Source of the DNA: Deltaproteobacteria bacterium
Lineage (GTDB): Bacteria; Desulfobacterota; Desulfomonilia; UBA1062
Direction of reading: 5' to 3'
NCBI GenBank assembly: GCA_018433085.1
Contig: JAHDRW010000041.1
Span: 19,386 to 83,385, forward strand
DNA length: 64,000 nt
The stretch's first letter is position 1. Every line of letters starts with the position of its first letter. The notes under the pieces were generated by a model. That model was not told the origin of the DNA. It was given only the letters and a program-made list of their open reading frames with translations, and made no database searches. Shown piece by piece: positions 1 to 64,000 of this stretch. Both the position numbers and the translations under genes were made by a program.

Positions 1-467
1 AGGCCGTCGAAGTACCCGCCCTTATCCAGGGTGGTGGTGCACTGATCGTCGGCAAAGTAGAAGTACTCCAGCTCCGGTCCGAGAAACACGGTGTAGCCTT
101 TCTCAGCCGCCCTGGCCAGCACGCGCTTGAGCGCGAAGCGCGGGTCGCCTTCGTACGGGGTTCCTTCCGGGGTCAGGACGTCGCACACCATGCGCGCCAC
201 GGGATAATCCGACGGTCTCCAGGGCAGGAGCTGGAAGGTGGATGGGTCCGGCTTGGCGATCATGTCGCTCTCGTGGACCCGGGCGAAGCCCTCGATGGAG
301 GACCCGTCGAAACCCATGCCCTCCTCGATGCCTTCTTCAAGTTCCGAGGGCGTCAGATTGAAACTCTTGAGCCGGCCCAGAACATCGGTGAACCAGAACT
401 GTATGAAGCTGACCTTGTGTTCCTTTACAGCCTTCATAACATCTTGCTTTGTCTTGCATTGTAACAT
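1..467 (-). CDS. glnA: glutamine synthetase type I, N-terminal part (gene continues past the left window edge)
   Basis: My translation of the minus strand from ATG at 467 gives MLQCKTKQDVMKAVKEHKVSFIQFWFTDVLGRLKSFNLTPSELEEGIEEGMGFDGSSIEGFARVHESDMIAKPDPSTFQLLPW...FLGPELEYFYF. This matches the GS-I N-terminal beta-grasp and the start of the catalytic domain. The ORF track misses it because the window truncates it. Confidence 0.9.
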   Translation of the reverse strand, partial: MLQCKTKQDVMKAVKEHKVSFIQFWFTDVLGRLKSFNLTPSELEEGIEEGMGFDGSSIEGFARVHESDMIAKPDPSTFQLLPWRPSDYPVARMVCDVLTPEGTPYEGDPRFALKRVLARAAEKGYTVFLGPELEYFYFADDQCTTTLDKGGYFDG

Positions 468-515
468 GGCTCGTCCTCCATTTTCGTCTTCTTGCATTAT
501 CAAGCGTTTCTTTGT

Positions 516-2849
516 CTATTCCAGGGGTTCGTTTTCCCTGAGCTCCCATATCCCGCACGGGCAGGCCCCTGCACAGAACCCGCACCCGATACAGCGATCG
601 TCTTCGAGACTGTACTCAAAGCCGCCTTCCGGGAGGTCCTTCCGGAATATGGCCTGCCGGGGGCAGATAGCCTCGCATACGCCGCAGTCCCTGCACCCTC
701 CGCAGGAGGCGCACATCTCCGAGCACTGTCTGATGTCCTCCGCAGCCCGCCGCCCCGGATCGTAGTACTCGAGCCTCACCCTGCCGGCATCCATGGGTGA
801 CGGCGTTTCCGGGGGGCCGTGTACCCCGTTGATCAGCGCGTCGATCGATTTTGACGCCCTTCTGCCCGCACCGATGGCGTCGGTGATGAGCCCGGGTTTT
901 ACACTGTCTCCGACGGCGTACACCTTTGGATCGGACGTGCGGCAACCATCGTCCACCACGATAAAACCGTGACGGCTGTCTATATCTTCGGGGAGGAATG
1001 ATATGTCAGGCCGGTCGCCGATTGCAACAACTACTGTATCAGCCGGGATAATTTTGCCGTCCGCAAGCTCGACCCCGGTGGCGTTTATCGCCCGTGCAGC
1101 CACCGGCCAGAGAAACCGGGCGCCCGCCCTTTCCGCAGCCTCCCGCTCGCGGCCGGAGGATGCGGGCGCCCGGACATCGATGAGGGTGATTTCCTCCGCT
1201 CCCAGGCGGTGCGCCTCGGTGGCCGCGTCGCAGCCCACGTTGCCGGCGCCGATGATCACGACCCTGCCTCCGACCGTGATCTCGCCGCGCTTCGATCCTC
1301 TGAGAAACTCCAGTGCAGGCACCGCCCTCTCGCCGCCCAATATCCCGAGGGTGCGGGGAATCGGGGCGCCTACGGCGACGACCGTGAAATCATGATTTTC
1401 CTTCAGGGCCAGAAACTCCTCCCGGCCGAACTCGCCCGTTATCCGCCTGAACGGTATTTTTTCGAGAACCCGGTCGAGCTCCCTTCGGAACACCTCATCG
1501 GGAAAGCGGGTACCCGGTATGGCCTCCGCGATCTTCCCGCCCGGCGCAGGCGACCGGTCGTACAGAACGGGCTCGTGTCCCTTCATCCAGAGCTGCCAGG
1601 CAACGGACAGCCCGGCCGGACCGGCCCCGAGAATCGCGACCTTCGTGCCCGTGGACGCGCAAGGCCGGGGCTCGCGGGCGTCCAGGCTCGCCCTGCCGAG
1701 CACGGTTACATCCACTGGGGTCATATGGCCCTGATTCCTGGTGCAGCTCTCCATGCACAGGTTCGGGCAGAGGTAGCCGCACACCGTTGCCGGAAACGGC
1801 GTGTACTGGAGCGCCATATCCACGGCCTCCTGCACCCGGCCCCTGCGGATGAGCTCCCAGCGCCTCTGCACCGGTATGCCGACAGGGCAGGCAGCCTGGC
1901 AGGGCGGAACATGTTTGTGGTTTTCCCATATGGGCGCAAACCTGCGCAGCGAACCGGTTGCGATCACCGGTACCGGGCTCCGGTCCATGTCGGTGAGGTC
2001 CCCGATCAGGCCTCCCGGTCCCAGCTCCCGCTCCCATATTCGTGAACGGAACCGTGAAATGGGCATCCGTTTCCCGCAGTCCTTCTCATGGGGCTTAAGC
2101 GCCGTGAGAAGCCGCCAGGCTGACCGGTTTCCGGTCAGGACATCGAGAAGGTCCTCACGACCGATGGCCCTCAAGAAGTCCTTCATGCCGCTCTGGAGCC
2201 ACTGCCAGTCCTCGGCTCCGATGCGGGTCACCCTGGCGTCGTTCTCGCTGTAGCTCTTCTGGGGGCCTCGGAAGAATATCCTGCCGCCCACCATGCCCAC
2301 GCAGGGGCGGTGCCCCAGGATATTGCCCCGATAGTGAGAGCCCAGGCCGCACACTACGGCCACGCCTCCGGCCATGAACTCGGCGAAGGAGTCGCCCACC
2401 CCCCCCAGGACCCAGAGCTCGGGCGGGGAGAACCGGGGGTTGCCCTTGGTCATGGTCATGCCCCTGGCGCCGATATCGCCCGCGACATAGATCCTGCCCT
2501 GGGCCATGGCATTGGCAATGCCGTTGGTGGCATCGCCGTGCACCACGATGGTGGCCCCTGCGTTGAGCCACCCCACGTCATCCGATGCAGGGCCGTGAAC
2601 CTCGATGAATGTGCACGGCGACCCCATGGAGCCGATCCGCTGACCCGGATGCCCATGGATATCGATGAGCACCGGTTCCGTTCCGGCCTTCCAGAGCCTG
2701 CCGCCGATCCCGTGCTGACCGTAGGCCTGCACCTCGACCCTGCGGTATCCGCCCGTGACCGCCGCCTGAATGCGCTCTTCCAGCACCCGGGATTCCACCC
2801 GGCGCCCATCTTCCACGCCCTGGATCACGACCTTCTCGTGCCGGTTCAT
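516..2849 (-). CDS. glutamate synthase GXGXG (alpha C-terminal) domain fused to a GltD-type NAD(P)H oxidoreductase and a 2x[4Fe-4S] ferredoxin tail
   Basis: 777-aa ORF. The N-terminal ~250 aa carry the GXGXG repeats (HGHPGQRIGSMG, VHGDATNGIANAMAQGRIYVAGDIGARGMTM). The middle has GltD-like Cys clusters (CPVGIPV, CGYLCPNLCMESC) and two dinucleotide folds (VAILGAGPAGLS, VVIIGAGNVGCD). The C-terminus has CASCGGCRDCGVCEAICP and CIGCGFCAGACP. Confidence 0.85.
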   Translation of the reverse strand: MNRHEKVVIQGVEDGRRVESRVLEERIQAAVTGGYRRVEVQAYGQHGIGGRLWKAGTEPVLIDIHGHPGQRIGSMGSPCTFIEVHGPASDDVGWLNAGATIVVHGDATNGIANAMAQGRIYVAGDIGARGMTMTKGNPRFSPPELWVLGGVGDSFAEFMAGGVAVVCGLGSHYRGNILGHRPCVGMVGGRIFFRGPQKSYSENDARVTRIGAEDWQWLQSGMKDFLRAIGREDLLDVLTGNRSAWRLLTALKPHEKDCGKRMPISRFRSRIWERELGPGGLIGDLTDMDRSPVPVIATGSLRRFAPIWENHKHVPPCQAACPVGIPVQRRWELIRRGRVQEAVDMALQYTPFPATVCGYLCPNLCMESCTRNQGHMTPVDVTVLGRASLDAREPRPCASTGTKVAILGAGPAGLSVAWQLWMKGHEPVLYDRSPAPGGKIAEAIPGTRFPDEVFRRELDRVLEKIPFRRITGEFGREEFLALKENHDFTVVAVGAPIPRTLGILGGERAVPALEFLRGSKRGEITVGGRVVIIGAGNVGCDAATEAHRLGAEEITLIDVRAPASSGREREAAERAGARFLWPVAARAINATGVELADGKIIPADTVVVAIGDRPDISFLPEDIDSRHGFIVVDDGCRTSDPKVYAVGDSVKPGLITDAIGAGRRASKSIDALINGVHGPPETPSPMDAGRVRLEYYDPGRRAAEDIRQCSEMCASCGGCRDCGVCEAICPRQAIFRKDLPEGGFEYSLEDDRCIGCGFCAGACPCGIWELRENEPLE

Positions 2850-2898
2850 GCGTATGCCCCCCGATATCCGGCTGCTCTATCTCTCATGCCCGGGCACC

Positions 2899-4533
2899 TC
2901 ACACCATGTACCCGATTTGAAGGCGCTCGGCCGCATGAAAGTCGTCGATGCCGAGCGCGTCGGACATGCCGATGGGAAGAGACGTGGACCTCCCCATGGG
3001 CGCAAGGATCTTCTTCAGCTCGGCGTCGAAGCTTAAAAAAACGTCGACCAGACGCTCGGCCACGTCTTCCGGGTCAAGCCGGCGGTAGAGCCTGGGGTCC
3101 TGCGAGGTGATCCCCTTGGGGCACCGGCCTATGTTGCAGATGTTGCACCGGTCCCCCTCCGAGCCTACGCACCCGGCCGCTGCCTGCATGAGGTACTTGC
3201 CCACCTGAACCCCGCTTGCGCCGAGCATGATGAGCGCAGCGGCATTTGCCGCCAGGTTGCCGTTCTTCCCCACGCCTCCTGCGGCGAAGAGGGGGATCTC
3301 GTTCTGCTTGCCGATCTTCACCAGATTCAGGTATGCGTCGCGCACATTGGCGGCAATGGGATGGCCCATGTGGTTCATTGACACGTTATATGCCGCCCCG
3401 GTTCCCCCGTCCTCGCCGTCGATGGCCAGGGCGGCCGCGTACCGGTTGCGCGCGATGTTGTTGAGCACCGCGGTCGTAGTGCTGGTCGCCGATATCTTCG
3501 GGTACACCGGCACCCTGAAACCCCATGCCATACAGAGCGACTGGATCATCTTGGCCACGGACTCTTCGATGGAATACTTGGTCTGGTGCGTGGGCGGCGA
3601 AGGCAGACTCACCCCGGGCGGCACCCCCCTGATGGCGGCGATGAGCCCGTTCACCTTGTGCCACATGAGCAGCCCGCCGTCTCCGGGCTTGGCGCCCTGG
3701 CCGTACTTGATCTCGATGGCGCAGGGGTCTTCCTTCATCTCGGGCAGGGCGTGTATGATCTCGTCCCAGCCGAAATACCCGCTCGCGATCTGGAGGATCA
3801 CATACTTGAGGAACCTCGATCTGAGCAGCCGCGGCGGGCACCCGCCCTCGCCCGTGGATATCCTCACGGGCATTCCCAGCTCCTCGTTCAGATAGGCCAC
3901 CCCCATCTGGAGCCCCTCCCACATGTTCGGGGACAGTGCCCCGAACGACATGCCACCCACGATCAGCGGATAAATCTCACGCACCGGGGGTGCCCATCCG
4001 TCCTCACCGGCGGATTTGAGGATCTCCTCGGGCGGCAGGATGCGCCCCAGAAGCGTCCTGAGCTCGAACTCGTGCCTGCCGGCGTCCAGTGCCGGGTCGG
4101 TGAGCATGGAGATGCGTACGAACTTGATGCGGTCGAGGACGCTGGCCGTGTCGTTCCGCCTGCCCCCCCTCCTTCTCGGCTCTCCGCCCTGGTTGATATG
4201 GAACTTGAGCTTGTCGGTCTCCTCGCTCCTCACCGGAAAGATGGCCGAGTTCGGACAGACGAACGAGCACATGCCGCATCCCACGCATGCATGTGCAGGG
4301 TCGGTCTTCTGGTCGATTCCATAAAAAACACGGTACACGTTTCCCGGCCTCTCGCCCAATCCGACAGAAACCGGTATCTCGCGCCTTCGGTGCACCCCGA
4401 GCTCTATTGCCCTCACCGGGCACACCGCGGTGCACTGTCCGCACAGTGTGCACCGGTCTCTGTCCCAGCAGACGCGCCAGGGTAGGTCCCTTGGGCTCAG
4501 TGCAGACGGGTGCAGGGTTCCCATTGGTTCCAT
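2899..4533 (-). CDS. glutamate synthase FMN-binding (central) domain protein with N-terminal 2x[4Fe-4S] ferredoxin
   Basis: The ORF track gives 2899..4740. I trimmed it to ATG 4533 (GGAGG 7 nt upstream) because the first 69 codons overlap the preceding gene. Motifs: CTLCGQCTAVCP, CVGCGMCSFVCP, IKYGQGAKPGDGG, AIDGEDGGTGAA, FAAGGVGKNG. Confidence 0.85.
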   Translation of the reverse strand: MEPMGTLHPSALSPRDLPWRVCWDRDRCTLCGQCTAVCPVRAIELGVHRRREIPVSVGLGERPGNVYRVFYGIDQKTDPAHACVGCGMCSFVCPNSAIFPVRSEETDKLKFHINQGGEPRRRGGRRNDTASVLDRIKFVRISMLTDPALDAGRHEFELRTLLGRILPPEEILKSAGEDGWAPPVREIYPLIVGGMSFGALSPNMWEGLQMGVAYLNEELGMPVRISTGEGGCPPRLLRSRFLKYVILQIASGYFGWDEIIHALPEMKEDPCAIEIKYGQGAKPGDGGLLMWHKVNGLIAAIRGVPPGVSLPSPPTHQTKYSIEESVAKMIQSLCMAWGFRVPVYPKISATSTTTAVLNNIARNRYAAALAIDGEDGGTGAAYNVSMNHMGHPIAANVRDAYLNLVKIGKQNEIPLFAAGGVGKNGNLAANAAALIMLGASGVQVGKYLMQAAAGCVGSEGDRCNICNIGRCPKGITSQDPRLYRRLDPEDVAERLVDVFLSFDAELKKILAPMGRSTSLPIGMSDALGIDDFHAAERLQIGYMV

Positions 4534-5627
4534 CTCCTGACCTCCATCCGCGAGGCATCCACACAGGCAAGGTCGTATTTCATGGGCTGGAATTCGTAGT
4601 TTCCTTCCCGGACGGGAATGGCCCCGTCGAGCCCGCACATCTCGGAAGAAAACGCGAACATCCCGGGCCTGCCCCCTACCACGCCCGGTCTGAGCTTCTT
4701 GCTGTCGTGGACCATGAAGAGGGTCTTGTCGGGCAGACACCCGATCACGCAGTTGGGCCCGTCAATGGCGAGAAGGCGGCATCCGTGCTTGAGCCTTCTC
4801 AGAAACACGCTGTCCGGGTGCCTGATCAGCTCCTCGTCCTTGAGCGGGGTGATGATGTGCTTGTAGTCATCGATCCCGAGCCCCAGCCGGTTTACGGTAT
4901 AGTGCAGGGTATGGGTGAACACCTCGGAGTCCGACTGATAGCCCGTGTATCCGGGAAAACCCCGCGACAACAGATAATCCCGTATAGGCCCGAAGGCGGT
5001 GTTCTCTCCGTTGGTCATGGTGGCAAAGCCCTGGAGGAAGAAGGGGTGGCACGCATAGAGCGTAACGGCATAGTTGGTGTTCTGCCTGCCCTGGGCCATG
5101 ATCACCCGCGCCTTCAGACCCTTGCGGTCGAGCCCGAGATACTCGGCTATGGCCAGGGGATCGCCTACCTCCTTGATCATGATCGTATCCGGCCAGAACG
5201 AGAAAACCACCATGGACCCGTCCTGCCCGCCCAGCCTCCTCAGGTCGATCCGGATCCTCATGAGCCGATCCGCGATCTCTGCCTCGGTGAAGCCCTCCCA
5301 CTCAAGGGGATACTCATACACCCGGATGAGATACACATCACGTTTCGGGGTGCCCTCGGGCGGCATCTTGACGGGCCTGATGGAAAGCTTGAACTTGGTG
5401 AGCAGACCCAATTCCATCATGTAGCGGTCGAGCCTCTTGATCCCTTCCTGGGAGAAAATGCCCGAGAGGATGGGAGAGCCCCTGAACTGCTCCAGATCCC
5501 CGCCGAGATCGGTCATGAGCAGGCCGACCCCGGAACCGTCGTGCCCCTCTTTCATGACGTCCAGGGCCCGCAGGGCGACCATGGGCGAGAGCGGCTCATT
5601 ACTCGTTATGGCGAACAGACGGCACAC
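4497..5627 (-). CDS. class-II (Ntn) glutamine amidotransferase, glutamate synthase domain-1 type
   Basis: The ORF track start is ATG 5681. I prefer GTG at 5627, which gives M-CRLFAITSNEPLS with the nucleophile Cys at position 2. AAGGAGG lies 11 nt upstream. The ATG at 5681 overlaps a sigma-54 -24 element. The HDGSGVGLL motif follows. Confidence 0.8.
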   Translation of the reverse strand: MCRLFAITSNEPLSPMVALRALDVMKEGHDGSGVGLLMTDLGGDLEQFRGSPILSGIFSQEGIKRLDRYMMELGLLTKFKLSIRPVKMPPEGTPKRDVYLIRVYEYPLEWEGFTEAEIADRLMRIRIDLRRLGGQDGSMVVFSFWPDTIMIKEVGDPLAIAEYLGLDRKGLKARVIMAQGRQNTNYAVTLYACHPFFLQGFATMTNGENTAFGPIRDYLLSRGFPGYTGYQSDSEVFTHTLHYTVNRLGLGIDDYKHIITPLKDEELIRHPDSVFLRRLKHGCRLLAIDGPNCVIGCLPDKTLFMVHDSKKLRPGVVGGRPGMFAFSSEMCGLDGAIPVREGNYEFQPMKYDLACVDASRMEVRRWNQWEPCTRLH

Positions 5628-5665
5628 CTTGTTTTCGTCCTCCTTGTCGTGTCCGGACAAGAAGA

Positions 5666-5680
5666 GCGAAATCCGTGCCA
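5666..5680 (-). promoter_or_regulatory. sigma-54 (-24/-12) promoter of the glutamate synthase-glnA operon
   Basis: The minus strand reads TGGCAC-GGATT-TCGC. This has GG-N10-GC spacing, a perfect -24 element and one mismatch in the -12 TTGC. The predicted start near 5654 leaves a ~27-nt leader containing AAGGAGG before GTG 5627. Confidence 0.6.
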
Positions 5681-5940
5681 TGGGTGCGGGTCCTGTTCAA
5701 CACCGAAGCATCAAAGCAAATTTAATCTATCTATTCCAAGTATTACAAAATAAACCGACCCGGCCGGCACCGTGTCCGCATCCGGGATCCCCCGGCAGAG
5801 CCGGTCCAAAGTATTTTCCAATATTGTTCGATCAGATATGCTTTGCACAAATTTGTTTAATTTTGCCTGTCCGGAACCGATGCGGCCTTTTCCGTGCAGG
5901 TCAGTCCTCGACACCGTGCCGAGGCCGGAAACGGTCTCTT

Positions 5941-7176
5941 TCAGAACTCGGTGAGCTCCGGACCTTTCACCCCGTTCAGGAATTCCTGCACGATTCCGAC
6001 CCCCCGCTTGAAATCCGGAAGGGTTGGAGTCAGGACAGAGAGCCGGATGTAATGCGACCAGCGCGAACCATAGATGTCTCCGGGCGTGATTCGGACGCCC
6101 TGCTCCAGCAGCCTGTCGCGGCATATCCGGCTGGGTATGGGCGTCCTGATCCACACGCAGGGCCCTCCGGCCTCCCATGGCGTATCCTGCGCGAGGTAGG
6201 CGCTCCGCTGGGCGAGCTCGTGCCGCAGCCGTTCGATATGCCCGGTAAGCCGCGACGAGGTGAACACCGTGAGCAGTGAGCGCTGGAGGATGCCCGAGAG
6301 CGAAAGGTCGTTGATCTCCTTGAGATCGAGAATGCCGCTCTGCATGGATTCCGGAAAGACCGCAAACCCCATGCGCAGCCCCGGGCCCAGGATGTTGGAG
6401 AGGCTCTTGATGTAGATGACCCTCTCGCGGGTGTCCCGGGACTTTAAGGGGGTGATCCCGACCACATCGGAAAGGGGATCGTCCTCGACGATGAAGAAGT
6501 CCTTATCAGAAGCCATGGCGATGAGATCGTCCCGCAGATCTTCCGGCATGGATTTTCCGGTCGGGATATGACCCTGCGGCATGGTGTAGAGCAGGCGGAT
6601 ATCCAGATTCCCGATCCGCTCGAGATCTTCGCGGCTCGCGATGCGGGGGACCAAAACAACCTCGGCCCCGAGCGATTCGAAGATCCGCACGGCCCCCATG
6701 TATCCGGGGTCCTCAACAGCCACGGTTTCGCCTCGTTTCAGCCGGGAAAGGCCCAGCAGAAAGAGGGCCTGCTGTGACCCCGAGGTGACGATCGGGGTGG
6801 AGTCGATCCCGGAAGCCCTCAGCCATTTCCCGGCCTGCTCTCGCAGGGGCTCGTACCCCTGGGGGGGATCGTAGGCGTTGAGCCCCTCGATGGTGAGCCT
6901 GAGATGCGTGCTCACCCAGAGCGTGAGATTTTCGGGCGGGCGGATGGCCGCCATGTCGATAATGCCTCCGTTCAGGCCATACGCCACGAAGGTGCCCGCG
7001 CCCTGCCGGCTTACGACCAGACCCTGTTCGAAAAGATACCGGTACACATTTTTTGCCGTCACCAGGCTGATGTTTTCGCTCCTGGCCAGCTCCCTTACGC
7101 CGGGCAGCCGCTCTCCCGGCGTCCTGTCCCTGAGAATACCGTCGGCGAGCCTCCGGGCAATCTGCTTGTAGCGCAT
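5941..7176 (-). CDS. pdxR: MocR/GntR-family regulator with aminotransferase-like domain, PdxR-like by context
   Basis: N-terminal winged HTH (MRYKQIARRLADGILRDRTPGERLPGVRELARSENISLVTAKNVYRYL) followed by a fold-type-I aminotransferase-like body. It is divergent from pdxST. Start moved from 7197 to ATG 7176, which has AAGGAG 6 nt upstream. Confidence 0.75.
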   Translation of the reverse strand: MRYKQIARRLADGILRDRTPGERLPGVRELARSENISLVTAKNVYRYLFEQGLVVSRQGAGTFVAYGLNGGIIDMAAIRPPENLTLWVSTHLRLTIEGLNAYDPPQGYEPLREQAGKWLRASGIDSTPIVTSGSQQALFLLGLSRLKRGETVAVEDPGYMGAVRIFESLGAEVVLVPRIASREDLERIGNLDIRLLYTMPQGHIPTGKSMPEDLRDDLIAMASDKDFFIVEDDPLSDVVGITPLKSRDTRERVIYIKSLSNILGPGLRMGFAVFPESMQSGILDLKEINDLSLSGILQRSLLTVFTSSRLTGHIERLRHELAQRSAYLAQDTPWEAGGPCVWIRTPIPSRICRDRLLEQGVRITPGDIYGSRWSHYIRLSVLTPTLPDFKRGVGIVQEFLNGVKGPELTEF

Positions 7177-7232
7177 GAGATTCTCCTTTCCCTTCATGAC
7201 AAATAGTGATACAATCTTTTTATAACACAGAT

Positions 7233-7248
7233 ATTGTTATATAACAAT
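7233..7248. promoter_or_regulatory. perfect 16-bp palindrome in the pdxR-pdxS intergenic region (candidate operator)
   Basis: ATTGTTATATAACAAT is its own reverse complement. It ends 15 nt before the pdxS ATG and abuts its AGGAG ribosome-binding site. A further half-site, TATAACA, lies at 7221-7227. Confidence 0.4.
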
Positions 7249-7262
7249 AGGAGATGACCAAT

Positions 7263-8150
7263 ATGAGTGATTTCAAGGAAAGAATCATCGTCAACCGGGG
7301 ACTGGCACAGATGCTCAAGGGCGGGGTGATCATGGACGTGACCACGGCGGATCAGGCCCGGATCGCCGAGGATTCCGGGGCCGTGGCGGTCATGGCCCTG
7401 GAGCGTGTTCCCGCGGATATCCGCTCCCAGGGAGGTGTTGCCCGGATGAGCGACCCCGCCGTTATCCGTGCCATCCAGGAGGCAGTGACCATCCCGGTCA
7501 TGGCCAAGGTAAGGATCGGCCACCTGGTCGAGGCCCAGGTGCTCCAGGCACTGAAGATCGACTATATCGACGAGAGCGAGGTCCTGACGCCCGCGGACGA
7601 GAGCAACCACATCGACAAGCACGCCTTCGAGGTGCCGTTCGTCTGCGGCTGTCGCGACCTGGGAGAGGCAGCGCGACGGATCGGCGAGGGCGCGAGCATG
7701 ATCCGGACCAAGGGAGAGGCAGGTACGGGAAACGTGGTAGAGGCCGTCAGGCATATGCGCACCCTCATGGGACAGATCCGGATGCTGCTCTCTATGCGGG
7801 AAGACGAGGTCCCGAGCTTTGCCAAGGATATCGCGGCGCCTTTCGAAGTCCTTGCCGATATCAGGAAATCGGGGGCTCTGCCCGTGGTGAACTTTGCCGC
7901 AGGCGGCGTCGCCACCCCTGCGGATGCCGCGCTCATGATGCAGCTCGGGGCTGACGGCGTGTTCGTCGGATCGGGCATCTTCAAGTCCGGAGACCCTGCC
8001 CGGCGTGCAAAGGCCATCGTTGAGGCCGTGGCCCATTGTGACGACCCTGCCTGGATCGCACGGGTTTCCGAAGGCCTGGGCGAAGCCATGTCCGGCCTCG
8101 ACGTGCGGACCATGCCCGAAGGAGAACGGCTTGCCGTGAGGGGTTGGTGA
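7263..8150 (+). CDS. pdxS: pyridoxal 5-prime-phosphate synthase lyase subunit
   Basis: [52 protein letters not shown]...[21 protein letters not shown] is classic PdxS. I chose ATG 7263 (AGGAG 9 nt upstream) rather than 7254, which abuts the SD. Confidence 0.95.
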
Positions 8151-8764
8151 TGGTGATCGGGATTCTCGCTCTCCAGGGAAACGTACGCGAGCACCTGGCA
8201 AACCTCAACAGGCACGACGTGCAGGGCCTCCCTGTACGCCTGCCCGGGGATCTCGCCGGTATCGAGGGCCTCATTCTTCCGGGTGGTGAGAGCACTGCCA
8301 TGAGGAATCTCGTCTCGTCCTCCGGGCTCGAAGAACCCGTAGGGGATCTCATCCGTCAGGGTCTGCCCGTGTGGGGAACCTGCGCCGGGGTCGTACTGCT
8401 GGCCCGGGGAGGGATCTGGTCCAGCGTCGATATCACGGTGGTACGCAACGCCTACGGCTCCCAGGTCTTCAGCCGCCTGGTGCACGAAAAATCGACCCTC
8501 TCGGAAACGCCGACCCCCATGGTCTTCATCCGCTCGCCCCGGATCACCTCTGCGGGGCGGGAAGTCGAAATCATCGCCGAGGTCGAGGGGGATGTCGTTG
8601 CTGTCCGGCAGGGCAGTATTCTGCTCACGACCTTTCATCCCGAGCTGGTCGATCACAGCCCCTTCACTGCCTGTTTCATCGACATGGTGAGGGCGAGATC
8701 GGCCCGCCCGGATGAAACGCCGGCTCCGGGACACTGCCCGAAAGAGGCCGGGCGGACAGTCTGA
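8150..8764 (+). CDS. pdxT: pyridoxal 5-prime-phosphate synthase glutaminase subunit
   Basis: [15 protein letters not shown]...LILPGGESTAM...GTCAG...TTFHPEL matches PdxT. ATG 8150 shares its A with the pdxS TGA (TGATG overlap). The ORF-track start at 8144 is a TTG. Confidence 0.9.
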   Translation: MVIGILALQGNVREHLANLNRHDVQGLPVRLPGDLAGIEGLILPGGESTAMRNLVSSSGLEEPVGDLIRQGLPVWGTCAGVVLLARGGIWSSVDITVVRNAYGSQVFSRLVHEKSTLSETPTPMVFIRSPRITSAGREVEIIAEVEGDVVAVRQGSILLTTFHPELVDHSPFTACFIDMVRARSARPDETPAPGHCPKEAGRTV

Positions 8765-8773
8765 TCGCGGTTT

Positions 8774-8873
8774 CAATCAATGGTATGGACCTTGAGGACA
8801 AGCCTGGGTCCCTATTGAAGCCCAAAAGCGGGGGGATGCGACCCTCCCGTCCCGTCCACCGTAGGGGGATTCA
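8774..8873. repeat. intergenic repeat family, diverged copy C
   Basis: It starts TCAATCAATGGTATGGACCTTGAGGACAAGCC and ends GGGGGATTCA. It aligns to copies A (24283-24400) and B (35477-35595) with a 1-nt indel and a shortened 3-prime half. Identity to B is roughly 65-70% by eye. Confidence 0.5.
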
Positions 8874-8885
8874 CGCGGATAAGAA

Positions 8886-8920
8886 GCGCCCCTTTTAAGG
8901 CCTTGCCTTAAAAGGGGCGC
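8886..8920. terminator. bidirectional hairpin terminator between convergent pdxT and the sigma-54 activator gene
   Basis: GCGCCCCTTTTAAGGC (8886-8901) pairs perfectly with GCCTTAAAAGGGGCGC (8905-8920) around a 3-nt loop, a 16-bp stem. There is no long U tract on either side. Confidence 0.6.
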
Positions 8921-8952
8921 CGTATTGCGCGATGCAGACCCCCCGGCACCTC

Positions 8953-10473
<1,521 letters not shown>

Positions 10474-10579
10474 AGGGCTGTTCCTCTATCGCCTTTGCGT
10501 CCTGTCTTCGCATCGTTCATACGTTATTCCCCTGTCGCATCCCGTTCCCCTCGCCGAGGGATCCGGGCCTGCCTCTTCC

Positions 10580-13198
10580 CTATCCTTCGAAAAAGCACAT
10601 CACCTTTTGCTGCACCACGTTCGAGACGATTCGCACCTTTTTGTCGCGCACATCGAAGACCCGGACCACGTCCCGGTATTTTTTCTCCTCCGGCAGGACC
10701 TCTTCCAGGATATCGGTCAGCCCGTCCTGCCACGATGAGTTGTAGTACACCCCCTCTTTCCAGGGGAAGACGGCCACGAAGAAGATCCGGTTCTCCACGA
10801 GGTCCTGGAAAAAGTGCGTGCCGTAGGAGAGCTCGGGCATGAGGTTGCCCTCGATGGAGGCGATCTCTCCCAGGACCGTCATGTTGCTGATCTCGGAGAA
10901 GTGCACCGGCACGCCCAGGGTGGGCGTGGTGGTTCCCCACCTGCCGGGCCCCAGGAGCATGGTGGGCAGGGCGGTGTGTGCGGAAGCCTGCCGGTTCAGG
11001 AGTCCCACCACCCGGCCGATGTCGTACTTCCGCTGCAGCGGAAGATCCATATATGCCCGGGGCTCCACAGAGATGATGCGGTCGATGGGCTGCGAGATGC
11101 TGCCCCCCATGAAGTTGCCGTTCATGCGGAACAGGACGTTCCTGTCGTCGACCTGCCCGGGAAACTCAACGGGCCTCTCCTCGCCGATGGTCTGCAGCGG
11201 CCGGCACTGGACCAGATTTATCCGAAAATCCTTCCGGCCCGTGAAATTGACCGTGAACTCGACGTCCACGGGATAATCGTAGCCTCTCTCCAGAATTTTC
11301 ATCATGGACTGCATCAGGGAGGGGAAATCGGTGCGGGAGAGGAAGTCGTCGAAGGTGATGATCCATGCATCCTGATCCTTCCTGCCGTACTCCCTGAGCC
11401 TTTGGCTCGTCTCGTCGTCGAACACCGCGACGCTCTGAAGGGGCATTTCGATGCGCTCGCGGGCGAGATCAACAAACGCACGGGTCTGGAGCTCGTTGTC
11501 GTGAGTGTTGATCACGTCCACGCTATGCTGGGAGAAGGCGCGCAGGTCGTCCATCCCGGCAAAGGGCCGCTTCAGGGGATCGTCCAGGGCCACCAGCCGG
11601 GGATAGTCCCCCTCCACCCGGTCCACGGCCCGGGTTCCCAGACCGAGCACCATCCTGAGCATGCCTGCCTTCGGATCCATGCCCTCCTTCCAGACAAAGG
11701 TGTTGCGCGACACCCCCACCCCTCCGATATCCGGGAAGAAATACGGCCCGCGGTAGGAGCCGGACACCCGCTGGACCAGCAGGGCCATCTGCTCGTCCTG
11801 GAACTCCAGCCCCCGCTGCCTGCGGTAGATAAGGGCGCTCTCGTCCATGGTGCTGGCGAAGACCCGCTTGACCGCATCCTCGAACCCGGCGTAGCGCTCC
11901 TCGGGCGGGCCCTGGTTCGCGCAGAAGACGCTCTCGTACTTGCCGGCAAACGCGTTGCCGAAGGAGTCTTCGAGCAGCGAGCTGGAGCGAACGATGATGG
12001 GCGACTGCCCGAAATACTCGATGATCTGGTAGAAGTGCTCCTTGATGTCGTCCGGAAACACCCCCTCGCGCATCCTCTCCGCGAGCACCGGCGCCATGCC
12101 GAAAAACCCCTCGGGCGTCTTCTGTTCCATGCGCAGCTTCCAGCAGCCGTTGTTCACGAGATAGGAATAAAAGACGTCGGAGCCGATATAAAACGAGTCG
12201 TGGGGCTCCAGACGGTTGTTCCAGTCCCTGCCCGTGTCCTCGGCCAGGAGCTTCCGGGAGAGCAGGAGCCCCACGGTCTTGCCGCCGATGAAGCCCGAGC
12301 CGATGAGGCGCACCTTGATGTCCAGCAGATCCTCCAGGCTCAGGTGCTCCTTGACCAGGGCGGACATCCTCGGATCGCGGGTGATCATGAGATCGCAGAG
12401 CTGGGAGACCATCCGCCGCCGCCCCTGCTCCCCGGTATGGGTCGAGGTCAGGCCCTCGGCCTCCATGAAGAGCCTGTCCCAGTAATCCAGGTTCCTCCTC
12501 GAGCTTTCCGTGAACCGCGACATGTGCGTGAAGAGCTTCGAGGCGTCCACGCTGCTGGTCACGGGGATGAACTTCTCCCCCTTTTCCAGGTGGGGCAGGA
12601 ACATGGTGGGTGAATACCGTTTCCATACCTTCAGAGGCTGGACATAAAAATCGCTGTCACAGTTGTATGTATCCAGCAGAACCTGAGTAGTCTCCCTGAT
12701 CCGTGCCACGGTTGCATACGAATGCCGGTTTCTCACCAGGGCGAAATAGGCGACGGTCTTGAGCTCGAAGAGGTAGGGACAGGTGATGAGAAAGAAGTTT
12801 CCGATCATCAGGTCCGTGGCCCATGCCGAGAGCAGATCGGAAAGGCTGTCGAACACATAGTACGCCCCCACCCCCTCGCCGGTGATGATCGTGTGCACCT
12901 GGGTGGAGAACGTCTCGAACCCCTGGCTCGAATCCAGGCGATGGATGGTGAGACCTTCCCGGGGCTGCACCAGGGGCTCGTGCTGAGCGAAACGCATGTA
13001 GACGACCCGGTTGCGTTCATCGAGCGCCCTGGCCACGAACCGTTCCGCGATGTCCTGATAATCGCGGATGTCGTCAACCTGCCAGACCACGTTGTCGCCC
13101 GGCCGCAGCCAGTCGATAACGGGGTCAAGGCCCTGAAGACCCGTACTGACATGATTGATCGCCTTCATTGAGTTATCCCGTAGCACATTATGATTCAT
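10580..13198 (-). CDS. PEP/pyruvate-binding (PPDK_N ATP-grasp) domain protein with a degenerate RecA/KaiC-like N-terminal domain
   Basis: 872 aa. The N-terminus has STGLQGLDPVIDWLRPGDNVVWQVDDIRDY and VFDSLSDLL, a KaiC-like layout without a Walker A GxxxxGK[ST]. The centre has GGKTVGLLLSRKLL and IVRSSSLLEDSFGNAFAGKYESV (PPDK_N). I found no GGxTSH phosphohistidine motif. Confidence 0.7.
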   Translation of the reverse strand: MNHNVLRDNSMKAINHVSTGLQGLDPVIDWLRPGDNVVWQVDDIRDYQDIAERFVARALDERNRVVYMRFAQHEPLVQPREGLTIHRLDSSQGFETFSTQVHTIITGEGVGAYYVFDSLSDLLSAWATDLMIGNFFLITCPYLFELKTVAYFALVRNRHSYATVARIRETTQVLLDTYNCDSDFYVQPLKVWKRYSPTMFLPHLEKGEKFIPVTSSVDASKLFTHMSRFTESSRRNLDYWDRLFMEAEGLTSTHTGEQGRRRMVSQLCDLMITRDPRMSALVKEHLSLEDLLDIKVRLIGSGFIGGKTVGLLLSRKLLAEDTGRDWNNRLEPHDSFYIGSDVFYSYLVNNGCWKLRMEQKTPEGFFGMAPVLAERMREGVFPDDIKEHFYQIIEYFGQSPIIVRSSSLLEDSFGNAFAGKYESVFCANQGPPEERYAGFEDAVKRVFASTMDESALIYRRQRGLEFQDEQMALLVQRVSGSYRGPYFFPDIGGVGVSRNTFVWKEGMDPKAGMLRMVLGLGTRAVDRVEGDYPRLVALDDPLKRPFAGMDDLRAFSQHSVDVINTHDNELQTRAFVDLARERIEMPLQSVAVFDDETSQRLREYGRKDQDAWIITFDDFLSRTDFPSLMQSMMKILERGYDYPVDVEFTVNFTGRKDFRINLVQCRPLQTIGEERPVEFPGQVDDRNVLFRMNGNFMGGSISQPIDRIISVEPRAYMDLPLQRKYDIGRVVGLLNRQASAHTALPTMLLGPGRWGTTTPTLGVPVHFSEISNMTVLGEIASIEGNLMPELSYGTHFFQDLVENRIFFVAVFPWKEGVYYNSSWQDGLTDILEEVLPEEKKYRDVVRVFDVRDKKVRIVSNVVQQKVMCFFEG

Positions 13199-13252
13199 GA
13201 TTGAAACCTATTCATGATTTTTGGACAATATTTAGCCCGTTTATATTTAATG

Positions 13253-13264
13253 TACAATATTGTA
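13253..13264. promoter_or_regulatory. 12-bp perfect palindrome TACAATATTGTA, candidate upstream activator site
   Basis: Self-complementary. Its centre lies ~75 bp upstream of the amtB -24 element. A related ACAATATT sits 29 bp further upstream at 13225-13232. Confidence 0.3.
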
Positions 13265-13302
13265 TCAAGTCATATCTGCGACCTGCCAGATATTATCAAA
13301 GG

Positions 13303-13315
13303 TATCAAAAGGTTG
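13303..13315 (+). promoter_or_regulatory. IHF-consensus-like site between the palindrome and the sigma-54 promoter
   Basis: TATCAAAAGGTTG fits WATCAANNNNTTR exactly. Its position between the putative UAS and -24/-12 is the classical sigma-54 promoter layout. Confidence 0.35.
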
Positions 13316-13330
13316 TGTACCATGAACAGC

Positions 13331-13345
13331 TGGCACCCCCCTTGC
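13331..13345 (+). promoter_or_regulatory. sigma-54 (-24/-12) promoter of amtB-glnK-glnD
   Basis: TGGCAC-CCCCC-TTGC, flanked as CTGGCAC...TTGCT, is a perfect match to YTGGCAC-N5-TTGCW. It ends 48 nt before the amtB ATG, and AAAGGAG precedes the start. Confidence 0.75.
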
Positions 13346-13392
13346 TCTCTCTGCCCAAGCATAAACCTTGTGATGAAAGGAGACCAATTCTT

Positions 13393-14598
13393 ATGATTTC
13401 TTCAGGTGATACCGCTTGGATGCTTGTTGCAACCGCACTGGTCATGCTCATGACGCCAGGGCTCGCCCTTTTCTATGGGGGCCTGGTGCGCTCGAAGAAC
13501 GTCTTGGGCACCATGATGCAGAGCTTCATCTGCCTGGGACTGGTTTCCATTCTCTGGATCGCCTATGGATACAGCCTGGCCTTCGGCGGTGACGTCGGCG
13601 GCATTATCGGCACATTCCAGTGGATCGGCTTCAAGGGCGTAGGTAACGAGGCGGGGCCGTATTCAGATACCATACCGCATCTGCTCTTCGCGGCCTTCCA
13701 GCTCATGTTCGCCATCATCACCCCGGCTCTGATCACGGGCGCGTTTGCCGAACGGATGAAGTTCTCCGGGTTTCTCCTCTTCGTCATTCTCTGGAGCACG
13801 CTCGTGTATCTTCCGGTGTGCCACTGGGTCTGGGGCGGCGGATGGCTGGGCAGGCTGGGAGCGCTCGACTTTGCCGGCGGCACGGTCATTCACGTCAACT
13901 CCGGCACGGGCGCACTGGTGGCAGCCCTGATCATCGGGAGGCGGAAAGGCTACAAAACCCAGGCCATCTATCCCCATAACCTGCCGCTCACGGTGCTCGG
14001 CGCGTCGCTTCTGTGGTTCGGATGGTTCGGTTTCAATGCGGGCAGCGCCCTGGCCGCAAACGGAACCGCGACCCTGGCGTTCTTTACCACACAGGTCGCT
14101 ACGGGTACTGCGGCTCTCTCGTGGATCCTGGCCGAGAAGATCATCCGGGGAAAACCCACCACTTTGGGCGCGGTGTCCGGAGCGGTTGCCGGCCTGGTAG
14201 CCATCACCCCGGCGGCAGGGTTCGTGGGACCTGTCTCGGCGATCATCATCGGCTTTGTGGCGGGAATCCTCTGCTATCTGGCGGTACTGCTCAAGGAGCG
14301 GCTCGGGTACGACGACTCTCTCGATGTGGTGGCTGTCCACGGCATCGGGGGCCTCTGGGGGGCGCTCGCCACCGGTCTGTTCGCATCGGTGGGGGCCAGC
14401 GGCCTGTTCTTCGGGAACGCCCATCAGCTCTTGATCCAGATCATCGGTGCAGGCAGCGCTATCATCTACTCGGGCATTGTTACCACGATCATCCTCCTGG
14501 GGCTGAAATACACCGTGGGCCTGAGGGTGAGCGAGGAAGAGGAGATCCAGGGCCTGGATGTGAGCCAGCACAACGAAACCGGATACGCCATCCGCTGA
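13393..14598 (+). CDS. amtB: ammonium transporter
   Basis: MISSGDTAWMLVATALVMLMTPGLALFYGGLVRSKN...DFAGGTVIHVNSG...GFNAGSA...VHGIGGLWGAL is the Amt family signature. Start moved from 13201 to ATG 13393 (AAAGGAG 10 nt upstream). The sigma-54 promoter lies inside the longer ORF. Confidence 0.95.
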   Translation: MISSGDTAWMLVATALVMLMTPGLALFYGGLVRSKNVLGTMMQSFICLGLVSILWIAYGYSLAFGGDVGGIIGTFQWIGFKGVGNEAGPYSDTIPHLLFAAFQLMFAIITPALITGAFAERMKFSGFLLFVILWSTLVYLPVCHWVWGGGWLGRLGALDFAGGTVIHVNSGTGALVAALIIGRRKGYKTQAIYPHNLPLTVLGASLLWFGWFGFNAGSALAANGTATLAFFTTQVATGTAALSWILAEKIIRGKPTTLGAVSGAVAGLVAITPAAGFVGPVSAIIIGFVAGILCYLAVLLKERLGYDDSLDVVAVHGIGGLWGALATGLFASVGASGLFFGNAHQLLIQIIGAGSAIIYSGIVTTIILLGLKYTVGLRVSEEEEIQGLDVSQHNETGYAIR

Positions 14599-14676
14599 TC
14601 TGTCCGGACAGAAATGATATCCGGGTCGTACCGACAGGGTCAACGGAATCACAGGCGATGCAACCAAGCAGAATAA

Positions 14677-17545
<2,869 letters not shown>

Positions 17546-17642
17546 GCAATCAAAGGAGGATTCATCCCTTCACAGGGAGGGTAAAAACAGGGTATAGAAT
17601 GCGGGCGGTTTCTGCCGCTGTACCAGGGGAGAAGGTGACAAC

Positions 17643-18422
17643 ATGCTGAGCAAGAGGATCATCGTGTGCCTCGACGTGAGGGACGGAAAGACCACCAAGG
17701 GGGTCAGGTTCGAGGGCAACGTGGATATCGGCGACCCGGTGACCATGGCCAGGGAGTACTACGAGCAGGGTGTTGACGAGCTCGTTTTCTACGACATCAC
17801 GGCGTCACACGAGAGGCGGGACATCATGATCGACGTGGTCGATCGCGTGGCCCGCGAGATCTTCATCCCCTTTTCCGTGGGCGGCGGCGTCCGAAGCGTC
17901 GACGATATGTACCGGGCCCTTGACGCAGGGGCCGAAAAGATCAGCGTGAACTCGGCCGCGGTGCGCAACCCGGACATCATCTCCCGGGGCGCCCGCCATT
18001 TCGGGAGCCAGTGCATCGTGCTCGGGATGGACTCCAAAAAGGTCCCGGCCTCTCCCGCCATACCCTCGGGCTATGAGGTGGCGATCAACGGCGGCAGGAC
18101 CTTCACGGGCATGGACGCCCTGCAGTGGGCCAGAAAGGCCGAAGATCTGGGCGCCGGGGAAATCTGTCTGAACTCCATCGACGCCGACGGCACCAACGAC
18201 GGCTACGAGCTCGACCTCACCCGCATGATCTCGCGCAGCGTGGGCATACCGGTCATCGCCTCGGGCGGGGCAGGCCGGCCGGAACATCTGCGCGACGTCT
18301 TCCTCCATGCGGATGCCGATGCCGCGCTCATCGCCTCCATGGTCCACTTCGGCCGCTACACCATCCCGGGCATCAAGGCCTTTCTCACAAACGCGCACAT
18401 CCCGGTGCGGAACGTAGTCTGA
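17643..18422 (+). CDS. hisF: imidazole glycerol phosphate synthase cyclase subunit
   Basis: [33 protein letters not shown]...FSVGGGVRS...VIASGGAG matches HisF. No hisH or hisA lies next to it. Confidence 0.9.
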
Positions 18423-18678
18423 GCCAGGATCTTCCACCCCGGAGGCCCTGTCTCTATCTCTCGGCCCGCGTATCGGCCCCGAGAGGTTTCATGACATGAA
18501 CAGAGACCGGTACCTCTCTTGCGGGGTTTTCTCGGAATCCTGCCGCTGTCTGCTCTTTGGAACCGGCAACCGCCCCCCGGCCGCGAAATGCTCCTCGAGC
18601 CGCTCAACCCGGGGCCCTGGGTGATAAATCAGTTCAGGAGAGCGAATGCTCGGCGGCTTCTGATGCACGAGCGCGAGA

Positions 18679-20322
18679 TCACTCGCCCGATGTCCTGAAC
18701 TTTTTCACGTCGCTGGAGAGCACCGAGGCATCCGCCCTGAGACTGTCAAGGGTACTGGCAAGCTCTTCAACGGTGGTGGCGTTGTTCTGGGTGAATGAGT
18801 CTATCTGGCTGACGGCTATGGAGAGTTCCTTCATGTTCTGGCTCTGCTCCATGCTCGCCGTGGTGACCTCTTCCATCATCTTGAAGAAGAAATCGAAGCG
18901 CGACATGAGCTCTTCGAGGGACTCGGCCGTCTTTTTCATGAAGTCGTCACCGGTCTTGATACGGCCCACGGTTCCGTCGATGAGGTTCCGGATCTCCCTG
19001 GCCGCATCGGCCGAGCGCTGGGCAAGGGCACGGACCTCACCTGCCACCACCGCAAACCCTTTCCCGTGTTCACCTGCCCGGGCGGCCTCCACCGATGCAT
19101 TCAGGGCCAGGAGGTTGGTCTGGAAGGCCACCTCATTAACCGTCACCACGATATCCCCGATCTTCCGGGAATCCTGGGAAATCTCCCGGGTGGCATCTAT
19201 CAGACTGGAGAATACCTCCCTGTTTTTATCGACGAGCCCGGTGATAATCTGGGAGGTTTCCCTTCCCTCTGTCACCACCTTGGTGTTGTGCTGAATCGAT
19301 GCGTTCATCTCTTCTATCGATGCGGATATCTCCTCAATTGACGCCGACTGTTCCTGCGTCGCCTGTGACAGGCCCTGTGAGCCCGAGCTTACCTGCTCGA
19401 TAGACCGATAGAGCTGTAAAGAGAGTTGCCTCACATGCCGTATGATCTCTTCCAGATTGTTCATGAACTCGTTGAACCAGTGGGCAAGCTGGCCCACCTC
19501 ATCGATGCCCCTCACCTCCAGCCGTCTTGTGAGATCGCCTTTGCCTCCCGCCATGTCCTTGAGCATGCGGGACATGCTGCCAATGGAGAAGGTTATCCCC
19601 TTCATGAGCAGATATCCGTTGAGGAAGGTCATAATGACGGTCTGGATGACTATGAGAGGAAAGCTCATCTGGATGGAGGAAAGCGGCACGCCGGCGAATA
19701 TGGAGAGATAGATGGTGCCGATCAGATCGCCGATGGGAGGGATTGCGATGAGAAGAATGATGGCAAAGAGCTTCTGGTTGAGACTGATTCTCAGATAACC
19801 CGTGCCGTCGGCGAGGAGGCCCTTTCTGCTACACTCCCGGTAAAAGGGGGCGAGGCTGTTCTCGGCCACCAGGTAATAGAGCGCCATTCCTGACAATCCG
19901 GTCATGCCCAGGATATTGCCCCCGAATATGAGCAAATCGTACGGCAGATAATCTTTCATGTAAAGGGGCATCACCACGGAAAGCCATGCGATCCCGGCCC
20001 ACCTGACGAATATGAGGACAGCCTCTGCAAAGGGAAGGATCGAAGCACAGCGCAGGGCATACCTTGCCTCCTGCTCGTCAAGTCCTCCATCCTCCATCAC
20101 CCTGACGGCAGGACTCACCAGATGATATTTGACCGCCGCTCCGATGGCCACCGAAATTACGGTCTGCAGGAATACCAGGGTGATGCCTTCGAGAAAATGT
20201 TCCCTGAACCCTTGAGATATGGGGAGGAAAAACATGACGACCGTCGGCACCAGCACGAGATACGTGATCCCTTCCTGGAACAGAAACGGGTGCAGGAAAA
20301 AGACCTTTGTGTACTCCTTCAT
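18679..20322 (-). CDS. methyl-accepting chemotaxis protein with multi-pass membrane N-terminus and HAMP domain
   Basis: C-terminal signalling domain ([37 protein letters not shown]), a HAMP-like segment and about 6 hydrophobic helices at the N-terminus. The ORF-track start at 20328 is TTG. ATG 20322 has GGAAGG 7 nt upstream. Confidence 0.9.
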
Positions 20323-20977
20323 GAGCAACCTTCCTTTCCCGATAAAATTCTTTTTAAGTCATATTGTATGCTTATATTATTCATTTCATACTTCCTGGGT
20401 ATATCGGTGACGCAGGGCTATAAATTTAATCGCATACCTGCCGGCAACTTCCAGATGCAAGAAAAGAGGGAGCCCTGCCCGGGAAGACAGAAAAACAAAC
20501 CGGATGTTCGGAAAAAGCCGACTCCTGGAAACCACCAAACCGAAAGATTCGCAAGAATGAACACCCTCCGCCCTCGACGGGGAAATCGGTGCATAGGGAG
20601 GTTCGTGTATATATTATTTCTTATAGAAATGTTCGATCTCCACTCTGATGTCCGTCTATTGAGATATGCAATAGCTTTCTATGGCCCTGTGTTTCCAGAC
20701 ACCCTCAAAATATCTATGCGTGAATCCATGGAAATATTTATCCGCAGCCAATTGATACAGAGGGCATAGCTTATTGTCCTGATTTTAAGAATTGGATCGA
20801 TATATTGTTGGGGCAACAGTCAATGCTGCAAATTGTTCAATTTCGTACGTACACTTACAATTTTTACCGATTTAAAGGTCTATCAAATAGGCAAGCCCTG
20901 GATATTACGTCGTATTGAGACAGGCATGGTTATTGTAATATACTGAGATCATATACGTGGATATAGGGGGAGGGGTT

Positions 20978-21181
20978 ATGCGCACTGAAGAACAACAAAC
21001 AGATCACAGCGATATTAATCTCATCAAATCAAGGATCTCCAATTTGTTTAACCAGTGCCTTGATGACATAGAGAAGACTGTATCGGTAGCCGGTCTTACA
21101 ATGAAAGACGTAGGTATCGATATGGAAAAATACACATTATATGGATGCACATGTATTGTTGAGTTGAAGTTACAGCTATAG
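20978..21181 (+). CDS. small hypothetical protein (67 aa) inside the AT-rich island
   Basis: ATG 20978 is preceded by GGGGGAGGGG (SD) 4 nt upstream. The product is MRTEEQQTDHSDINLIKSRISNLFNQCLDDIEKTVSVAGLTMKDVGIDMEKYTLYGCTCIVELKLQL. GC content is far below that of the flanks, and I recognise no family. Confidence 0.35.
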   Translation: MRTEEQQTDHSDINLIKSRISNLFNQCLDDIEKTVSVAGLTMKDVGIDMEKYTLYGCTCIVELKLQL

Positions 21182-21346
21182 CACCAGGATATTCGAAAGT
21201 TATTTGTATTCAGGAACTCAGTTTATCAAAGTACAGATTTTGGCTATCTATAACCCTCTCCGGTCGGGGCGCGTGATCCGGAATCCGCTTCCCGGTCCTC
21301 GAGATGCCTTATCCGGACCGCTGCACCGCCGTTTACTGGATTGATC

Positions 21347-24136
21347 TCACAGCGCCCCGGCAATGCGCCTAAGGGCCGCCGGGACATTCCTGTCCAGGAT
21401 GTGGAGGCGCAGCACCTTCCTCTCCTTTTCCTTCAGCGCGTTCCAGTCGCCCAGGGCCTGGGCGCTCTCAAGGGTCCCGAACGAGATGGACGATTGCCAC
21501 GACCCGGGCTCGTCAGGGACCGCGAGATCGTCCGAAACCTGCCGGGTGATCTGGATGAAGAGTCCCCTGCCCTCGTCACCCTTGTGGAGCTGGCCCGTGG
21601 AGTGAAGGTAACGAGGCCCGTACCCGCTCATGACCGCGATCCGGAAGGTGTCCCTGATCTTCGTGCGGAGCATGTCGAGGGCTTCGCCGATCTCGTCCGA
21701 GGGCGGCAGGTACGCCTGGATCGCCACGTACGAGGCTTCGTCCGCCCCGCCCAGAAACGATGCCAGGGCGTCTTCCGTGGTTTCCGCCCGCACGTCGCCG
21801 TACACGCTGATGTGCTGGGCCTTCAGCGCCGGGGCGGTCTCCGGGAGAGCACCGGTATTCCGGAACAGCTCCACCGCCTCTGTCGCTCGTTTCTTCGCGG
21901 CCTCCACGTCGGGCTGATCAAAGGGATTGACGCCGAGAATGTGTCCTGCCACGGCAGTGGCCGTCTCCCAGAGGTAGAACTGCCCGCCGATATCGCACAG
22001 ATCGTGGAGCCCGATGCGCACCACGGGGTGCCCGGCCTTTTCGAGCCCTTCCAGGATCTTGTCGTGGGTGTGATCACCTTCAAGCCACAGGCTCACGAAG
22101 AGCCGGTCGTCCCGGTACTGCCCGGGCGATCCCGGCCGCTCGCGCACGATGGGCACGATGCCCTTGCCCTGCTTGCCCGTGCTCTCGGCGATGAGCTGCT
22201 CCACCCAGTCGCCGAACGAGGCTATCCCGGGCGACAGGAAAAAGGTCACCTTGTTCCTGCCCGCCAGCGCCGACTCGCCGAGGATCGCGCCGAGGATGCC
22301 CCCGGAGTTTGCGCCCTTAGGGGTGCAGATTCCGGTCTGGCAGTTCTCGGTCATGACCAGGGCCCGGTCCAGGAGCGACTTGATGTCCACGCCCATGAGC
22401 GCCGCAGGCACAAGCCCGAAATGGGAAAGGGCCGAGTACCTGCCGCCCAGACCGGGCTCGTTGAGGAAAATGTTCCTGAAATTGTACTTCCGGGCCGTTT
22501 CCATCAGAGGGGAGCCCGGGTCCGTGATCGCGATGAAGTGCTCCCCGGCAGTCTCTGCGCCCAGGGCGTCCGCGGTCACGGTGTAGAAATATCTGAACAA
22601 CGAGAGCGTCTCCACCGTGGTGCCCGATTTGGTCGATACGATGAACAGGGTCGTGGCCGGGTCGACCTTCTGGTATTCGGCGGCAAGAAAGTCGGGATCG
22701 GTGCTGTCGATGACGGCGAGGTCGAGATATCCCTCGCGCACGCCGAAGACGGCCCGCATCACGTCCGGCGCGAGCGACGACCCGCCCATGCCCAGAAGAA
22801 TCGCGCGGGTGTATCCCTTCGATGCCATGTCCCTGGCGAACTGCTCCATCCCGTCCGTGTTATCGAGGATGTCTGCCGGCAGGGAGAGCCAGGCGAGCCG
22901 GTTGACGACCTCCCGGGGGCTCTCGCCCCACACCGTGTGGTCGTGCGCGTAGATCCGTGACATGACCCCGGCCTTTTCCATCTCCCCAAGGCGGGCATCC
23001 ACCCTGGCCTGAAGGTCTCCGAGCTCGGTTGTCATCTGATGCCACCCGGAGATGATGGCCCGCCTCTTGGCCGCGATGCTGTCCATGAGCGAGCGAAACG
23101 ACCCGGCGAAAAGGCCCACGCCGTCCTTCTGCAGCTTGGAGGTCACGGCTTCGAGATCAATGCCCGCCTTCGCGAGCCGCTCGATCTGCGCGAGGGCCTC
23201 CTCAATGCCCGTGCCCAGCGTGCTCTCCGTCTTTCCATGGTCGAGAAAGGCCTGGAGCGTGGCAGGTGGAAGGGTGTTGACCGTATGGGAGCCGATGAGT
23301 TCGTCCACATAGAGCGTGTCCGGATATTTCGGGTTCTTGGTCCCGGTGCTCGCCCACAGCAGTCTCTGGGGACGAGCTCCCTGCTGCTCGAGCGCCTGCC
23401 ACCGATCCCCGGAGAATATTGCGCCGAAGAGCCCGTAGGCTACCTTGGCGTTGGCCACCGCGATCTTTCCCGTGAGGTCGCTCAGCGCGCGTTTTTCGAG
23501 CTCCGGATCGAGCGAGGTGTCCACCCTGCTCACGAAAAACGAGGCCACCGAGGCCACGCGGGCGATGTCGCCGCCCGAGGCAAGGTATCTTTCCAGGCCG
23601 CGCAGGTAGGCGTGAGCCACCTCCTCGTAGCGCCTGACGGAAAAAAGCAGGGTCACGTTGACGTTGATGCCCTCTGCGATCAGGGTCTCGATCGCAGGCA
23701 CGCCTTCCGCGGTGGCAGGGACCTTGATCATGATGTTCGGACGCCCCAGGTCCGCAAAGAGCCGCCTGGCCTCGTGGACGGTCTTTTCGGTATCGTAGGC
23801 CAGCACCGGGCTCACCTCGATGCTCACGTACCCGTCCAGGGCGTTTGTGTCATCGTAGACCTTCCGGAACAGATCCGCCGTCCGGGCGATGTCGTCAAGC
23901 GCGAGATGCTCGTAGACCTCTTCGATTGACAGCCCGTCCCGCACCAGGGCCGTGAGATCGCCATCGTAATCCGAGCTGCCCGCGATGGCCTTTTCGAAGA
24001 TCGTGGGGTTCGACGTGACCCCGCGGATGCCCTGATCGATGAGTGACTGCATCTCGCCCGAGGTGATCAGCGACCTGCGGATGTAGTCGAACCATATCGC
24101 CTGCCCCATTTGGGCCAATGTATGGAGTTTTGCCAT
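21347..24136 (-). CDS. bifunctional transaldolase / glucose-6-phosphate isomerase fusion
   Basis: The N-terminus MAKLHTLAQMGQAIWFDYIRRSLI...GVTSNPTIFEKAI is transaldolase. The C-terminal ~550 aa carry PGI motifs (LLGMGGSSLAPDV, VSTKSGTTVET). Start trimmed to ATG 24136 (AAGGAG 8 nt upstream). Confidence 0.9.
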   Translation of the reverse strand: MAKLHTLAQMGQAIWFDYIRRSLITSGEMQSLIDQGIRGVTSNPTIFEKAIAGSSDYDGDLTALVRDGLSIEEVYEHLALDDIARTADLFRKVYDDTNALDGYVSIEVSPVLAYDTEKTVHEARRLFADLGRPNIMIKVPATAEGVPAIETLIAEGINVNVTLLFSVRRYEEVAHAYLRGLERYLASGGDIARVASVASFFVSRVDTSLDPELEKRALSDLTGKIAVANAKVAYGLFGAIFSGDRWQALEQQGARPQRLLWASTGTKNPKYPDTLYVDELIGSHTVNTLPPATLQAFLDHGKTESTLGTGIEEALAQIERLAKAGIDLEAVTSKLQKDGVGLFAGSFRSLMDSIAAKRRAIISGWHQMTTELGDLQARVDARLGEMEKAGVMSRIYAHDHTVWGESPREVVNRLAWLSLPADILDNTDGMEQFARDMASKGYTRAILLGMGGSSLAPDVMRAVFGVREGYLDLAVIDSTDPDFLAAEYQKVDPATTLFIVSTKSGTTVETLSLFRYFYTVTADALGAETAGEHFIAITDPGSPLMETARKYNFRNIFLNEPGLGGRYSALSHFGLVPAALMGVDIKSLLDRALVMTENCQTGICTPKGANSGGILGAILGESALAGRNKVTFFLSPGIASFGDWVEQLIAESTGKQGKGIVPIVRERPGSPGQYRDDRLFVSLWLEGDHTHDKILEGLEKAGHPVVRIGLHDLCDIGGQFYLWETATAVAGHILGVNPFDQPDVEAAKKRATEAVELFRNTGALPETAPALKAQHISVYGDVRAETTEDALASFLGGADEASYVAIQAYLPPSDEIGEALDMLRTKIRDTFRIAVMSGYGPRYLHSTGQLHKGDEGRGLFIQITRQVSDDLAVPDEPGSWQSSISFGTLESAQALGDWNALKEKERKVLRLHILDRNVPAALRRIAGAL

Positions 24137-24168
24137 ATCTTGCGCTCCTTCACAGATATTGGAAAGTT

Positions 24169-24180
24169 GTGACCGGTCAC
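24169..24180. promoter_or_regulatory. 12-bp perfect palindrome GTGACCGGTCAC upstream of tal-pgi (candidate operator)
   Basis: Self-complementary, lying 33-44 nt upstream of the tal-pgi ATG on the minus strand. Confidence 0.25.
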
Positions 24181-24282
24181 CTACCATACAGGAATCAGGG
24201 ATGAAATCTCAAGTCCCTTTCTCTGCTTTGGAGATTTCCCCGAGACTCCGCTTCCCGTGCCGTTCTCCCGGGGCTTATCCTC

Positions 24283-24400
24283 GATCAATGGTATGCACCT
24301 TCAACGGCAAGCCCTGGACCATATGGAAGCCTCAAGGCCTGAACGGGAATGTGACCCCACCTTCAAGGTCCTGAAGAAGCGGACTCAGAAGGTGGATTCA
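24283..24400. repeat. intergenic repeat family, copy A
   Basis: GATCAATGGTATGCACCTTCAACGGCAAGCCCTGGACC...TGAACGGGAATGTGACCCCACCTTCAAGGTCCTGAAGAAGCGGACTCAGAAGGTGGATTCA. It is about 85% identical by eye to copy B over ~118 nt. Its last 3 nt are the complement of the glk stop codon. Confidence 0.65.
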
Positions 24401-25402
24401 AGGCAGGGTGTCCATGATATCCAGCCCGAAATGGGCGGCCCCTATGAGACCGGCCTTTGGATTGAGGATGACGTGCACCGGGAAGGCGGAGATGACTCCC
24501 GCGAGCCTGCCCTTGCGGAGATACGCCTCCATGAACGGGCTCTGCCCGATGATGGACACAAGCCTGGGCGGTATGCCTCCACCCACGTACACCCCTCCGG
24601 AGGCGAGGATCTTGAGCGCCAGGTTGCCGGTCTCCGCCCCGAGTATGGAGAGGAAGATACGCACCGTCTCCTGGCAGATTTCGCAGGTCGTATCCCGATC
24701 CAGCGCGGCATTCACGATAACGGCGGTGGCATCGGGCTCCCTGACCAGGCTTTCGGCGAGCCAGGCAGGCTCTTCGTGCCTGCCCTGGTCCTTGAGGAAC
24801 GAATAGATGTTGGGAATGCCTGAGCCCGAGCATATCCGCTCGTAGCTGACATGCTCGAAGCGGTCCATGAGGTATTTCAGCATCTCGAGCTCGATAGCGT
24901 CCGCGGGGCCGAACTCGGTGTGCCCGCCCTCTGATGCGTGCGCGAGGTAGCGGTCGCCGTCCCAGGTGAGGTATGCCTCGCCCAGGCCGGTCCCGGCCGC
25001 GATGACCGCGCGCGGGCCGGTAGGGACGACGCTGCCCGTGTTCAGGGTGAGCAGGTCCTCGCCCCCGAGCAAGGGAATGCTGTAGGCCACGGCCTGGAGG
25101 TCGTTGATCAGGCGCACCCTGTCTATCTTCAGCTCGGTCTGGAGATTCCCGGCATCGATCTCCCACGGCAGGTTCGTGATCCGGGCCCGTTTTCCCACCA
25201 CGGGCCCTGCCACGCCAAATACCGCGTGATCGACCCCCGTGACATCATATCGGGCCGAGAACTCCCCGACGATGGCCCTCAGCGAGCTATAGGACCCGCT
25301 GGGATACGTGCCCTCGTACAGGGGCCTTTCGGGACCGCTCTGCGGGGTGTACAGAGCGAGTATGGTCTTGGTCCCTCCGATATCACCTGCAATCAATTTC
25401 AT
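24398..25402 (-). CDS. glk: glucokinase
   Basis: MKLIAGDIGGTKTILALY has the ATP-binding DxGGT motif, followed by an Glk-type sugar-kinase body of 334 aa. Confidence 0.85.
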   Translation of the reverse strand: MKLIAGDIGGTKTILALYTPQSGPERPLYEGTYPSGSYSSLRAIVGEFSARYDVTGVDHAVFGVAGPVVGKRARITNLPWEIDAGNLQTELKIDRVRLINDLQAVAYSIPLLGGEDLLTLNTGSVVPTGPRAVIAAGTGLGEAYLTWDGDRYLAHASEGGHTEFGPADAIELEMLKYLMDRFEHVSYERICSGSGIPNIYSFLKDQGRHEEPAWLAESLVREPDATAVIVNAALDRDTTCEICQETVRIFLSILGAETGNLALKILASGGVYVGGGIPPRLVSIIGQSPFMEAYLRKGRLAGVISAFPVHVILNPKAGLIGAAHFGLDIMDTLP

Positions 25403-25600
25403 GGCGTGCTCCGTTTCGTTATTTTACTATATATTATCCGTCATGGCGCGTCTGTTGGCAATATGATGGAACGAGGCCCCAAGTTCCGCCAGCCCGTCGA
25501 TCTTGTGAAAAGTACCGGCGTGTCCCTGTTCGGCGCACCGGGTAAAGGGCGGGTATGCCTGCCGCCGGCCGTTGTCCGGTTCGAAGAGCCGGATGACTGA

Positions 25601-26026
25601 TCATCGCGGGAAACTCACCCTGACGAGCTTCTGCGCCTCGAAGATATTCTTCACCTTGTTGATGAAATCTCTCTCCCTGATGGGCTTTCGGATGTACGCG
25701 TCCGCAAGCCCCCCATCAAAGAGTTCCTCAAGGTCCCTGATCTTTGCGCTTCCGGAGCAGATGAGCACTTTGATGTGAGGGTACTTGAACTTGACGTAAT
25801 GGACGAACACGATTCCATCCATGCCCGGGCGGTTGATATTGGTGGAAACGATGTCGATGTCGCCGTGCCTCTGCTCGATCGTCTGCAGGGCCGTGTCACT
25901 GGAAGGGGAGGTGATGACGTCCAGATCATACTCCTCGAAGTTGTTTTCGATGATCGCCCTGATGAATGACCTGACCACCCGTTTGTCGTCCACGATCAGG
26001 ACGATCTTTTTTCTCTTCACGCTCAT
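25601..26026 (-). CDS. single-domain response-regulator receiver protein with Asn at the phospho-acceptor position
   Basis: MSVKRKKIVLIVDDKRVV...DIDIVSTNINRPGMDG...VLICSGSA...AYIRKPI. Aligned by eye to CheY (FVISDWNMPNMDG), Asp57 is replaced by Asn, while the DD pair, Ser/Thr and Lys are kept. Start trimmed to ATG 26026. Confidence 0.75.
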   Translation of the reverse strand: MSVKRKKIVLIVDDKRVVRSFIRAIIENNFEEYDLDVITSPSSDTALQTIEQRHGDIDIVSTNINRPGMDGIVFVHYVKFKYPHIKVLICSGSAKIRDLEELFDGGLADAYIRKPIRERDFINKVKNIFEAQKLVRVSFPR

Positions 26027-26138
26027 GAGGTGCTTTCCCTTACGAAAATCAATATACGTGCCTTGAAACAATTTGCAAAGAGGGCTTCACACTGAAACAG
26101 GATTGTCCTATAGTGAGGAGGTAAGGGAAAAGAGAATC

Positions 26139-26669
26139 ATGGCGCCTGAAAAAGGAAAAATCCTTCTTCATACCTGCTGCGGACCGTGCGCCACCACCTG
26201 CGTGGAGCGGCTCGCCCCGGATTACGAAGTCATCCTGTTCTTCAGCAATTCGAACATCGCGCCCGAGGCCGAGTATCTCAAGCGCCTGGAGCACGCCTCA
26301 AGGCTTGCGAAGATCCTGAACATCGCGCTCAGGGCGGATGTCTACGATCACCGGGCATGGCTCGATCACGTCAGGGGGCTCGAAGGCGAGCCCGAGAGGG
26401 GAAAGAGGTGCGAGAAATGCTTCGCGTTCAGCCTGGCGAGGACCGCGGCAATGGCCGGCGAACTCCGGATTCCGGCCTTTACCACGAGCCTGAGCGTGAG
26501 CCGATACAAGTCCTCGCCCACCATCTTTTCCCTGGGCAGGGCGTATCAGGCGTTCGAGGCGATAGACTTCAAGAAGAAAAACGGCTATGCCCGGAGCATC
26601 GAGCTGAGCCGGCAATACGGCCTCTACCGGCAGACCTACTGTGGATGCGAGTTCAGCATGAGGCCTTGA
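26139..26669 (+). CDS. queH: epoxyqueuosine reductase QueH (DUF208)
   Basis: MAPEKGKILLHTCCGPCATTCVERL...RCEKCF...YCGCEFS carries the conserved Cys pattern of DUF208/QueH. Start trimmed to ATG 26139. Confidence 0.8.
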   Translation: MAPEKGKILLHTCCGPCATTCVERLAPDYEVILFFSNSNIAPEAEYLKRLEHASRLAKILNIALRADVYDHRAWLDHVRGLEGEPERGKRCEKCFAFSLARTAAMAGELRIPAFTTSLSVSRYKSSPTIFSLGRAYQAFEAIDFKKKNGYARSIELSRQYGLYRQTYCGCEFSMRP

Positions 26670-26772
26670 TCCAGAGCACCCCTGAAGGGTCGCGGCGGTC
26701 GTCGAAACGTGCGGATCCCTCCGCAGCCTCGATAAAGAACCCGCAAAGGAGCCTTCTTTTCAAGCCGTCGTG

Positions 26773-27150
26773 CTATTCCGCTTCCGCCGTTGCCGGTTTC
26801 TTCGCCTCTTTCTTCACCGGCTGCCCGCCGCCCTCTTCCTTTTTCTTTTTCTTCTTGGGCTTGGCCTCCACCACGGGTTCTGCCGCCTTCTTGCCCTTCT
26901 CCTTCTGAGGAGCGGCCTTTTTCTCTTCCCTGAGCCTGGCCATCTCGACGAGCTTCTTCTCGTTCGCATCGATCGCGGCGAGCCTGACATTGGTGTCGTT
27001 AATCTTCGCCTTGAGTTTCTTTACCACGGAATCCTTCTCGATCAGCTTCCCGTCGATTCCCATCTCTCCCAGCACGGCCTTGCGCTGGCCCAGTTTCTCC
27101 ATCCAGTACGCCTTCTGTGTCTCGCGCACGCTCCGAAGCTTTGAAGCCAT
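26773..27150 (-). CDS. lysine-rich basic protein, hypothetical
   Basis: 125 aa, with AAGGAG 5 nt upstream of the ATG. The N-terminal half looks coiled-coil. The C-terminus is KEKGKKAAEPVVEAKPKKKKKKEEGGGQPVKKEAKKPA. No family recognised. Confidence 0.55.
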   Translation of the reverse strand: MASKLRSVRETQKAYWMEKLGQRKAVLGEMGIDGKLIEKDSVVKKLKAKINDTNVRLAAIDANEKKLVEMARLREEKKAAPQKEKGKKAAEPVVEAKPKKKKKKEEGGGQPVKKEAKKPATAEAE

Positions 27151-27328
27151 ATGTTCTCCTTTCGCTCTGGATACTCTCGATCATGAAATCGGCCCTAAAG
27201 GAACGCATGGTCACATGGTGTTCCGATAAGGGTGTTTTCCTCTATCATAGTTCTTTTCGGATTTCCAGCCCGTAAGATTTCGGAGCGGATGATCCGGTTT
27301 GCCTGATATATTGGAAGCTTCCCTTACC

Positions 27329-28213
27329 TTATTCACCGGGCCCGTACGAGAGCGAGCCGAACCGGATGGAAACCGCGGCCTCATGGTCGAAGGGCGGGGC
27401 CAGGACCGAGAGCGCCTTCAGCCTGAGGTCACAAGACTTCACGATGCCCAGCGAAAGCGCGAAGCCCTCCCGGTCGCACGCCGCGGCGAGCAGACCATCA
27501 TGCACGTCGTATCCGCCGGGGGCCGGGACCGCCCCGTGTATCCCCCTGCCCTCCATACTCACCTCCTGGAGACGCGACCCTTTGAAGTAGTCCCCGAACA
27601 TCCGTTGCCGGTATTCCCTCCTCTGGGTCATGCCGCGGGCCCTGACCTCGGAAGAGACGGGCATGCGCCGGATCGAGATCCCGGGATGCCCGGCAAAACC
27701 GGCGAGCAGGCCCTCCATCTCGTTTTCACGCTGGAAGGCGACCAGAAAACCCGGCTGCAGCAGGTCGATGACGTGAAACTGGAACTCCCGTGCCGCCTCG
27801 GGAAGCACGAATCCCGAGGAATCGAGCACCAGAACCTCGAATCCGAGCTTGCGCGCCTTTTCCACGAGTTTTCTCGTCCCGCTCAGACAGGGCAGCAGAT
27901 GCCCCCGGGGAGAGGTGGACCCGACGAAATACCGGGTGGGCTCGCCACCCGGCTCTCCCGGTCCCTTCATCTCCTGCATCCCGATGGTGGTCGGCGGGCC
28001 GATGGACGACTGTCCGGGATCGCAGTCGATATATGCAACCCTCGCCACGCTGCTCAGACTCCGGGTCAGGGAGCGGCAGAAGGTGGTCTTGCCCCGGTTG
28101 CCGGCCCCGACGACGTACACCAGACGCTCGCCGGGCGCATCGCGCACCACGGAGGCGAGCTCCTCCCAGGCTCTCTCCATACTGGCGGACAGCGGTTCGT
28201 CCATGAGGTACAT
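27329..28213 (-). CDS. Clp1/Grc3-like P-loop protein (putative polynucleotide 5-prime-hydroxyl kinase)
   Basis: RLVYVVGAGNRGKTTFCRSL (Walker A) is followed ~20 aa later by VAYIDCDPGQSSIGPPTTIG. This DxDxGQ motif is characteristic of the Clp1 P-loop family. Length 294 aa. Confidence 0.6.
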   Translation of the reverse strand: MYLMDEPLSASMERAWEELASVVRDAPGERLVYVVGAGNRGKTTFCRSLTRSLSSVARVAYIDCDPGQSSIGPPTTIGMQEMKGPGEPGGEPTRYFVGSTSPRGHLLPCLSGTRKLVEKARKLGFEVLVLDSSGFVLPEAAREFQFHVIDLLQPGFLVAFQRENEMEGLLAGFAGHPGISIRRMPVSSEVRARGMTQRREYRQRMFGDYFKGSRLQEVSMEGRGIHGAVPAPGGYDVHDGLLAAACDREGFALSLGIVKSCDLRLKALSVLAPPFDHEAAVSIRFGSLSYGPGE

Positions 28214-28569
28214 GATCTTTCTTCCGGATGCTCATCTCAAACTGCATGGGGCTTTCTTCATTTCAAATCGATGAACCGAATCTTCTTTCATCCGGCTGTT
28301 CCTGCCTGCCCGGGCCGACGACCCGCACCTTCCTCCCCGTGTGTCTCCCGTTCCGCCGCCCCCCGGCCTGAAGGGGCGTATCCTGGCCACCATTCGGAAC
28401 GGCACCCCGAAGAACCGCCGGAGAGGCGCGCTCACTTCCGCGTCCCGCTCCTTGAGTCCGGCCCTGCGGGCCGTACTATGTCATTGAGAAACGATCGTTT
28501 TGCACCGGGGTGCCCCCCGTGTTTTCGAGGGCGCGGCCCCGGTGGAACCTGAAAAAAGGAGGTGTCTGC

Positions 28570-29181
28570 ATGAGGGTGCTGGTACTTTTCTATTCATCCT
28601 ACGGTCATATCTACCGCATGGCCGAGGCCGAGGCCGAAGGCGCAAGGCAGGTGAGCGGGGCCGAGGTGGATATCCGGCGCGTTCCCGAGACGCTCTCGGA
28701 CGAGATCCTGACAAAGATGGGGGCCGTGGAGGCCCAGAAGAAATTCGCTCATATTCCCGCGGCACGCGTGAGCGATCTGGCCGAGTACGAGGCCATCATA
28801 TTCGGCTCCCCCACACGGTACGGGAACATGGTCGGCCAGATGCGCCAGTTTCTCGATGCGGCGGGGTCGCTGTGGGCCGGGGACAAACTGGTGGGGAAAG
28901 TAGGAAGCGTGTTCACGAGCAGCGGAACGCAGCACGGCGGTCAGGAGTCGACCATACTCACCTTTCACGTGAACCTCCTCCACTTCGGCATGATCCTGGT
29001 GGGGCTTCCCTACAGCTTCAAGGGGCAGACGACCCTCGACGGGATCACAGGCTGCTCTCCCTACGGGGCATCGACCATAGCCGGCTCCAGAGGCGAGCGG
29101 TGGCCGAGCGAGGCAGAGCTCGACGGCGCGCGCTTCCAGGGAAGGCTTGTGGCCGAAACCGCGAAGAAGCTCTTTGGCTGA
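28570..29181 (+). CDS. wrbA: NAD(P)H:quinone oxidoreductase, flavodoxin-like
   Basis: [20 protein letters not shown]...[21 protein letters not shown]...[17 protein letters not shown] matches WrbA. Start trimmed to ATG 28570 (AAAGGAGG upstream). Confidence 0.9.
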
Positions 29182-29223
29182 CCTCTCTCCCGGCTGGATA
29201 AAAACGCCGCATCGAGCAGGCAA

Positions 29224-30225
29224 TCAGGTGCGGATGCGCTTCTTGAGCTCCCTGATCAGGGCGGTGCAGACCTGGCCCGCGTCGGCCACGATGGCGACGT
29301 CGGCCATTTTCATCATGGCCGCGTTGGGGTTCTTGTTGACCGCGATGATGAACCCGGTGTTCTTGATCCCCGCCGTGTGCTGAATGGCGCCCGAGACGCC
29401 GAACGAGAAGAGAACCTTCGGGCTGATGTGCCTGTCCGCCTGGCCAACAAGGGCGTCCTCGTCGGCCCATTTGGCATAGACAACGGGCCTCGTGGCGCCC
29501 ACCTCGCCGCCCAGCACCCGGGCAAGCTCGAAGAGATTTTTGAACCTGGTCTTGCTGCCCATGCCCCGGCCTCCGCATACCACCACCGGTGCCTCGCCTA
29601 GCTTCTGCTCCCGGGAGGCCTGCCGCTCGGAGCTGATGAGCCGTACCCTGTCTTTGGGGAGGTCTCCGGACAGGGGCACGTTCACGATTTCTCCGGTTGC
29701 CTGGTAGTTGTGGGGTATCTCCTGGAACACGCCCGGCCGGACAGTCGCCATCTGGGGCCGTTTCTCCGGGGTGACGATCCTGGTGAGGAGGTTCCCGCCG
29801 AAGGCCGGAGCGGTCTGCACCAGCAGGCCCGCATCGTCGATGTCCAGGCCCACGCAGTCAGCGGTCAGCCCGGTTTTGAGACGCTTTGCCAGGCGGGGGG
29901 TGAATTCCCTGCCGAACGAGGTGGCGCCCACCAGGATGATCTCCGGGCCGTACTGCCGCACGATCCGCTCCATCAGCGCCACGTAGATATCCGTGCTGTA
30001 AAACTTCAGCCCGGGGTTGTCGCAGACATAGACCTTCGCGGCCCCGTGCGCGATGTACTCGCCGACCCACTCGTCCACCTCGTGGCCGAACACCGTGGCG
30101 CACACCTCGGCGTCGATCTTTTCCGCCAGGTCGGTTGCACGCGAGAGAAGCTGCAGGGTCACCCGGTTCTGGAAGTAGTTGCGGTAGTCGCCGAACACCC
30201 AGATGCTGCGCCTTTTCTGTGCCAT
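29224..30225 (-). CDS. etfA: electron transfer flavoprotein alpha subunit
   Basis: 333 aa. The C-terminal FAD-binding region has VVCGGRGMG...LGGEVGATRPVVYAKW...QVGQADRHISPKVLFSFGVSGAIQHTAG. Confidence 0.9.
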   Translation of the reverse strand: MAQKRRSIWVFGDYRNYFQNRVTLQLLSRATDLAEKIDAEVCATVFGHEVDEWVGEYIAHGAAKVYVCDNPGLKFYSTDIYVALMERIVRQYGPEIILVGATSFGREFTPRLAKRLKTGLTADCVGLDIDDAGLLVQTAPAFGGNLLTRIVTPEKRPQMATVRPGVFQEIPHNYQATGEIVNVPLSGDLPKDRVRLISSERQASREQKLGEAPVVVCGGRGMGSKTRFKNLFELARVLGGEVGATRPVVYAKWADEDALVGQADRHISPKVLFSFGVSGAIQHTAGIKNTGFIIAVNKNPNAAMMKMADVAIVADAGQVCTALIRELKKRIRT

Positions 30226-30228
30226 GGG

Positions 30229-31050
30229 TTATTCCACCGCCTTGAGATCTTTGCGGATAAGGCTCCCGATCGTGTCGTCGAACCGTTCGAAAAGCTCTTC
30301 CACAATCTTCTTGGGCGCCCCTTTGAGCACGATGTTCTCCTTCTTCGCAACGGGCGAAAAGATATCCACGATCCGGGTGGCCGATCCCTGCAGGCCCACG
30401 GCATCCTCGCCCAGTCCCAGGTCGCGGGCGCCCACGGTCAGGATGCCGGGCTCCCTGAACGCATCTTGCAGGCCTGCCATCGAGGCGTAGCGCGGCATGA
30501 AGAAGCCGGTGGCCACGGTGACGAGACCGGGCGTGTCCATCTCCAGGGTCTCGAGAAAGTTGTCCGACACCCGTTTGATCCGCAGGGTGTTCCCGCGTAG
30601 ATCGAGATCTTCCACGGCCGCGATCGACGGGATGTCCAGTTCCTCGGCAAGCTGAGGCCCCACCTGGGCGGTCTCGCTGTCGGAGGTGTGGCACCCGCAG
30701 AGGATCAGGTCGAAGTCGGGGCAGAAGATCTCGATGGCCCGGGCAAGGGTGAACGAGGTGGCCAGGGTGTCCGCACCCGCCATCTTCGGGTCCGAGACCA
30801 TGAGACAGCGGTCCGCACCCAGGGCGATGGCCTCCCGGAGGATCTCCTCCGCCATGGGCGGCCCCATGGTCATGGCCGTGATGTGACCGCCATGGCGCTC
30901 CTTGAGCATCAGCGCCGCCTCAAGGGCATGCTTGCAGGCTGGGTTCATCATGCCTTCGGCCGCGTCCCTGGTAAGGGTGCCGGTTACCGGGTCCCATGGA
31001 AGGTCGCTCACCATGGGCACCTGTTTCATGCATACGATCATCTTGAGCAT
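30229..31050 (-). CDS. etfB: electron transfer flavoprotein beta subunit
   Basis: MLKMIVCMKQVPMVSDL... is a typical EtfB start. It lies directly upstream of etfA with a 3-nt gap. The ORF-track start at 31059 is GTG; ATG 31050 or 31041 is possible. Confidence 0.9.
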   Translation of the reverse strand: MLKMIVCMKQVPMVSDLPWDPVTGTLTRDAAEGMMNPACKHALEAALMLKERHGGHITAMTMGPPMAEEILREAIALGADRCLMVSDPKMAGADTLATSFTLARAIEIFCPDFDLILCGCHTSDSETAQVGPQLAEELDIPSIAAVEDLDLRGNTLRIKRVSDNFLETLEMDTPGLVTVATGFFMPRYASMAGLQDAFREPGILTVGARDLGLGEDAVGLQGSATRIVDIFSPVAKKENIVLKGAPKKIVEELFERFDDTIGSLIRKDLKAVE

Positions 31051-31064
31051 CGTCGTCACCCTTT

Positions 31065-32216
31065 TTACACCGGCTCGGCCAGGATGGCCCGTGATATCAC
31101 CATGCGCTGGATCTCGCTCGTTCCCTCGTAGATCTCGGTCACCTTGGCGTCGCGGAAATAGCGCTCCACATCGTATTCCTTGCTGTATCCGTAGCCGCCG
31201 TGGATCTGCACGGCCTTTCCGGTCACCCTCGATGCAGTGGCGCTTGCATAGAGCTTGGCCATGGAGGCCTCCTTGCCGAAGGGCCTGCCGCTGTCCTTGC
31301 GCTCGCTGGCGCGGTACACCAGCAGGCGGGCCGCGTCGATCTCGGTGGCCATGTCCGCGAGCATGTTCTGGATGGACTGAAACGACGATATGGGCTTTCT
31401 GAACTGCTGGCGCTCCCGGGAGTACTTGACCGAGGCCTCATAGGCCGCCTGGGCGATCCCCACGGCCTGTGCCCCGATTCCGATTCTGCCGATGTCAAGC
31501 GCGTCGAGCCCAATCTTCAGGCCGTCGCCCTCTTTGCCGAGCAGGTTCTCCCTACCGACCCGGCAGTCCTCGAAGAACAGCGATGATACGGGATTCGCCC
31601 GCATGCCGCACAGGTCTTCGATCTCCCCTACGGAAAAGCCGGGCATCCCCTTCTCCATGATGAATACGCTCGCGTTCCGGCCCGGTCTGGCCTGCGGGTC
31701 CGTGATGGCGAAGATCAGCGGCAGGCCGCACACCCCGCCGTTGGTCACGAAGATCTTGGTGCCGTTGATCACGTACTGCCCGCCGGTGAAAACCGCATGG
31801 GTCTCCACGCCGCCCGCGTCGGAGCCAGCGTTGGCCTCGGTGAGGCAGAACGCGCCGATGCACTCCCCGCCCGAGAGCCTCGGCACGAAGCGCTCCTTCT
31901 GCTCTTTTGTACCGTATCTGAGTATCGGGGAGATGCCGACGCTGTTGTGGACCGTGAGGCACAGCCCCAATGAGCCGCTCACCCGGGAAATCTCCTCGAT
32001 GGCGATCGCGTAGCTGATGCTGTCGATCCCGGCGCCGCCGTACTCTTTCGGCACCTGGAGCCCGAAAAAGTTCAATGGGCGCATCTTTTCGACAACCTCC
32101 AGGGGAAACCGGGCCTCCTGGTCGATCTCGTGGGCTACGGGCCCGAGCTCGGCCTCCGCGAACTCCCGCACGCTCTTGCGGACGAGCTTATGCTTCATGC
32201 ACGCATCGAATTCCAC
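31065..32216 (-). CDS. acyl-CoA dehydrogenase (short/medium-chain type)
   Basis: Includes GSDAGG and RYFRDAKVTEIYEGTSEIQRMVISRAIL, with the catalytic Glu in YEGT. The start is uncertain. I chose GTG 32216 (VEFDACMKHKLVRKSVREFAE, AAAGGAG 11 nt upstream); the ORF track extends to 32270. Confidence 0.85.
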   Translation of the reverse strand: MEFDACMKHKLVRKSVREFAEAELGPVAHEIDQEARFPLEVVEKMRPLNFFGLQVPKEYGGAGIDSISYAIAIEEISRVSGSLGLCLTVHNSVGISPILRYGTKEQKERFVPRLSGGECIGAFCLTEANAGSDAGGVETHAVFTGGQYVINGTKIFVTNGGVCGLPLIFAITDPQARPGRNASVFIMEKGMPGFSVGEIEDLCGMRANPVSSLFFEDCRVGRENLLGKEGDGLKIGLDALDIGRIGIGAQAVGIAQAAYEASVKYSRERQQFRKPISSFQSIQNMLADMATEIDAARLLVYRASERKDSGRPFGKEASMAKLYASATASRVTGKAVQIHGGYGYSKEYDVERYFRDAKVTEIYEGTSEIQRMVISRAILAEPV

Positions 32217-32424
32217 AGCAGTTGCCGCTCCTTTGTCATGAACCGTTTCTCGTGTGGTCCGGAGCAGCACAATAACTCAATTCACCGGAAAGTTCAAGGG
32301 CATGCAATGCCCTCTCCGGGCTCAGAATTGTGTGCGCAAGGCCTTGATTTTTCCTGCTTGAGATCCTAGGTAAACGAATGATATTCATGCATATTCAAAA
32401 TCGAAAACCCAAGATGGAGGAATC

Positions 32425-34392
32425 ATGGAGCACATGAAGGAAACCCGCCAGTTCAAGACCGAGGTGCAACAGCTGATGAAGCTCATCGTCAATTCGCTCT
32501 ATTCCCATCCCGAGATCTTCCTGCGGGAGCTGATATCCAACGCCTCGGACGCCATCGACAAGGTCAGGTTCAAGTCCCAGACCGACCCGGACATCCTCGG
32601 GCAGGACGCCGAGTTCAGGATCAGAATCGTCCCGGACAGGGAGAACCAGACCATCACAGTGGAAGACAACGGCATCGGCATGACCTATGACGAGGTGGTG
32701 GAAAACATCGGGACCATCGCACAGAGCGGCACCAGGGCCTTTCTCGACGCCATGGAAAAGGCAAAGAACAAGGAAAGCCTTCTGCCCGAGCTCATCGGCC
32801 AGTTCGGGGTCGGGTTCTACAGCGCCTTTATCGTGGCGGAAAAGGTCACGCTCCTCACGCGGGCGGCGGGACAGGAAAAGGCCGTGAGATGGGAATCGTC
32901 CGGCGACGGTTCCTACACCGTCGAGGAGGCCGACAAGGATTCCCGCGGCACTACGGTGACGCTGGAGCTGAAAAAACGCGGCGATGACGAGCCCGACTAC
33001 ACCGACGAGTGGACCATCCGTGGCATCGTGAAGCGGCATTCCGACTTTGTGAGCTACCCCATCGTCATGGATGTCGAACGACAGGAGCAGATCCCGGAAG
33101 ACGAGATCATCAAGGACAAGGACGGCAAGCCCATCGGATCGACCACCCGAACCGTGAAGCAGCAGGAGACGCTCAACTCCATGAAGGCCATCTGGACCAA
33201 GAACCGCTCCGAGGTCACCGAGGAGGAATACGCCGAGTTCTACAAGCACATCAGCCACGACTGGGAGGCCCCCCTTGCGCACCTCCACATCCGGTTCGAA
33301 GGCACCACCGAGTACCAGGCCCTGCTGTACATCCCCTCGCACCTGCCCTTGGACTTCACCCTGCGGGAGCGCAGGCACGGCATCCACCTCTACAGCAAGC
33401 GGGTCTTCATCATGGACGACTGCCGGGAGCTCATGCCCGAATATCTCGGGTTCGTCCACGGCGTGGTGGACGCCCCGGACCTGAATCTCAACATCAGCCG
33501 CGAGATCCTGCAGCACGATTCCCTGGTGAGGAACATCCGGAAAAACCTTCTCAAGCGGATCTTCGACCTGCTCGAGAACATGGAGCCCGAAAAATACGAA
33601 CAGTTCTTCGCAGAGTTCGGCGCCATCCTGAAAATCGGCGTCCCCACGGACCACGAAAACCGGGAGCGGATCGCAAAGCTTCTCAGGTACCGCACCACCA
33701 GGTCCGAGGGGAAGTTCGTGTCGCTTAAGCACTATGTCGAGCGGATGCAGCCGGGTCAGGACGAGGTCTACTACATCACGGGCGATAACTTCGCCGCCCT
33801 GGCCAACAGCCCGCACCTGGAGCGGCTCAAGGAGAAAGACCTGGAGGTGGTGCTCATGACCGACCCCATCGACGAGTGGGTGGTCCAGCACCTGGGGCGG
33901 TTCGATGACAAGAAGTTCGTCAGCGCGGAAAAGGGTGACCTGGGCCTGGACAAGCCGGACGACAAAAAATCGGGCGAGTTCGGCGATTTCTTCGCCTTTC
34001 TCAAGGACGAGCTCAAGGACCTGGTCAAGGAGGTAAAGCCCTCGACCCACCTGAAGGACTCGATCTCGTGCCTTTCCGGCGAGGCGTACGACATGAGCGC
34101 CTACATGGAGAAGATCCTCAGGGCCTCGGGCCAGAAGACCGAGCCCGTAAAAAGGGTGCTCGAGCTCAACATCGACCATCCGGCCATCGCGAACGTCAAG
34201 TACGTGTTCGAGAAGGACCGTGAAGACCCGGCGCTCAAGGATTACGCCCGGCTCCTCTATGATCTGGCCGTGGTCGCCGAGGGGGGCAAGGTGGGGGACC
34301 CCTCGCGCTTTTCCCGTACCGTGGGCCTGCTCATGGCCGAGGCCATCACCGCCGAAGAGCTCATGGCAGGGGATGATGCGATCGAGGTGTGA
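32425..34392 (+). CDS. htpG: molecular chaperone HtpG (Hsp90)
   Basis: [37 protein letters not shown]...[12 protein letters not shown]. Length 655 aa, with GGAGG 5 nt upstream of the ATG. Confidence 0.95.
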
Positions 34393-34408
34393 GAAGGATA
34401 CAAAAACA

Positions 34409-34446
34409 GGGAACCCTGCTCAGAGCAGGGTCCCCCTTTTTCGTTT
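34409..34446 (+). terminator. rho-independent terminator of htpG
   Basis: Stem 34413-34420 (AACCCTGC T) pairs with 34424-34431 around a 3-nt loop. It extends by three G-C pairs beyond one mismatch and is followed by CTTTTTCGTTTC. Confidence 0.8.
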
Positions 34447-34468
34447 CAGATGAGACTGTCTTTTTACC

Positions 34469-35026
34469 CTATTCCGCCCAGACGACATCGGACAGCTGGG
34501 TAGGATAACTGTTCAAGAAGCCAAGGCAGAGATCGTTTGCCTCGTCGATAAACGCCAATGCCCCCTCGTCGTAATCCGGCATATCTGCGGAAAGGACCGG
34601 CACTACCTCTTCAGGGGTCGCACTCTCGATGTTGTCCAGGGTGGTGACAATATAATAATCTTGCGGGACACCTCCATCTGCAATAATAGCCCTGAATGCC
34701 ATACCGCTGTCCACTTCGCCTCCTGCCAGAATCTCCCACTGGGCATCCACGTTCATCCCGGCATCTGTTGACTGGGTGATGGAGAACCATCCCTCATCCG
34801 GACTCCCCCTCCACTTGAATGCGCAGTGAAAATCATCCTCGCCTTCCGGGCCCTTAGGTTCACCGGCTGATACGGGCGATATGCCCGGCACGACAGTATG
34901 TCCGGTATGACGAAAAGGAGCGAATGAGCGCATGACAGTGGATACGAAATCATGCTTGTGATACAAGACAACCGGATTTATCAACTGACAGACAGGGGTT
35001 CTTGAGGAAGGTATGAAGAAGCTCAT
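34469..35026 (-). CDS. acidic hypothetical protein
   Basis: A 185-aa ORF with GC visibly lower than its neighbours. The start is uncertain, because ATG 35026 overlaps the divergent DnaJ-domain gene start; ATG 34933 is an alternative. No motif recognised. Confidence 0.4.
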   Translation of the reverse strand: MSFFIPSSRTPVCQLINPVVLYHKHDFVSTVMRSFAPFRHTGHTVVPGISPVSAGEPKGPEGEDDFHCAFKWRGSPDEGWFSITQSTDAGMNVDAQWEILAGGEVDSGMAFRAIIADGGVPQDYYIVTTLDNIESATPEEVVPVLSADMPDYDEGALAFIDEANDLCLGFLNSYPTQLSDVVWAE

Positions 35027-35468
35027 CCTGATCCTGCTCGCCGCAGCCTATGCCGCGAGCCCCTATGACCTTCTGCCGGATTTTCTCATCGGCTGGGGCT
35101 GGCTCGATGACCTGTTCGTCGGCTATCTCCTGTACCGGTACGTGCTCTTCCCGGTAGCGGGCCGATTCACCCGGCCCGGAGGTTCCGGCGGCCGGGAACG
35201 TGAATACGCAAGGCAGGATTCCGCGGCCGGCAGCCAGCCCGGTTCCGGCGGCGCAGGTCCCTCCGCCCGCGCGCCCGGTCCCAAAGACCCCTATTCCGTG
35301 CTTGGTCTCGACCGGGATGCGTCCAGGGATGAGATCCAGAAGGCCTACCGGGAGCTTGCGAACAAGTACCACCCGGACAAGGTCCAGCACCTGGGCGAGG
35401 AGTTCAGGGTGCTGGCCGAAGAGCGTTTCAAGGAGATCCGGCAGGCATATGTCTCCCTTATGGAATGA
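35013..35468 (+). CDS. DUF1232 (YkvA-like) membrane domain fused to a C-terminal J domain
   Basis: The N-terminus AASPYDLLPDFLIGWGWLDDLFV is DUF1232-like. A Gly/Ser/Pro linker follows. The C-terminus DPYSVLGLDRDASRDEIQKAYRELANKYHPDK is a J domain with HPD. GAGGAAGG lies upstream of the ATG. Confidence 0.8.
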   Translation: MKKLILILLAAAYAASPYDLLPDFLIGWGWLDDLFVGYLLYRYVLFPVAGRFTRPGGSGGREREYARQDSAAGSQPGSGGAGPSARAPGPKDPYSVLGLDRDASRDEIQKAYRELANKYHPDKVQHLGEEFRVLAEERFKEIRQAYVSLME

Positions 35469-35476
35469 CTTGCGAC

Positions 35477-35595
35477 ATTCAACGGCATGGACCTTCAACG
35501 GCAAGCCCCGGACCCTCGTGAAGCCGAAAAGCTTGAACGGGAATGTGACCCCACCTTCAAAGTCCTTAAAGAAGCGGATTTAGAAGATGGATTCA
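35477..35595. repeat. intergenic repeat family, copy B
   Basis: ATTCAACGGCATGGACCTTCAACGGCAAGCCCCGGACC...TGAACGGGAATGTGACCCCACCTTCAAAGTCCTTAAAGAAGCGGATTTAGAAGATGGATTCA. It begins 9 nt after the DnaJ-domain gene stop. A further hairpin follows at 35619-35625/35633-35639 (AAGCGCC/GGCGCTT). Confidence 0.65.
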
Positions 35596-35905
35596 TCCGT
35601 AGTCGTCTGGGGGTCGGGAAGCGCCTTTTGGCGGCGCTTGTACAGCGGAACGGCGGGATTCTCCGGCAGCCTTTTTTAACTGTATGAAAACAAACCCTTG
35701 CAGATCTTTCCTCCGGATACTATAGTACCGGCGCGTGAAAGCCCCAAGAGTCCTGGTAAATTCTCGGGATACGCGGGATGTCGTATATTCTTTCTCAAGT
35801 ATTGAATAGCACGAGACGATAGGAACCGGCAGAGAGCAATACCGATTACCCTCAGGCGAGGAGAAAGGATGTCGAAGCGCCATGGGAATTTTCCGGAGGA
35901 GTGAG

Positions 35906-36286
35906 ATGGGGATGAAAAACGGTTCGAACATGGATAATATCGTGGGCCTGCTCGGCAAGGGCACCGAGTTCGAAGGCAAGCTGATTTTCGAAGGAACCTT
36001 GCGGATCGACGGCAAGTTCAAGGGAGAGGTTATCACCAGCGGGATCCTCGCCGTCGGCGACGGCGCCCTGGTTCATGCCGAGGTCCAGGCCGACACGATT
36101 ATCGTGCGCGGAGAGGTTCACGGGAATCTCAAGGCCGCCAAGCAGGTGGAGATCAAAGGCAACGGCAGGCTTTACGGCAACATCAACACGCCTTCCCTCA
36201 TCGTGGACGAAGGGGTGGTTTTCGAGGGGAGCTGTCAGATGACAAATGCAGAGAAGACGGTCATTCCCCTGGACGTGAAAAAATAG
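35906..36286 (+). CDS. bactofilin (polymer-forming cytoskeletal protein)
   Basis: GKGTEFEGKLIFEGTLRIDGKFKGEVITSGILAVGDGALVHAEVQADTIIVRGEVHGNLKAAKQVEIKGNGRLYGNINTPSLIVDEGVVFEG shows the beta-helical bactofilin repeat. ATG 35906 lies 4 nt after GGAGGAG; ATG 35912 is an alternative. Confidence 0.85.
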   Translation: MGMKNGSNMDNIVGLLGKGTEFEGKLIFEGTLRIDGKFKGEVITSGILAVGDGALVHAEVQADTIIVRGEVHGNLKAAKQVEIKGNGRLYGNINTPSLIVDEGVVFEGSCQMTNAEKTVIPLDVKK

Positions 36287-36313
36287 CTTTAAGGTCCTTA
36301 AAGCCGCCTTTTT
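36287..36313. terminator. hairpin CTTTAAGGTCCTTAAAG plus T-run; also a hairpin-only relative (D) of the repeat family
   Basis: CTTTAA/TTAAAG stem with GGTCC loop at 36287-36303, followed by CCGCCTTTTT. It sits between the convergent bactofilin and GGDEF genes. The hairpin matches the 3-prime module of repeats A and B. Confidence 0.5.
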
Positions 36314-36396
36314 CTTCTGTCTCTCGCCGCATCCCCTTTCCGGGGGTGCCTGAAGAAATCATCCGACAATACCGGACCCTGCTGAAAAATAAAACG

Positions 36397-37782
36397 TCAC
36401 GACCGCCGGGACGCCTTGCAGGAACGGGCTCCCGCCTTCCCGGTGCCGACGATCGGAGCGACCCGGCCGTCGCTGCAGCGGATAAAACAGCTCTTGCGCT
36501 CCTTTGCCCGGTACATCGCCTCGTCAGCGCATTTCAGGAGCACCTCGGCGTCATGACCGTCTTCGGGAAAGATACTGATCCCGATGCTGGTGGAGATGAA
36601 ATCGATGGTGATGTCCATGATGTGATACGGCATGCACAGCTCCTCGACGATCCTCCCTGCCACCCGCTCGACGTTGAGGTCACGCGAATTGGTGAGAATG
36701 ATCGAAAACTCGTCGCCGCCCAGTCTGCTCACGTAATCGCTTTCGCGGACAATCCGCCGGAGCCTGGCCGCCACCTCGACAAGTAGCCGGTCTCCGATCT
36801 CGTGACCGTGGACGTCATTGACCTTTTTGAACGAATCCAGGTCCAGATACAGCACCGCCCTCCTGGCCTCGTAACGCCTGGCCTCCCTGATGGTTTCGGT
36901 GAGCTTTTCCACAAAGGCCTTCCGGTTGAACAACCCGGTAAGGGAATCGTGATAGGCCATATAGGTGAGCTCCTGCTCGAACCGTTTGCGTTCGGTGACG
37001 TCGCGGATGATCCCCTGGAACCCGACCGGGTCGCCCTTGCGGTCTTTTTTCAGGGAGATCGAGGTGTCTGCGACGAAGCGGGACCCGTCCTTCTTCATGA
37101 GCTCCCACTCCATCGACTTGACTGATTCACCTGTGGTGAAGATCTTGTGGAACGCGCTGAAGACGAACTCGGCGCTGGTCTTGTCCATCAGCCGCCGGTA
37201 GTTCATTCCCACCATTTCTTCCTCGGTGTAGCCCATGTGCTCGGGAACCCGGCTGTTGAAAAAGGTGAAGTTGCCTGCCAGGTCCACCTCGAAGTATCCG
37301 TCTTCTATGGAGTCGAGGATGATCCGGAAGCGTGTGTCGCTTTCGATGAGTGCGTGTTCCGTCTCCAGGCGTTCGGTGACGTCCCGGGCCACGCCCTGCA
37401 CCATCTCTTTCCCTTCGCGGTCCCTGACCAGGATGTTTGTGTATTCAATGACGTGGGATTGGCCGTCCCTGGATATCACCTGCATGAGGCCCTCGTCCTT
37501 TCCGTTGGAGATGACCCGCTGGAGATAATCGTCGAACTGTTTGCGGTAATGCTTCGGCATCATGCTGCGGGCGTTTCTGCCCACCACGTCCTCGCGGTAC
37601 AGCCCGAGCCTCCCGGTATAGTGGGGAGTGAGTTCGGTGAAATTGCCCTCCAGATCGTGCTCGAACACGAACTCGGTTATATCCTTGGAGATCTCCGCAA
37701 AACGCTCACAGTAGTCCCCGAGCCGCATATTGAGCTCGGATATCTTCTGTTCCAGATCCCGGTATGTCGGTTTCCCGATCAT
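36397..37782 (-). CDS. PAS-PAS-GGDEF diguanylate cyclase
   Basis: Two PAS-like segments followed by YHDSLTGLFNR...RLGGDEFSIIL...SIGISIFPEDG (GGDEF). The ORF-track start at 37797 is TTG. ATG 37782 has GAGGA 7 nt upstream. Confidence 0.9.
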   Translation of the reverse strand: MIGKPTYRDLEQKISELNMRLGDYCERFAEISKDITEFVFEHDLEGNFTELTPHYTGRLGLYREDVVGRNARSMMPKHYRKQFDDYLQRVISNGKDEGLMQVISRDGQSHVIEYTNILVRDREGKEMVQGVARDVTERLETEHALIESDTRFRIILDSIEDGYFEVDLAGNFTFFNSRVPEHMGYTEEEMVGMNYRRLMDKTSAEFVFSAFHKIFTTGESVKSMEWELMKKDGSRFVADTSISLKKDRKGDPVGFQGIIRDVTERKRFEQELTYMAYHDSLTGLFNRKAFVEKLTETIREARRYEARRAVLYLDLDSFKKVNDVHGHEIGDRLLVEVAARLRRIVRESDYVSRLGGDEFSIILTNSRDLNVERVAGRIVEELCMPYHIMDITIDFISTSIGISIFPEDGHDAEVLLKCADEAMYRAKERKSCFIRCSDGRVAPIVGTGKAGARSCKASRRS

Positions 37783-38011
37783 GGAAACCATCCTCAATCA
37801 GGATCGGCGGCGGCGTGCACGAGGAATTTCAGCCTGTAGCCTGCTGTTTTCTGCGTGTCCCGGAGCTTCAAGTATGAGATCCCCCTTAAAGAAACATTTT
37901 CCTTTCAGCACCTATCGGAGAAATCTCCGGAAAAAATTATTTTGAATTCGCGACTTATTTCAGCGGGAGGATAGCGGTCCGCTTCTACCTTTCACATTTT
38001 GCGCAGGCATC

Positions 38012-38039
38012 TTGACTTCACCCCGCGCACCATTATCAT
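38012..38039 (+). promoter_or_regulatory. sigma-70-like promoter pointing at the 38049-38114 hairpin
   Basis: TTGACT (38012-38017), a 16-nt spacer, then TATCAT (38034-38039). The predicted start would be ~7-9 nt later, at the foot of the hairpin. Confidence 0.3.
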
Positions 38040-38048
38040 TAACCCTAC

Positions 38049-38114
38049 GCCTTGGGTTCACATTCTAAAAGTGAGTATCTCCCCATAGACCCTCACTCGG
38101 ATTGAACCCAAGGC
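38049..38114. other. 66-nt near-perfect extended hairpin in a 390-bp intergenic spacer (candidate small RNA or REP-like element)
   Basis: GCCTTGGGTTCA (38049-38060) pairs with TGAACCCAAGGC (38103-38114). ATTC (38062-38065) pairs with GGAT (38099-38102). AGTGAG (38070-38075) pairs with CTCACT (38092-38097). That is 22 bp around a 16-nt loop. Confidence 0.4.
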
Positions 38115-38190
38115 ATCCCTCTCTACAGGCGGCTTCCGGGGTCGAGTACGTCTTTGCGCCACTCGCGCCGTGCATGCGTAAAATGCACAC

Positions 38191-38928
38191 CTATACGTAC
38201 ATCCCTGTATGGCCTACCGCGCTCAGGTACAGCACGCTCTCCTGAATGCCGTCCACGCCGATGATCTCGTTGACCTCATTGTCGAACAGGGCCCCCGCGT
38301 GGCAGCACCCGAGCCCTATGCTGATGCTGGCGAGAGACAGGTTCTGCGCCATGTGCCCCGCCTCGATGTACACGTAACGGTATCCCCGCTGCCGGTATTT
38401 CCACACCGTCCTCTTGAACACGGCGGTAAAGACGACGACCGCTGCGGCATGTGCGCACATGGCCTGGCCCAGGGCAGCCCGGGCTATAGCCTCGCTGAAG
38501 TCTCCAAGCTTCAGCTCTTCGAGCTGGTGCGATTTCACCTGGTAGTGGTATACCCCCCGCTCCAGTCCGTCGATCCTTTCGGCGATCACATAGGACTCCA
38601 CCGGATACAGTGCCCCGGCGGAAGGAACCGTCCGGAAGGCAAAGCCCATCTCCCTTCTCTGGATGCCGCTCGAGGTCCACAGAAGCGAGGAGAGATTCTC
38701 CAGGGAAATCGGGGTGTCGAGAAAACGCCGGAGGCTCTTTCTCCTGAGCAGGGCCTCGTACAGGCTCATGTCGCCGCACCGGTCGATCGCCGGCAGCGAT
38801 ATCTTGCGCGCGTGAGGATATTCCTTGTAGATGGGCGGCTTCCCGTCCAGATCCAGAGAGCCTCTGGGCATCCGCCTCCTGTCATACTTCGTCTCTCTCT
38901 GAAACCTCTCCCCTATTCCATCTTTCAT
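38191..38928 (-). CDS. SagB-type dehydrogenase / nitroreductase-superfamily protein
   Basis: 245 aa: RRKSLRRF...LSSLLWTSSG...RTVPSAGALYPVESYV...GVYHY...YRYVYIEAGHMAQNLSL has the SagB/ThcOx-type layout. GGGGGAG precedes the ATG. Confidence 0.75.
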   Translation of the reverse strand: MKDGIGERFQRETKYDRRRMPRGSLDLDGKPPIYKEYPHARKISLPAIDRCGDMSLYEALLRRKSLRRFLDTPISLENLSSLLWTSSGIQRREMGFAFRTVPSAGALYPVESYVIAERIDGLERGVYHYQVKSHQLEELKLGDFSEAIARAALGQAMCAHAAAVVVFTAVFKRTVWKYRQRGYRYVYIEAGHMAQNLSLASISIGLGCCHAGALFDNEVNEIIGVDGIQESVLYLSAVGHTGMYV

Positions 38929-39048
38929 GACACTCCCCCCGTTTCATCCCTGGTGCGAGAGGGAAACCGCATGCATCGCACACCCTGCGCAGCAGGGAAC
39001 AGAATCACGCCTTGTTAAAACTGCGCCCCCTTCAGGAGAAGACGCCCT

Positions 39049-39330
39049 TCAGTCCTCGCGGGAACCATAGTTTGCATCGAGCAGCTTCCTGGTCACCGAC
39101 CCCGGCTTCTTCAGAATCTTCGAGCCCCTGGTTATCTTGCAGAGGCTGATCTGATGATGCGCCGCGATACTTCTCTGGGCATGTCCGGCATGCAGCTCCT
39201 TGAGCAGCTCCCACCTGAGCTCCAGGTCCTTGATCTCCCTGGGCGTGAATATCTCCTCAAAAAACGAGGCCATCTCCTTATGGTCGTGGATGTCGGCGAA
39301 TATCTTTTCCAGCTCGTGACGGGCCTTCAT
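39049..39330 (-). CDS. TrpR-related YerC/YecD-family small DNA-binding protein
   Basis: 93 aa from ATG 39330 (AGGAGG 6 nt upstream): MKARHELEKIFADIHDHKEMASFFEEIFTPREIKDLELRWELLKELHAGHAQRSIAAHHQISLCKITRGSKILK. Confidence 0.7.
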   Translation of the reverse strand: MKARHELEKIFADIHDHKEMASFFEEIFTPREIKDLELRWELLKELHAGHAQRSIAAHHQISLCKITRGSKILKKPGSVTRKLLDANYGSRED

Positions 39331-39472
39331 GGCAGCCTCCTGCAAGGGGATAATGGATATAGTTACAACACAACGATTCCTTTTTCCAGAGAATCCTTGC
39401 CCCTCTCGGATAGCGTTCATCCCCGTCGCTCCACGGGAAACAGCCTTCCGCATGGGATGCATCGTACCCGGT

Positions 39473-40669
39473 TCACCGCATCATCCACTGGAGCCGGCCC
39501 TTTTTCAGGGATATCGCCGCCTTGGGGCACACCTCGAGACAGCAGAGGCACCGGATGCACGCACCGTAATCGAACCGGGGGATCTCTTCTCCCTCTTCCG
39601 CCCTGCCGATCGCCTGGGCAGGGCAGATCTCCCGGCACTGATAGCAGAGCGTGCAGCGCCCGGCCACCGGCACCGGGCGGTCGGTGAACAGATCCTTCAT
39701 GATCCTGCGGATCAGGGGAACCTGCAGGAACCGGGTCGCCCCGGGCTTTTGCGGCGCACGGAAATCGCCTACGCGCATATCCTCGATCCTCTCGCCTATA
39801 AGCTGGATCTCTTCTCCGGACGAGATTCCGAACCCCCTCCGAAAGCCCTCGGTAAGGGTGGTGCAGAGCCGGATATCGAGACCGCTCACCTGCACACCCA
39901 CCCAGTCCACGGCCAGGGCATCGAGACCGACGATCACCGCGCTCATGGTCCGGGGCCTGCCCGCGGACCCGGGACCGTCGCCCTCCATGGCGACTATGGC
40001 ATCCATGAGGTGAACCATGGTCCTGGGAGGATCGAACCCGTTGAGGAAGGCGCCGTACAGGTCCAGGATAAACCCGGAAAAATCGTCCTTTTCCGGAAAC
40101 TTGAGGTGCATCTGGGACTTCCGCAGACCGGGCACGGCCCCAAAGAGATTCTTCATCGCGGCGGTGATGTAGGTGAGACCGTGGGTCTTGAATTTGGGCA
40201 GGTTGACGATCATGTCCGCGTCGAAGAAGGCACGGGCGATCTCGAAGGACCTCATCCTCCTGCCTCCGGGGTAGGAGAGCTTCCCGGTTTCGGACAGATC
40301 GGCCACCGGTATTCCGAGATCCTTGAGCACCGGTGCGTAACCGGCCGCCTTCAGGGCGTTCCCGAGGGATACAACGGCCGGAGACTCGGCCAGGATCGGC
40401 CTTCCCCCGTGGTCTATGACGATCTCGGCGGCCGCGCGGAAGAAATGTGGATGGGTGACCACCGCGCTCTGGGGCCGTGCCGCGGATAGGAGATTCGGCT
40501 TCAGAACGACCCGCGCCCCGCGAAACGACGGGAGTGGAAAGCCGATGTCGTGGAGGCCGCGGAGCATGGTTTCCTTGAGCGCCGGCAGCTCGTAGCCCCT
40601 GCATCGCAGGAGAGAAACACTGGTCATGACTGAGGACCTCTCTTCCATCAAATGAATGATATCCTTCAT
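39473..40669 (-). CDS. DUF362 domain protein with C-terminal 2x[4Fe-4S] ferredoxin
   Basis: VVLKPNLLSAARPQSAVVTHPHFFRAAAEIV is DUF362-like. The C-terminus has CTLCYQCREICP and CIRCLCCLEVCP. The start is uncertain; ATG 40627 is an alternative. Confidence 0.7.
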   Translation of the reverse strand: MKDIIHLMEERSSVMTSVSLLRCRGYELPALKETMLRGLHDIGFPLPSFRGARVVLKPNLLSAARPQSAVVTHPHFFRAAAEIVIDHGGRPILAESPAVVSLGNALKAAGYAPVLKDLGIPVADLSETGKLSYPGGRRMRSFEIARAFFDADMIVNLPKFKTHGLTYITAAMKNLFGAVPGLRKSQMHLKFPEKDDFSGFILDLYGAFLNGFDPPRTMVHLMDAIVAMEGDGPGSAGRPRTMSAVIVGLDALAVDWVGVQVSGLDIRLCTTLTEGFRRGFGISSGEEIQLIGERIEDMRVGDFRAPQKPGATRFLQVPLIRRIMKDLFTDRPVPVAGRCTLCYQCREICPAQAIGRAEEGEEIPRFDYGACIRCLCCLEVCPKAAISLKKGRLQWMMR

Positions 40670-40707
40670 AATACCGAATGCATTTACCCGGTCAATCGGA
40701 AGATGAT

Positions 40708-40736
40708 TTGACGCATGAAACCCCGAGGGTTATAGA
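40708..40736 (+). promoter_or_regulatory. sigma-70-like promoter of xth
   Basis: TTGACG (40708-40713), a 17-nt spacer, then TATAGA (40731-40736), lying 40 nt upstream of the xth ATG. Confidence 0.4.
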
Positions 40737-40775
40737 AAACGGGAGAATCATGCAAGGAGGAGGTGACCGGGGAAG

Positions 40776-41531
40776 ATGAAACTGATCTCATGGAACGTCA
40801 ACGGGCTCAGGGCCGCAGTGAAAAGCGGGTTTCAGGAAAAGGTGCAGATGTTCGACGCCGATGTCGTGTGCATTCAGGAAACCAGGGCGGGCAACGGTGA
40901 AATCGCCGTCGATGTCCCCGGCTACCTGCAGTACTGGAACAATGCCGAGAAAAAGGGATACTCGGGAACGGCCGTCTTCTCCCGGAAGGAGCCCCTGTCC
41001 GTCTCGTACGGCATGGGCATGCCCGAGCACGACCGGGAGGGGCGGATCATCACCCTGGAGTTTCCGGGCTTCTTCCTCGTGAACGTCTACACCCCCAACG
41101 CCCAGCGGGGTCTGACCCGGCTCGACTACCGCATGAAGTGGGACGCCGACTTCCTCGCGTACCTGAAAAAACTCGAACAGAGGAATCCGGTCGTCTTCTG
41201 CGGAGACCTCAACGTGGCCCACCAGGAGATCGACCTCAAAAACCCGAAAGCGAACGTCCGCAACGCGGGATTCACCCCGGAGGAGCGCGGCTCCTTCGAC
41301 CGGTTTCTGGAGAGCGGCTTCATCGATACCTTCCGGGTGTTCAACCAGGAGCCGGGCAACTACACCTGGTGGTCCTACCGGTTCAATGCCCGCGCCAAGG
41401 GTATCGGGTGGCGCATCGACTATTTCTGCATCTCCTCTTCGCTGAAGACCCTGCTCAAGGACGCATTCATCCTCGATCACGTCACCGGCTCGGACCACTG
41501 CCCTGTGGGAATCGTCCTGGAGGAGAGCTGA
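40776..41531 (+). CDS. xth: exodeoxyribonuclease III
   Basis: MKLISWNVNGLRAAVKSGF...VVCIQETR...FCGDLNVAHQEIDL...WRIDYF...SDHCPV. Confidence 0.95.
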   Translation: MKLISWNVNGLRAAVKSGFQEKVQMFDADVVCIQETRAGNGEIAVDVPGYLQYWNNAEKKGYSGTAVFSRKEPLSVSYGMGMPEHDREGRIITLEFPGFFLVNVYTPNAQRGLTRLDYRMKWDADFLAYLKKLEQRNPVVFCGDLNVAHQEIDLKNPKANVRNAGFTPEERGSFDRFLESGFIDTFRVFNQEPGNYTWWSYRFNARAKGIGWRIDYFCISSSLKTLLKDAFILDHVTGSDHCPVGIVLEES

Positions 41532-41552
41532 TCCATCTTCTCATAGTTTCAT

Positions 41553-41948
41553 CTACTTCAGCAGGTACAGGCTGACCGCCATGACGATCATGCCCGTTAT
41601 CACCCCGAGAATGGGGGCGTGCTCGGAATCGATGGTCTTGGCCACGGGGATGAGCTCGTCCAGGGAGATGACCACCATGATCCCTGCCACGCATGCCAGG
41701 GCGATGCCCATCACGATCTCGGACAGAAAGGGCATGAGAACCGCTGCGGCGAGAAACGCGCCCGCGACCTCGCTGATCCCGGAGAAAAACGACCAGAGAA
41801 AGGCCTTTTTCCGGCTGCCCGAGGCAATGTACACCGGCGCGGAAATGGCCAGGCCTTCCGGGATGTTGTGAATGGCGATGGCAATGCCCAGGGCCATGCC
41901 CGCCCCCGTGGTAATGAGCAGGGCATGGAACACCCCGGTTTCAGCCAA
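41553..41948 (-). CDS. half-length ZIP-family (ZupT-like) metal transporter, C-terminal half only
   Basis: 131 aa with the HNIPEGLA motif and 4-5 hydrophobic helices. It has a TTG start 7 nt after AAGGAGG. Only ~100 bp separate it from the next gene, so no N-terminal half is present. Confidence 0.65.
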   Translation of the reverse strand: MAETGVFHALLITTGAGMALGIAIAIHNIPEGLAISAPVYIASGSRKKAFLWSFFSGISEVAGAFLAAAVLMPFLSEIVMGIALACVAGIMVVISLDELIPVAKTIDSEHAPILGVITGMIVMAVSLYLLK

Positions 41949-42049
41949 CGCATCACCTCCTTGTATCGGATATGGGCATTCGTGCCTTACGCACTCCGCT
42001 TAAGGCGCAGGAGGGAATGACGACGCCGTCTCGTGCGAACCCGGAATGC

Positions 42050-42799
42050 CTAGCGGACGTCCTTCCAGGTAAAACTCTCCTTTTCCACGGACCCGGAGTC
42101 CATATCAAGCGCATCCAGCTCGCCAAGGATGTATTCCTGCATGGGAGGAGGACCGCAGAGAAACACGCCTGGATCCTCGGAAGGCAGATATTTCTTCATC
42201 AGATCCCTGCTGCACCTCCCGGGCTCGTAGAAGACAGCCGGAAAGTCATGGTGGGCATACCCGCTCAGATCGCTCCCCGGGGCCTCCCTGCTCAGGTTGT
42301 GCACGATCGTCAGCGGTATTTCCCTGCTCATGGCGTTCAGCTCGTCCAAGGCAAACGCATCGTCAAGGGACTTGTTCGACCACAGCAGGAGCACGTGGTT
42401 GCGTGCGCGGATATTCCGGAAGTGCCTGAGGACGCTCAGGAAAGGGGTGATACCGACGCCGCCCGCGATCATCACGATCTCCCCGTGCGCATCGATATCC
42501 TTGCAGAACCCCCCGTACGGACCGGACACGATCACGGGCTCGCCCTCCTTCACGTCAGGTATCAGCGAGGTGAACACGCCGAGCTTCTTGATGGTGACCC
42601 TGAGCCGGGGGTCTTCCGGGGCGCAGGATATGGTAAACGGGTGAGGCTTGCTCCACTGTCCGTCCTGCATGATCTTCAGGGTGAGAAACTGGCCTGCGTG
42701 CCTTTTCCTGAACGATTCGCCGTATCCTTCGATGAAGAGGGACGTGATATCCCGATTCTCCCGGACTTTCTCCACTACTCGTGCCGTGTCTTTGCTCAT
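42050..42799 (-). CDS. FNR-like FAD/NAD(P)-binding oxidoreductase (ferric-reductase-type cytoplasmic module)
   Basis: HAGQFLTLKI...HPFTISCAPEDPRLRVTIKKLGVFT... is the FAD-binding barrel. IVMIAGGVGITPFLSVLR is the NAD-binding part. Length 249 aa. Confidence 0.75.
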   Translation of the reverse strand: MSKDTARVVEKVRENRDITSLFIEGYGESFRKRHAGQFLTLKIMQDGQWSKPHPFTISCAPEDPRLRVTIKKLGVFTSLIPDVKEGEPVIVSGPYGGFCKDIDAHGEIVMIAGGVGITPFLSVLRHFRNIRARNHVLLLWSNKSLDDAFALDELNAMSREIPLTIVHNLSREAPGSDLSGYAHHDFPAVFYEPGRCSRDLMKKYLPSEDPGVFLCGPPPMQEYILGELDALDMDSGSVEKESFTWKDVR

Positions 42800-43056
42800 G
42801 ATCCACTCCCTTATATGCCTGCCGATGTCATCTCATGTATACAGAAGTTATAGAGAAATGCCGGAGGGTAATCAAGGCGTGAGGGCCGGGAAATATGAGC
42901 AGGCACCCTTCCTGAGAATCTTGCCGGGCATGTGCAGGCTCTCCCCCCTTCACGTTCAGGCACGTGCATGCAGATCCATACCCGGCGTATCCTCGAAAAA
43001 AAAGAAATCCCGGTTTTTAAGTATCCCGCAAAGATCGGGGCGCCCGTGACACGTCT

Positions 43057-43587
43057 TCAGGCGCCGTCCAGGCCGTGGTGCTCCATCTCGGCAAACCATG
43101 AACCCGGGTCTTTCAGATATTCCTCGATATCCCTGATGTCGAGAAAATGCTCATGTTTCATCCCGGCGAGTGATCGGAAGAGCTCCCGCTCGTCCGGGTC
43201 CTTGATCCTTTCGCTGAAGAGAGAGAAATATGCCGAAGCCTTATCGATAAGGGATGAAGCCGCCTCGAGTATGGTATAATCGTCATATTCTGTGAGGGCC
43301 TGTGCAATCTCACGGGAGAGCCCGTTCTCGAAATCGTCTGCGCCGTCCAGGGAGGCGGCGGCAGGGTTCTCCGGTGAATCGTTCATGCCGGTTCCCTTGC
43401 TTGCCCGATGCCTGCGAAACCGGTACAGCATCCTGAAATTCCTGCGCCCCTTCTCGGCAAGGTCCTGGAACATCTCCTTGCCCAGCGGGTTTCTGATGTG
43501 TTTTGCCTGTTCCACGAAGAAATCGATGGTCCTCTTTTCGTTGATCAGGGCGGCGTCGAGCCTGGACAGAGTTTGAATGCCTTCCAT
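43057..43587 (-). CDS. ferritin-like/rubrerythrin-type four-helix-bundle protein (tentative)
   Basis: The two halves carry ALINEKRTIDFFVEQAKH and LFRSLAGMKHEHFLDI, which are ExxH-type pairs. Start trimmed to ATG 43587. The assignment rests on motif resemblance only. Confidence 0.5.
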   Translation of the reverse strand: MEGIQTLSRLDAALINEKRTIDFFVEQAKHIRNPLGKEMFQDLAEKGRRNFRMLYRFRRHRASKGTGMNDSPENPAAASLDGADDFENGLSREIAQALTEYDDYTILEAASSLIDKASAYFSLFSERIKDPDERELFRSLAGMKHEHFLDIRDIEEYLKDPGSWFAEMEHHGLDGA

Positions 43588-43747
43588 GCGATCCCCCTTT
43601 TCCCTGATACACGAGCAGAACAATGGTCATTGAATAAGTCTATAATAAGGGCTCGGGCAGGAATGAAAACCGCTTCCCGCCGCTTTCTCTGGGCTGTCGG
43701 GTCAGGCGTGCTCCGTTTTCTGGGGCAAAGACCCAAACGCCCGGGAA

Positions 43748-44472
43748 TCAGCCCAGCTCGCGTATGTCGGAAATGTATCTCGCGTCGAGATGCGCCTGTA
43801 GGGTACGGAAAAAGAGTGGATTCACGGCATGGGGAGGAAGCCCGAGCCGTGGACGACTCTTCGGGCCGTCTCGGGCAGCGAGGCCGGTTTCTCGCAGTGG
43901 TCCAGCACGCAGGAGTGCAGACGCTGCAGGGAGTCCAGCGCCCTGTCCGTCACCTCGAAAATCTCTTCTCCGTAATGGGGCTCGTCCCATGACGAGAGCA
44001 GAACGCTCAGGTTTTCCAGTACCTGGATCGCCCGGATGGACCTGACCGTGGCCGGCGATCATCGTAGATGGGCATCTCCCCCTCGACCGGGACGGCGTCG
44101 CCTGAGAAGAGAACTCCTTCTTCCCGCAGGAAGAGGCCTATATGCCCTTTTGCATGCCCCGGGGGGATGCATCACCTCGAGCGCTCTTCCATGGCCTGCA
44201 TCGATGAGCTCTCCATCCCGGAGCTCCCGGTCCACCGTGAGGGCGCCCTCCACCAGGCGGTGAAAGCCCGGCACCGGCCTCTGACGGTACTGAAGGTCGA
44301 TGTCCTGAATCCAGTCCTTCTCGAGCTCACGGGCCGCCACCACGCAACCGGTCCGTTCCTTTACGGCCAGCGCGCCTCCCATGTGGTCCGGATGGGCATG
44401 GGTGAGGACGGCCAGGCCGATGTCGTCGGGCTCTGTCGAACGCGAAGGCGGGGACCCGCCGCGGCGAATCAC
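43748..44472 (-). pseudogene. metallo-beta-lactamase-fold hydrolase, 5-prime truncated with three frameshifts
   Basis: LAVLTHAHPDHMGG lies only 23 codons after the upstream stop. The reading frame changes at the C6G4 run (44157-44166: LEVMHPPG | HAKGHIGLFLREEGVLFSGDAVPV). It changes again near 44055-44062 (IYDD | PATVRSIRAIQVLENL) and near 43845-43860 (ETARRVVH | LGLPPHAVNPLFFRTLQAHLD). Confidence 0.7.
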
Positions 44473-44987
44473 TTCGAAGCGCCTTTCTGCATTACGGCTG
44501 CCTGTACAACCACGCCTGCAATGCTCAGTGCGGTAAAGATGATGATGCTCGCCGCGACGCCCTCATGGAGCGACTGCGTGATGAGCAGGGAACCCACCAG
44601 GGAAGACAGGATGATGATCGACCAGTCGAAAAACACGGCGAAGAGCACGGCGCACAGGGCGCCAAAGATCGCACCGGCGATCCACGGGGCATTTTCCGAG
44701 GCGAGGTGAAAATAGTTTGCGAGAGAGAAGGCGAAGAACCCCCCGGCAAGAAAACCGGCAAATGCCATGACGAACCGCTTGAAAAAGACGGCCAGGACAC
44801 CCGCGAGGGCTCCCGATCCCAGCGCCGCGGCCACAATCAGCCAGCCGGGCCGGCCGTGGAGGATCTGGGGCGCGGCGATCAGTGCGTACAGCAAAACCAC
44901 CAGGCCCACGAAGAGCCAGTACAGCTGCCTTCCGAACATGATCAGCCAGACGCCTGCCAGAATGTTGATCGTATCCAGACTCACCAT
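44469..44987 (-). CDS. multi-pass integral membrane protein, hypothetical
   Basis: 172 aa, about 5-6 hydrophobic helices rich in Gly/Ala/Phe (GVWLIMFGRQLYWLFVGLVVLLYALIAAP...). Its stop overlaps the first codon of the open frame of the MBL pseudogene. Confidence 0.6.
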   Translation of the reverse strand: MVSLDTINILAGVWLIMFGRQLYWLFVGLVVLLYALIAAPQILHGRPGWLIVAAALGSGALAGVLAVFFKRFVMAFAGFLAGGFFAFSLANYFHLASENAPWIAGAIFGALCAVLFAVFFDWSIIILSSLVGSLLITQSLHEGVAASIIIFTALSIAGVVVQAAVMQKGASK

Positions 44988-45190
44988 CACGCCGCTCTTC
45001 CATTACACTGCAGATGTTTTCTCGCAGGTCCCTGCATCTTTCGCAAGAACAAAGGGACAGGGGCATTCCCTGCCGATGCATGCCGCAACGAAGTCCGCAG
45101 CGGATAAAACCGGCCGGGCATACCCTGTTCTTCAACCGGGAGCCATGCATCAAAAAAAGGTGCCTGGCCCCCTCGCAAGACGTGGTCCGG

Positions 45191-45532
45191 CTAGTGACGT
45201 CCGCCGGTCCTTCGTCCTCCTCCGCCTCCGCCTCCCCTCATGGGACCGCCGAAACCTCGTCCGCCGCCACCCCGTGAAGAACCGCCTTCGGTTCTCGGGC
45301 GCGCCTCGTTGACACTTAAGGCCCTGCCCTTGAACTCTTTGCCGTTCAGCTCATTGATGGCGGACCGTGCCTCCTCTGCAGACGGCATCTCGACAAAACC
45401 GAATCCCTTGGACTGACCGCTGAATTTGTCTTTGATGATGTTAACACTCGCGATCTCGCCAAAGTCTCCGAATGCCGACCGTAAATCTTCTTCCGTGACA
45501 CTGTACGCCAAGTTTCCTACGTAGATGTTCAT
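45191..45532 (-). CDS. RRM-type RNA-binding protein with Gly/Arg-rich tail
   Basis: MNIYVGNLAYSVTEEDLRSAFGDFGEIASVNIIKDKFSGQSKGFGFVEM contains RNP2 and RNP1, followed by RGGGGRGFGG...GGGGGGGRR. ATG 45532 has AAGGAG 9 nt upstream. Confidence 0.9.
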   Translation of the reverse strand: MNIYVGNLAYSVTEEDLRSAFGDFGEIASVNIIKDKFSGQSKGFGFVEMPSAEEARSAINELNGKEFKGRALSVNEARPRTEGGSSRGGGGRGFGGPMRGGGGGGGRRTGGRH

Positions 45533-45826
45533 AAATGGTTCTCCTTTAGGGTTTTTCACTAGTTCAGCTTGCAGATACGTAAGGCGGGAATCGAGGAGCA
45601 TGCCAGCCGAAACGTCTCTCATCTCTGTACGGTGTTTTCAATCACGCGAATCGTTCATCCAATCAAAAATGTTCTTGATATTATGTATGAAGTGAACATG
45701 GAAAAAAGCAACACCCTTTCCCCTTTTTTCCAGAAATAAAGAATCGGCGGCGTGATCATCATCAACTTATTCTATAGCTGTTTTACGTTTCTTCACAAGA
45801 AAATAATGCATGTATTCCCGGCACAC

Positions 45827-46216
45827 TCACCGGTCTTTCTTGCCCTTGAGCAGGGAATCGAGTCCGGCGAAGGCCTTGTAGGTGTGGGAAGCGCCCGGCT
45901 CGCTTGTCCGGGTTTCCTCTCCATACCACTGGCTGTCGACATCCCTGGAGTGTTCGATGTCGTGGCAGTAGACGCACAGGAGCTCCCAGTTGCTCCCGTC
46001 AGGCGGGTTGTTGTCGTGGTTGTGGTCCTTGTGATGAACCGTGAGCTCGCGCAGCTTCCTGCCCGAGAACTCGCGGCCGCACCGCGCGCAGACCCAGGGA
46101 AAGAGCCTGAGCGCCTGCTCCCGGTAGCTTTTCTCGCGCTGTTCCCTGCTGCGCTTTACCTCTGCCGAGAAATCGTTCAGCCTGTCGGAACCCGTGCCTG
46201 GTTTCTTCTGTGACAT
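45827..46216 (-). CDS. yajD: HNH nuclease family protein YajD
   Basis: CARCGREFSGRKLRELTVHHKDHNHDNNPPDGSNWELLCVYCHDIEH. ATG 46216 has AGGAGGG 7 nt upstream. Confidence 0.8.
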   Translation of the reverse strand: MSQKKPGTGSDRLNDFSAEVKRSREQREKSYREQALRLFPWVCARCGREFSGRKLRELTVHHKDHNHDNNPPDGSNWELLCVYCHDIEHSRDVDSQWYGEETRTSEPGASHTYKAFAGLDSLLKGKKDR

Positions 46217-46249
46217 CTGCACACCCTCCTGTATGCGTTCATGTTTTTT

Positions 46250-46936
46250 TCAAGGTTGCCGCCCGCTGTCAACGGAGAAGTAGCTCTCTTCGTCCGCATC
46301 CGGTTTCCGGTACGAGGCGGGAACAGCATACTTCCGGACCACACCCTCTTCGAGATCGGCCCTGAAGAGAAAACCGCCCTCTCCCGCCAACCCGTACACC
46401 ACGAACACCCGAGGCGACAGCCATACGCCTCCGTGAACGCACCCCGCGGTGCCAAGGCTCATGAACCGGCACAGGCTCGTCCCGTTCGGATAATACAGGG
46501 AAACCGACGAGTCCGGCTCTCCGCGAACCACCCTGCCCTGCTCCCGCAGATATCCGGTGTCGATCACCAGGCACACGCTGCCCGTTTCGTTGCAGACGAG
46601 CCCGCTGCCGGGCTCCTTAACCCCGGGCGGTGAAATGGGAATGCAGGAGAATTTCATGGTCCCGTCGTCCTGTACCGGGGCACCCTCTGCAAAGAAGAAG
46701 TTCTTCCAGGAACGCACCTCGGGATTCTCTAGCATGTCGTCACCCTTGCGCGAACAACCAGGGAGCGAGATCACGACTGCAAGGGCCGCAGCCAGGCAAA
46801 GACGGAAACAGGCGCGGAAAAACCCCGCCGCATTCTTGCACGTCCCGGATTTCCCGTTCTGCAGGGGCAAAACCATTTGCATACGATACTGAACTATTCG
46901 CTCCGCGACAATACCCATGTTTCGGGAGCGCTTCAT
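46250..46936 (-). CDS. hypothetical protein, possible lipoprotein
   Basis: A hydrophobic stretch CLAAALAVVISLPGCS could be a lipobox, although Pro at -2 is atypical. The start is uncertain (ATG 46936 or the internal MQMV). No family recognised. Confidence 0.45.
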   Translation of the reverse strand: MKRSRNMGIVAERIVQYRMQMVLPLQNGKSGTCKNAAGFFRACFRLCLAAALAVVISLPGCSRKGDDMLENPEVRSWKNFFFAEGAPVQDDGTMKFSCIPISPPGVKEPGSGLVCNETGSVCLVIDTGYLREQGRVVRGEPDSSVSLYYPNGTSLCRFMSLGTAGCVHGGVWLSPRVFVVYGLAGEGGFLFRADLEEGVVRKYAVPASYRKPDADEESYFSVDSGRQP

Positions 46937-47021
46937 TGTCGTGAGCAACCCTTTTTAAGGGGCTGTTTTTCTCATGTCCACCTGTGATAGAGTTCTTCCC
47001 GGCACAGACAGGAGACAGCCC

Positions 47022-48773
47022 ATGTTCCGTATCCGCAGGGTATACGACGACAGCATTCCCATCGACCGGGACGCGGTTTCCCAGGTGCAGGCAATCATGA
47101 GAAGCCAGTTCGCCGCGCTGCCGGAAAACGACATCCGGAAGCTCCCCGCCACGCTCAGAAACCCGCTCAAGTACCGGTTCCGTTCCATCCTGTTCATCGC
47201 CGACGACTCCCGGGCCAGGGTAAAGGGCTTTGCCCTGCTGCTTCACGCACCGGACCTGAACTTCTGCTACCTGGATTTCCTCTCCGTGGACCCCGGCATC
47301 CACGGGGGCGGCATCGGCGGCGCACTGTACGAGCGGGTGCGCGACGAGTCACGCGAGCTCGAGGTAACGGGCCTCTTCTTCGAGAGCCTGCCCGACGAAG
47401 AGCGGCTCTGCAGGGACCACGCACTGCTGAGGCAGAATCGCTCCCGGCTCAAGTTCTACGAGCGGTACGGCGCGCGGCCCGTCATCGGCACTGCCTACGA
47501 GACGCCGCTGAAACCCGGGGACGACTGCCCTCCCTATCTCGTGTACGACCCCCTGGACCATGTCGAGCCCCTGAGCGCCTTGGCCCTCAAACGGATCGTC
47601 CGAGCGGTCCTGGAGCGGAAATACGGCATGAGCACGCCTCCCGGCTATATCGACATGGTGGTCGATTCCATCCTGGACGATCCGGTCCGCATCAGGGAGC
47701 CGCGGTATCGCGCGAGGCAGTCGCTTTCCCCCGTATCCTTCAGCCGCTCGATCGACCGCTTGATCGGCCTGGTGGTCACTGACCGGCACGAGATCCACCA
47801 CGTGCACGAGCGCGGCTATGTCGAGGCCCCGGTGCGGATCGGCTCCATACTCGCCGGGCTCGAGGATTTACGCTTCTTTGCGAGGAAAGAACCCCGGAAC
47901 TATTCCGAAGGGTGGATCAGGAGGATCCATGCCCGCGACTTCGTGGAATACCTCAAGAGGATGTGCAGCAGGGTGGACAAGGGCAAATCGATTTACCCCT
48001 ATGTCTTCCCCATCCGCAACGCCGCACGGCCCCCCAGGGAGCTGCCCGTCCGCGCCGGTTATTACTGCATCGACACCTTCACGCCGCTCAACCGCGATGC
48101 CTACGTTGCAGCCAGGCGCTCGGTAGACTGCGCACTCACCGCTTCCGACATGCTGCTGGGCGGCTATCGCCTCGCCTACGCCTTGGTGCGTCCTCCCGGC
48201 CACCACGCCGAGCCCCGGGCGTTCGGTGGATTCTGCTACTTCAACTCGACCGCCGTGGCGGCCGAATACCTGAGCGCCCACGGCAGGGTCGCGGTCCTCG
48301 ACATCGACTATCACCACGGCAACGGCACCCAGGAGGTCTTCTACGAGCGCGCCGACGTGCTCACCCTGTCCATCCACGGCAACCCGGACTTCGCCTACCC
48401 CTATTTCAGCGGATTCCACGACGAGCACGGGAGGGGTCCCGGCCGGGGATACAACGTCAATTATCCCCTGCCCGAGACTATAAACGGCGAGGAATACCGC
48501 GTGGTTTTGGGAAGGGCGCTGCGCCGGGTCGAACGCTTCAAACCGAGATTCCTGGTGATCGCCCTGGGCCTCGACACGGCAAAGGCGGACCCAACCGGGA
48601 CCTGGAGCCTGAGGCAGAAAGACTTCGAGGCTGTCGGCCGGATGATTGGCGCGCTGAAACTACCCACCCTGGTCGTCCAGGAGGGTGGCTACCGGGTGAA
48701 ATCCCTCGGGGCAAACGCCCGCCATTTCTTCCTTGGCCTGTGGGAGAGCGCCTGCCTCCCGGACAGGCGCTGA
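47022..48773 (+). CDS. GNAT acetyltransferase fused to a histone-deacetylase/acetylpolyamine-amidohydrolase-type domain
   Basis: The N-terminal ~180 aa have FCYLDFLSVDPGIHGGGIGGALYERV (GNAT motif A). The C-terminal ~330 aa have ALVRPPGHHAE, CYFNSTAVAA, LDIDYHHGNGTQEVF and NVNYPL (HDAC Zn and catalytic residues). Start trimmed to ATG 47022. Confidence 0.85.
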   Translation: MFRIRRVYDDSIPIDRDAVSQVQAIMRSQFAALPENDIRKLPATLRNPLKYRFRSILFIADDSRARVKGFALLLHAPDLNFCYLDFLSVDPGIHGGGIGGALYERVRDESRELEVTGLFFESLPDEERLCRDHALLRQNRSRLKFYERYGARPVIGTAYETPLKPGDDCPPYLVYDPLDHVEPLSALALKRIVRAVLERKYGMSTPPGYIDMVVDSILDDPVRIREPRYRARQSLSPVSFSRSIDRLIGLVVTDRHEIHHVHERGYVEAPVRIGSILAGLEDLRFFARKEPRNYSEGWIRRIHARDFVEYLKRMCSRVDKGKSIYPYVFPIRNAARPPRELPVRAGYYCIDTFTPLNRDAYVAARRSVDCALTASDMLLGGYRLAYALVRPPGHHAEPRAFGGFCYFNSTAVAAEYLSAHGRVAVLDIDYHHGNGTQEVFYERADVLTLSIHGNPDFAYPYFSGFHDEHGRGPGRGYNVNYPLPETINGEEYRVVLGRALRRVERFKPRFLVIALGLDTAKADPTGTWSLRQKDFEAVGRMIGALKLPTLVVQEGGYRVKSLGANARHFFLGLWESACLPDRR

Positions 48774-49138
48774 CCGGCCCTGTCAACCGCGTCACCGGGT
48801 TTCCATTCGGCACTGCGGTCACCGGCTCGGGATGCGGCCCGGGAGCAAGCCGCTATCAAGATCTTGCGAAGACTTACAGTCGTTGCTTAGCGCTATCACG
48901 GCTCTCGCCGGATAGCCTTCTTCGACCCGATTTCATCAACCTTTCTTGTGAAAAATCACGTATCAACCTTCTTCAAAATTGCGAAATCACTTCTCTACAA
49001 CGAGGTCTCGCTGACACGTCAGGCCCCAGGACGACACAGGTAACAAGCCCCTGAAAAGAAACGGCCGAAGAAACAGGCGCTCTCTATGCCTTCTCACGAT
49101 GCTATCCCCTTACTGTATTTCCCCAGATTTGACTTATT

Positions 49139-50011
49139 TTATGCAGGGTCCTTGCTCCTGAATTTCATTTTCAACACAAGCGACAGGATCGATGCCGGAA
49201 TGAACGACGAGAGCCTGATGGTAAGAATCCGGGACAGAAAAAACAGGAGGCTGTGGGGGATAAGCCTTACGATACCCAGATATAAAATGCGGTTGTGCAG
49301 GCCTGGGACAAAACGTCCCTTCCCTTTCCCGAAGGCCTTTACCCCTGGTGCGACGACCTCCTCTACGCCCATGAAGGACATCATCATGGGGATGTAGTCC
49401 TGCGGGACCCCTGCGTCATGAATGAGGCGAGTCCTGGTGAAGGGTGGATTGAGCGTGGAGATGACGACCTTGCCCCCCCTGGGCAGCTCAGCCCTCATTG
49501 CCTCGGTGAAGCTCTGGGTAAAGGCCTTGGTCGCGGCATAGAGCGCCAGCGTCGGAACGGGCTGAAACGCCGAAACCGACGAGATGTTCAGGATGCCCCC
49601 TTCACCCCGCTCGATCATGGCGGGCAGGAAGAGGCGGCTCAGCTTCGCATATGCCATGCAGTTGAGCAGGATCATGGTATTCAGCTTCTCGAGGGGCATA
49701 TCCGAGAATGTTCCGAACCAGCAGACCCCGGCGTTGTTCACCAGTACGTGGATCTCCACGACCCTCGTCACTTCCTCATACAGCCGCTCGGGGCCATCAG
49801 GGTCGGTAAGGTCCCCATGGAACGTCCACGTCCTGATGCCGTAGGTGCGCCCGAGCCCTTCAGCCCACACCTCAAGATGCTCTTTCCTGCATTCCAGGTC
49901 TGCGAGGACGAGATTCGCGCCCTGGCGGGCAAAGCATTCTGACAGTCCTTTCCCAATGCCCATGGATGAACCGGTCACCAGGACATTCTTTCCCTTCAGA
50001 GACATCTCCAT
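49139..50011 (-). CDS. short-chain dehydrogenase/reductase with hydrophobic C-terminal tail
   Basis: VLVTGSSMGIGKG (TGxxxGxG), NNAG and YAATKAF (YxxxK). The C-terminal ~50 aa are hydrophobic. Confidence 0.85.
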   Translation of the reverse strand: MEMSLKGKNVLVTGSSMGIGKGLSECFARQGANLVLADLECRKEHLEVWAEGLGRTYGIRTWTFHGDLTDPDGPERLYEEVTRVVEIHVLVNNAGVCWFGTFSDMPLEKLNTMILLNCMAYAKLSRLFLPAMIERGEGGILNISSVSAFQPVPTLALYAATKAFTQSFTEAMRAELPRGGKVVISTLNPPFTRTRLIHDAGVPQDYIPMMMSFMGVEEVVAPGVKAFGKGKGRFVPGLHNRILYLGIVRLIPHSLLFFLSRILTIRLSSFIPASILSLVLKMKFRSKDPA

Positions 50012-50019
50012 GATGAAAC

Positions 50020-50534
50020 TCCCCTCTCACGAATAAAATCCCCCCGGTGACCGGATTGCGGCCCCGGGACCGAACAAATGCGGCAAAATCCTCGAATGCG
50101 GTTCTCGTGGTGTATTTGAATGAGTATCCCAAGTCCCTTTTGATCTTGTCATTGCATGCGATCCAGGGATATCGTATCAGGTTCAGGCTCGAACTCGGAA
50201 ACTCCGTGACAATGGAAACCTTCAGGTTCCACATGAGACTGTTCAGAGGCCGGAGGAGCCACATGGGAACCTTCAGGGGCCGGCCCCTGAAGGGCTCGCA
50301 CCATCTCCTCGACGCTCATGGTCCCGTCGGCCGCGAGATTGTAAACACCGGCCTTGTCCTGCTTCAGTGAGAAGGACGTTCTTCGTGCCGTTCACATTAA
50401 TGCCCTCCATCAATAATTGCCGGCGGCCTTATATCGATTCCTATAATGCGCTCTACTTCAGGCTTGTCCCTGAAGCAGCGGACAAGCCTTTGACCGAAAT
50501 ATCCCGAAGCACCGGTAATGAGTACGTGTTTCAT
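50020..50534 (-). pseudogene. NAD-dependent epimerase/dehydratase remnant (internal deletions plus frameshifts)
   Basis: From ATG 50534, MKHVLITGASGYFGQRLV...IDGGH stops after 45 codons. INVNGTKNVLL follows in another frame. KAGVYNLAADGTMSVEEMVRALQG lies in a third frame. RPLKVPMWLLRP...NDKIKRDLGYSFKYTTRTAFEDF lies in a fourth. About half of a normal ~310-aa protein is missing. Confidence 0.65.
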
Positions 50535-50552
50535 GTTATCCCTGCCCGCGGC

Positions 50553-51686
50553 TTACTCGATGATTTCCTTGATGAGGGCCAGTTTCCTGAGCGGGACCAG
50601 GCCGAGGAGGGCCTGGACCTGCCGGGCGTCGCGGTATCGCTTCTCCTGGCCATAGTCCTTCATGTACCCGTTGCCGCCCAGCAGTTGGACACCGTCGGTG
50701 ACAACCTCGCATGCCAGGTCATGGACATGCAGAGCGGCTGCAATGCTGATCCGGCCCCAGTCTTCGAGGTTCTCGTCGATGGCCCTGCAGGTCTGGGTCA
50801 CGCAGAGATCGGCTGCCTTCGACTTTATTGCCATGTCGGCAAGGAGCATCCTCACCTCCGACCAGTTGACGACGGGCCGGCCGCCCTGCTCGCGTTCCTT
50901 GGTGTACTCGATGGCTTCCTTGAGGGAGCCTCTCATGATCCCGGCATTGATGGCCGCGGCTGCTGCGTGCATGATCTTCGATGCCGCCCCGAAATACCTT
51001 TCGCCTTCGCCTTCCTCTCCGATGATCCGGGCGCTCACGCCGTTCAGGGAAATGTCGATGATGGGACAGGCATGGAGCCCGAGGCTGAAGACGGGATCGC
51101 TTTTTGTGACTCCCTTGTCATTGAGGTTCACGAGAAAGAACGAATATCCCTTGCTGCTCGGAGTCCTGGCCGGTATGACAGCCCATTTCGAGAAGCTGCC
51201 CAGGACGAGATAATCGAGCTTTCCCGTGAGCGTGTAGCCCTTGCCCGAAGATAAAGCCTCCGGCAGGATTTTCGACTGGCCGGGATCGGTGAATGACGGG
51301 AAGGCGACGAGATACTCCTTTGCGTCTTTCGCCTTTGGATAGATCTTCTCAGCTATGCCGCCGACCTGAGCGTTCAGGATGATCTCCTGGGACAGCGCGC
51401 TCGTGAAAATGATCAGGGAATAGGATGCGTCCACCTCGGCGACATGCCCGAGCATCATGCACAGGGTGCTGATCCCCTGGCCGATGCCGGCGTACTTCTC
51501 GGGGAGCATGATGCCGAGGAACCCCAGGTCGTATATCTTGTGGAACCCCGACTCGATGATACCGGCATCGAGATTGCCGAAGGGGTACCGGTCGTGCACC
51601 TCGACGTGCGGCTTGAGCTCTTCTCTCGAGAATTTGGTTATGAGATCTTCAAACGGTTTCAGATCGTTGTTCAATGCGGTCAGCAT
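50553..51686 (-). CDS. acyl-CoA dehydrogenase-family protein lacking the MCAD-position catalytic Glu
   Basis: 377 aa with an ACAD fold. The C-terminal RYRDARQVQALLGLVPL aligns to R.RDA....IYEGT, so Leu replaces Glu. AAGGAGG lies 5 nt upstream of the ATG. Confidence 0.8.
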   Translation of the reverse strand: MLTALNNDLKPFEDLITKFSREELKPHVEVHDRYPFGNLDAGIIESGFHKIYDLGFLGIMLPEKYAGIGQGISTLCMMLGHVAEVDASYSLIIFTSALSQEIILNAQVGGIAEKIYPKAKDAKEYLVAFPSFTDPGQSKILPEALSSGKGYTLTGKLDYLVLGSFSKWAVIPARTPSSKGYSFFLVNLNDKGVTKSDPVFSLGLHACPIIDISLNGVSARIIGEEGEGERYFGAASKIMHAAAAAINAGIMRGSLKEAIEYTKEREQGGRPVVNWSEVRMLLADMAIKSKAADLCVTQTCRAIDENLEDWGRISIAAALHVHDLACEVVTDGVQLLGGNGYMKDYGQEKRYRDARQVQALLGLVPLRKLALIKEIIE

Positions 51687-51700
51687 GGCGTCCTCCTTTA

Positions 51701-53206
51701 TTATTCTTCAAAGAACGTTGCCTTGGGACAGGCAGGGGCAACGATGGATTTGAACAGATTGATCCGGTTGAGCTGGTTGGTGCCCTCGTAGATCTGGAGC
51801 AGCTTGGCGTCGCGGATGATCTTCTCCGCGCCGCTGTCCTGCCTGAGGCCCGCCTTGCCCATGAGCTCGAGCGCCATCTGGCAGTTCCTGACCCCGAGAT
51901 CGGTGCACGAGAACTTGGCCATGGAAGCCAGGCCCGTTGTTAGCTGCTGGTCCTTCGGCTTCTGCCAGTCGATGTACCACTTGCTCAAGATCCAGGTGGC
52001 GATGGGTTTGTCGAGCAAGGGCGCGATGACCTTTTTGAAGTAGGACGCGGGGAGGTACCTCAGATAGTAGTAGATGGGCTTCATCTGGAGGAGGTTGTAG
52101 GCCCCCCGGTGCTGGTTCGCCAGGTTGGCCTCGGTGTATGCAAGCCTGCCGAGGCGCACATTGGCGTACATTTCCGCCAGCCTGCACTGCACCCACTCGT
52201 AGGTGACCATTGGCTTGCCGTCGATCTCGGTCTCGTTCGCATATTTCAGAGCGGCCTCGAAGGCCCCGCGCGCGGCCCCTATCCCGAACGCGCCCACTCC
52301 TGCCCGCGAGATGGAGAAAACATAGTCGATGTGCTGCATGTTCACGTCACGGGGAGTCTTCTTCGTAAAGGATTTGATGATATCCGGATCCATCGCCACC
52401 AGCTCGTCCGGGACGAAGCAGTCCTCGAAGTTCAGCACGCTGGCCGGGCAGACCCGCTGACCCATCTTGTTCTCGTGTGTGCCAAGGGAAAATCCCTTCA
52501 TGCCCCGCTTCACCATCAGGGCCACCTTGGTGTCGACGCCCTTTTTCAGGTCGGCATAGGCATAAACGACGTTCCACGTCGAAAAGTGCCCATTGGAGAT
52601 AAATATCTTGCTGCCATTGAGGACGTAGCCTCCCGCGACCTTCCTGGCACTGCATCCCAACCTGCCCTTTGCCTCAAGATCCACCTCCTCCACGTCGGTG
52701 CCTGCCGCGGGTTCGGTGATGCAGTATGAAATGAGGCAGGGTTCCCCGGTCTTCTCGCCTTCGACCACATCGCTCATCACCTTTTTTATGATCCTCGTGT
52801 TGGACAACATCATGCAGGCCGCCATTCCGAGGTAATGTACGCCGATCACGTTCGCGATACCGACACAAACCGATCCGACCTCTTCGAGGAAATACGAGAT
52901 GGACGGCAAGTTGAAGCCCTTTCCGCCGAAGAGCTTCGGGATCCACATGGTGTAAAAACCCCATTCATTGGCCTTCTTCACGAGCTCCACGGGAAGGTAG
53001 TCAGGGTTTTCGTGGGTCTTTCGGTCGAGTTCGAGCGACAGGGGACGCGCCACCTCGTCGTTGAACTTGCGCGCCAGCGCGACTGCCTCCTCGGTTTCCC
53101 TGATCATGGCCTTGGGCATCCTCGGCGCGTAATACAGGGAAAGGCTTTCATTCTCAAACCGGGGAAATTTCGCTATATATGACTTCACCTTCGATCGTTT
53201 CAACAT
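51701..53206 (-). CDS. acyl-CoA dehydrogenase-family protein (long form)
   Basis: ~500 aa: ITEPAAGTDV, IIRDAKLLQIYEGTNQLNRI with the catalytic Glu present. Start trimmed to ATG 53206 (AGGAGG 4 nt upstream). Confidence 0.85.
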   Translation of the reverse strand: MLKRSKVKSYIAKFPRFENESLSLYYAPRMPKAMIRETEEAVALARKFNDEVARPLSLELDRKTHENPDYLPVELVKKANEWGFYTMWIPKLFGGKGFNLPSISYFLEEVGSVCVGIANVIGVHYLGMAACMMLSNTRIIKKVMSDVVEGEKTGEPCLISYCITEPAAGTDVEEVDLEAKGRLGCSARKVAGGYVLNGSKIFISNGHFSTWNVVYAYADLKKGVDTKVALMVKRGMKGFSLGTHENKMGQRVCPASVLNFEDCFVPDELVAMDPDIIKSFTKKTPRDVNMQHIDYVFSISRAGVGAFGIGAARGAFEAALKYANETEIDGKPMVTYEWVQCRLAEMYANVRLGRLAYTEANLANQHRGAYNLLQMKPIYYYLRYLPASYFKKVIAPLLDKPIATWILSKWYIDWQKPKDQQLTTGLASMAKFSCTDLGVRNCQMALELMGKAGLRQDSGAEKIIRDAKLLQIYEGTNQLNRINLFKSIVAPACPKATFFEE

Positions 53207-53360
53207 ACGTCCTCCTTTTGTCGCTGTATTGTCATGAAATTTTTTCATAAAAACCGCTCAATCCACTCAAGAAGGCCCGGCTGTGCCGGCAAGGCCGGCC
53301 CGGCCGGAGAGGGCGCTCACCATCGGCTCATACAAACAGGCACCCCCTCCCCTCCAAGAC

Positions 53361-55847
53361 CTATTCCACCCACGTGATCCTGGGAAACTCTCGATCCACG
53401 GGCTTGTCCACCTTCACTGCGGGGTAGCCCATGGTGATGACGATGGACACGGAGTTGTAGGGCCACTTGAGACCCAGCCTCTTTCCGAACTTTCCTTTGG
53501 TGATGGGATCGAGGTTCAGGGCATTGGCCACGAACCCCACATAGCAGGTTCCCAGGCCCAGCGAATGTGCAGTCAGCACCATGTTCTGACCCAGGATCCC
53601 CATCCCGAGCTCGGGCTCGGAGATGTGCATGCTGTGCTTCAGAAGAAATATGGCAGCAGGAGCATTGAACAGGCAGTGTGCCATGCCTTCGCCGAATTTG
53701 GGATCGAGCGTCCCCTGGATCGCTACCATGGGCCTCTGGTCGATGGCGTTGGGCTTGAGGAATGCCAGGGCCTTCTTCAGCATGGAAAAGCCTGCTCCCT
53801 TGCCCTGGTAGAGCCTGGTGAAGATACCGAGGAACTTCATGGAGGAATTCGACAGGTCCTTGAGGAATTGCCTGTTCGTAACCACCACGAACTTCCACCC
53901 CTGGCAGTTGCCTGCCGACGGCGCAAACCTGCCTGCCTCGATGACCCGGCTGATGATCTCCCTGGGCACGGGACGGTCTTGGTAGACCCGCACGGAGCGC
54001 CTGCGGTAGAGCACCTTCTCAACCCCGGTAAGCTTGTCGTCTATCTCGCTTAAAGGAACGGGTTTTTCCAGCTGGAGGGGATTGGGAAACCCGAGGCCCA
54101 CCTCGGGGTAGTCCATGTCATAGGCGAACCTGCCTTCGTTCACTCGGTAGAAGTGCGGGAAAACAAGCGCCTCCTGCGGGCAGACCGCCTGGCAGTTGTG
54201 ACAGGCGATGCAGATCTTGCCGAAGTACTCAAATCCGGCGAAGTTCGGCTCGCTCAGGCCGCAGCCCAGGCATCTCTTCGGCTCGGACAATGCCTGGCCG
54301 CTGTTCAATGAGATGCCCACCTCCATGTCAGGGTGGTCGATTCTCTGTTTTACCGGGATGTCGGCTGCCTCGTTCCGATCCGCCTTCTTGACTTCGGGGA
54401 AGGGAACGCCCGTATAATCTATCTCCTTTATCTCGGACAGTGCCGCCTCCTTGTCCCTGATGAATGCATCGATGGCGATGGCAGCCTTTCTCCCGGCCCC
54501 GATGGCCTCTGATACCAGTCCGGGACCTTGTGCCGCATCACCTCCCGCAAACACGCCCTTCTCGCCGGTATTCCCCATGACATCCGTCGTGAACCAGGAC
54601 GAACCGAGCAATGGTTCGAACCCCTCGGGCCTGAGGACCTGACCCACTGCAGCGATGAGTGTATCGAAGGCGACGTCGAACTCGCTTCCCTTGACAGCCA
54701 TCGGCTTCGGCCGGCCCGAAGCATCGGGATCTCCGAGCTCCATCTTCCGGCAGACCGCCTTTGCCGCTTTTCCGTCTTTCAATATCTGTACGGGCGCGCA
54801 CAGAAACTCGATCTTCACCCCTTCATCGATGGCCGCCCTTACTTCGGAGCTGTACGCGGGCATCTCGGCGATGGTCCTTCTGTAGAGGACGGTAACGTCG
54901 GAGCCCGTCCTCCGGGCGCAGCGCGCCGCGTCAAGGGCGGTGTTCCCTCCTCCTACAACAATGACCCTCCTGCCGAGCTTGAGGGGCTTGTTATCCTTTA
55001 TGGACCTCAGGTAGTCCAGGCCGGAATAGACGCCGGCCGGGCCTTCACCCTTCATGCCGAGTGCCGTAGCGTTCTGGGCGCCCAGTGCCACATATACCGC
55101 CTTGAACTCCTTCTTCAGGTTGTCGAGCAGGATCTCCCTGCCAACGGTGACATTCAGTTTCAGCCTGACTCCGAGGTCCATGATCCGTTTGATTTCGCCC
55201 TCGACCACCCCTTCGGGCAGGCGGTAGCGCGGAATGGCCCAGGTGAGCATACCTCCCGGCTTCGAAGCCGACTCGAACATGGTCACCTGGTAGCCAAGCC
55301 TGGCGAGCTGGTAGGCGCATGACATGCCAGAGGGTCCGGAGCCCACCACCGCGACCTTTTCATCGATGATCTTGGCGGGCTTCTCGAAGGGAAGCCCCTT
55401 CCGAAGAGCATAATCCCCGATGAAACGCTCCATGCCGTGGATGTTGAGCGGAGCATCAACACCGCCCCGGTTGCAGGAATCCTCGCATGGGTGCGGGCAG
55501 ACCCGTCCGGTCACGGCCGGCATGGGGTTCGTCTGGACGATCATCTTCCATGCGTCCTCGTACGAGCCGCCTTTGGAGAGGAGCTGCATATACCCCCTGA
55601 TGTCCGTCCCCGCAGGACAGTGGTACTGGCACGACGCCTGCTGCTTCGCAGAAGCCTGCTTCCGCGGAATCATCTCTATGGATTGGACCGGACACTGCTT
55701 GACGCATAGGCTGCAGCCGATGCACTTGTCCTTGTCCACCTCAATGCCGAACGGCACCGTCGTCACCGGCGGATCGCTCACATACTTGAACTTGCTTGGC
55801 TTAAAAGAGCCGGACATATCATACCCCCTTTTTGAAATCGTATTCAT
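53361..55847 (-). CDS. multidomain Fe-S flavoprotein: ferredoxin + GltD-like NAD(P)H oxidoreductase + ferredoxin + C-terminal nitroreductase domain
   Basis: CIGCSLCVKQCP; CQYHCPAGTDIRGY...CPHPCEDSC; VAVVGSGPSGMSCAY; VIVVGGGNTALDAARC; CIACHNCQAVCP. The C-terminal ~220 aa have RRSVRVYQDRPVPREII...AGNCQGWKFVVV (nitroreductase-like). ATG 55817 (AAGGGGG 6 nt upstream) is an alternative start. Confidence 0.8.
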   Translation of the reverse strand: MNTISKRGYDMSGSFKPSKFKYVSDPPVTTVPFGIEVDKDKCIGCSLCVKQCPVQSIEMIPRKQASAKQQASCQYHCPAGTDIRGYMQLLSKGGSYEDAWKMIVQTNPMPAVTGRVCPHPCEDSCNRGGVDAPLNIHGMERFIGDYALRKGLPFEKPAKIIDEKVAVVGSGPSGMSCAYQLARLGYQVTMFESASKPGGMLTWAIPRYRLPEGVVEGEIKRIMDLGVRLKLNVTVGREILLDNLKKEFKAVYVALGAQNATALGMKGEGPAGVYSGLDYLRSIKDNKPLKLGRRVIVVGGGNTALDAARCARRTGSDVTVLYRRTIAEMPAYSSEVRAAIDEGVKIEFLCAPVQILKDGKAAKAVCRKMELGDPDASGRPKPMAVKGSEFDVAFDTLIAAVGQVLRPEGFEPLLGSSWFTTDVMGNTGEKGVFAGGDAAQGPGLVSEAIGAGRKAAIAIDAFIRDKEAALSEIKEIDYTGVPFPEVKKADRNEAADIPVKQRIDHPDMEVGISLNSGQALSEPKRCLGCGLSEPNFAGFEYFGKICIACHNCQAVCPQEALVFPHFYRVNEGRFAYDMDYPEVGLGFPNPLQLEKPVPLSEIDDKLTGVEKVLYRRRSVRVYQDRPVPREIISRVIEAGRFAPSAGNCQGWKFVVVTNRQFLKDLSNSSMKFLGIFTRLYQGKGAGFSMLKKALAFLKPNAIDQRPMVAIQGTLDPKFGEGMAHCLFNAPAAIFLLKHSMHISEPELGMGILGQNMVLTAHSLGLGTCYVGFVANALNLDPITKGKFGKRLGLKWPYNSVSIVITMGYPAVKVDKPVDREFPRITWVE

Positions 55848-55993
55848 GGAATCGTTCCCCGTGAGTTTCTCCTGTTCATCCTCTGCATCACACAGATAAG
55901 AGGCGGCCCAGGCGATATGACCTCAAACGCTGTCGGAGAACGGCAGTCCCAGGCCCTGGGCAAACTCGGTGCAGCCTGTGAAGCAGAAATACC

Positions 55994-57232
55994 TCAAGCT
56001 TTCTCGAATATGTGGACGGTCATGGAGGCCTCCTCCACGCCCAGATTGCCTCCACCATTTTCCGTAAGCGCGATGCGAGCGCCCTCGACCTGGCGCTTTC
56101 CTGCCTCGCCCCTGAGCTGGGTCACCACCTCGTGAATCTGGGCAAGTCCGGAGGCCCCGATGGGATGGCCCCGGCATTCAAGACCACCGCTCGTGTTCAC
56201 CGGCAGCTTGCCTCCGAGCGTCGTGGCCCCGGACTCTGCGAACGGCCCGCCTTCGCCGGGGACGCAGAATCCCATTGCCTCAGTTTGATGAAGCTCTCCA
56301 TAGGCCGTTGCATCATGAAGCTCGGCCAGGTCGATATCCATGGGACCGACCCCGGCAATCTCATAGGCCTTCTTGGAAAGCCGCTCGCCGATATCCTCCC
56401 CATCGATGTCCCGATGGGTGGCGGACCCGAGCACGGACGCCCTGATCCTCACCGGCCGTGCGTTCTTGAGTTTCCTCAAGTACCGATCCGAGCAGAGAAT
56501 GGCTGCAGCTGCGCCATCTCCGACCGGAGCGCACATGGGCACCGTGAGGGGATAGGTCACCGGTCGGGCGTTCATGACCTCGTCCACGGTCATGGTCTCC
56601 TGAAACTGCGAATTGGGGTTGATCGATCCGTGGAAATGGTTTTTGGAGCAGATCTTGGCGAGCTGTTTCTTGGTTGATCCGTATGTCTTCATGTGCCAGC
56701 GTGCGCCCATTGCATACGCGTCCATAAAGATGCTTCTTCCCTCGCCCGGAGGGGTCTCGCCCGGCGGGGGTGTAAAATCGAGCTTCTCGTTGAGTTCCAT
56801 GAGCATATTGATGTGCGATTCGAAATTCTCTACATCCATGCAGGTGGCATAGGCGCTCAGTGACATGGCCTTGTTCTGGTGGGTGATCTTCTCGGAGCCC
56901 AGCGCCAGCACCACGTCGTACATGCCTGAAAGGATAGATATATACCCCAGGTGGAAGGCAGTAGACCCCCCGGCGCAGGCATTCTCACAGTTCACGATGG
57001 GAAGTCCGCTCAAACCCGTGTCCCAGAGCATGACCTCTCCGCGGATGGAATGCTGGTTTGCAAACATGCCCCAAAAAGAATTCGAAACATAGGCAGCCTG
57101 CAGGTCCTCTACCCCCAGTGCCGCATCGGCAAGCACGAGGTTCAGGGCATCCTTTGCCATCCCCCGCACCGATCCGTCGAGATACTTGCCGAATCGTATC
57201 ATGCCGACTCCGATCACATATACGTTATCCAT
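55994..57232 (-). CDS. thiolase-family protein (SCP-x / nonspecific-type)
   Basis: MDNVYVIGVGMIRFGK...VNCENACAGGSTAF has the active-site Cys, and ...NTSGGLECRGHPIGASG lies near the C-terminus. ATG 57232 lies 6 nt after AAAGGAG; the ATG at 57238 abuts the SD. Confidence 0.85.
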   Translation of the reverse strand: MDNVYVIGVGMIRFGKYLDGSVRGMAKDALNLVLADAALGVEDLQAAYVSNSFWGMFANQHSIRGEVMLWDTGLSGLPIVNCENACAGGSTAFHLGYISILSGMYDVVLALGSEKITHQNKAMSLSAYATCMDVENFESHINMLMELNEKLDFTPPPGETPPGEGRSIFMDAYAMGARWHMKTYGSTKKQLAKICSKNHFHGSINPNSQFQETMTVDEVMNARPVTYPLTVPMCAPVGDGAAAAILCSDRYLRKLKNARPVRIRASVLGSATHRDIDGEDIGERLSKKAYEIAGVGPMDIDLAELHDATAYGELHQTEAMGFCVPGEGGPFAESGATTLGGKLPVNTSGGLECRGHPIGASGLAQIHEVVTQLRGEAGKRQVEGARIALTENGGGNLGVEEASMTVHIFEKA

Positions 57233-57267
57233 GTGCATCTCCTTTTCATTATTAAAAGCTTCCCTTT

Positions 57268-58866
57268 TCAGAATGCGAAGACATTTCCGGCATCCCTGCT
57301 GAAGTCTTCACGCAGTACACGGTCGAGGTTCTTCTCTGATGCTGTCTTGGGGATTTCGTCCACGATCTGGAGATACTGGGGGATGTACGACTTCTCCAGA
57401 ATCTTGGAGAGTTCCTTCGAGATGACCTTCACATCGAGGTCTGCCCCGGGTGCAGGCACGACTGCGGCCACAATGTCGCTCTCACCGGGCGCGCCTGACT
57501 CGGCCGGGATGCCGTATACGCAGACATCGCTCACGTAACCCAGGTCTGCTATGGCCTTCTCCACATACTCGGGCATGATGAAGTCACCCTGGCGCCTCAG
57601 ACCTCCGCCTTTTCGAAAATCAAAGAAGAGCCAGCCGTCAGCGTCCTTGTGACACATATCGCCAGTGCGAAGCATGCCGCCCCTGGTCTTTTCCTCGGAG
57701 GCCTTTTTCTTGCCCAGGTATTCCACCTCCACCTTTCCCTGCTTCTGGACCACGACCATCTCGCCGATCTCGCCGGGCTCACACTCGGATTCGTCCTCTC
57801 GCACAACCTTCATGTCCATGACGCCTTCGATGGGCTTGCCGAAGGAACCGACGGGGCCGGTGCCCGGAGCATTGTGGGCGAATCCGCCTTCCACCGCGCC
57901 GTACCACTCGTGGATCTTGACTTTGAAGCGTTCCTCGAAGTCTTCCCAGATGCTCCTGGGCGTACCGGCGCTGAGGACCTTGCGGACGGGGTTATCAGCA
58001 TCGTCAGGCCTCTTGGGCTCGCTGTAGAGCCCCATCATCATGCCGCCTAAGAGCGAGAAGGTGGTGCAGCCGTGCTTCCGGCAGATGTCCCAGAGCCTGC
58101 TCTTGGTGAATTTGCGGCTGATGACCGAAGGGATGTTCAGCATAAGAGAAGGCACCAGGGTGACGGACTGGGCGTTACCGTGGGTCAGGGAAAGGCCGGT
58201 ATAGAGCTTCTCATCCGGTGTGTACTGCCAAATGAACTGGGCGAGCATGGTGAACATGGGCATGCGGTTCGCCTTGATGACAACGCCCTTGGGGTCTCCC
58301 GTGGTGCCGGAGGTATAAATGACTTCGAAGGGTATGTGAAGCTCCCGGTTCATATTGTCGGGCAGGCCGACTTCGGGACCTTCAAGGATCTCGTTCAGTG
58401 AGGGATGGTTGTTCGTTTCACGCTGGGGAAACCCCTCTTTGTAGGACACGCCGATCACTTTGACGTTCTTGAGTTCGGCAAGCGACTTCTCCACCTCGCC
58501 GTTGAACTCGCTCGTATAGATGATACCTCTGGAATTCGAGTCCTTGATCTGATAGGTCAGCTTGTTCCCCTTTGACCTCGGGTCGATGGGCACCACGACG
58601 GCACCGGTCATGGATGCGGCAAGCAGGGTGTAAACGAATTCAGGATGGTTGCGCATGACAAGGCTGAAGCGGTCACCCTTGCCGATGCCTGCCGCCTGGA
58701 GGGCACCAGCGATCTTGCACCCGTTCAGAAACAGGTCGGCATATGTAACAACCTCGTCCGCCAGGTTCTCCCCGTTTTCGAACGTCATAACGGGGAAGTC
58801 CGGCATCTGCTCACACTTTGCCTGCACTTCATCGGAAAACAGCCCGGCCACGTGTTCTCTGGACAT
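57268..58866 (-). CDS. AMP-dependent acyl-CoA synthetase/ligase
   Basis: IYTSGTTGDPKGV (AMP-binding motif), YGAVEGG, LRTGDMCHKDADGWLFF and PKTASEKNLD. AAGGAGG lies upstream of the ATG. Confidence 0.9.
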   Translation of the reverse strand: MSREHVAGLFSDEVQAKCEQMPDFPVMTFENGENLADEVVTYADLFLNGCKIAGALQAAGIGKGDRFSLVMRNHPEFVYTLLAASMTGAVVVPIDPRSKGNKLTYQIKDSNSRGIIYTSEFNGEVEKSLAELKNVKVIGVSYKEGFPQRETNNHPSLNEILEGPEVGLPDNMNRELHIPFEVIYTSGTTGDPKGVVIKANRMPMFTMLAQFIWQYTPDEKLYTGLSLTHGNAQSVTLVPSLMLNIPSVISRKFTKSRLWDICRKHGCTTFSLLGGMMMGLYSEPKRPDDADNPVRKVLSAGTPRSIWEDFEERFKVKIHEWYGAVEGGFAHNAPGTGPVGSFGKPIEGVMDMKVVREDESECEPGEIGEMVVVQKQGKVEVEYLGKKKASEEKTRGGMLRTGDMCHKDADGWLFFDFRKGGGLRRQGDFIMPEYVEKAIADLGYVSDVCVYGIPAESGAPGESDIVAAVVPAPGADLDVKVISKELSKILEKSYIPQYLQIVDEIPKTASEKNLDRVLREDFSRDAGNVFAF

Positions 58867-59342
58867 AAATCCTCCTTATATTGTTGCCTTATTGACATAT
58901 GTTTGTTTTATAATGTTGTATGGCTATAGATAGATGAGGGAAGAAATTCAAACAATCTGACCAGGAGACATTTCAGTTGTGAGACGCGGCCATAAAGAGA
59001 TGGCCGGAGAAGAGTTTATCGTTTAGGAATAGAGGGACATATGGAGGCAACAAGGCCGACAGCAGTTTCCGGGGCGTGTTCATTCCACCGGAATGACATG
59101 CGAAATCCGGTGCCGCTGCCCTGTTGGCCGCTAATCACAATGTAAATGGCCTCGGATCATATTCCCTGTTATATATATAGACTGTATATTATAATTACAT
59201 AAGTCATTATTCACATGAAGCATATGCAATGAACACGATATCGGCATTGACCTGACAGGATCGAGGGGGGTGGACCCATGACGGGTGATTCGATTTTCCT
59301 TTCAGATCGTGCAGGCACACCGGACGGAAGGAGACGATACAT

Positions 59343-60416
59343 ATGAGTCACTCTCCCGATCTCGGCAGAATTCATCTCAAGTCAACGGACCGCCTGAACC
59401 TGAAGCGTTCCATCTACAGCGTCAACATCCTTGCAGAGTATGCGAAAAGATTCAATATAACCTCCGAGGTCCTCTTGTATGGAAGCACCTTGAGCCCAAG
59501 CGATCTGGACGACCCGGAAAGGTACATCTCCCCCGAGGAGGAGCTGAAGATCTTCAGGAGGGCCCTTTCCCTGATGCCAGACCCAAAGATCGGGCTTGAG
59601 ATAGGCAGGCTGCACAATGTAAGCGCCATGACCAGAGTTGCCATTCCGGCGATGTTTTGTGACACCGTGCTCGATGCGGTCCACATGATGTTCAAATACA
59701 TCGATCTCACCCAGACATACTTCAAATACGAGCTCACCGTAAAAGAGGACCTCGCCGTCATGAGCTGTGAAGAGCTCATTGTGTTTGGCGATCTGAGGCG
59801 ATTCCTGTGCGAGCGTGATCTGGTTTCAGCCTACACTTTGTTCTGCAATGTGCTGGGGACTCCCTTCATTTTGAAAGAGCTGAGACTGAAGTACCCGCGG
59901 CCTGAATACGCCAAGGCATATCAGGTCATTTTCAACTGCCCGATCACGTTCAATGCGGACAGGTATCAGGTGATTTTTGATAGAAGCTATCTGTCTCAGC
60001 ATATGCCGCTGGCCAATGCCCTGACGAGGGAAACCTATGAAAAAGAGTGCAAGAGGGCCTATGCGCGCCTTCATGAGCAGACGTCCACGCTGGGCAGAAT
60101 AAAGCAGGAACTTTTTTTCCCGCATGACGAGCTCCCCAGTTTCGACAAGCTGGCCCGCAGATTGAACATGTCGACCCGGACCCTTAGGCGCCACCTTGCC
60201 GCCGAAGGCGTATCGTTCAAATCCCTCTTAAATGACATCAGGAAAAAGAGGGCCTTCGAACTCATCTGTTCGACGAATATGCCCATAGAAACCATTGCGA
60301 CGGAACTCGGTTACAAAGATGTTGCGAATTTCTACCATGCCTTCAAAAACTGGACGGGTACCACCCCTATCAGCTACCGGAAGACAAAGACCAAAGATTG
60401 TAACAGCCTTAAATGA
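59343..60416 (+). CDS. AraC-family transcriptional regulator
   Basis: C-terminal double HTH: LARRLNMSTRTLRRHLAAEGVSFKSLLNDIRKKRAFELI...IETIATELGYKDVANFYHAFKNWTGTTP. It is divergent from the acyl-CoA cluster across a 476-bp AT-rich spacer. Confidence 0.9.
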   Translation: MSHSPDLGRIHLKSTDRLNLKRSIYSVNILAEYAKRFNITSEVLLYGSTLSPSDLDDPERYISPEEELKIFRRALSLMPDPKIGLEIGRLHNVSAMTRVAIPAMFCDTVLDAVHMMFKYIDLTQTYFKYELTVKEDLAVMSCEELIVFGDLRRFLCERDLVSAYTLFCNVLGTPFILKELRLKYPRPEYAKAYQVIFNCPITFNADRYQVIFDRSYLSQHMPLANALTRETYEKECKRAYARLHEQTSTLGRIKQELFFPHDELPSFDKLARRLNMSTRTLRRHLAAEGVSFKSLLNDIRKKRAFELICSTNMPIETIATELGYKDVANFYHAFKNWTGTTPISYRKTKTKDCNSLK

Positions 60417-60525
60417 TCTGACAGCCAGCACCCTTTCTGTGAGGTTCGCAGCCTGATCAGGTTTTAAACAGTCAGATGATTCCTTCACCTGCCTTCATTT
60501 TAGGCCAATTCTTCTGCCAGCGAGG

Positions 60526-60873
60526 TTATCCCCCGGATCTCTTCGGCTCATAACCTCGCTTCGCAAGCTCATCCACGAGCACGTCACGATGGTCTCCCTG
60601 AATTTCGATCACTCCGTCTTTCACGGTGCCGCCGGTGCCGCACCTCTGTTTCAATTCCCGGGCGAGCTGCCGAAGCCCGTCATCGTGCAGGGGTAGACCG
60701 GTGACCACGGTCACGCCTCTGCCTTTGCGTCCCTTGGTCTCACGGCCTACGCGGACCATACCGCCGCCCCGGTCAACGTCCTTCTTTGCGCGGCACTCGC
60801 ACCGGTCAACAGGAAGACCGCATCCGGGACACACCCTTCCCTGTTCCGTGGTATAGACTGTTTTCGCTCTCAT
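60526..60873 (-). CDS. yciH: SUI1/eIF1-family translation initiation factor-like protein
   Basis: VYTTEQGRVCPGCGLPVDRCEC...VRVGRETKGRKGRGVTVVTGLP...LKQRCGTGGTVKDGVIEIQGDHRD. Confidence 0.9.
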   Translation of the reverse strand: MRAKTVYTTEQGRVCPGCGLPVDRCECRAKKDVDRGGGMVRVGRETKGRKGRGVTVVTGLPLHDDGLRQLARELKQRCGTGGTVKDGVIEIQGDHRDVLVDELAKRGYEPKRSGG

Positions 60874-60899
60874 GCGATCTCTCCCTTATCATGCCCGGG

Positions 60900-61661
60900 C
60901 TACCTGAGGGTGTACCGCCCCGGGTTCTTCTCCACCACCATGCCGCTCTGCTGCAGGGGCACCAGTGCCTTTCTCACGCGGTAAACAGAGAGGTTGCACG
61001 ATTGGGCGATCTTTTTCAGCGTAATACCGGGGCGACTTTGCACGGTCTTGAGGATCTTCTCGTGGATTTTAAGGAGCGACACGCGGCTCCGCACGGCGTC
61101 TTCGCGCTCGAGCCTTGCCTCGTCTCCCGGGGCAACAGGCATGACCGCCGAGCCCACCCTGATGTAGGCTGCCGCTCCTCCCTTTGCCAGGGCCGCGCGG
61201 TAGGGCTTGTCGATTCCCCGGCTCACCGCGCACATAACGACTGTTCGTCCCTCGTCCAGGCGGAGCTCGGTGACCTGGATCTCGGGCATGGGCGTGTTCA
61301 TCCGGTGCGCCCGGCTGATCGCATCCCTGGTCTCGTCGATCTCCTCTACCCCTTCCACGATCGCATCGTCGTCCACGCCCATGAGAATATGGCCGCCGCT
61401 CGTGTTGGCGAATGCACAGATGAGCTTTGCCAGGCGGGGGGCCGATGGGGCGCGAAGCTTGAACTCGATTCGGGTTCCTTCTCCCTGATCCAGCAGGGCG
61501 TAAAACGTGTCGAGGGCTTCCCGGCAGACGGGCCGCAGGCTTTCATTCCCGCACTGCACGGGATCTCCGTCCTTGCCGGTCTCCTTTCGGGAAAACCGTG
61601 AACAGCGCTCATCCTGCCGGTTTTCGCATGTTGGGAGCGTTCTATTTGTGATAGGGCTCAT
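60900..61661 (-). CDS. AlbA_2 (Schlafen-type) DNA-binding domain protein with C-terminal winged HTH
   Basis: GEGTRIEFKLRAP...LAKLICAFANTSGGHILMGVDDD is AlbA_2-like. The C-terminus is ITLKKIAQSCNLSVYRVRKALVPLQQSGMV. The ORF start overlaps the rlmH end by 20 nt, so the true start is uncertain. Confidence 0.65.
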   Translation of the reverse strand: MSPITNRTLPTCENRQDERCSRFSRKETGKDGDPVQCGNESLRPVCREALDTFYALLDQGEGTRIEFKLRAPSAPRLAKLICAFANTSGGHILMGVDDDAIVEGVEEIDETRDAISRAHRMNTPMPEIQVTELRLDEGRTVVMCAVSRGIDKPYRAALAKGGAAAYIRVGSAVMPVAPGDEARLEREDAVRSRVSLLKIHEKILKTVQSRPGITLKKIAQSCNLSVYRVRKALVPLQQSGMVVEKNPGRYTLR

Positions 61662-62052
61662 TGTTCAGTATGGTAAATGCGCGGTAAACCTGCTCGAAGA
61701 GCATGACCCGGACGATCTGGTGGTTGAAGGTCATGGGCGAGAGCGAAATCCTGTTCGTGATGCCTTTTTCCATGTCCGGATCGAACCCGGTGGGACCGCC
61801 CACATAGAAGAACAGATGCTTTGCCGAGCTGTTCAGGATGTCTCCCAGGAACGCGGCCAGCCCTTCCGACGTCAGGGTCCGGCCGTCCGGGCTCAGAAGC
61901 ACGTGCACGCCCTCCCGCGACTGGGTTTTCAGCGCCTTCGCCTCTATGATCTCCACAGGCACATACCGGGAGATCCTTCTGCGGTAGTCGTCCACCAACT
62001 CTCCCACCGGGCCGCGTTCGGTCTTGCCGGCCAGGCAGAAAACCAGCTTCAC
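61642..62052 (-). CDS. rlmH: 23S rRNA (pseudouridine1915-N3)-methyltransferase
   Basis: From GTG 62052: VKLVFCLAGKTERGPVGELVDDYRRRI...LLSPDGRTLTSEGLAAFL...FYVGGPTGF...ISLSPMTFNHQIVRVMLFEQVYRAF (SPOUT family). It has a GTGA overlap with the rsfS stop. The longer ORF-track version is a GC-rich extension. Confidence 0.9.
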   Translation of the reverse strand: MKLVFCLAGKTERGPVGELVDDYRRRISRYVPVEIIEAKALKTQSREGVHVLLSPDGRTLTSEGLAAFLGDILNSSAKHLFFYVGGPTGFDPDMEKGITNRISLSPMTFNHQIVRVMLFEQVYRAFTILNNEPYHK

Positions 62053-62369
62053 CCCTTGACCCTCTTGGCGTCGAACCACATGCCTTCGATGTCGTAGTAC
62101 TGGCGCAGGTCCTCCTGCAGGATGTGGATGACCACGTCCACGTAGTCCAGGAGAACCCATCGTCCCTTGTCCAGCCCTTCGGCGCCGAACGGTTTGCCCA
62201 GGGTCTCCATCAGGTGCTGGGCCATGGCCCTGATCTGCCGGTCCGACATGCCCGTGCACACGACGATGTGGTCGGTGAACGAGCTCACGCCGCTTACATC
62301 CAGCACCACCACATCGGTCGCCTTCTTGTCTTCGAGGGCTTCGACGGCTCTGCTCCACAGTGGTTTCAT
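62049..62369 (-). CDS. rsfS: ribosomal silencing factor
   Basis: ALEDKKATDVVVLDVSGVSSFTDHIVVCTGMSDRQIRAMA...WVLLDYVDVVIHIL...YYDIEGMW. Confidence 0.9.
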   Translation of the reverse strand: MKPLWSRAVEALEDKKATDVVVLDVSGVSSFTDHIVVCTGMSDRQIRAMAQHLMETLGKPFGAEGLDKGRWVLLDYVDVVIHILQEDLRQYYDIEGMWFDAKRVKG

Positions 62370-62999
62370 TTATTCGTATATCCTTTCACTCCCGATATAT
62401 TCCTCCACTTCTTCCGGTATCAGGTAGGTGACCGACCTCCCCTGACGGCAGAGGTCACGTATTTTAGATGAAGATATGTCAAGCGGGGTTACATGCACGA
62501 ACACGATTCTGTTTCCCTCCCTGCTCACATATCCGTCCGATGCCGTTCGGAAACGCGCCGCTTCCTCTCCCAGCACATGGCGGAGATCCGGCCTTTCGGC
62601 GCCGGGGCGCGACATGACCGCGAAGTGCGCCAGGTCGAACAGGCGGCTCGCCTCAAACCAGGTCAGGATCTCGTTGAAGGCGTCCTGACCCAGGATGAAC
62701 CAGGGGGTGCCGCCATAGCGCTGACGCACGTGCTCGATGGTTCTTACCGAATACGAGTTTCCCCCCTGCTCCACCTCGAAGGGCGAGAGCTCGAAAAAGG
62801 GGTTTGACTGCACGGCGAGCCGCACGATCTCAAGACGGACGCTGCCCGGCACGTCCGAGGCCAGCTCCTTGTGTGGTGGAATATACGAAGGCACGAACAG
62901 GACCTTTTCGAGATCGAGAGCCTCCCTGACCTCTTCCGCGGCTCTCAAATGCCCGAGGTGGACGGGGTTGAATGTTCCGCCGAAGATCCCGATCCTCAT
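62370..62999 (-). CDS. nadD: nicotinate-nucleotide adenylyltransferase
   Basis: From ATG 62999: [24 protein letters not shown]...ISSSKIR. It has an ATGA overlap with the proA stop. The 398-aa ORF-track version is an upstream extension. Confidence 0.9.
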
Positions 63000-64000
63000 G
63001 TCCTGATCTGGCCGTCTCCGAAGCAGACGAACTTGCCGATAGTGAGGTCTTCGATCCCCATGGGCCCGTACGCGTGGATTCTCGAGGTGCAGATCCCGAC
63101 CTCCGCTCCCAGGCCGAACTCGCCGCCGTCCGAGAACCGGGTGCTGGCGTTTATGAGCACGGTGGACGAGTCCACGTCGCGCAAAAATTCCATGGCGCGG
63201 GTGTGGTTCTCGGTAATGATGGCCTCGGTGTGATCCGAGCCGTATTTCTCGATATGGTCTATCGCCTCCTGCATGCCTTCTGTCACCTTCACTGCCAGGA
63301 CGAGGTCGAGAAACTCCTCGTACCAGTCGCTCTCTTCGGCCGGGGCAACGCCGCCCACGATCCCGCGCGTCTTCTCGCACCCGCGGACCTCCACGCCGTT
63401 TTCTCGGTAGAGCCGGATCATCTCGGGCAGGAAGCTTTTCGCCACCGGCGCATCCACGAGCAGGGTCTCCATGGCGTTGCACACGCCCGGACGCTGCACC
63501 TTGGCGTTGAGGCAGATCTTGTACGCCTTGTCGAGGTCCGCCTCCCTGTCGACAAAGATATGGCACACGCCCTTGTAGTGCTTCAGCACCGGGATCCGCG
63601 AGTTTTCCACCACGGTCCGGATGAGCCCCTCGCCCCCGCGGGGAATGACCAGGTCGATGTACTGCTCGAGCGCAAGCATCTCGTTGATGGCCTCACGATC
63701 GGTCACCGGGATGAAGCCCATCACGTCCGGACTGATGCCCGACTCCTCCAGGGCCGATTTGAGCACCTTCACCACGGCCCGGTTGGAGTTGAAGGCCTCG
63801 GAGCCTCCCCGCAGTATCACGGCGTTGCCCGACTTGAGACAGAGTCCTGCCGCGTCCGAGGTGACATTCGGCCTCGACTCGTAGATGATGGCCACCACGC
63901 CCAGCGGGATCTTCATCTTACCCACGGTCAACCCATTTGGCCTGCGGGTCATGTTTTCGATCTTTCCCACCGGGTCGGGCAGCTCGGCGATCTCCTCCAG
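62996..64000 (-). CDS. proA: gamma-glutamyl phosphate reductase, C-terminal part (gene continues past the right window edge)
   Basis: [36 protein letters not shown]...[10 protein letters not shown]...HTEAIIT...[13 protein letters not shown]. The frame stays open to position 64000. Confidence 0.9.

Follow-up and report, generated by a model that had tools for sequence, protein, structure and literature searches.

Three intergenic repeats in the 64-kb window (the whole stretch of DNA analysed here), termed copies A, B and C, are probably copies of one small, non-coding and non-autonomous mobile element, and the family that they represent is probably a mobile selfish repeat. Comparison of occupied and empty loci, as read from the aligned sequences, showed precise insertion into spacers at the trinucleotide TCA, with insertions that differ between close relatives. 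An earlier note on this DNA had seen no obvious IS or MITE in the repeat and had leaned towards a structured RNA instead of a mobile element; this view was not upheld, because sites filled in one genome were found to be exactly vacant in close relatives. The family is previously undescribed, yet it is of a familiar kind, the miniature non-autonomous mobile repeat.

Copies in the window

With refined boundaries, copy A was placed at 24285–24400 (116 nt, intact), copy B at 35479–35595 (117 nt, intact) and copy C at 8777–8873 (97 nt, old and decayed). All three are on the + strand and essentially where the earlier note had located them. An nhmmer model built solely from copies at non-orthologous sites in other genomes recovered A, B and C from the 64-kb window with E values of 7e-26, 9e-27 and 6.5e-11, respectively. 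The same model found no fourth copy in the window, where the next best match had an E value of 1.8. The resemblance among A, B and C is well beyond chance. Copies A and B were 85% identical over 91 nt without gaps and 85.7% identical over 105 nt by blastn (E 1.7e-18), in agreement with the earlier estimate of about 85%. The identical core reported for this pair was also found, as TGAACGGGAATGTGACCCCACCTTCAA at 24340–24366 and 35534–35560, with a length of 27 nt rather than about 30 nt. As described before, all three copies begin with TCAAYGGYATGSACCTT and end with GGATTCA; C is more diverged from A and B, yet alignable along its length.

Within copy A, the left TCA occupies 24285–24287 and the conserved 5′ block 24285–24301. 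The tip of a GG-CAAG-CC hairpin (24306–24313), a conserved GGGAATGTGACCCC (24345–24358) and the two arms of the 3′ hairpin, CCACCTTC (24357–24364) and GAAGGTGG (24388–24395), follow, the arms being exactly where the earlier note had put them. The right TCA (24398–24400) is the complement of the glk stop codon TGA, the glk ORF spanning 24398–25402 on the − strand; this relation had been correctly noted.

All copies sit in intergenic spacers, as had been claimed, and among nine copies six were sense and three antisense to the neighbouring genes. The spacer that holds copy A runs from the glk stop codon to the tal-pgi start (24187), and the copy is antisense to both genes. Copy B begins 10 nt past the stop codon of a DUF1232/DnaJ-domain gene, lies in sense orientation upstream of a bactofilin gene and has one C·A mismatch in its 3′ hairpin. 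Copy C begins 12 nt past the pdxT stop codon; compared with its orthologue it has lost 11 nt from the 3′ hairpin, and a long hairpin comes after it at about 8884–8920. This GC-rich hairpin (GCGCCCCTTTTAAGG...CCTTAAAAGGGGCGC) lies between the convergent pdxT and sigma-54 activator genes and is probably a bidirectional terminator.

A hairpin-only fragment at 36287–36303, called D in the earlier note, does not belong to the family. It has 10 nt in common with B (E 5.3), was missed by every model and is a chance match. The sequence there is a perfect palindrome, CTTTAAGG-T-CCTTAAAG, followed by a T-rich run immediately past the bactofilin stop codon, and is probably a terminator-like hairpin. Upstream of the bactofilin gene, at 35665–35720, TGAAAACAAACCCTTGCAGAT...GATACTATAGTA is kept in L013 and partly in L020, whereas the surrounding spacer is not; the segment is probably the bactofilin promoter region. 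Elsewhere in the window, positions 43000–46250 hold several ORFs of 150–215 aa in both orientations, for which no Pfam match was obtained besides a weak, sub-threshold TM7S3/TM198-like one.

The earlier note had set copy A inside a probable glk-tal-pgi transcript. A promoter-like site (TTGAGA, 18-nt spacer, TATGGT) was found upstream of tal-pgi at 24212–24183 on the − strand, and this block is kept in L016, L020 and L037, of which L037 and L016 are without copy A. From this pattern, tal-pgi probably has its own promoter downstream of copy A. Since the block is conserved in relatives that have no copy A, A need not be within such a transcript. Transaldolase and phosphoglucose isomerase are encoded in the window by a single ORF of 946 aa (21347–24187, − strand). 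The fusion is 929 aa long in L016, and in L020, a 69% relative, tal and pgi are separate overlapping genes of 367 aa and 562 aa (11242–14030).

Anatomy, ends and coding capacity

Copies are 97–120 nt long, and the anatomy of the element was derived from a 10-copy alignment. The 5′ terminus TCAATGGYATGGACCTT is highly conserved. The small 5′ hairpin has a CAAG loop and a stem that depends on the subfamily (CAGGG/CCCTG, GAAGGG/CCCTTC or CCGGG/CCTGG). In a long variant, the whole 5′ module forms a 48-nt near-perfect palindrome up to the terminus (z −2.4), and in several short copies TCAATGG can pair with CTATTGA. An internal block, GGAATGYGACCC, is conserved as well. The 3′ hairpin has 8 bp plus an inner stem, and its foot is separated by 5 nt from the end of the element (...GGATTCA), leaving 2 nt ahead of the closing TCA. 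This hairpin and the 5′ one are unlike in both sequence and size; the 5′ hairpin stands some 14–15 nt away from the left cleavage site. On the right side, the GA of GYGACC, located two nucleotides ahead of the 3′ hairpin, is able to form pairs with the TC of the terminus in 7–8 of the nine scorable copies, and a third pair (T-A) forms in five of nine. At the left end, a TGA able to pair is present in some copies only. A REP-type palindrome of 20–40 nt with a GTAG-type tetranucleotide was absent from the alignment.

All eight intact copies have TCA at either border. The left TCA is preceded by A or T in every case, giving (A/T)TCA, and the right terminus is TTCA throughout; apart from this, the flanks are unrelated. 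Because the trinucleotide is invariant across copies, a duplication is indistinguishable from a target motif plus an element terminus. Terminal inverted repeats were sought by aligning the first 30 nt with the reverse complement of the last 30 nt, and none was found above shuffled controls, in accordance with the earlier note. The end-to-end local alignment score was 4–5, equal to the shuffle mean, in seven of eight copies; copy A scored 8, a value reached by 26 of 500 shuffles. Both ends have ACCTTC in common, with unequal spacing to the terminus.

Six-frame translation of 11 copies revealed no reading frame open across copies, as indels shift the frame. Owing to such indels, the peptide ECDPTFK occurs in three different frames. 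When a 206-aa composite of all frames was searched against a collection of 5.8 billion sequences, no protein was found. No transposase domain was detected in the 30 window ORFs tested, in line with the earlier note, and the gene tables of related loci listed housekeeping genes only.

Copies in other genomes

An exact-pattern scan of one genome per species gave two matches, both in metagenome-assembled genomes labelled "Deltaproteobacteria bacterium" (SM3-B3m and LM3-B1m). The 8-kb locus L002 contained three copies (4148–4265, 5051–5170 and 2605–2705), and L001 contained one (1988–2100). Contigs of relatives were collected through homologues of Glk and PdxT. L013, with 90% Glk identity, carried two copies, including one at 6262–6374. 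The orthologue of B lies at 370–478 on the − strand of L013 and is 74.5% identical, with a decayed 3′ end. Orthologues of C were present in L032–L036 (110 nt, 84% identical, with a complete 3′ hairpin), in L030/L031, where the 3′ part is deleted, and in L041. The long variant, of 173 nt, occurred in L030/L032.

Copies were found only in relatives at about 88–90% protein identity, and none was seen in about 130 kb (partly redundant) from relatives at 69–76% Glk identity. BLAST against phage and plasmid records gave no match, and a scan of viral contigs gave 0 matches. A metagenome pattern scan returned 10 matches, about the number estimated for chance alone, of which only L004 and, doubtfully, L006 looked related; a match in L012 lies inside a methyltransferase ORF and was rejected. 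At L004, an AT-rich metagenome contig, TCAATGGCATGGACC...CAAGCCCTGGAACC...TTTAAGGGGAAACGACC stands directly after a T-run at 1818–1879. Its E value was 1e-5 to 1e-4, but the locus had been chosen by the search pattern itself. This segment may be remotely related to the 5′ two-thirds of the element, in another organism. About nine independent insertion loci were sampled, all from metagenome assemblies, and in these data the family looks limited to a narrow clade of uncultured deltaproteobacteria.

Occupied and empty sites

Occupancy differed between close relatives at three loci. In the spacer between the ETF-alpha and FMN-reductase genes, a 113-nt copy was present in L013 (6262–6374) and absent from L038, the window, L016 and L020. 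The junctions in L013 read ...GTTCCAA-TCA-[ATGG...GGAT-TCA]-GCCCGAAAAG, and the empty site of L038 reads ...TTTCTAC-TCA-GCCCGGGG, with one TCA only. The unoccupied site of the window is at 29190–29203 on the − strand, in a 42-nt spacer. Read on this strand, the window has ...GTTTTTATCCAGCC... and L038 has ...CTACTCAGCCCG... with a single TCA; the window's own empty site is TCCA, not TCA. The statement in the earlier note that there is no target-site duplication therefore does not stand as worded, since TCA flanks the intact copies left and right, against a single TCA at the clean empty site.

In the glk/tal-pgi spacer, the window has a copy, whereas L037–L040 (88% Glk identity) and L016 (76%) have none. 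On the glk strand, the window reads CTGCCT-TGA-[element]-TGA-TCGAGG..., and L037–L040 read CTGCCT-TAA-GTTGCGGG in a spacer of 149 nt; the spacer of L016 is 89 nt. The relatives have TAA, not TGA, at the A site, where the codon may already have been TGA before insertion. Copy A, which abuts the glk stop codon, may supply it. The third locus is that of the 173-nt long variant, filled in L030/L032 and absent from the window. A possible 3′ remnant of this variant (CGGAC..AGGCAAAATTAA) was located at 5845–5873 on the − strand of the window, where the alignment is ambiguous; it weakly suggests that the window keeps about 20 nt of the 3′ end of the long variant.

A second, unrelated small repeat of about 155–190 nt was observed in L032 (601–756), L030 (564–755) and L013 (11005–11029), and is not in the window. 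Its ends form clear inverted repeats, CACTGCAGTGG...CCACTGTAGT, and GGGGTCAGGTCTC palindromes occur inside it. In the 90% relatives, this repeat starts directly past the glk stop codon, which is the position of copy A in the window, and three Logan contigs (L013–L015) stop about 20–24 nt past the glk stop, within the repeat. The sequence after glk in L013–L015 was considered as a diverged copy A and rejected, being a different repeat that has inverted repeats.

Divergence after insertion

Orthologous pairs were 74.5% (B/L013a), 84% (C/L032C), 83% (C/L030C) and 95% (L032C/L030C) identical. In the pooled orthologous copies, 318 of 380 positions (83.7%) were identical, compared with 346 of 417 four-fold degenerate sites of flanking genes (83.0%) and with 70–76% in other or neighbouring spacers of the same genomes. 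The two window pairs had 10–13 gapped columns; the 11-nt deletion lies in C, and L030 has a 3′ truncation. Alignment of these orthologues showed that the copies drift at about the rate of four-fold sites and spacers and lose pieces. The L032C/L030C pair, 95% identical versus 87% at four-fold sites, makes a mild constraint on the element possible. Overall, there is no selection detectable from these alignments on the element, either as an RNA or as a site.

Alternative explanations

A search of the whole window against Rfam at the gathering score gave no match, in agreement with the earlier note, in which no named RNA family had been recognised. Permissive scans of A, B and C (E up to 10) returned noise only, and the IS605-orfB and HEARO guide-RNA families gave no match at any threshold in Rfam. 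A match to the Pxr sRNA of myxobacteria (RF01812) at 8824–8928, over the 3′ half of C plus the hairpin after it and adjoining the sigma-54 activator gene, reached 26.3 bits (E 0.006) against a gathering score of 80. It was rejected, being driven by the hairpin downstream of C and containing many non-standard pairs, and A and B gave none. The minimum free energy of the + strand was close to that of shuffles (z +0.2 to −1.0); on the − strand only A stood out (z −2.3), B and C did not, and DNA folding parameters gave the same picture as RNA folding. In the 3′ hairpin, 80% of cells were paired versus 31–59% in slid controls, and three pairs were changed on both sides, for example CCACCTTC/GAAGGTGG in A versus CTTCCTTC/GAAGGAAG in L001. 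The covariation score of this hairpin was not above that of shuffled controls, as 67 of 500 shuffles attained it. The two mutually exclusive foldings proposed earlier for A received no comparative support. Neither promoter-like nor terminator-like sites were seen within or next to A or B, and the sole terminator-like site near C is the downstream hairpin, outside the element. A sigma-54 promoter reading, in which TGGYATG-N4-TT is like a −24 element, was dismissed by eye, as the invariant GC at −12 is missing. With neutral-like divergence and with folding and covariation at the level of shuffles, the leaning of the earlier note towards a structured RNA was not borne out, and the element is not a new regulatory RNA.

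It is very unlikely that the copies form a small regulatory or cis-acting RNA family, each expressed and selected for its fold. Such a family would agree with the conserved 3′ hairpin and its few changes on both sides of pairs, with the conserved internal block and with the six of nine copies that are sense to the upstream gene and could act as 3′ UTR elements. However, no Rfam family was found at the gathering score and nothing meaningful up to E 10, the + strand folds no better than shuffles, the covariation score was matched by shuffles, and A and B have no promoter-like or terminator-like site. Moreover, three of nine copies are antisense to their neighbours, orthologues diverge as four-fold sites and spacers do, deletions take out the hairpin, and presence at the same locus varies between close relatives. 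The strictly extragenic location, often just past a stop codon or terminator (GCGG..TTTT-like sequences precede C, L013b and the long variant), and the hairpin nature of the modules would also suit a host-maintained REP/BIME-type repeat, acting as a protein-binding site, an mRNA 3′-end stabiliser or a terminator helper and spread by a domesticated RAYT. This origin is most unlikely, as the element has neither a 5′ GTAG nor a 20–40 nt palindrome and is an approximately 115-nt composite of unlike modules, copies are lost or decayed in close relatives without replacement, and the observed copy number is low. As for leftovers of a duplicated gene end, named in the earlier note as the case that would undo its reading, or a segmental duplication within the genome, B and C do lie just 3′ of + strand genes. 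Nevertheless, similarity ends exactly at TCA on both sides with unrelated flanks, no frame is conserved, and the composite peptide search found nothing. Copies at many unrelated loci in other genomes effectively refute a duplication, the probability of which is negligible.

The main alternative is a cut-and-paste miniature element moved by a DDE transposase, with a 3-bp TCA duplication and inverted repeats too short or degenerate to be detected. A 3-bp target-site duplication explains the flanking TCAs equally well, given TCA on both sides of eight of eight intact copies and one TCA at the clean empty site. The size, the absence of coding capacity and the spacer location suit a miniature inverted-repeat element, and the second small repeat with clear inverted repeats in the same genomes indicates that such elements are active in the lineage. 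On the other hand, no terminal inverted repeat was found, seven of eight copies scoring as shuffles, and ACCTTC, although common to the ends, lies at unequal distances from the termini. The 3′ stem also changes on both arms between subfamilies (CCACCTTC/GAAGGTGG versus CTTCCTTC/GAAGGAAG), which suggests that structure rather than duplex sequence is recognised; these changes are not statistically significant. Taken together, a DDE element is considered unlikely.

Comparison with known systems and proposed mechanism

The element has several features of MITEs, being small, non-coding, multi-copy (at least nine loci) and variable in presence between relatives. In Correia/NEMIS and ERIC elements, the inverted repeats measure at least about 20 bp and the duplicated target is TA. 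The element resembles them in its range of about 100–150 bp, its intergenic and non-coding nature, its insertion polymorphism and its short direct junction repeat, but it is without terminal inverted repeats. REP/BIME sequences are hairpin-forming extragenic repeats mobilised by REP-associated tyrosine transposases, probably with single-strand processing. The element is likewise extragenic and hairpin-forming, has no transposon-type inverted termini and would probably share the single-strand processing; it differs in having no GTAG-type 5′ tetranucleotide, in its much greater length and unlike modules, and in that no clusters or mosaics were seen. IS91 and Helitron transposons have the target motifs GTTC/CTTG and A^T and the termini CTRR, and to our knowledge derivatives so small have not been established in bacteria. 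The element is like them in having no inverted repeats, no clear duplication, a fixed short adjoining motif and a 3′ subterminal hairpin, and, if the left TCA is counted in, it starts 5′-TC between A/T and T. However, its target motif and termini do not match, and no Y2 (two-tyrosine HUH) transposase gene was seen.

TnpA of the IS200/IS605 family attaches to hairpins just inside the ends, and bases beside the hairpin foot recognise the cleavage motifs by pairing with them (PMC3201880). The subterminal imperfect palindromes of IS608 are some 19 nt distant from the cleavage site on the left and some 10 nt from that on the right, and both end hairpins are recognised by one TnpA (PMC3201880). Palindrome-associated transposable elements (PATEs) are protein-less derivatives of IS200/IS605 (PMC10055086). 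Similar to PATEs, the element is short, non-coding, dispersed in spacers and without terminal inverted repeats, and has hairpins near both ends. A fixed motif abuts its left end, a similar motif forms its right terminus, and the empty site keeps one, again as in PATEs. In addition, in most scorable copies bases just ahead of the right hairpin are able to pair with the motif at the terminus, like the guide and cleavage sequences of IS608 (PMC3201880; PMC10055086). In contrast to both, the left and right hairpins of the element are unlike each other, and its right hairpin is 5 nt from the end, whereas that of IS608 is 10 nt away (PMC3201880). The element also differs from PATEs in that its motif is 3 nt (or WTCA) rather than a clear tetra- or pentanucleotide, that no TnpA/TnpB partner was seen in the 30 window ORFs and no omega RNA match in Rfam, and that its orientation, 3 to 2, has no clear bias.

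The lack of inverted repeats, the hairpins near both ends, in which the stem rather than the sequence seems to be preserved, and the fixed junction motif together favour HUH-type single-strand transposition over the other routes. By analogy with the systems above, movement by such a route is put forward tentatively. An enzyme encoded elsewhere in the genome would move the element in trans as a PATE-like element, by single-strand transposition in the "peel and paste" style of IS200/IS605. Insertion takes place precisely at TCA in spacers, leaving TCA on both sides. Afterwards, copies drift and lose pieces, and any effect on neighbouring genes, such as that of A at the glk stop codon, would be incidental. 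Against this mechanism, no autonomous parent or transposase was found in the 30 window ORFs tested or in the gene tables of related loci. Of the five copies in the syntenic region, three (A, B and C) have + orientation and two (L013b and the long variant) − orientation; the + strand GC skew is −0.04, and the orientation sample is small. This 3:2 orientation lacks the strong strand bias expected for insertion into the lagging-strand template.

A more specific version of the single-strand route would make the element a minimal form of an undescribed HUH-type transposon family, in which the terminal TCAs would be read by internal GA/TGA guide bases beside two unlike hairpins. Transcripts of the copies could then also provide, in trans, the guide-RNA scaffold of a TnpB-like nuclease whose gene lies elsewhere in these genomes. 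This extension is regarded as improbable.

Implications

Long spacers and contig breaks in these metagenome-assembled genomes are accounted for by the family together with the second small repeat of the relatives, and both repeats should be masked ahead of any search for promoters or small RNAs. The family is an ordinary kind of selfish DNA and leaves the present view of bacterial mobile DNA as it was. Still, it provides a clean case of a miniature element without inverted repeats whose junctions are exactly defined. As copy A illustrates, an insertion of this sort can end up next to the stop codon of a gene and perhaps even provide it. If the partner enzyme is found, the family may represent a new end architecture for a single-strand transposon family.
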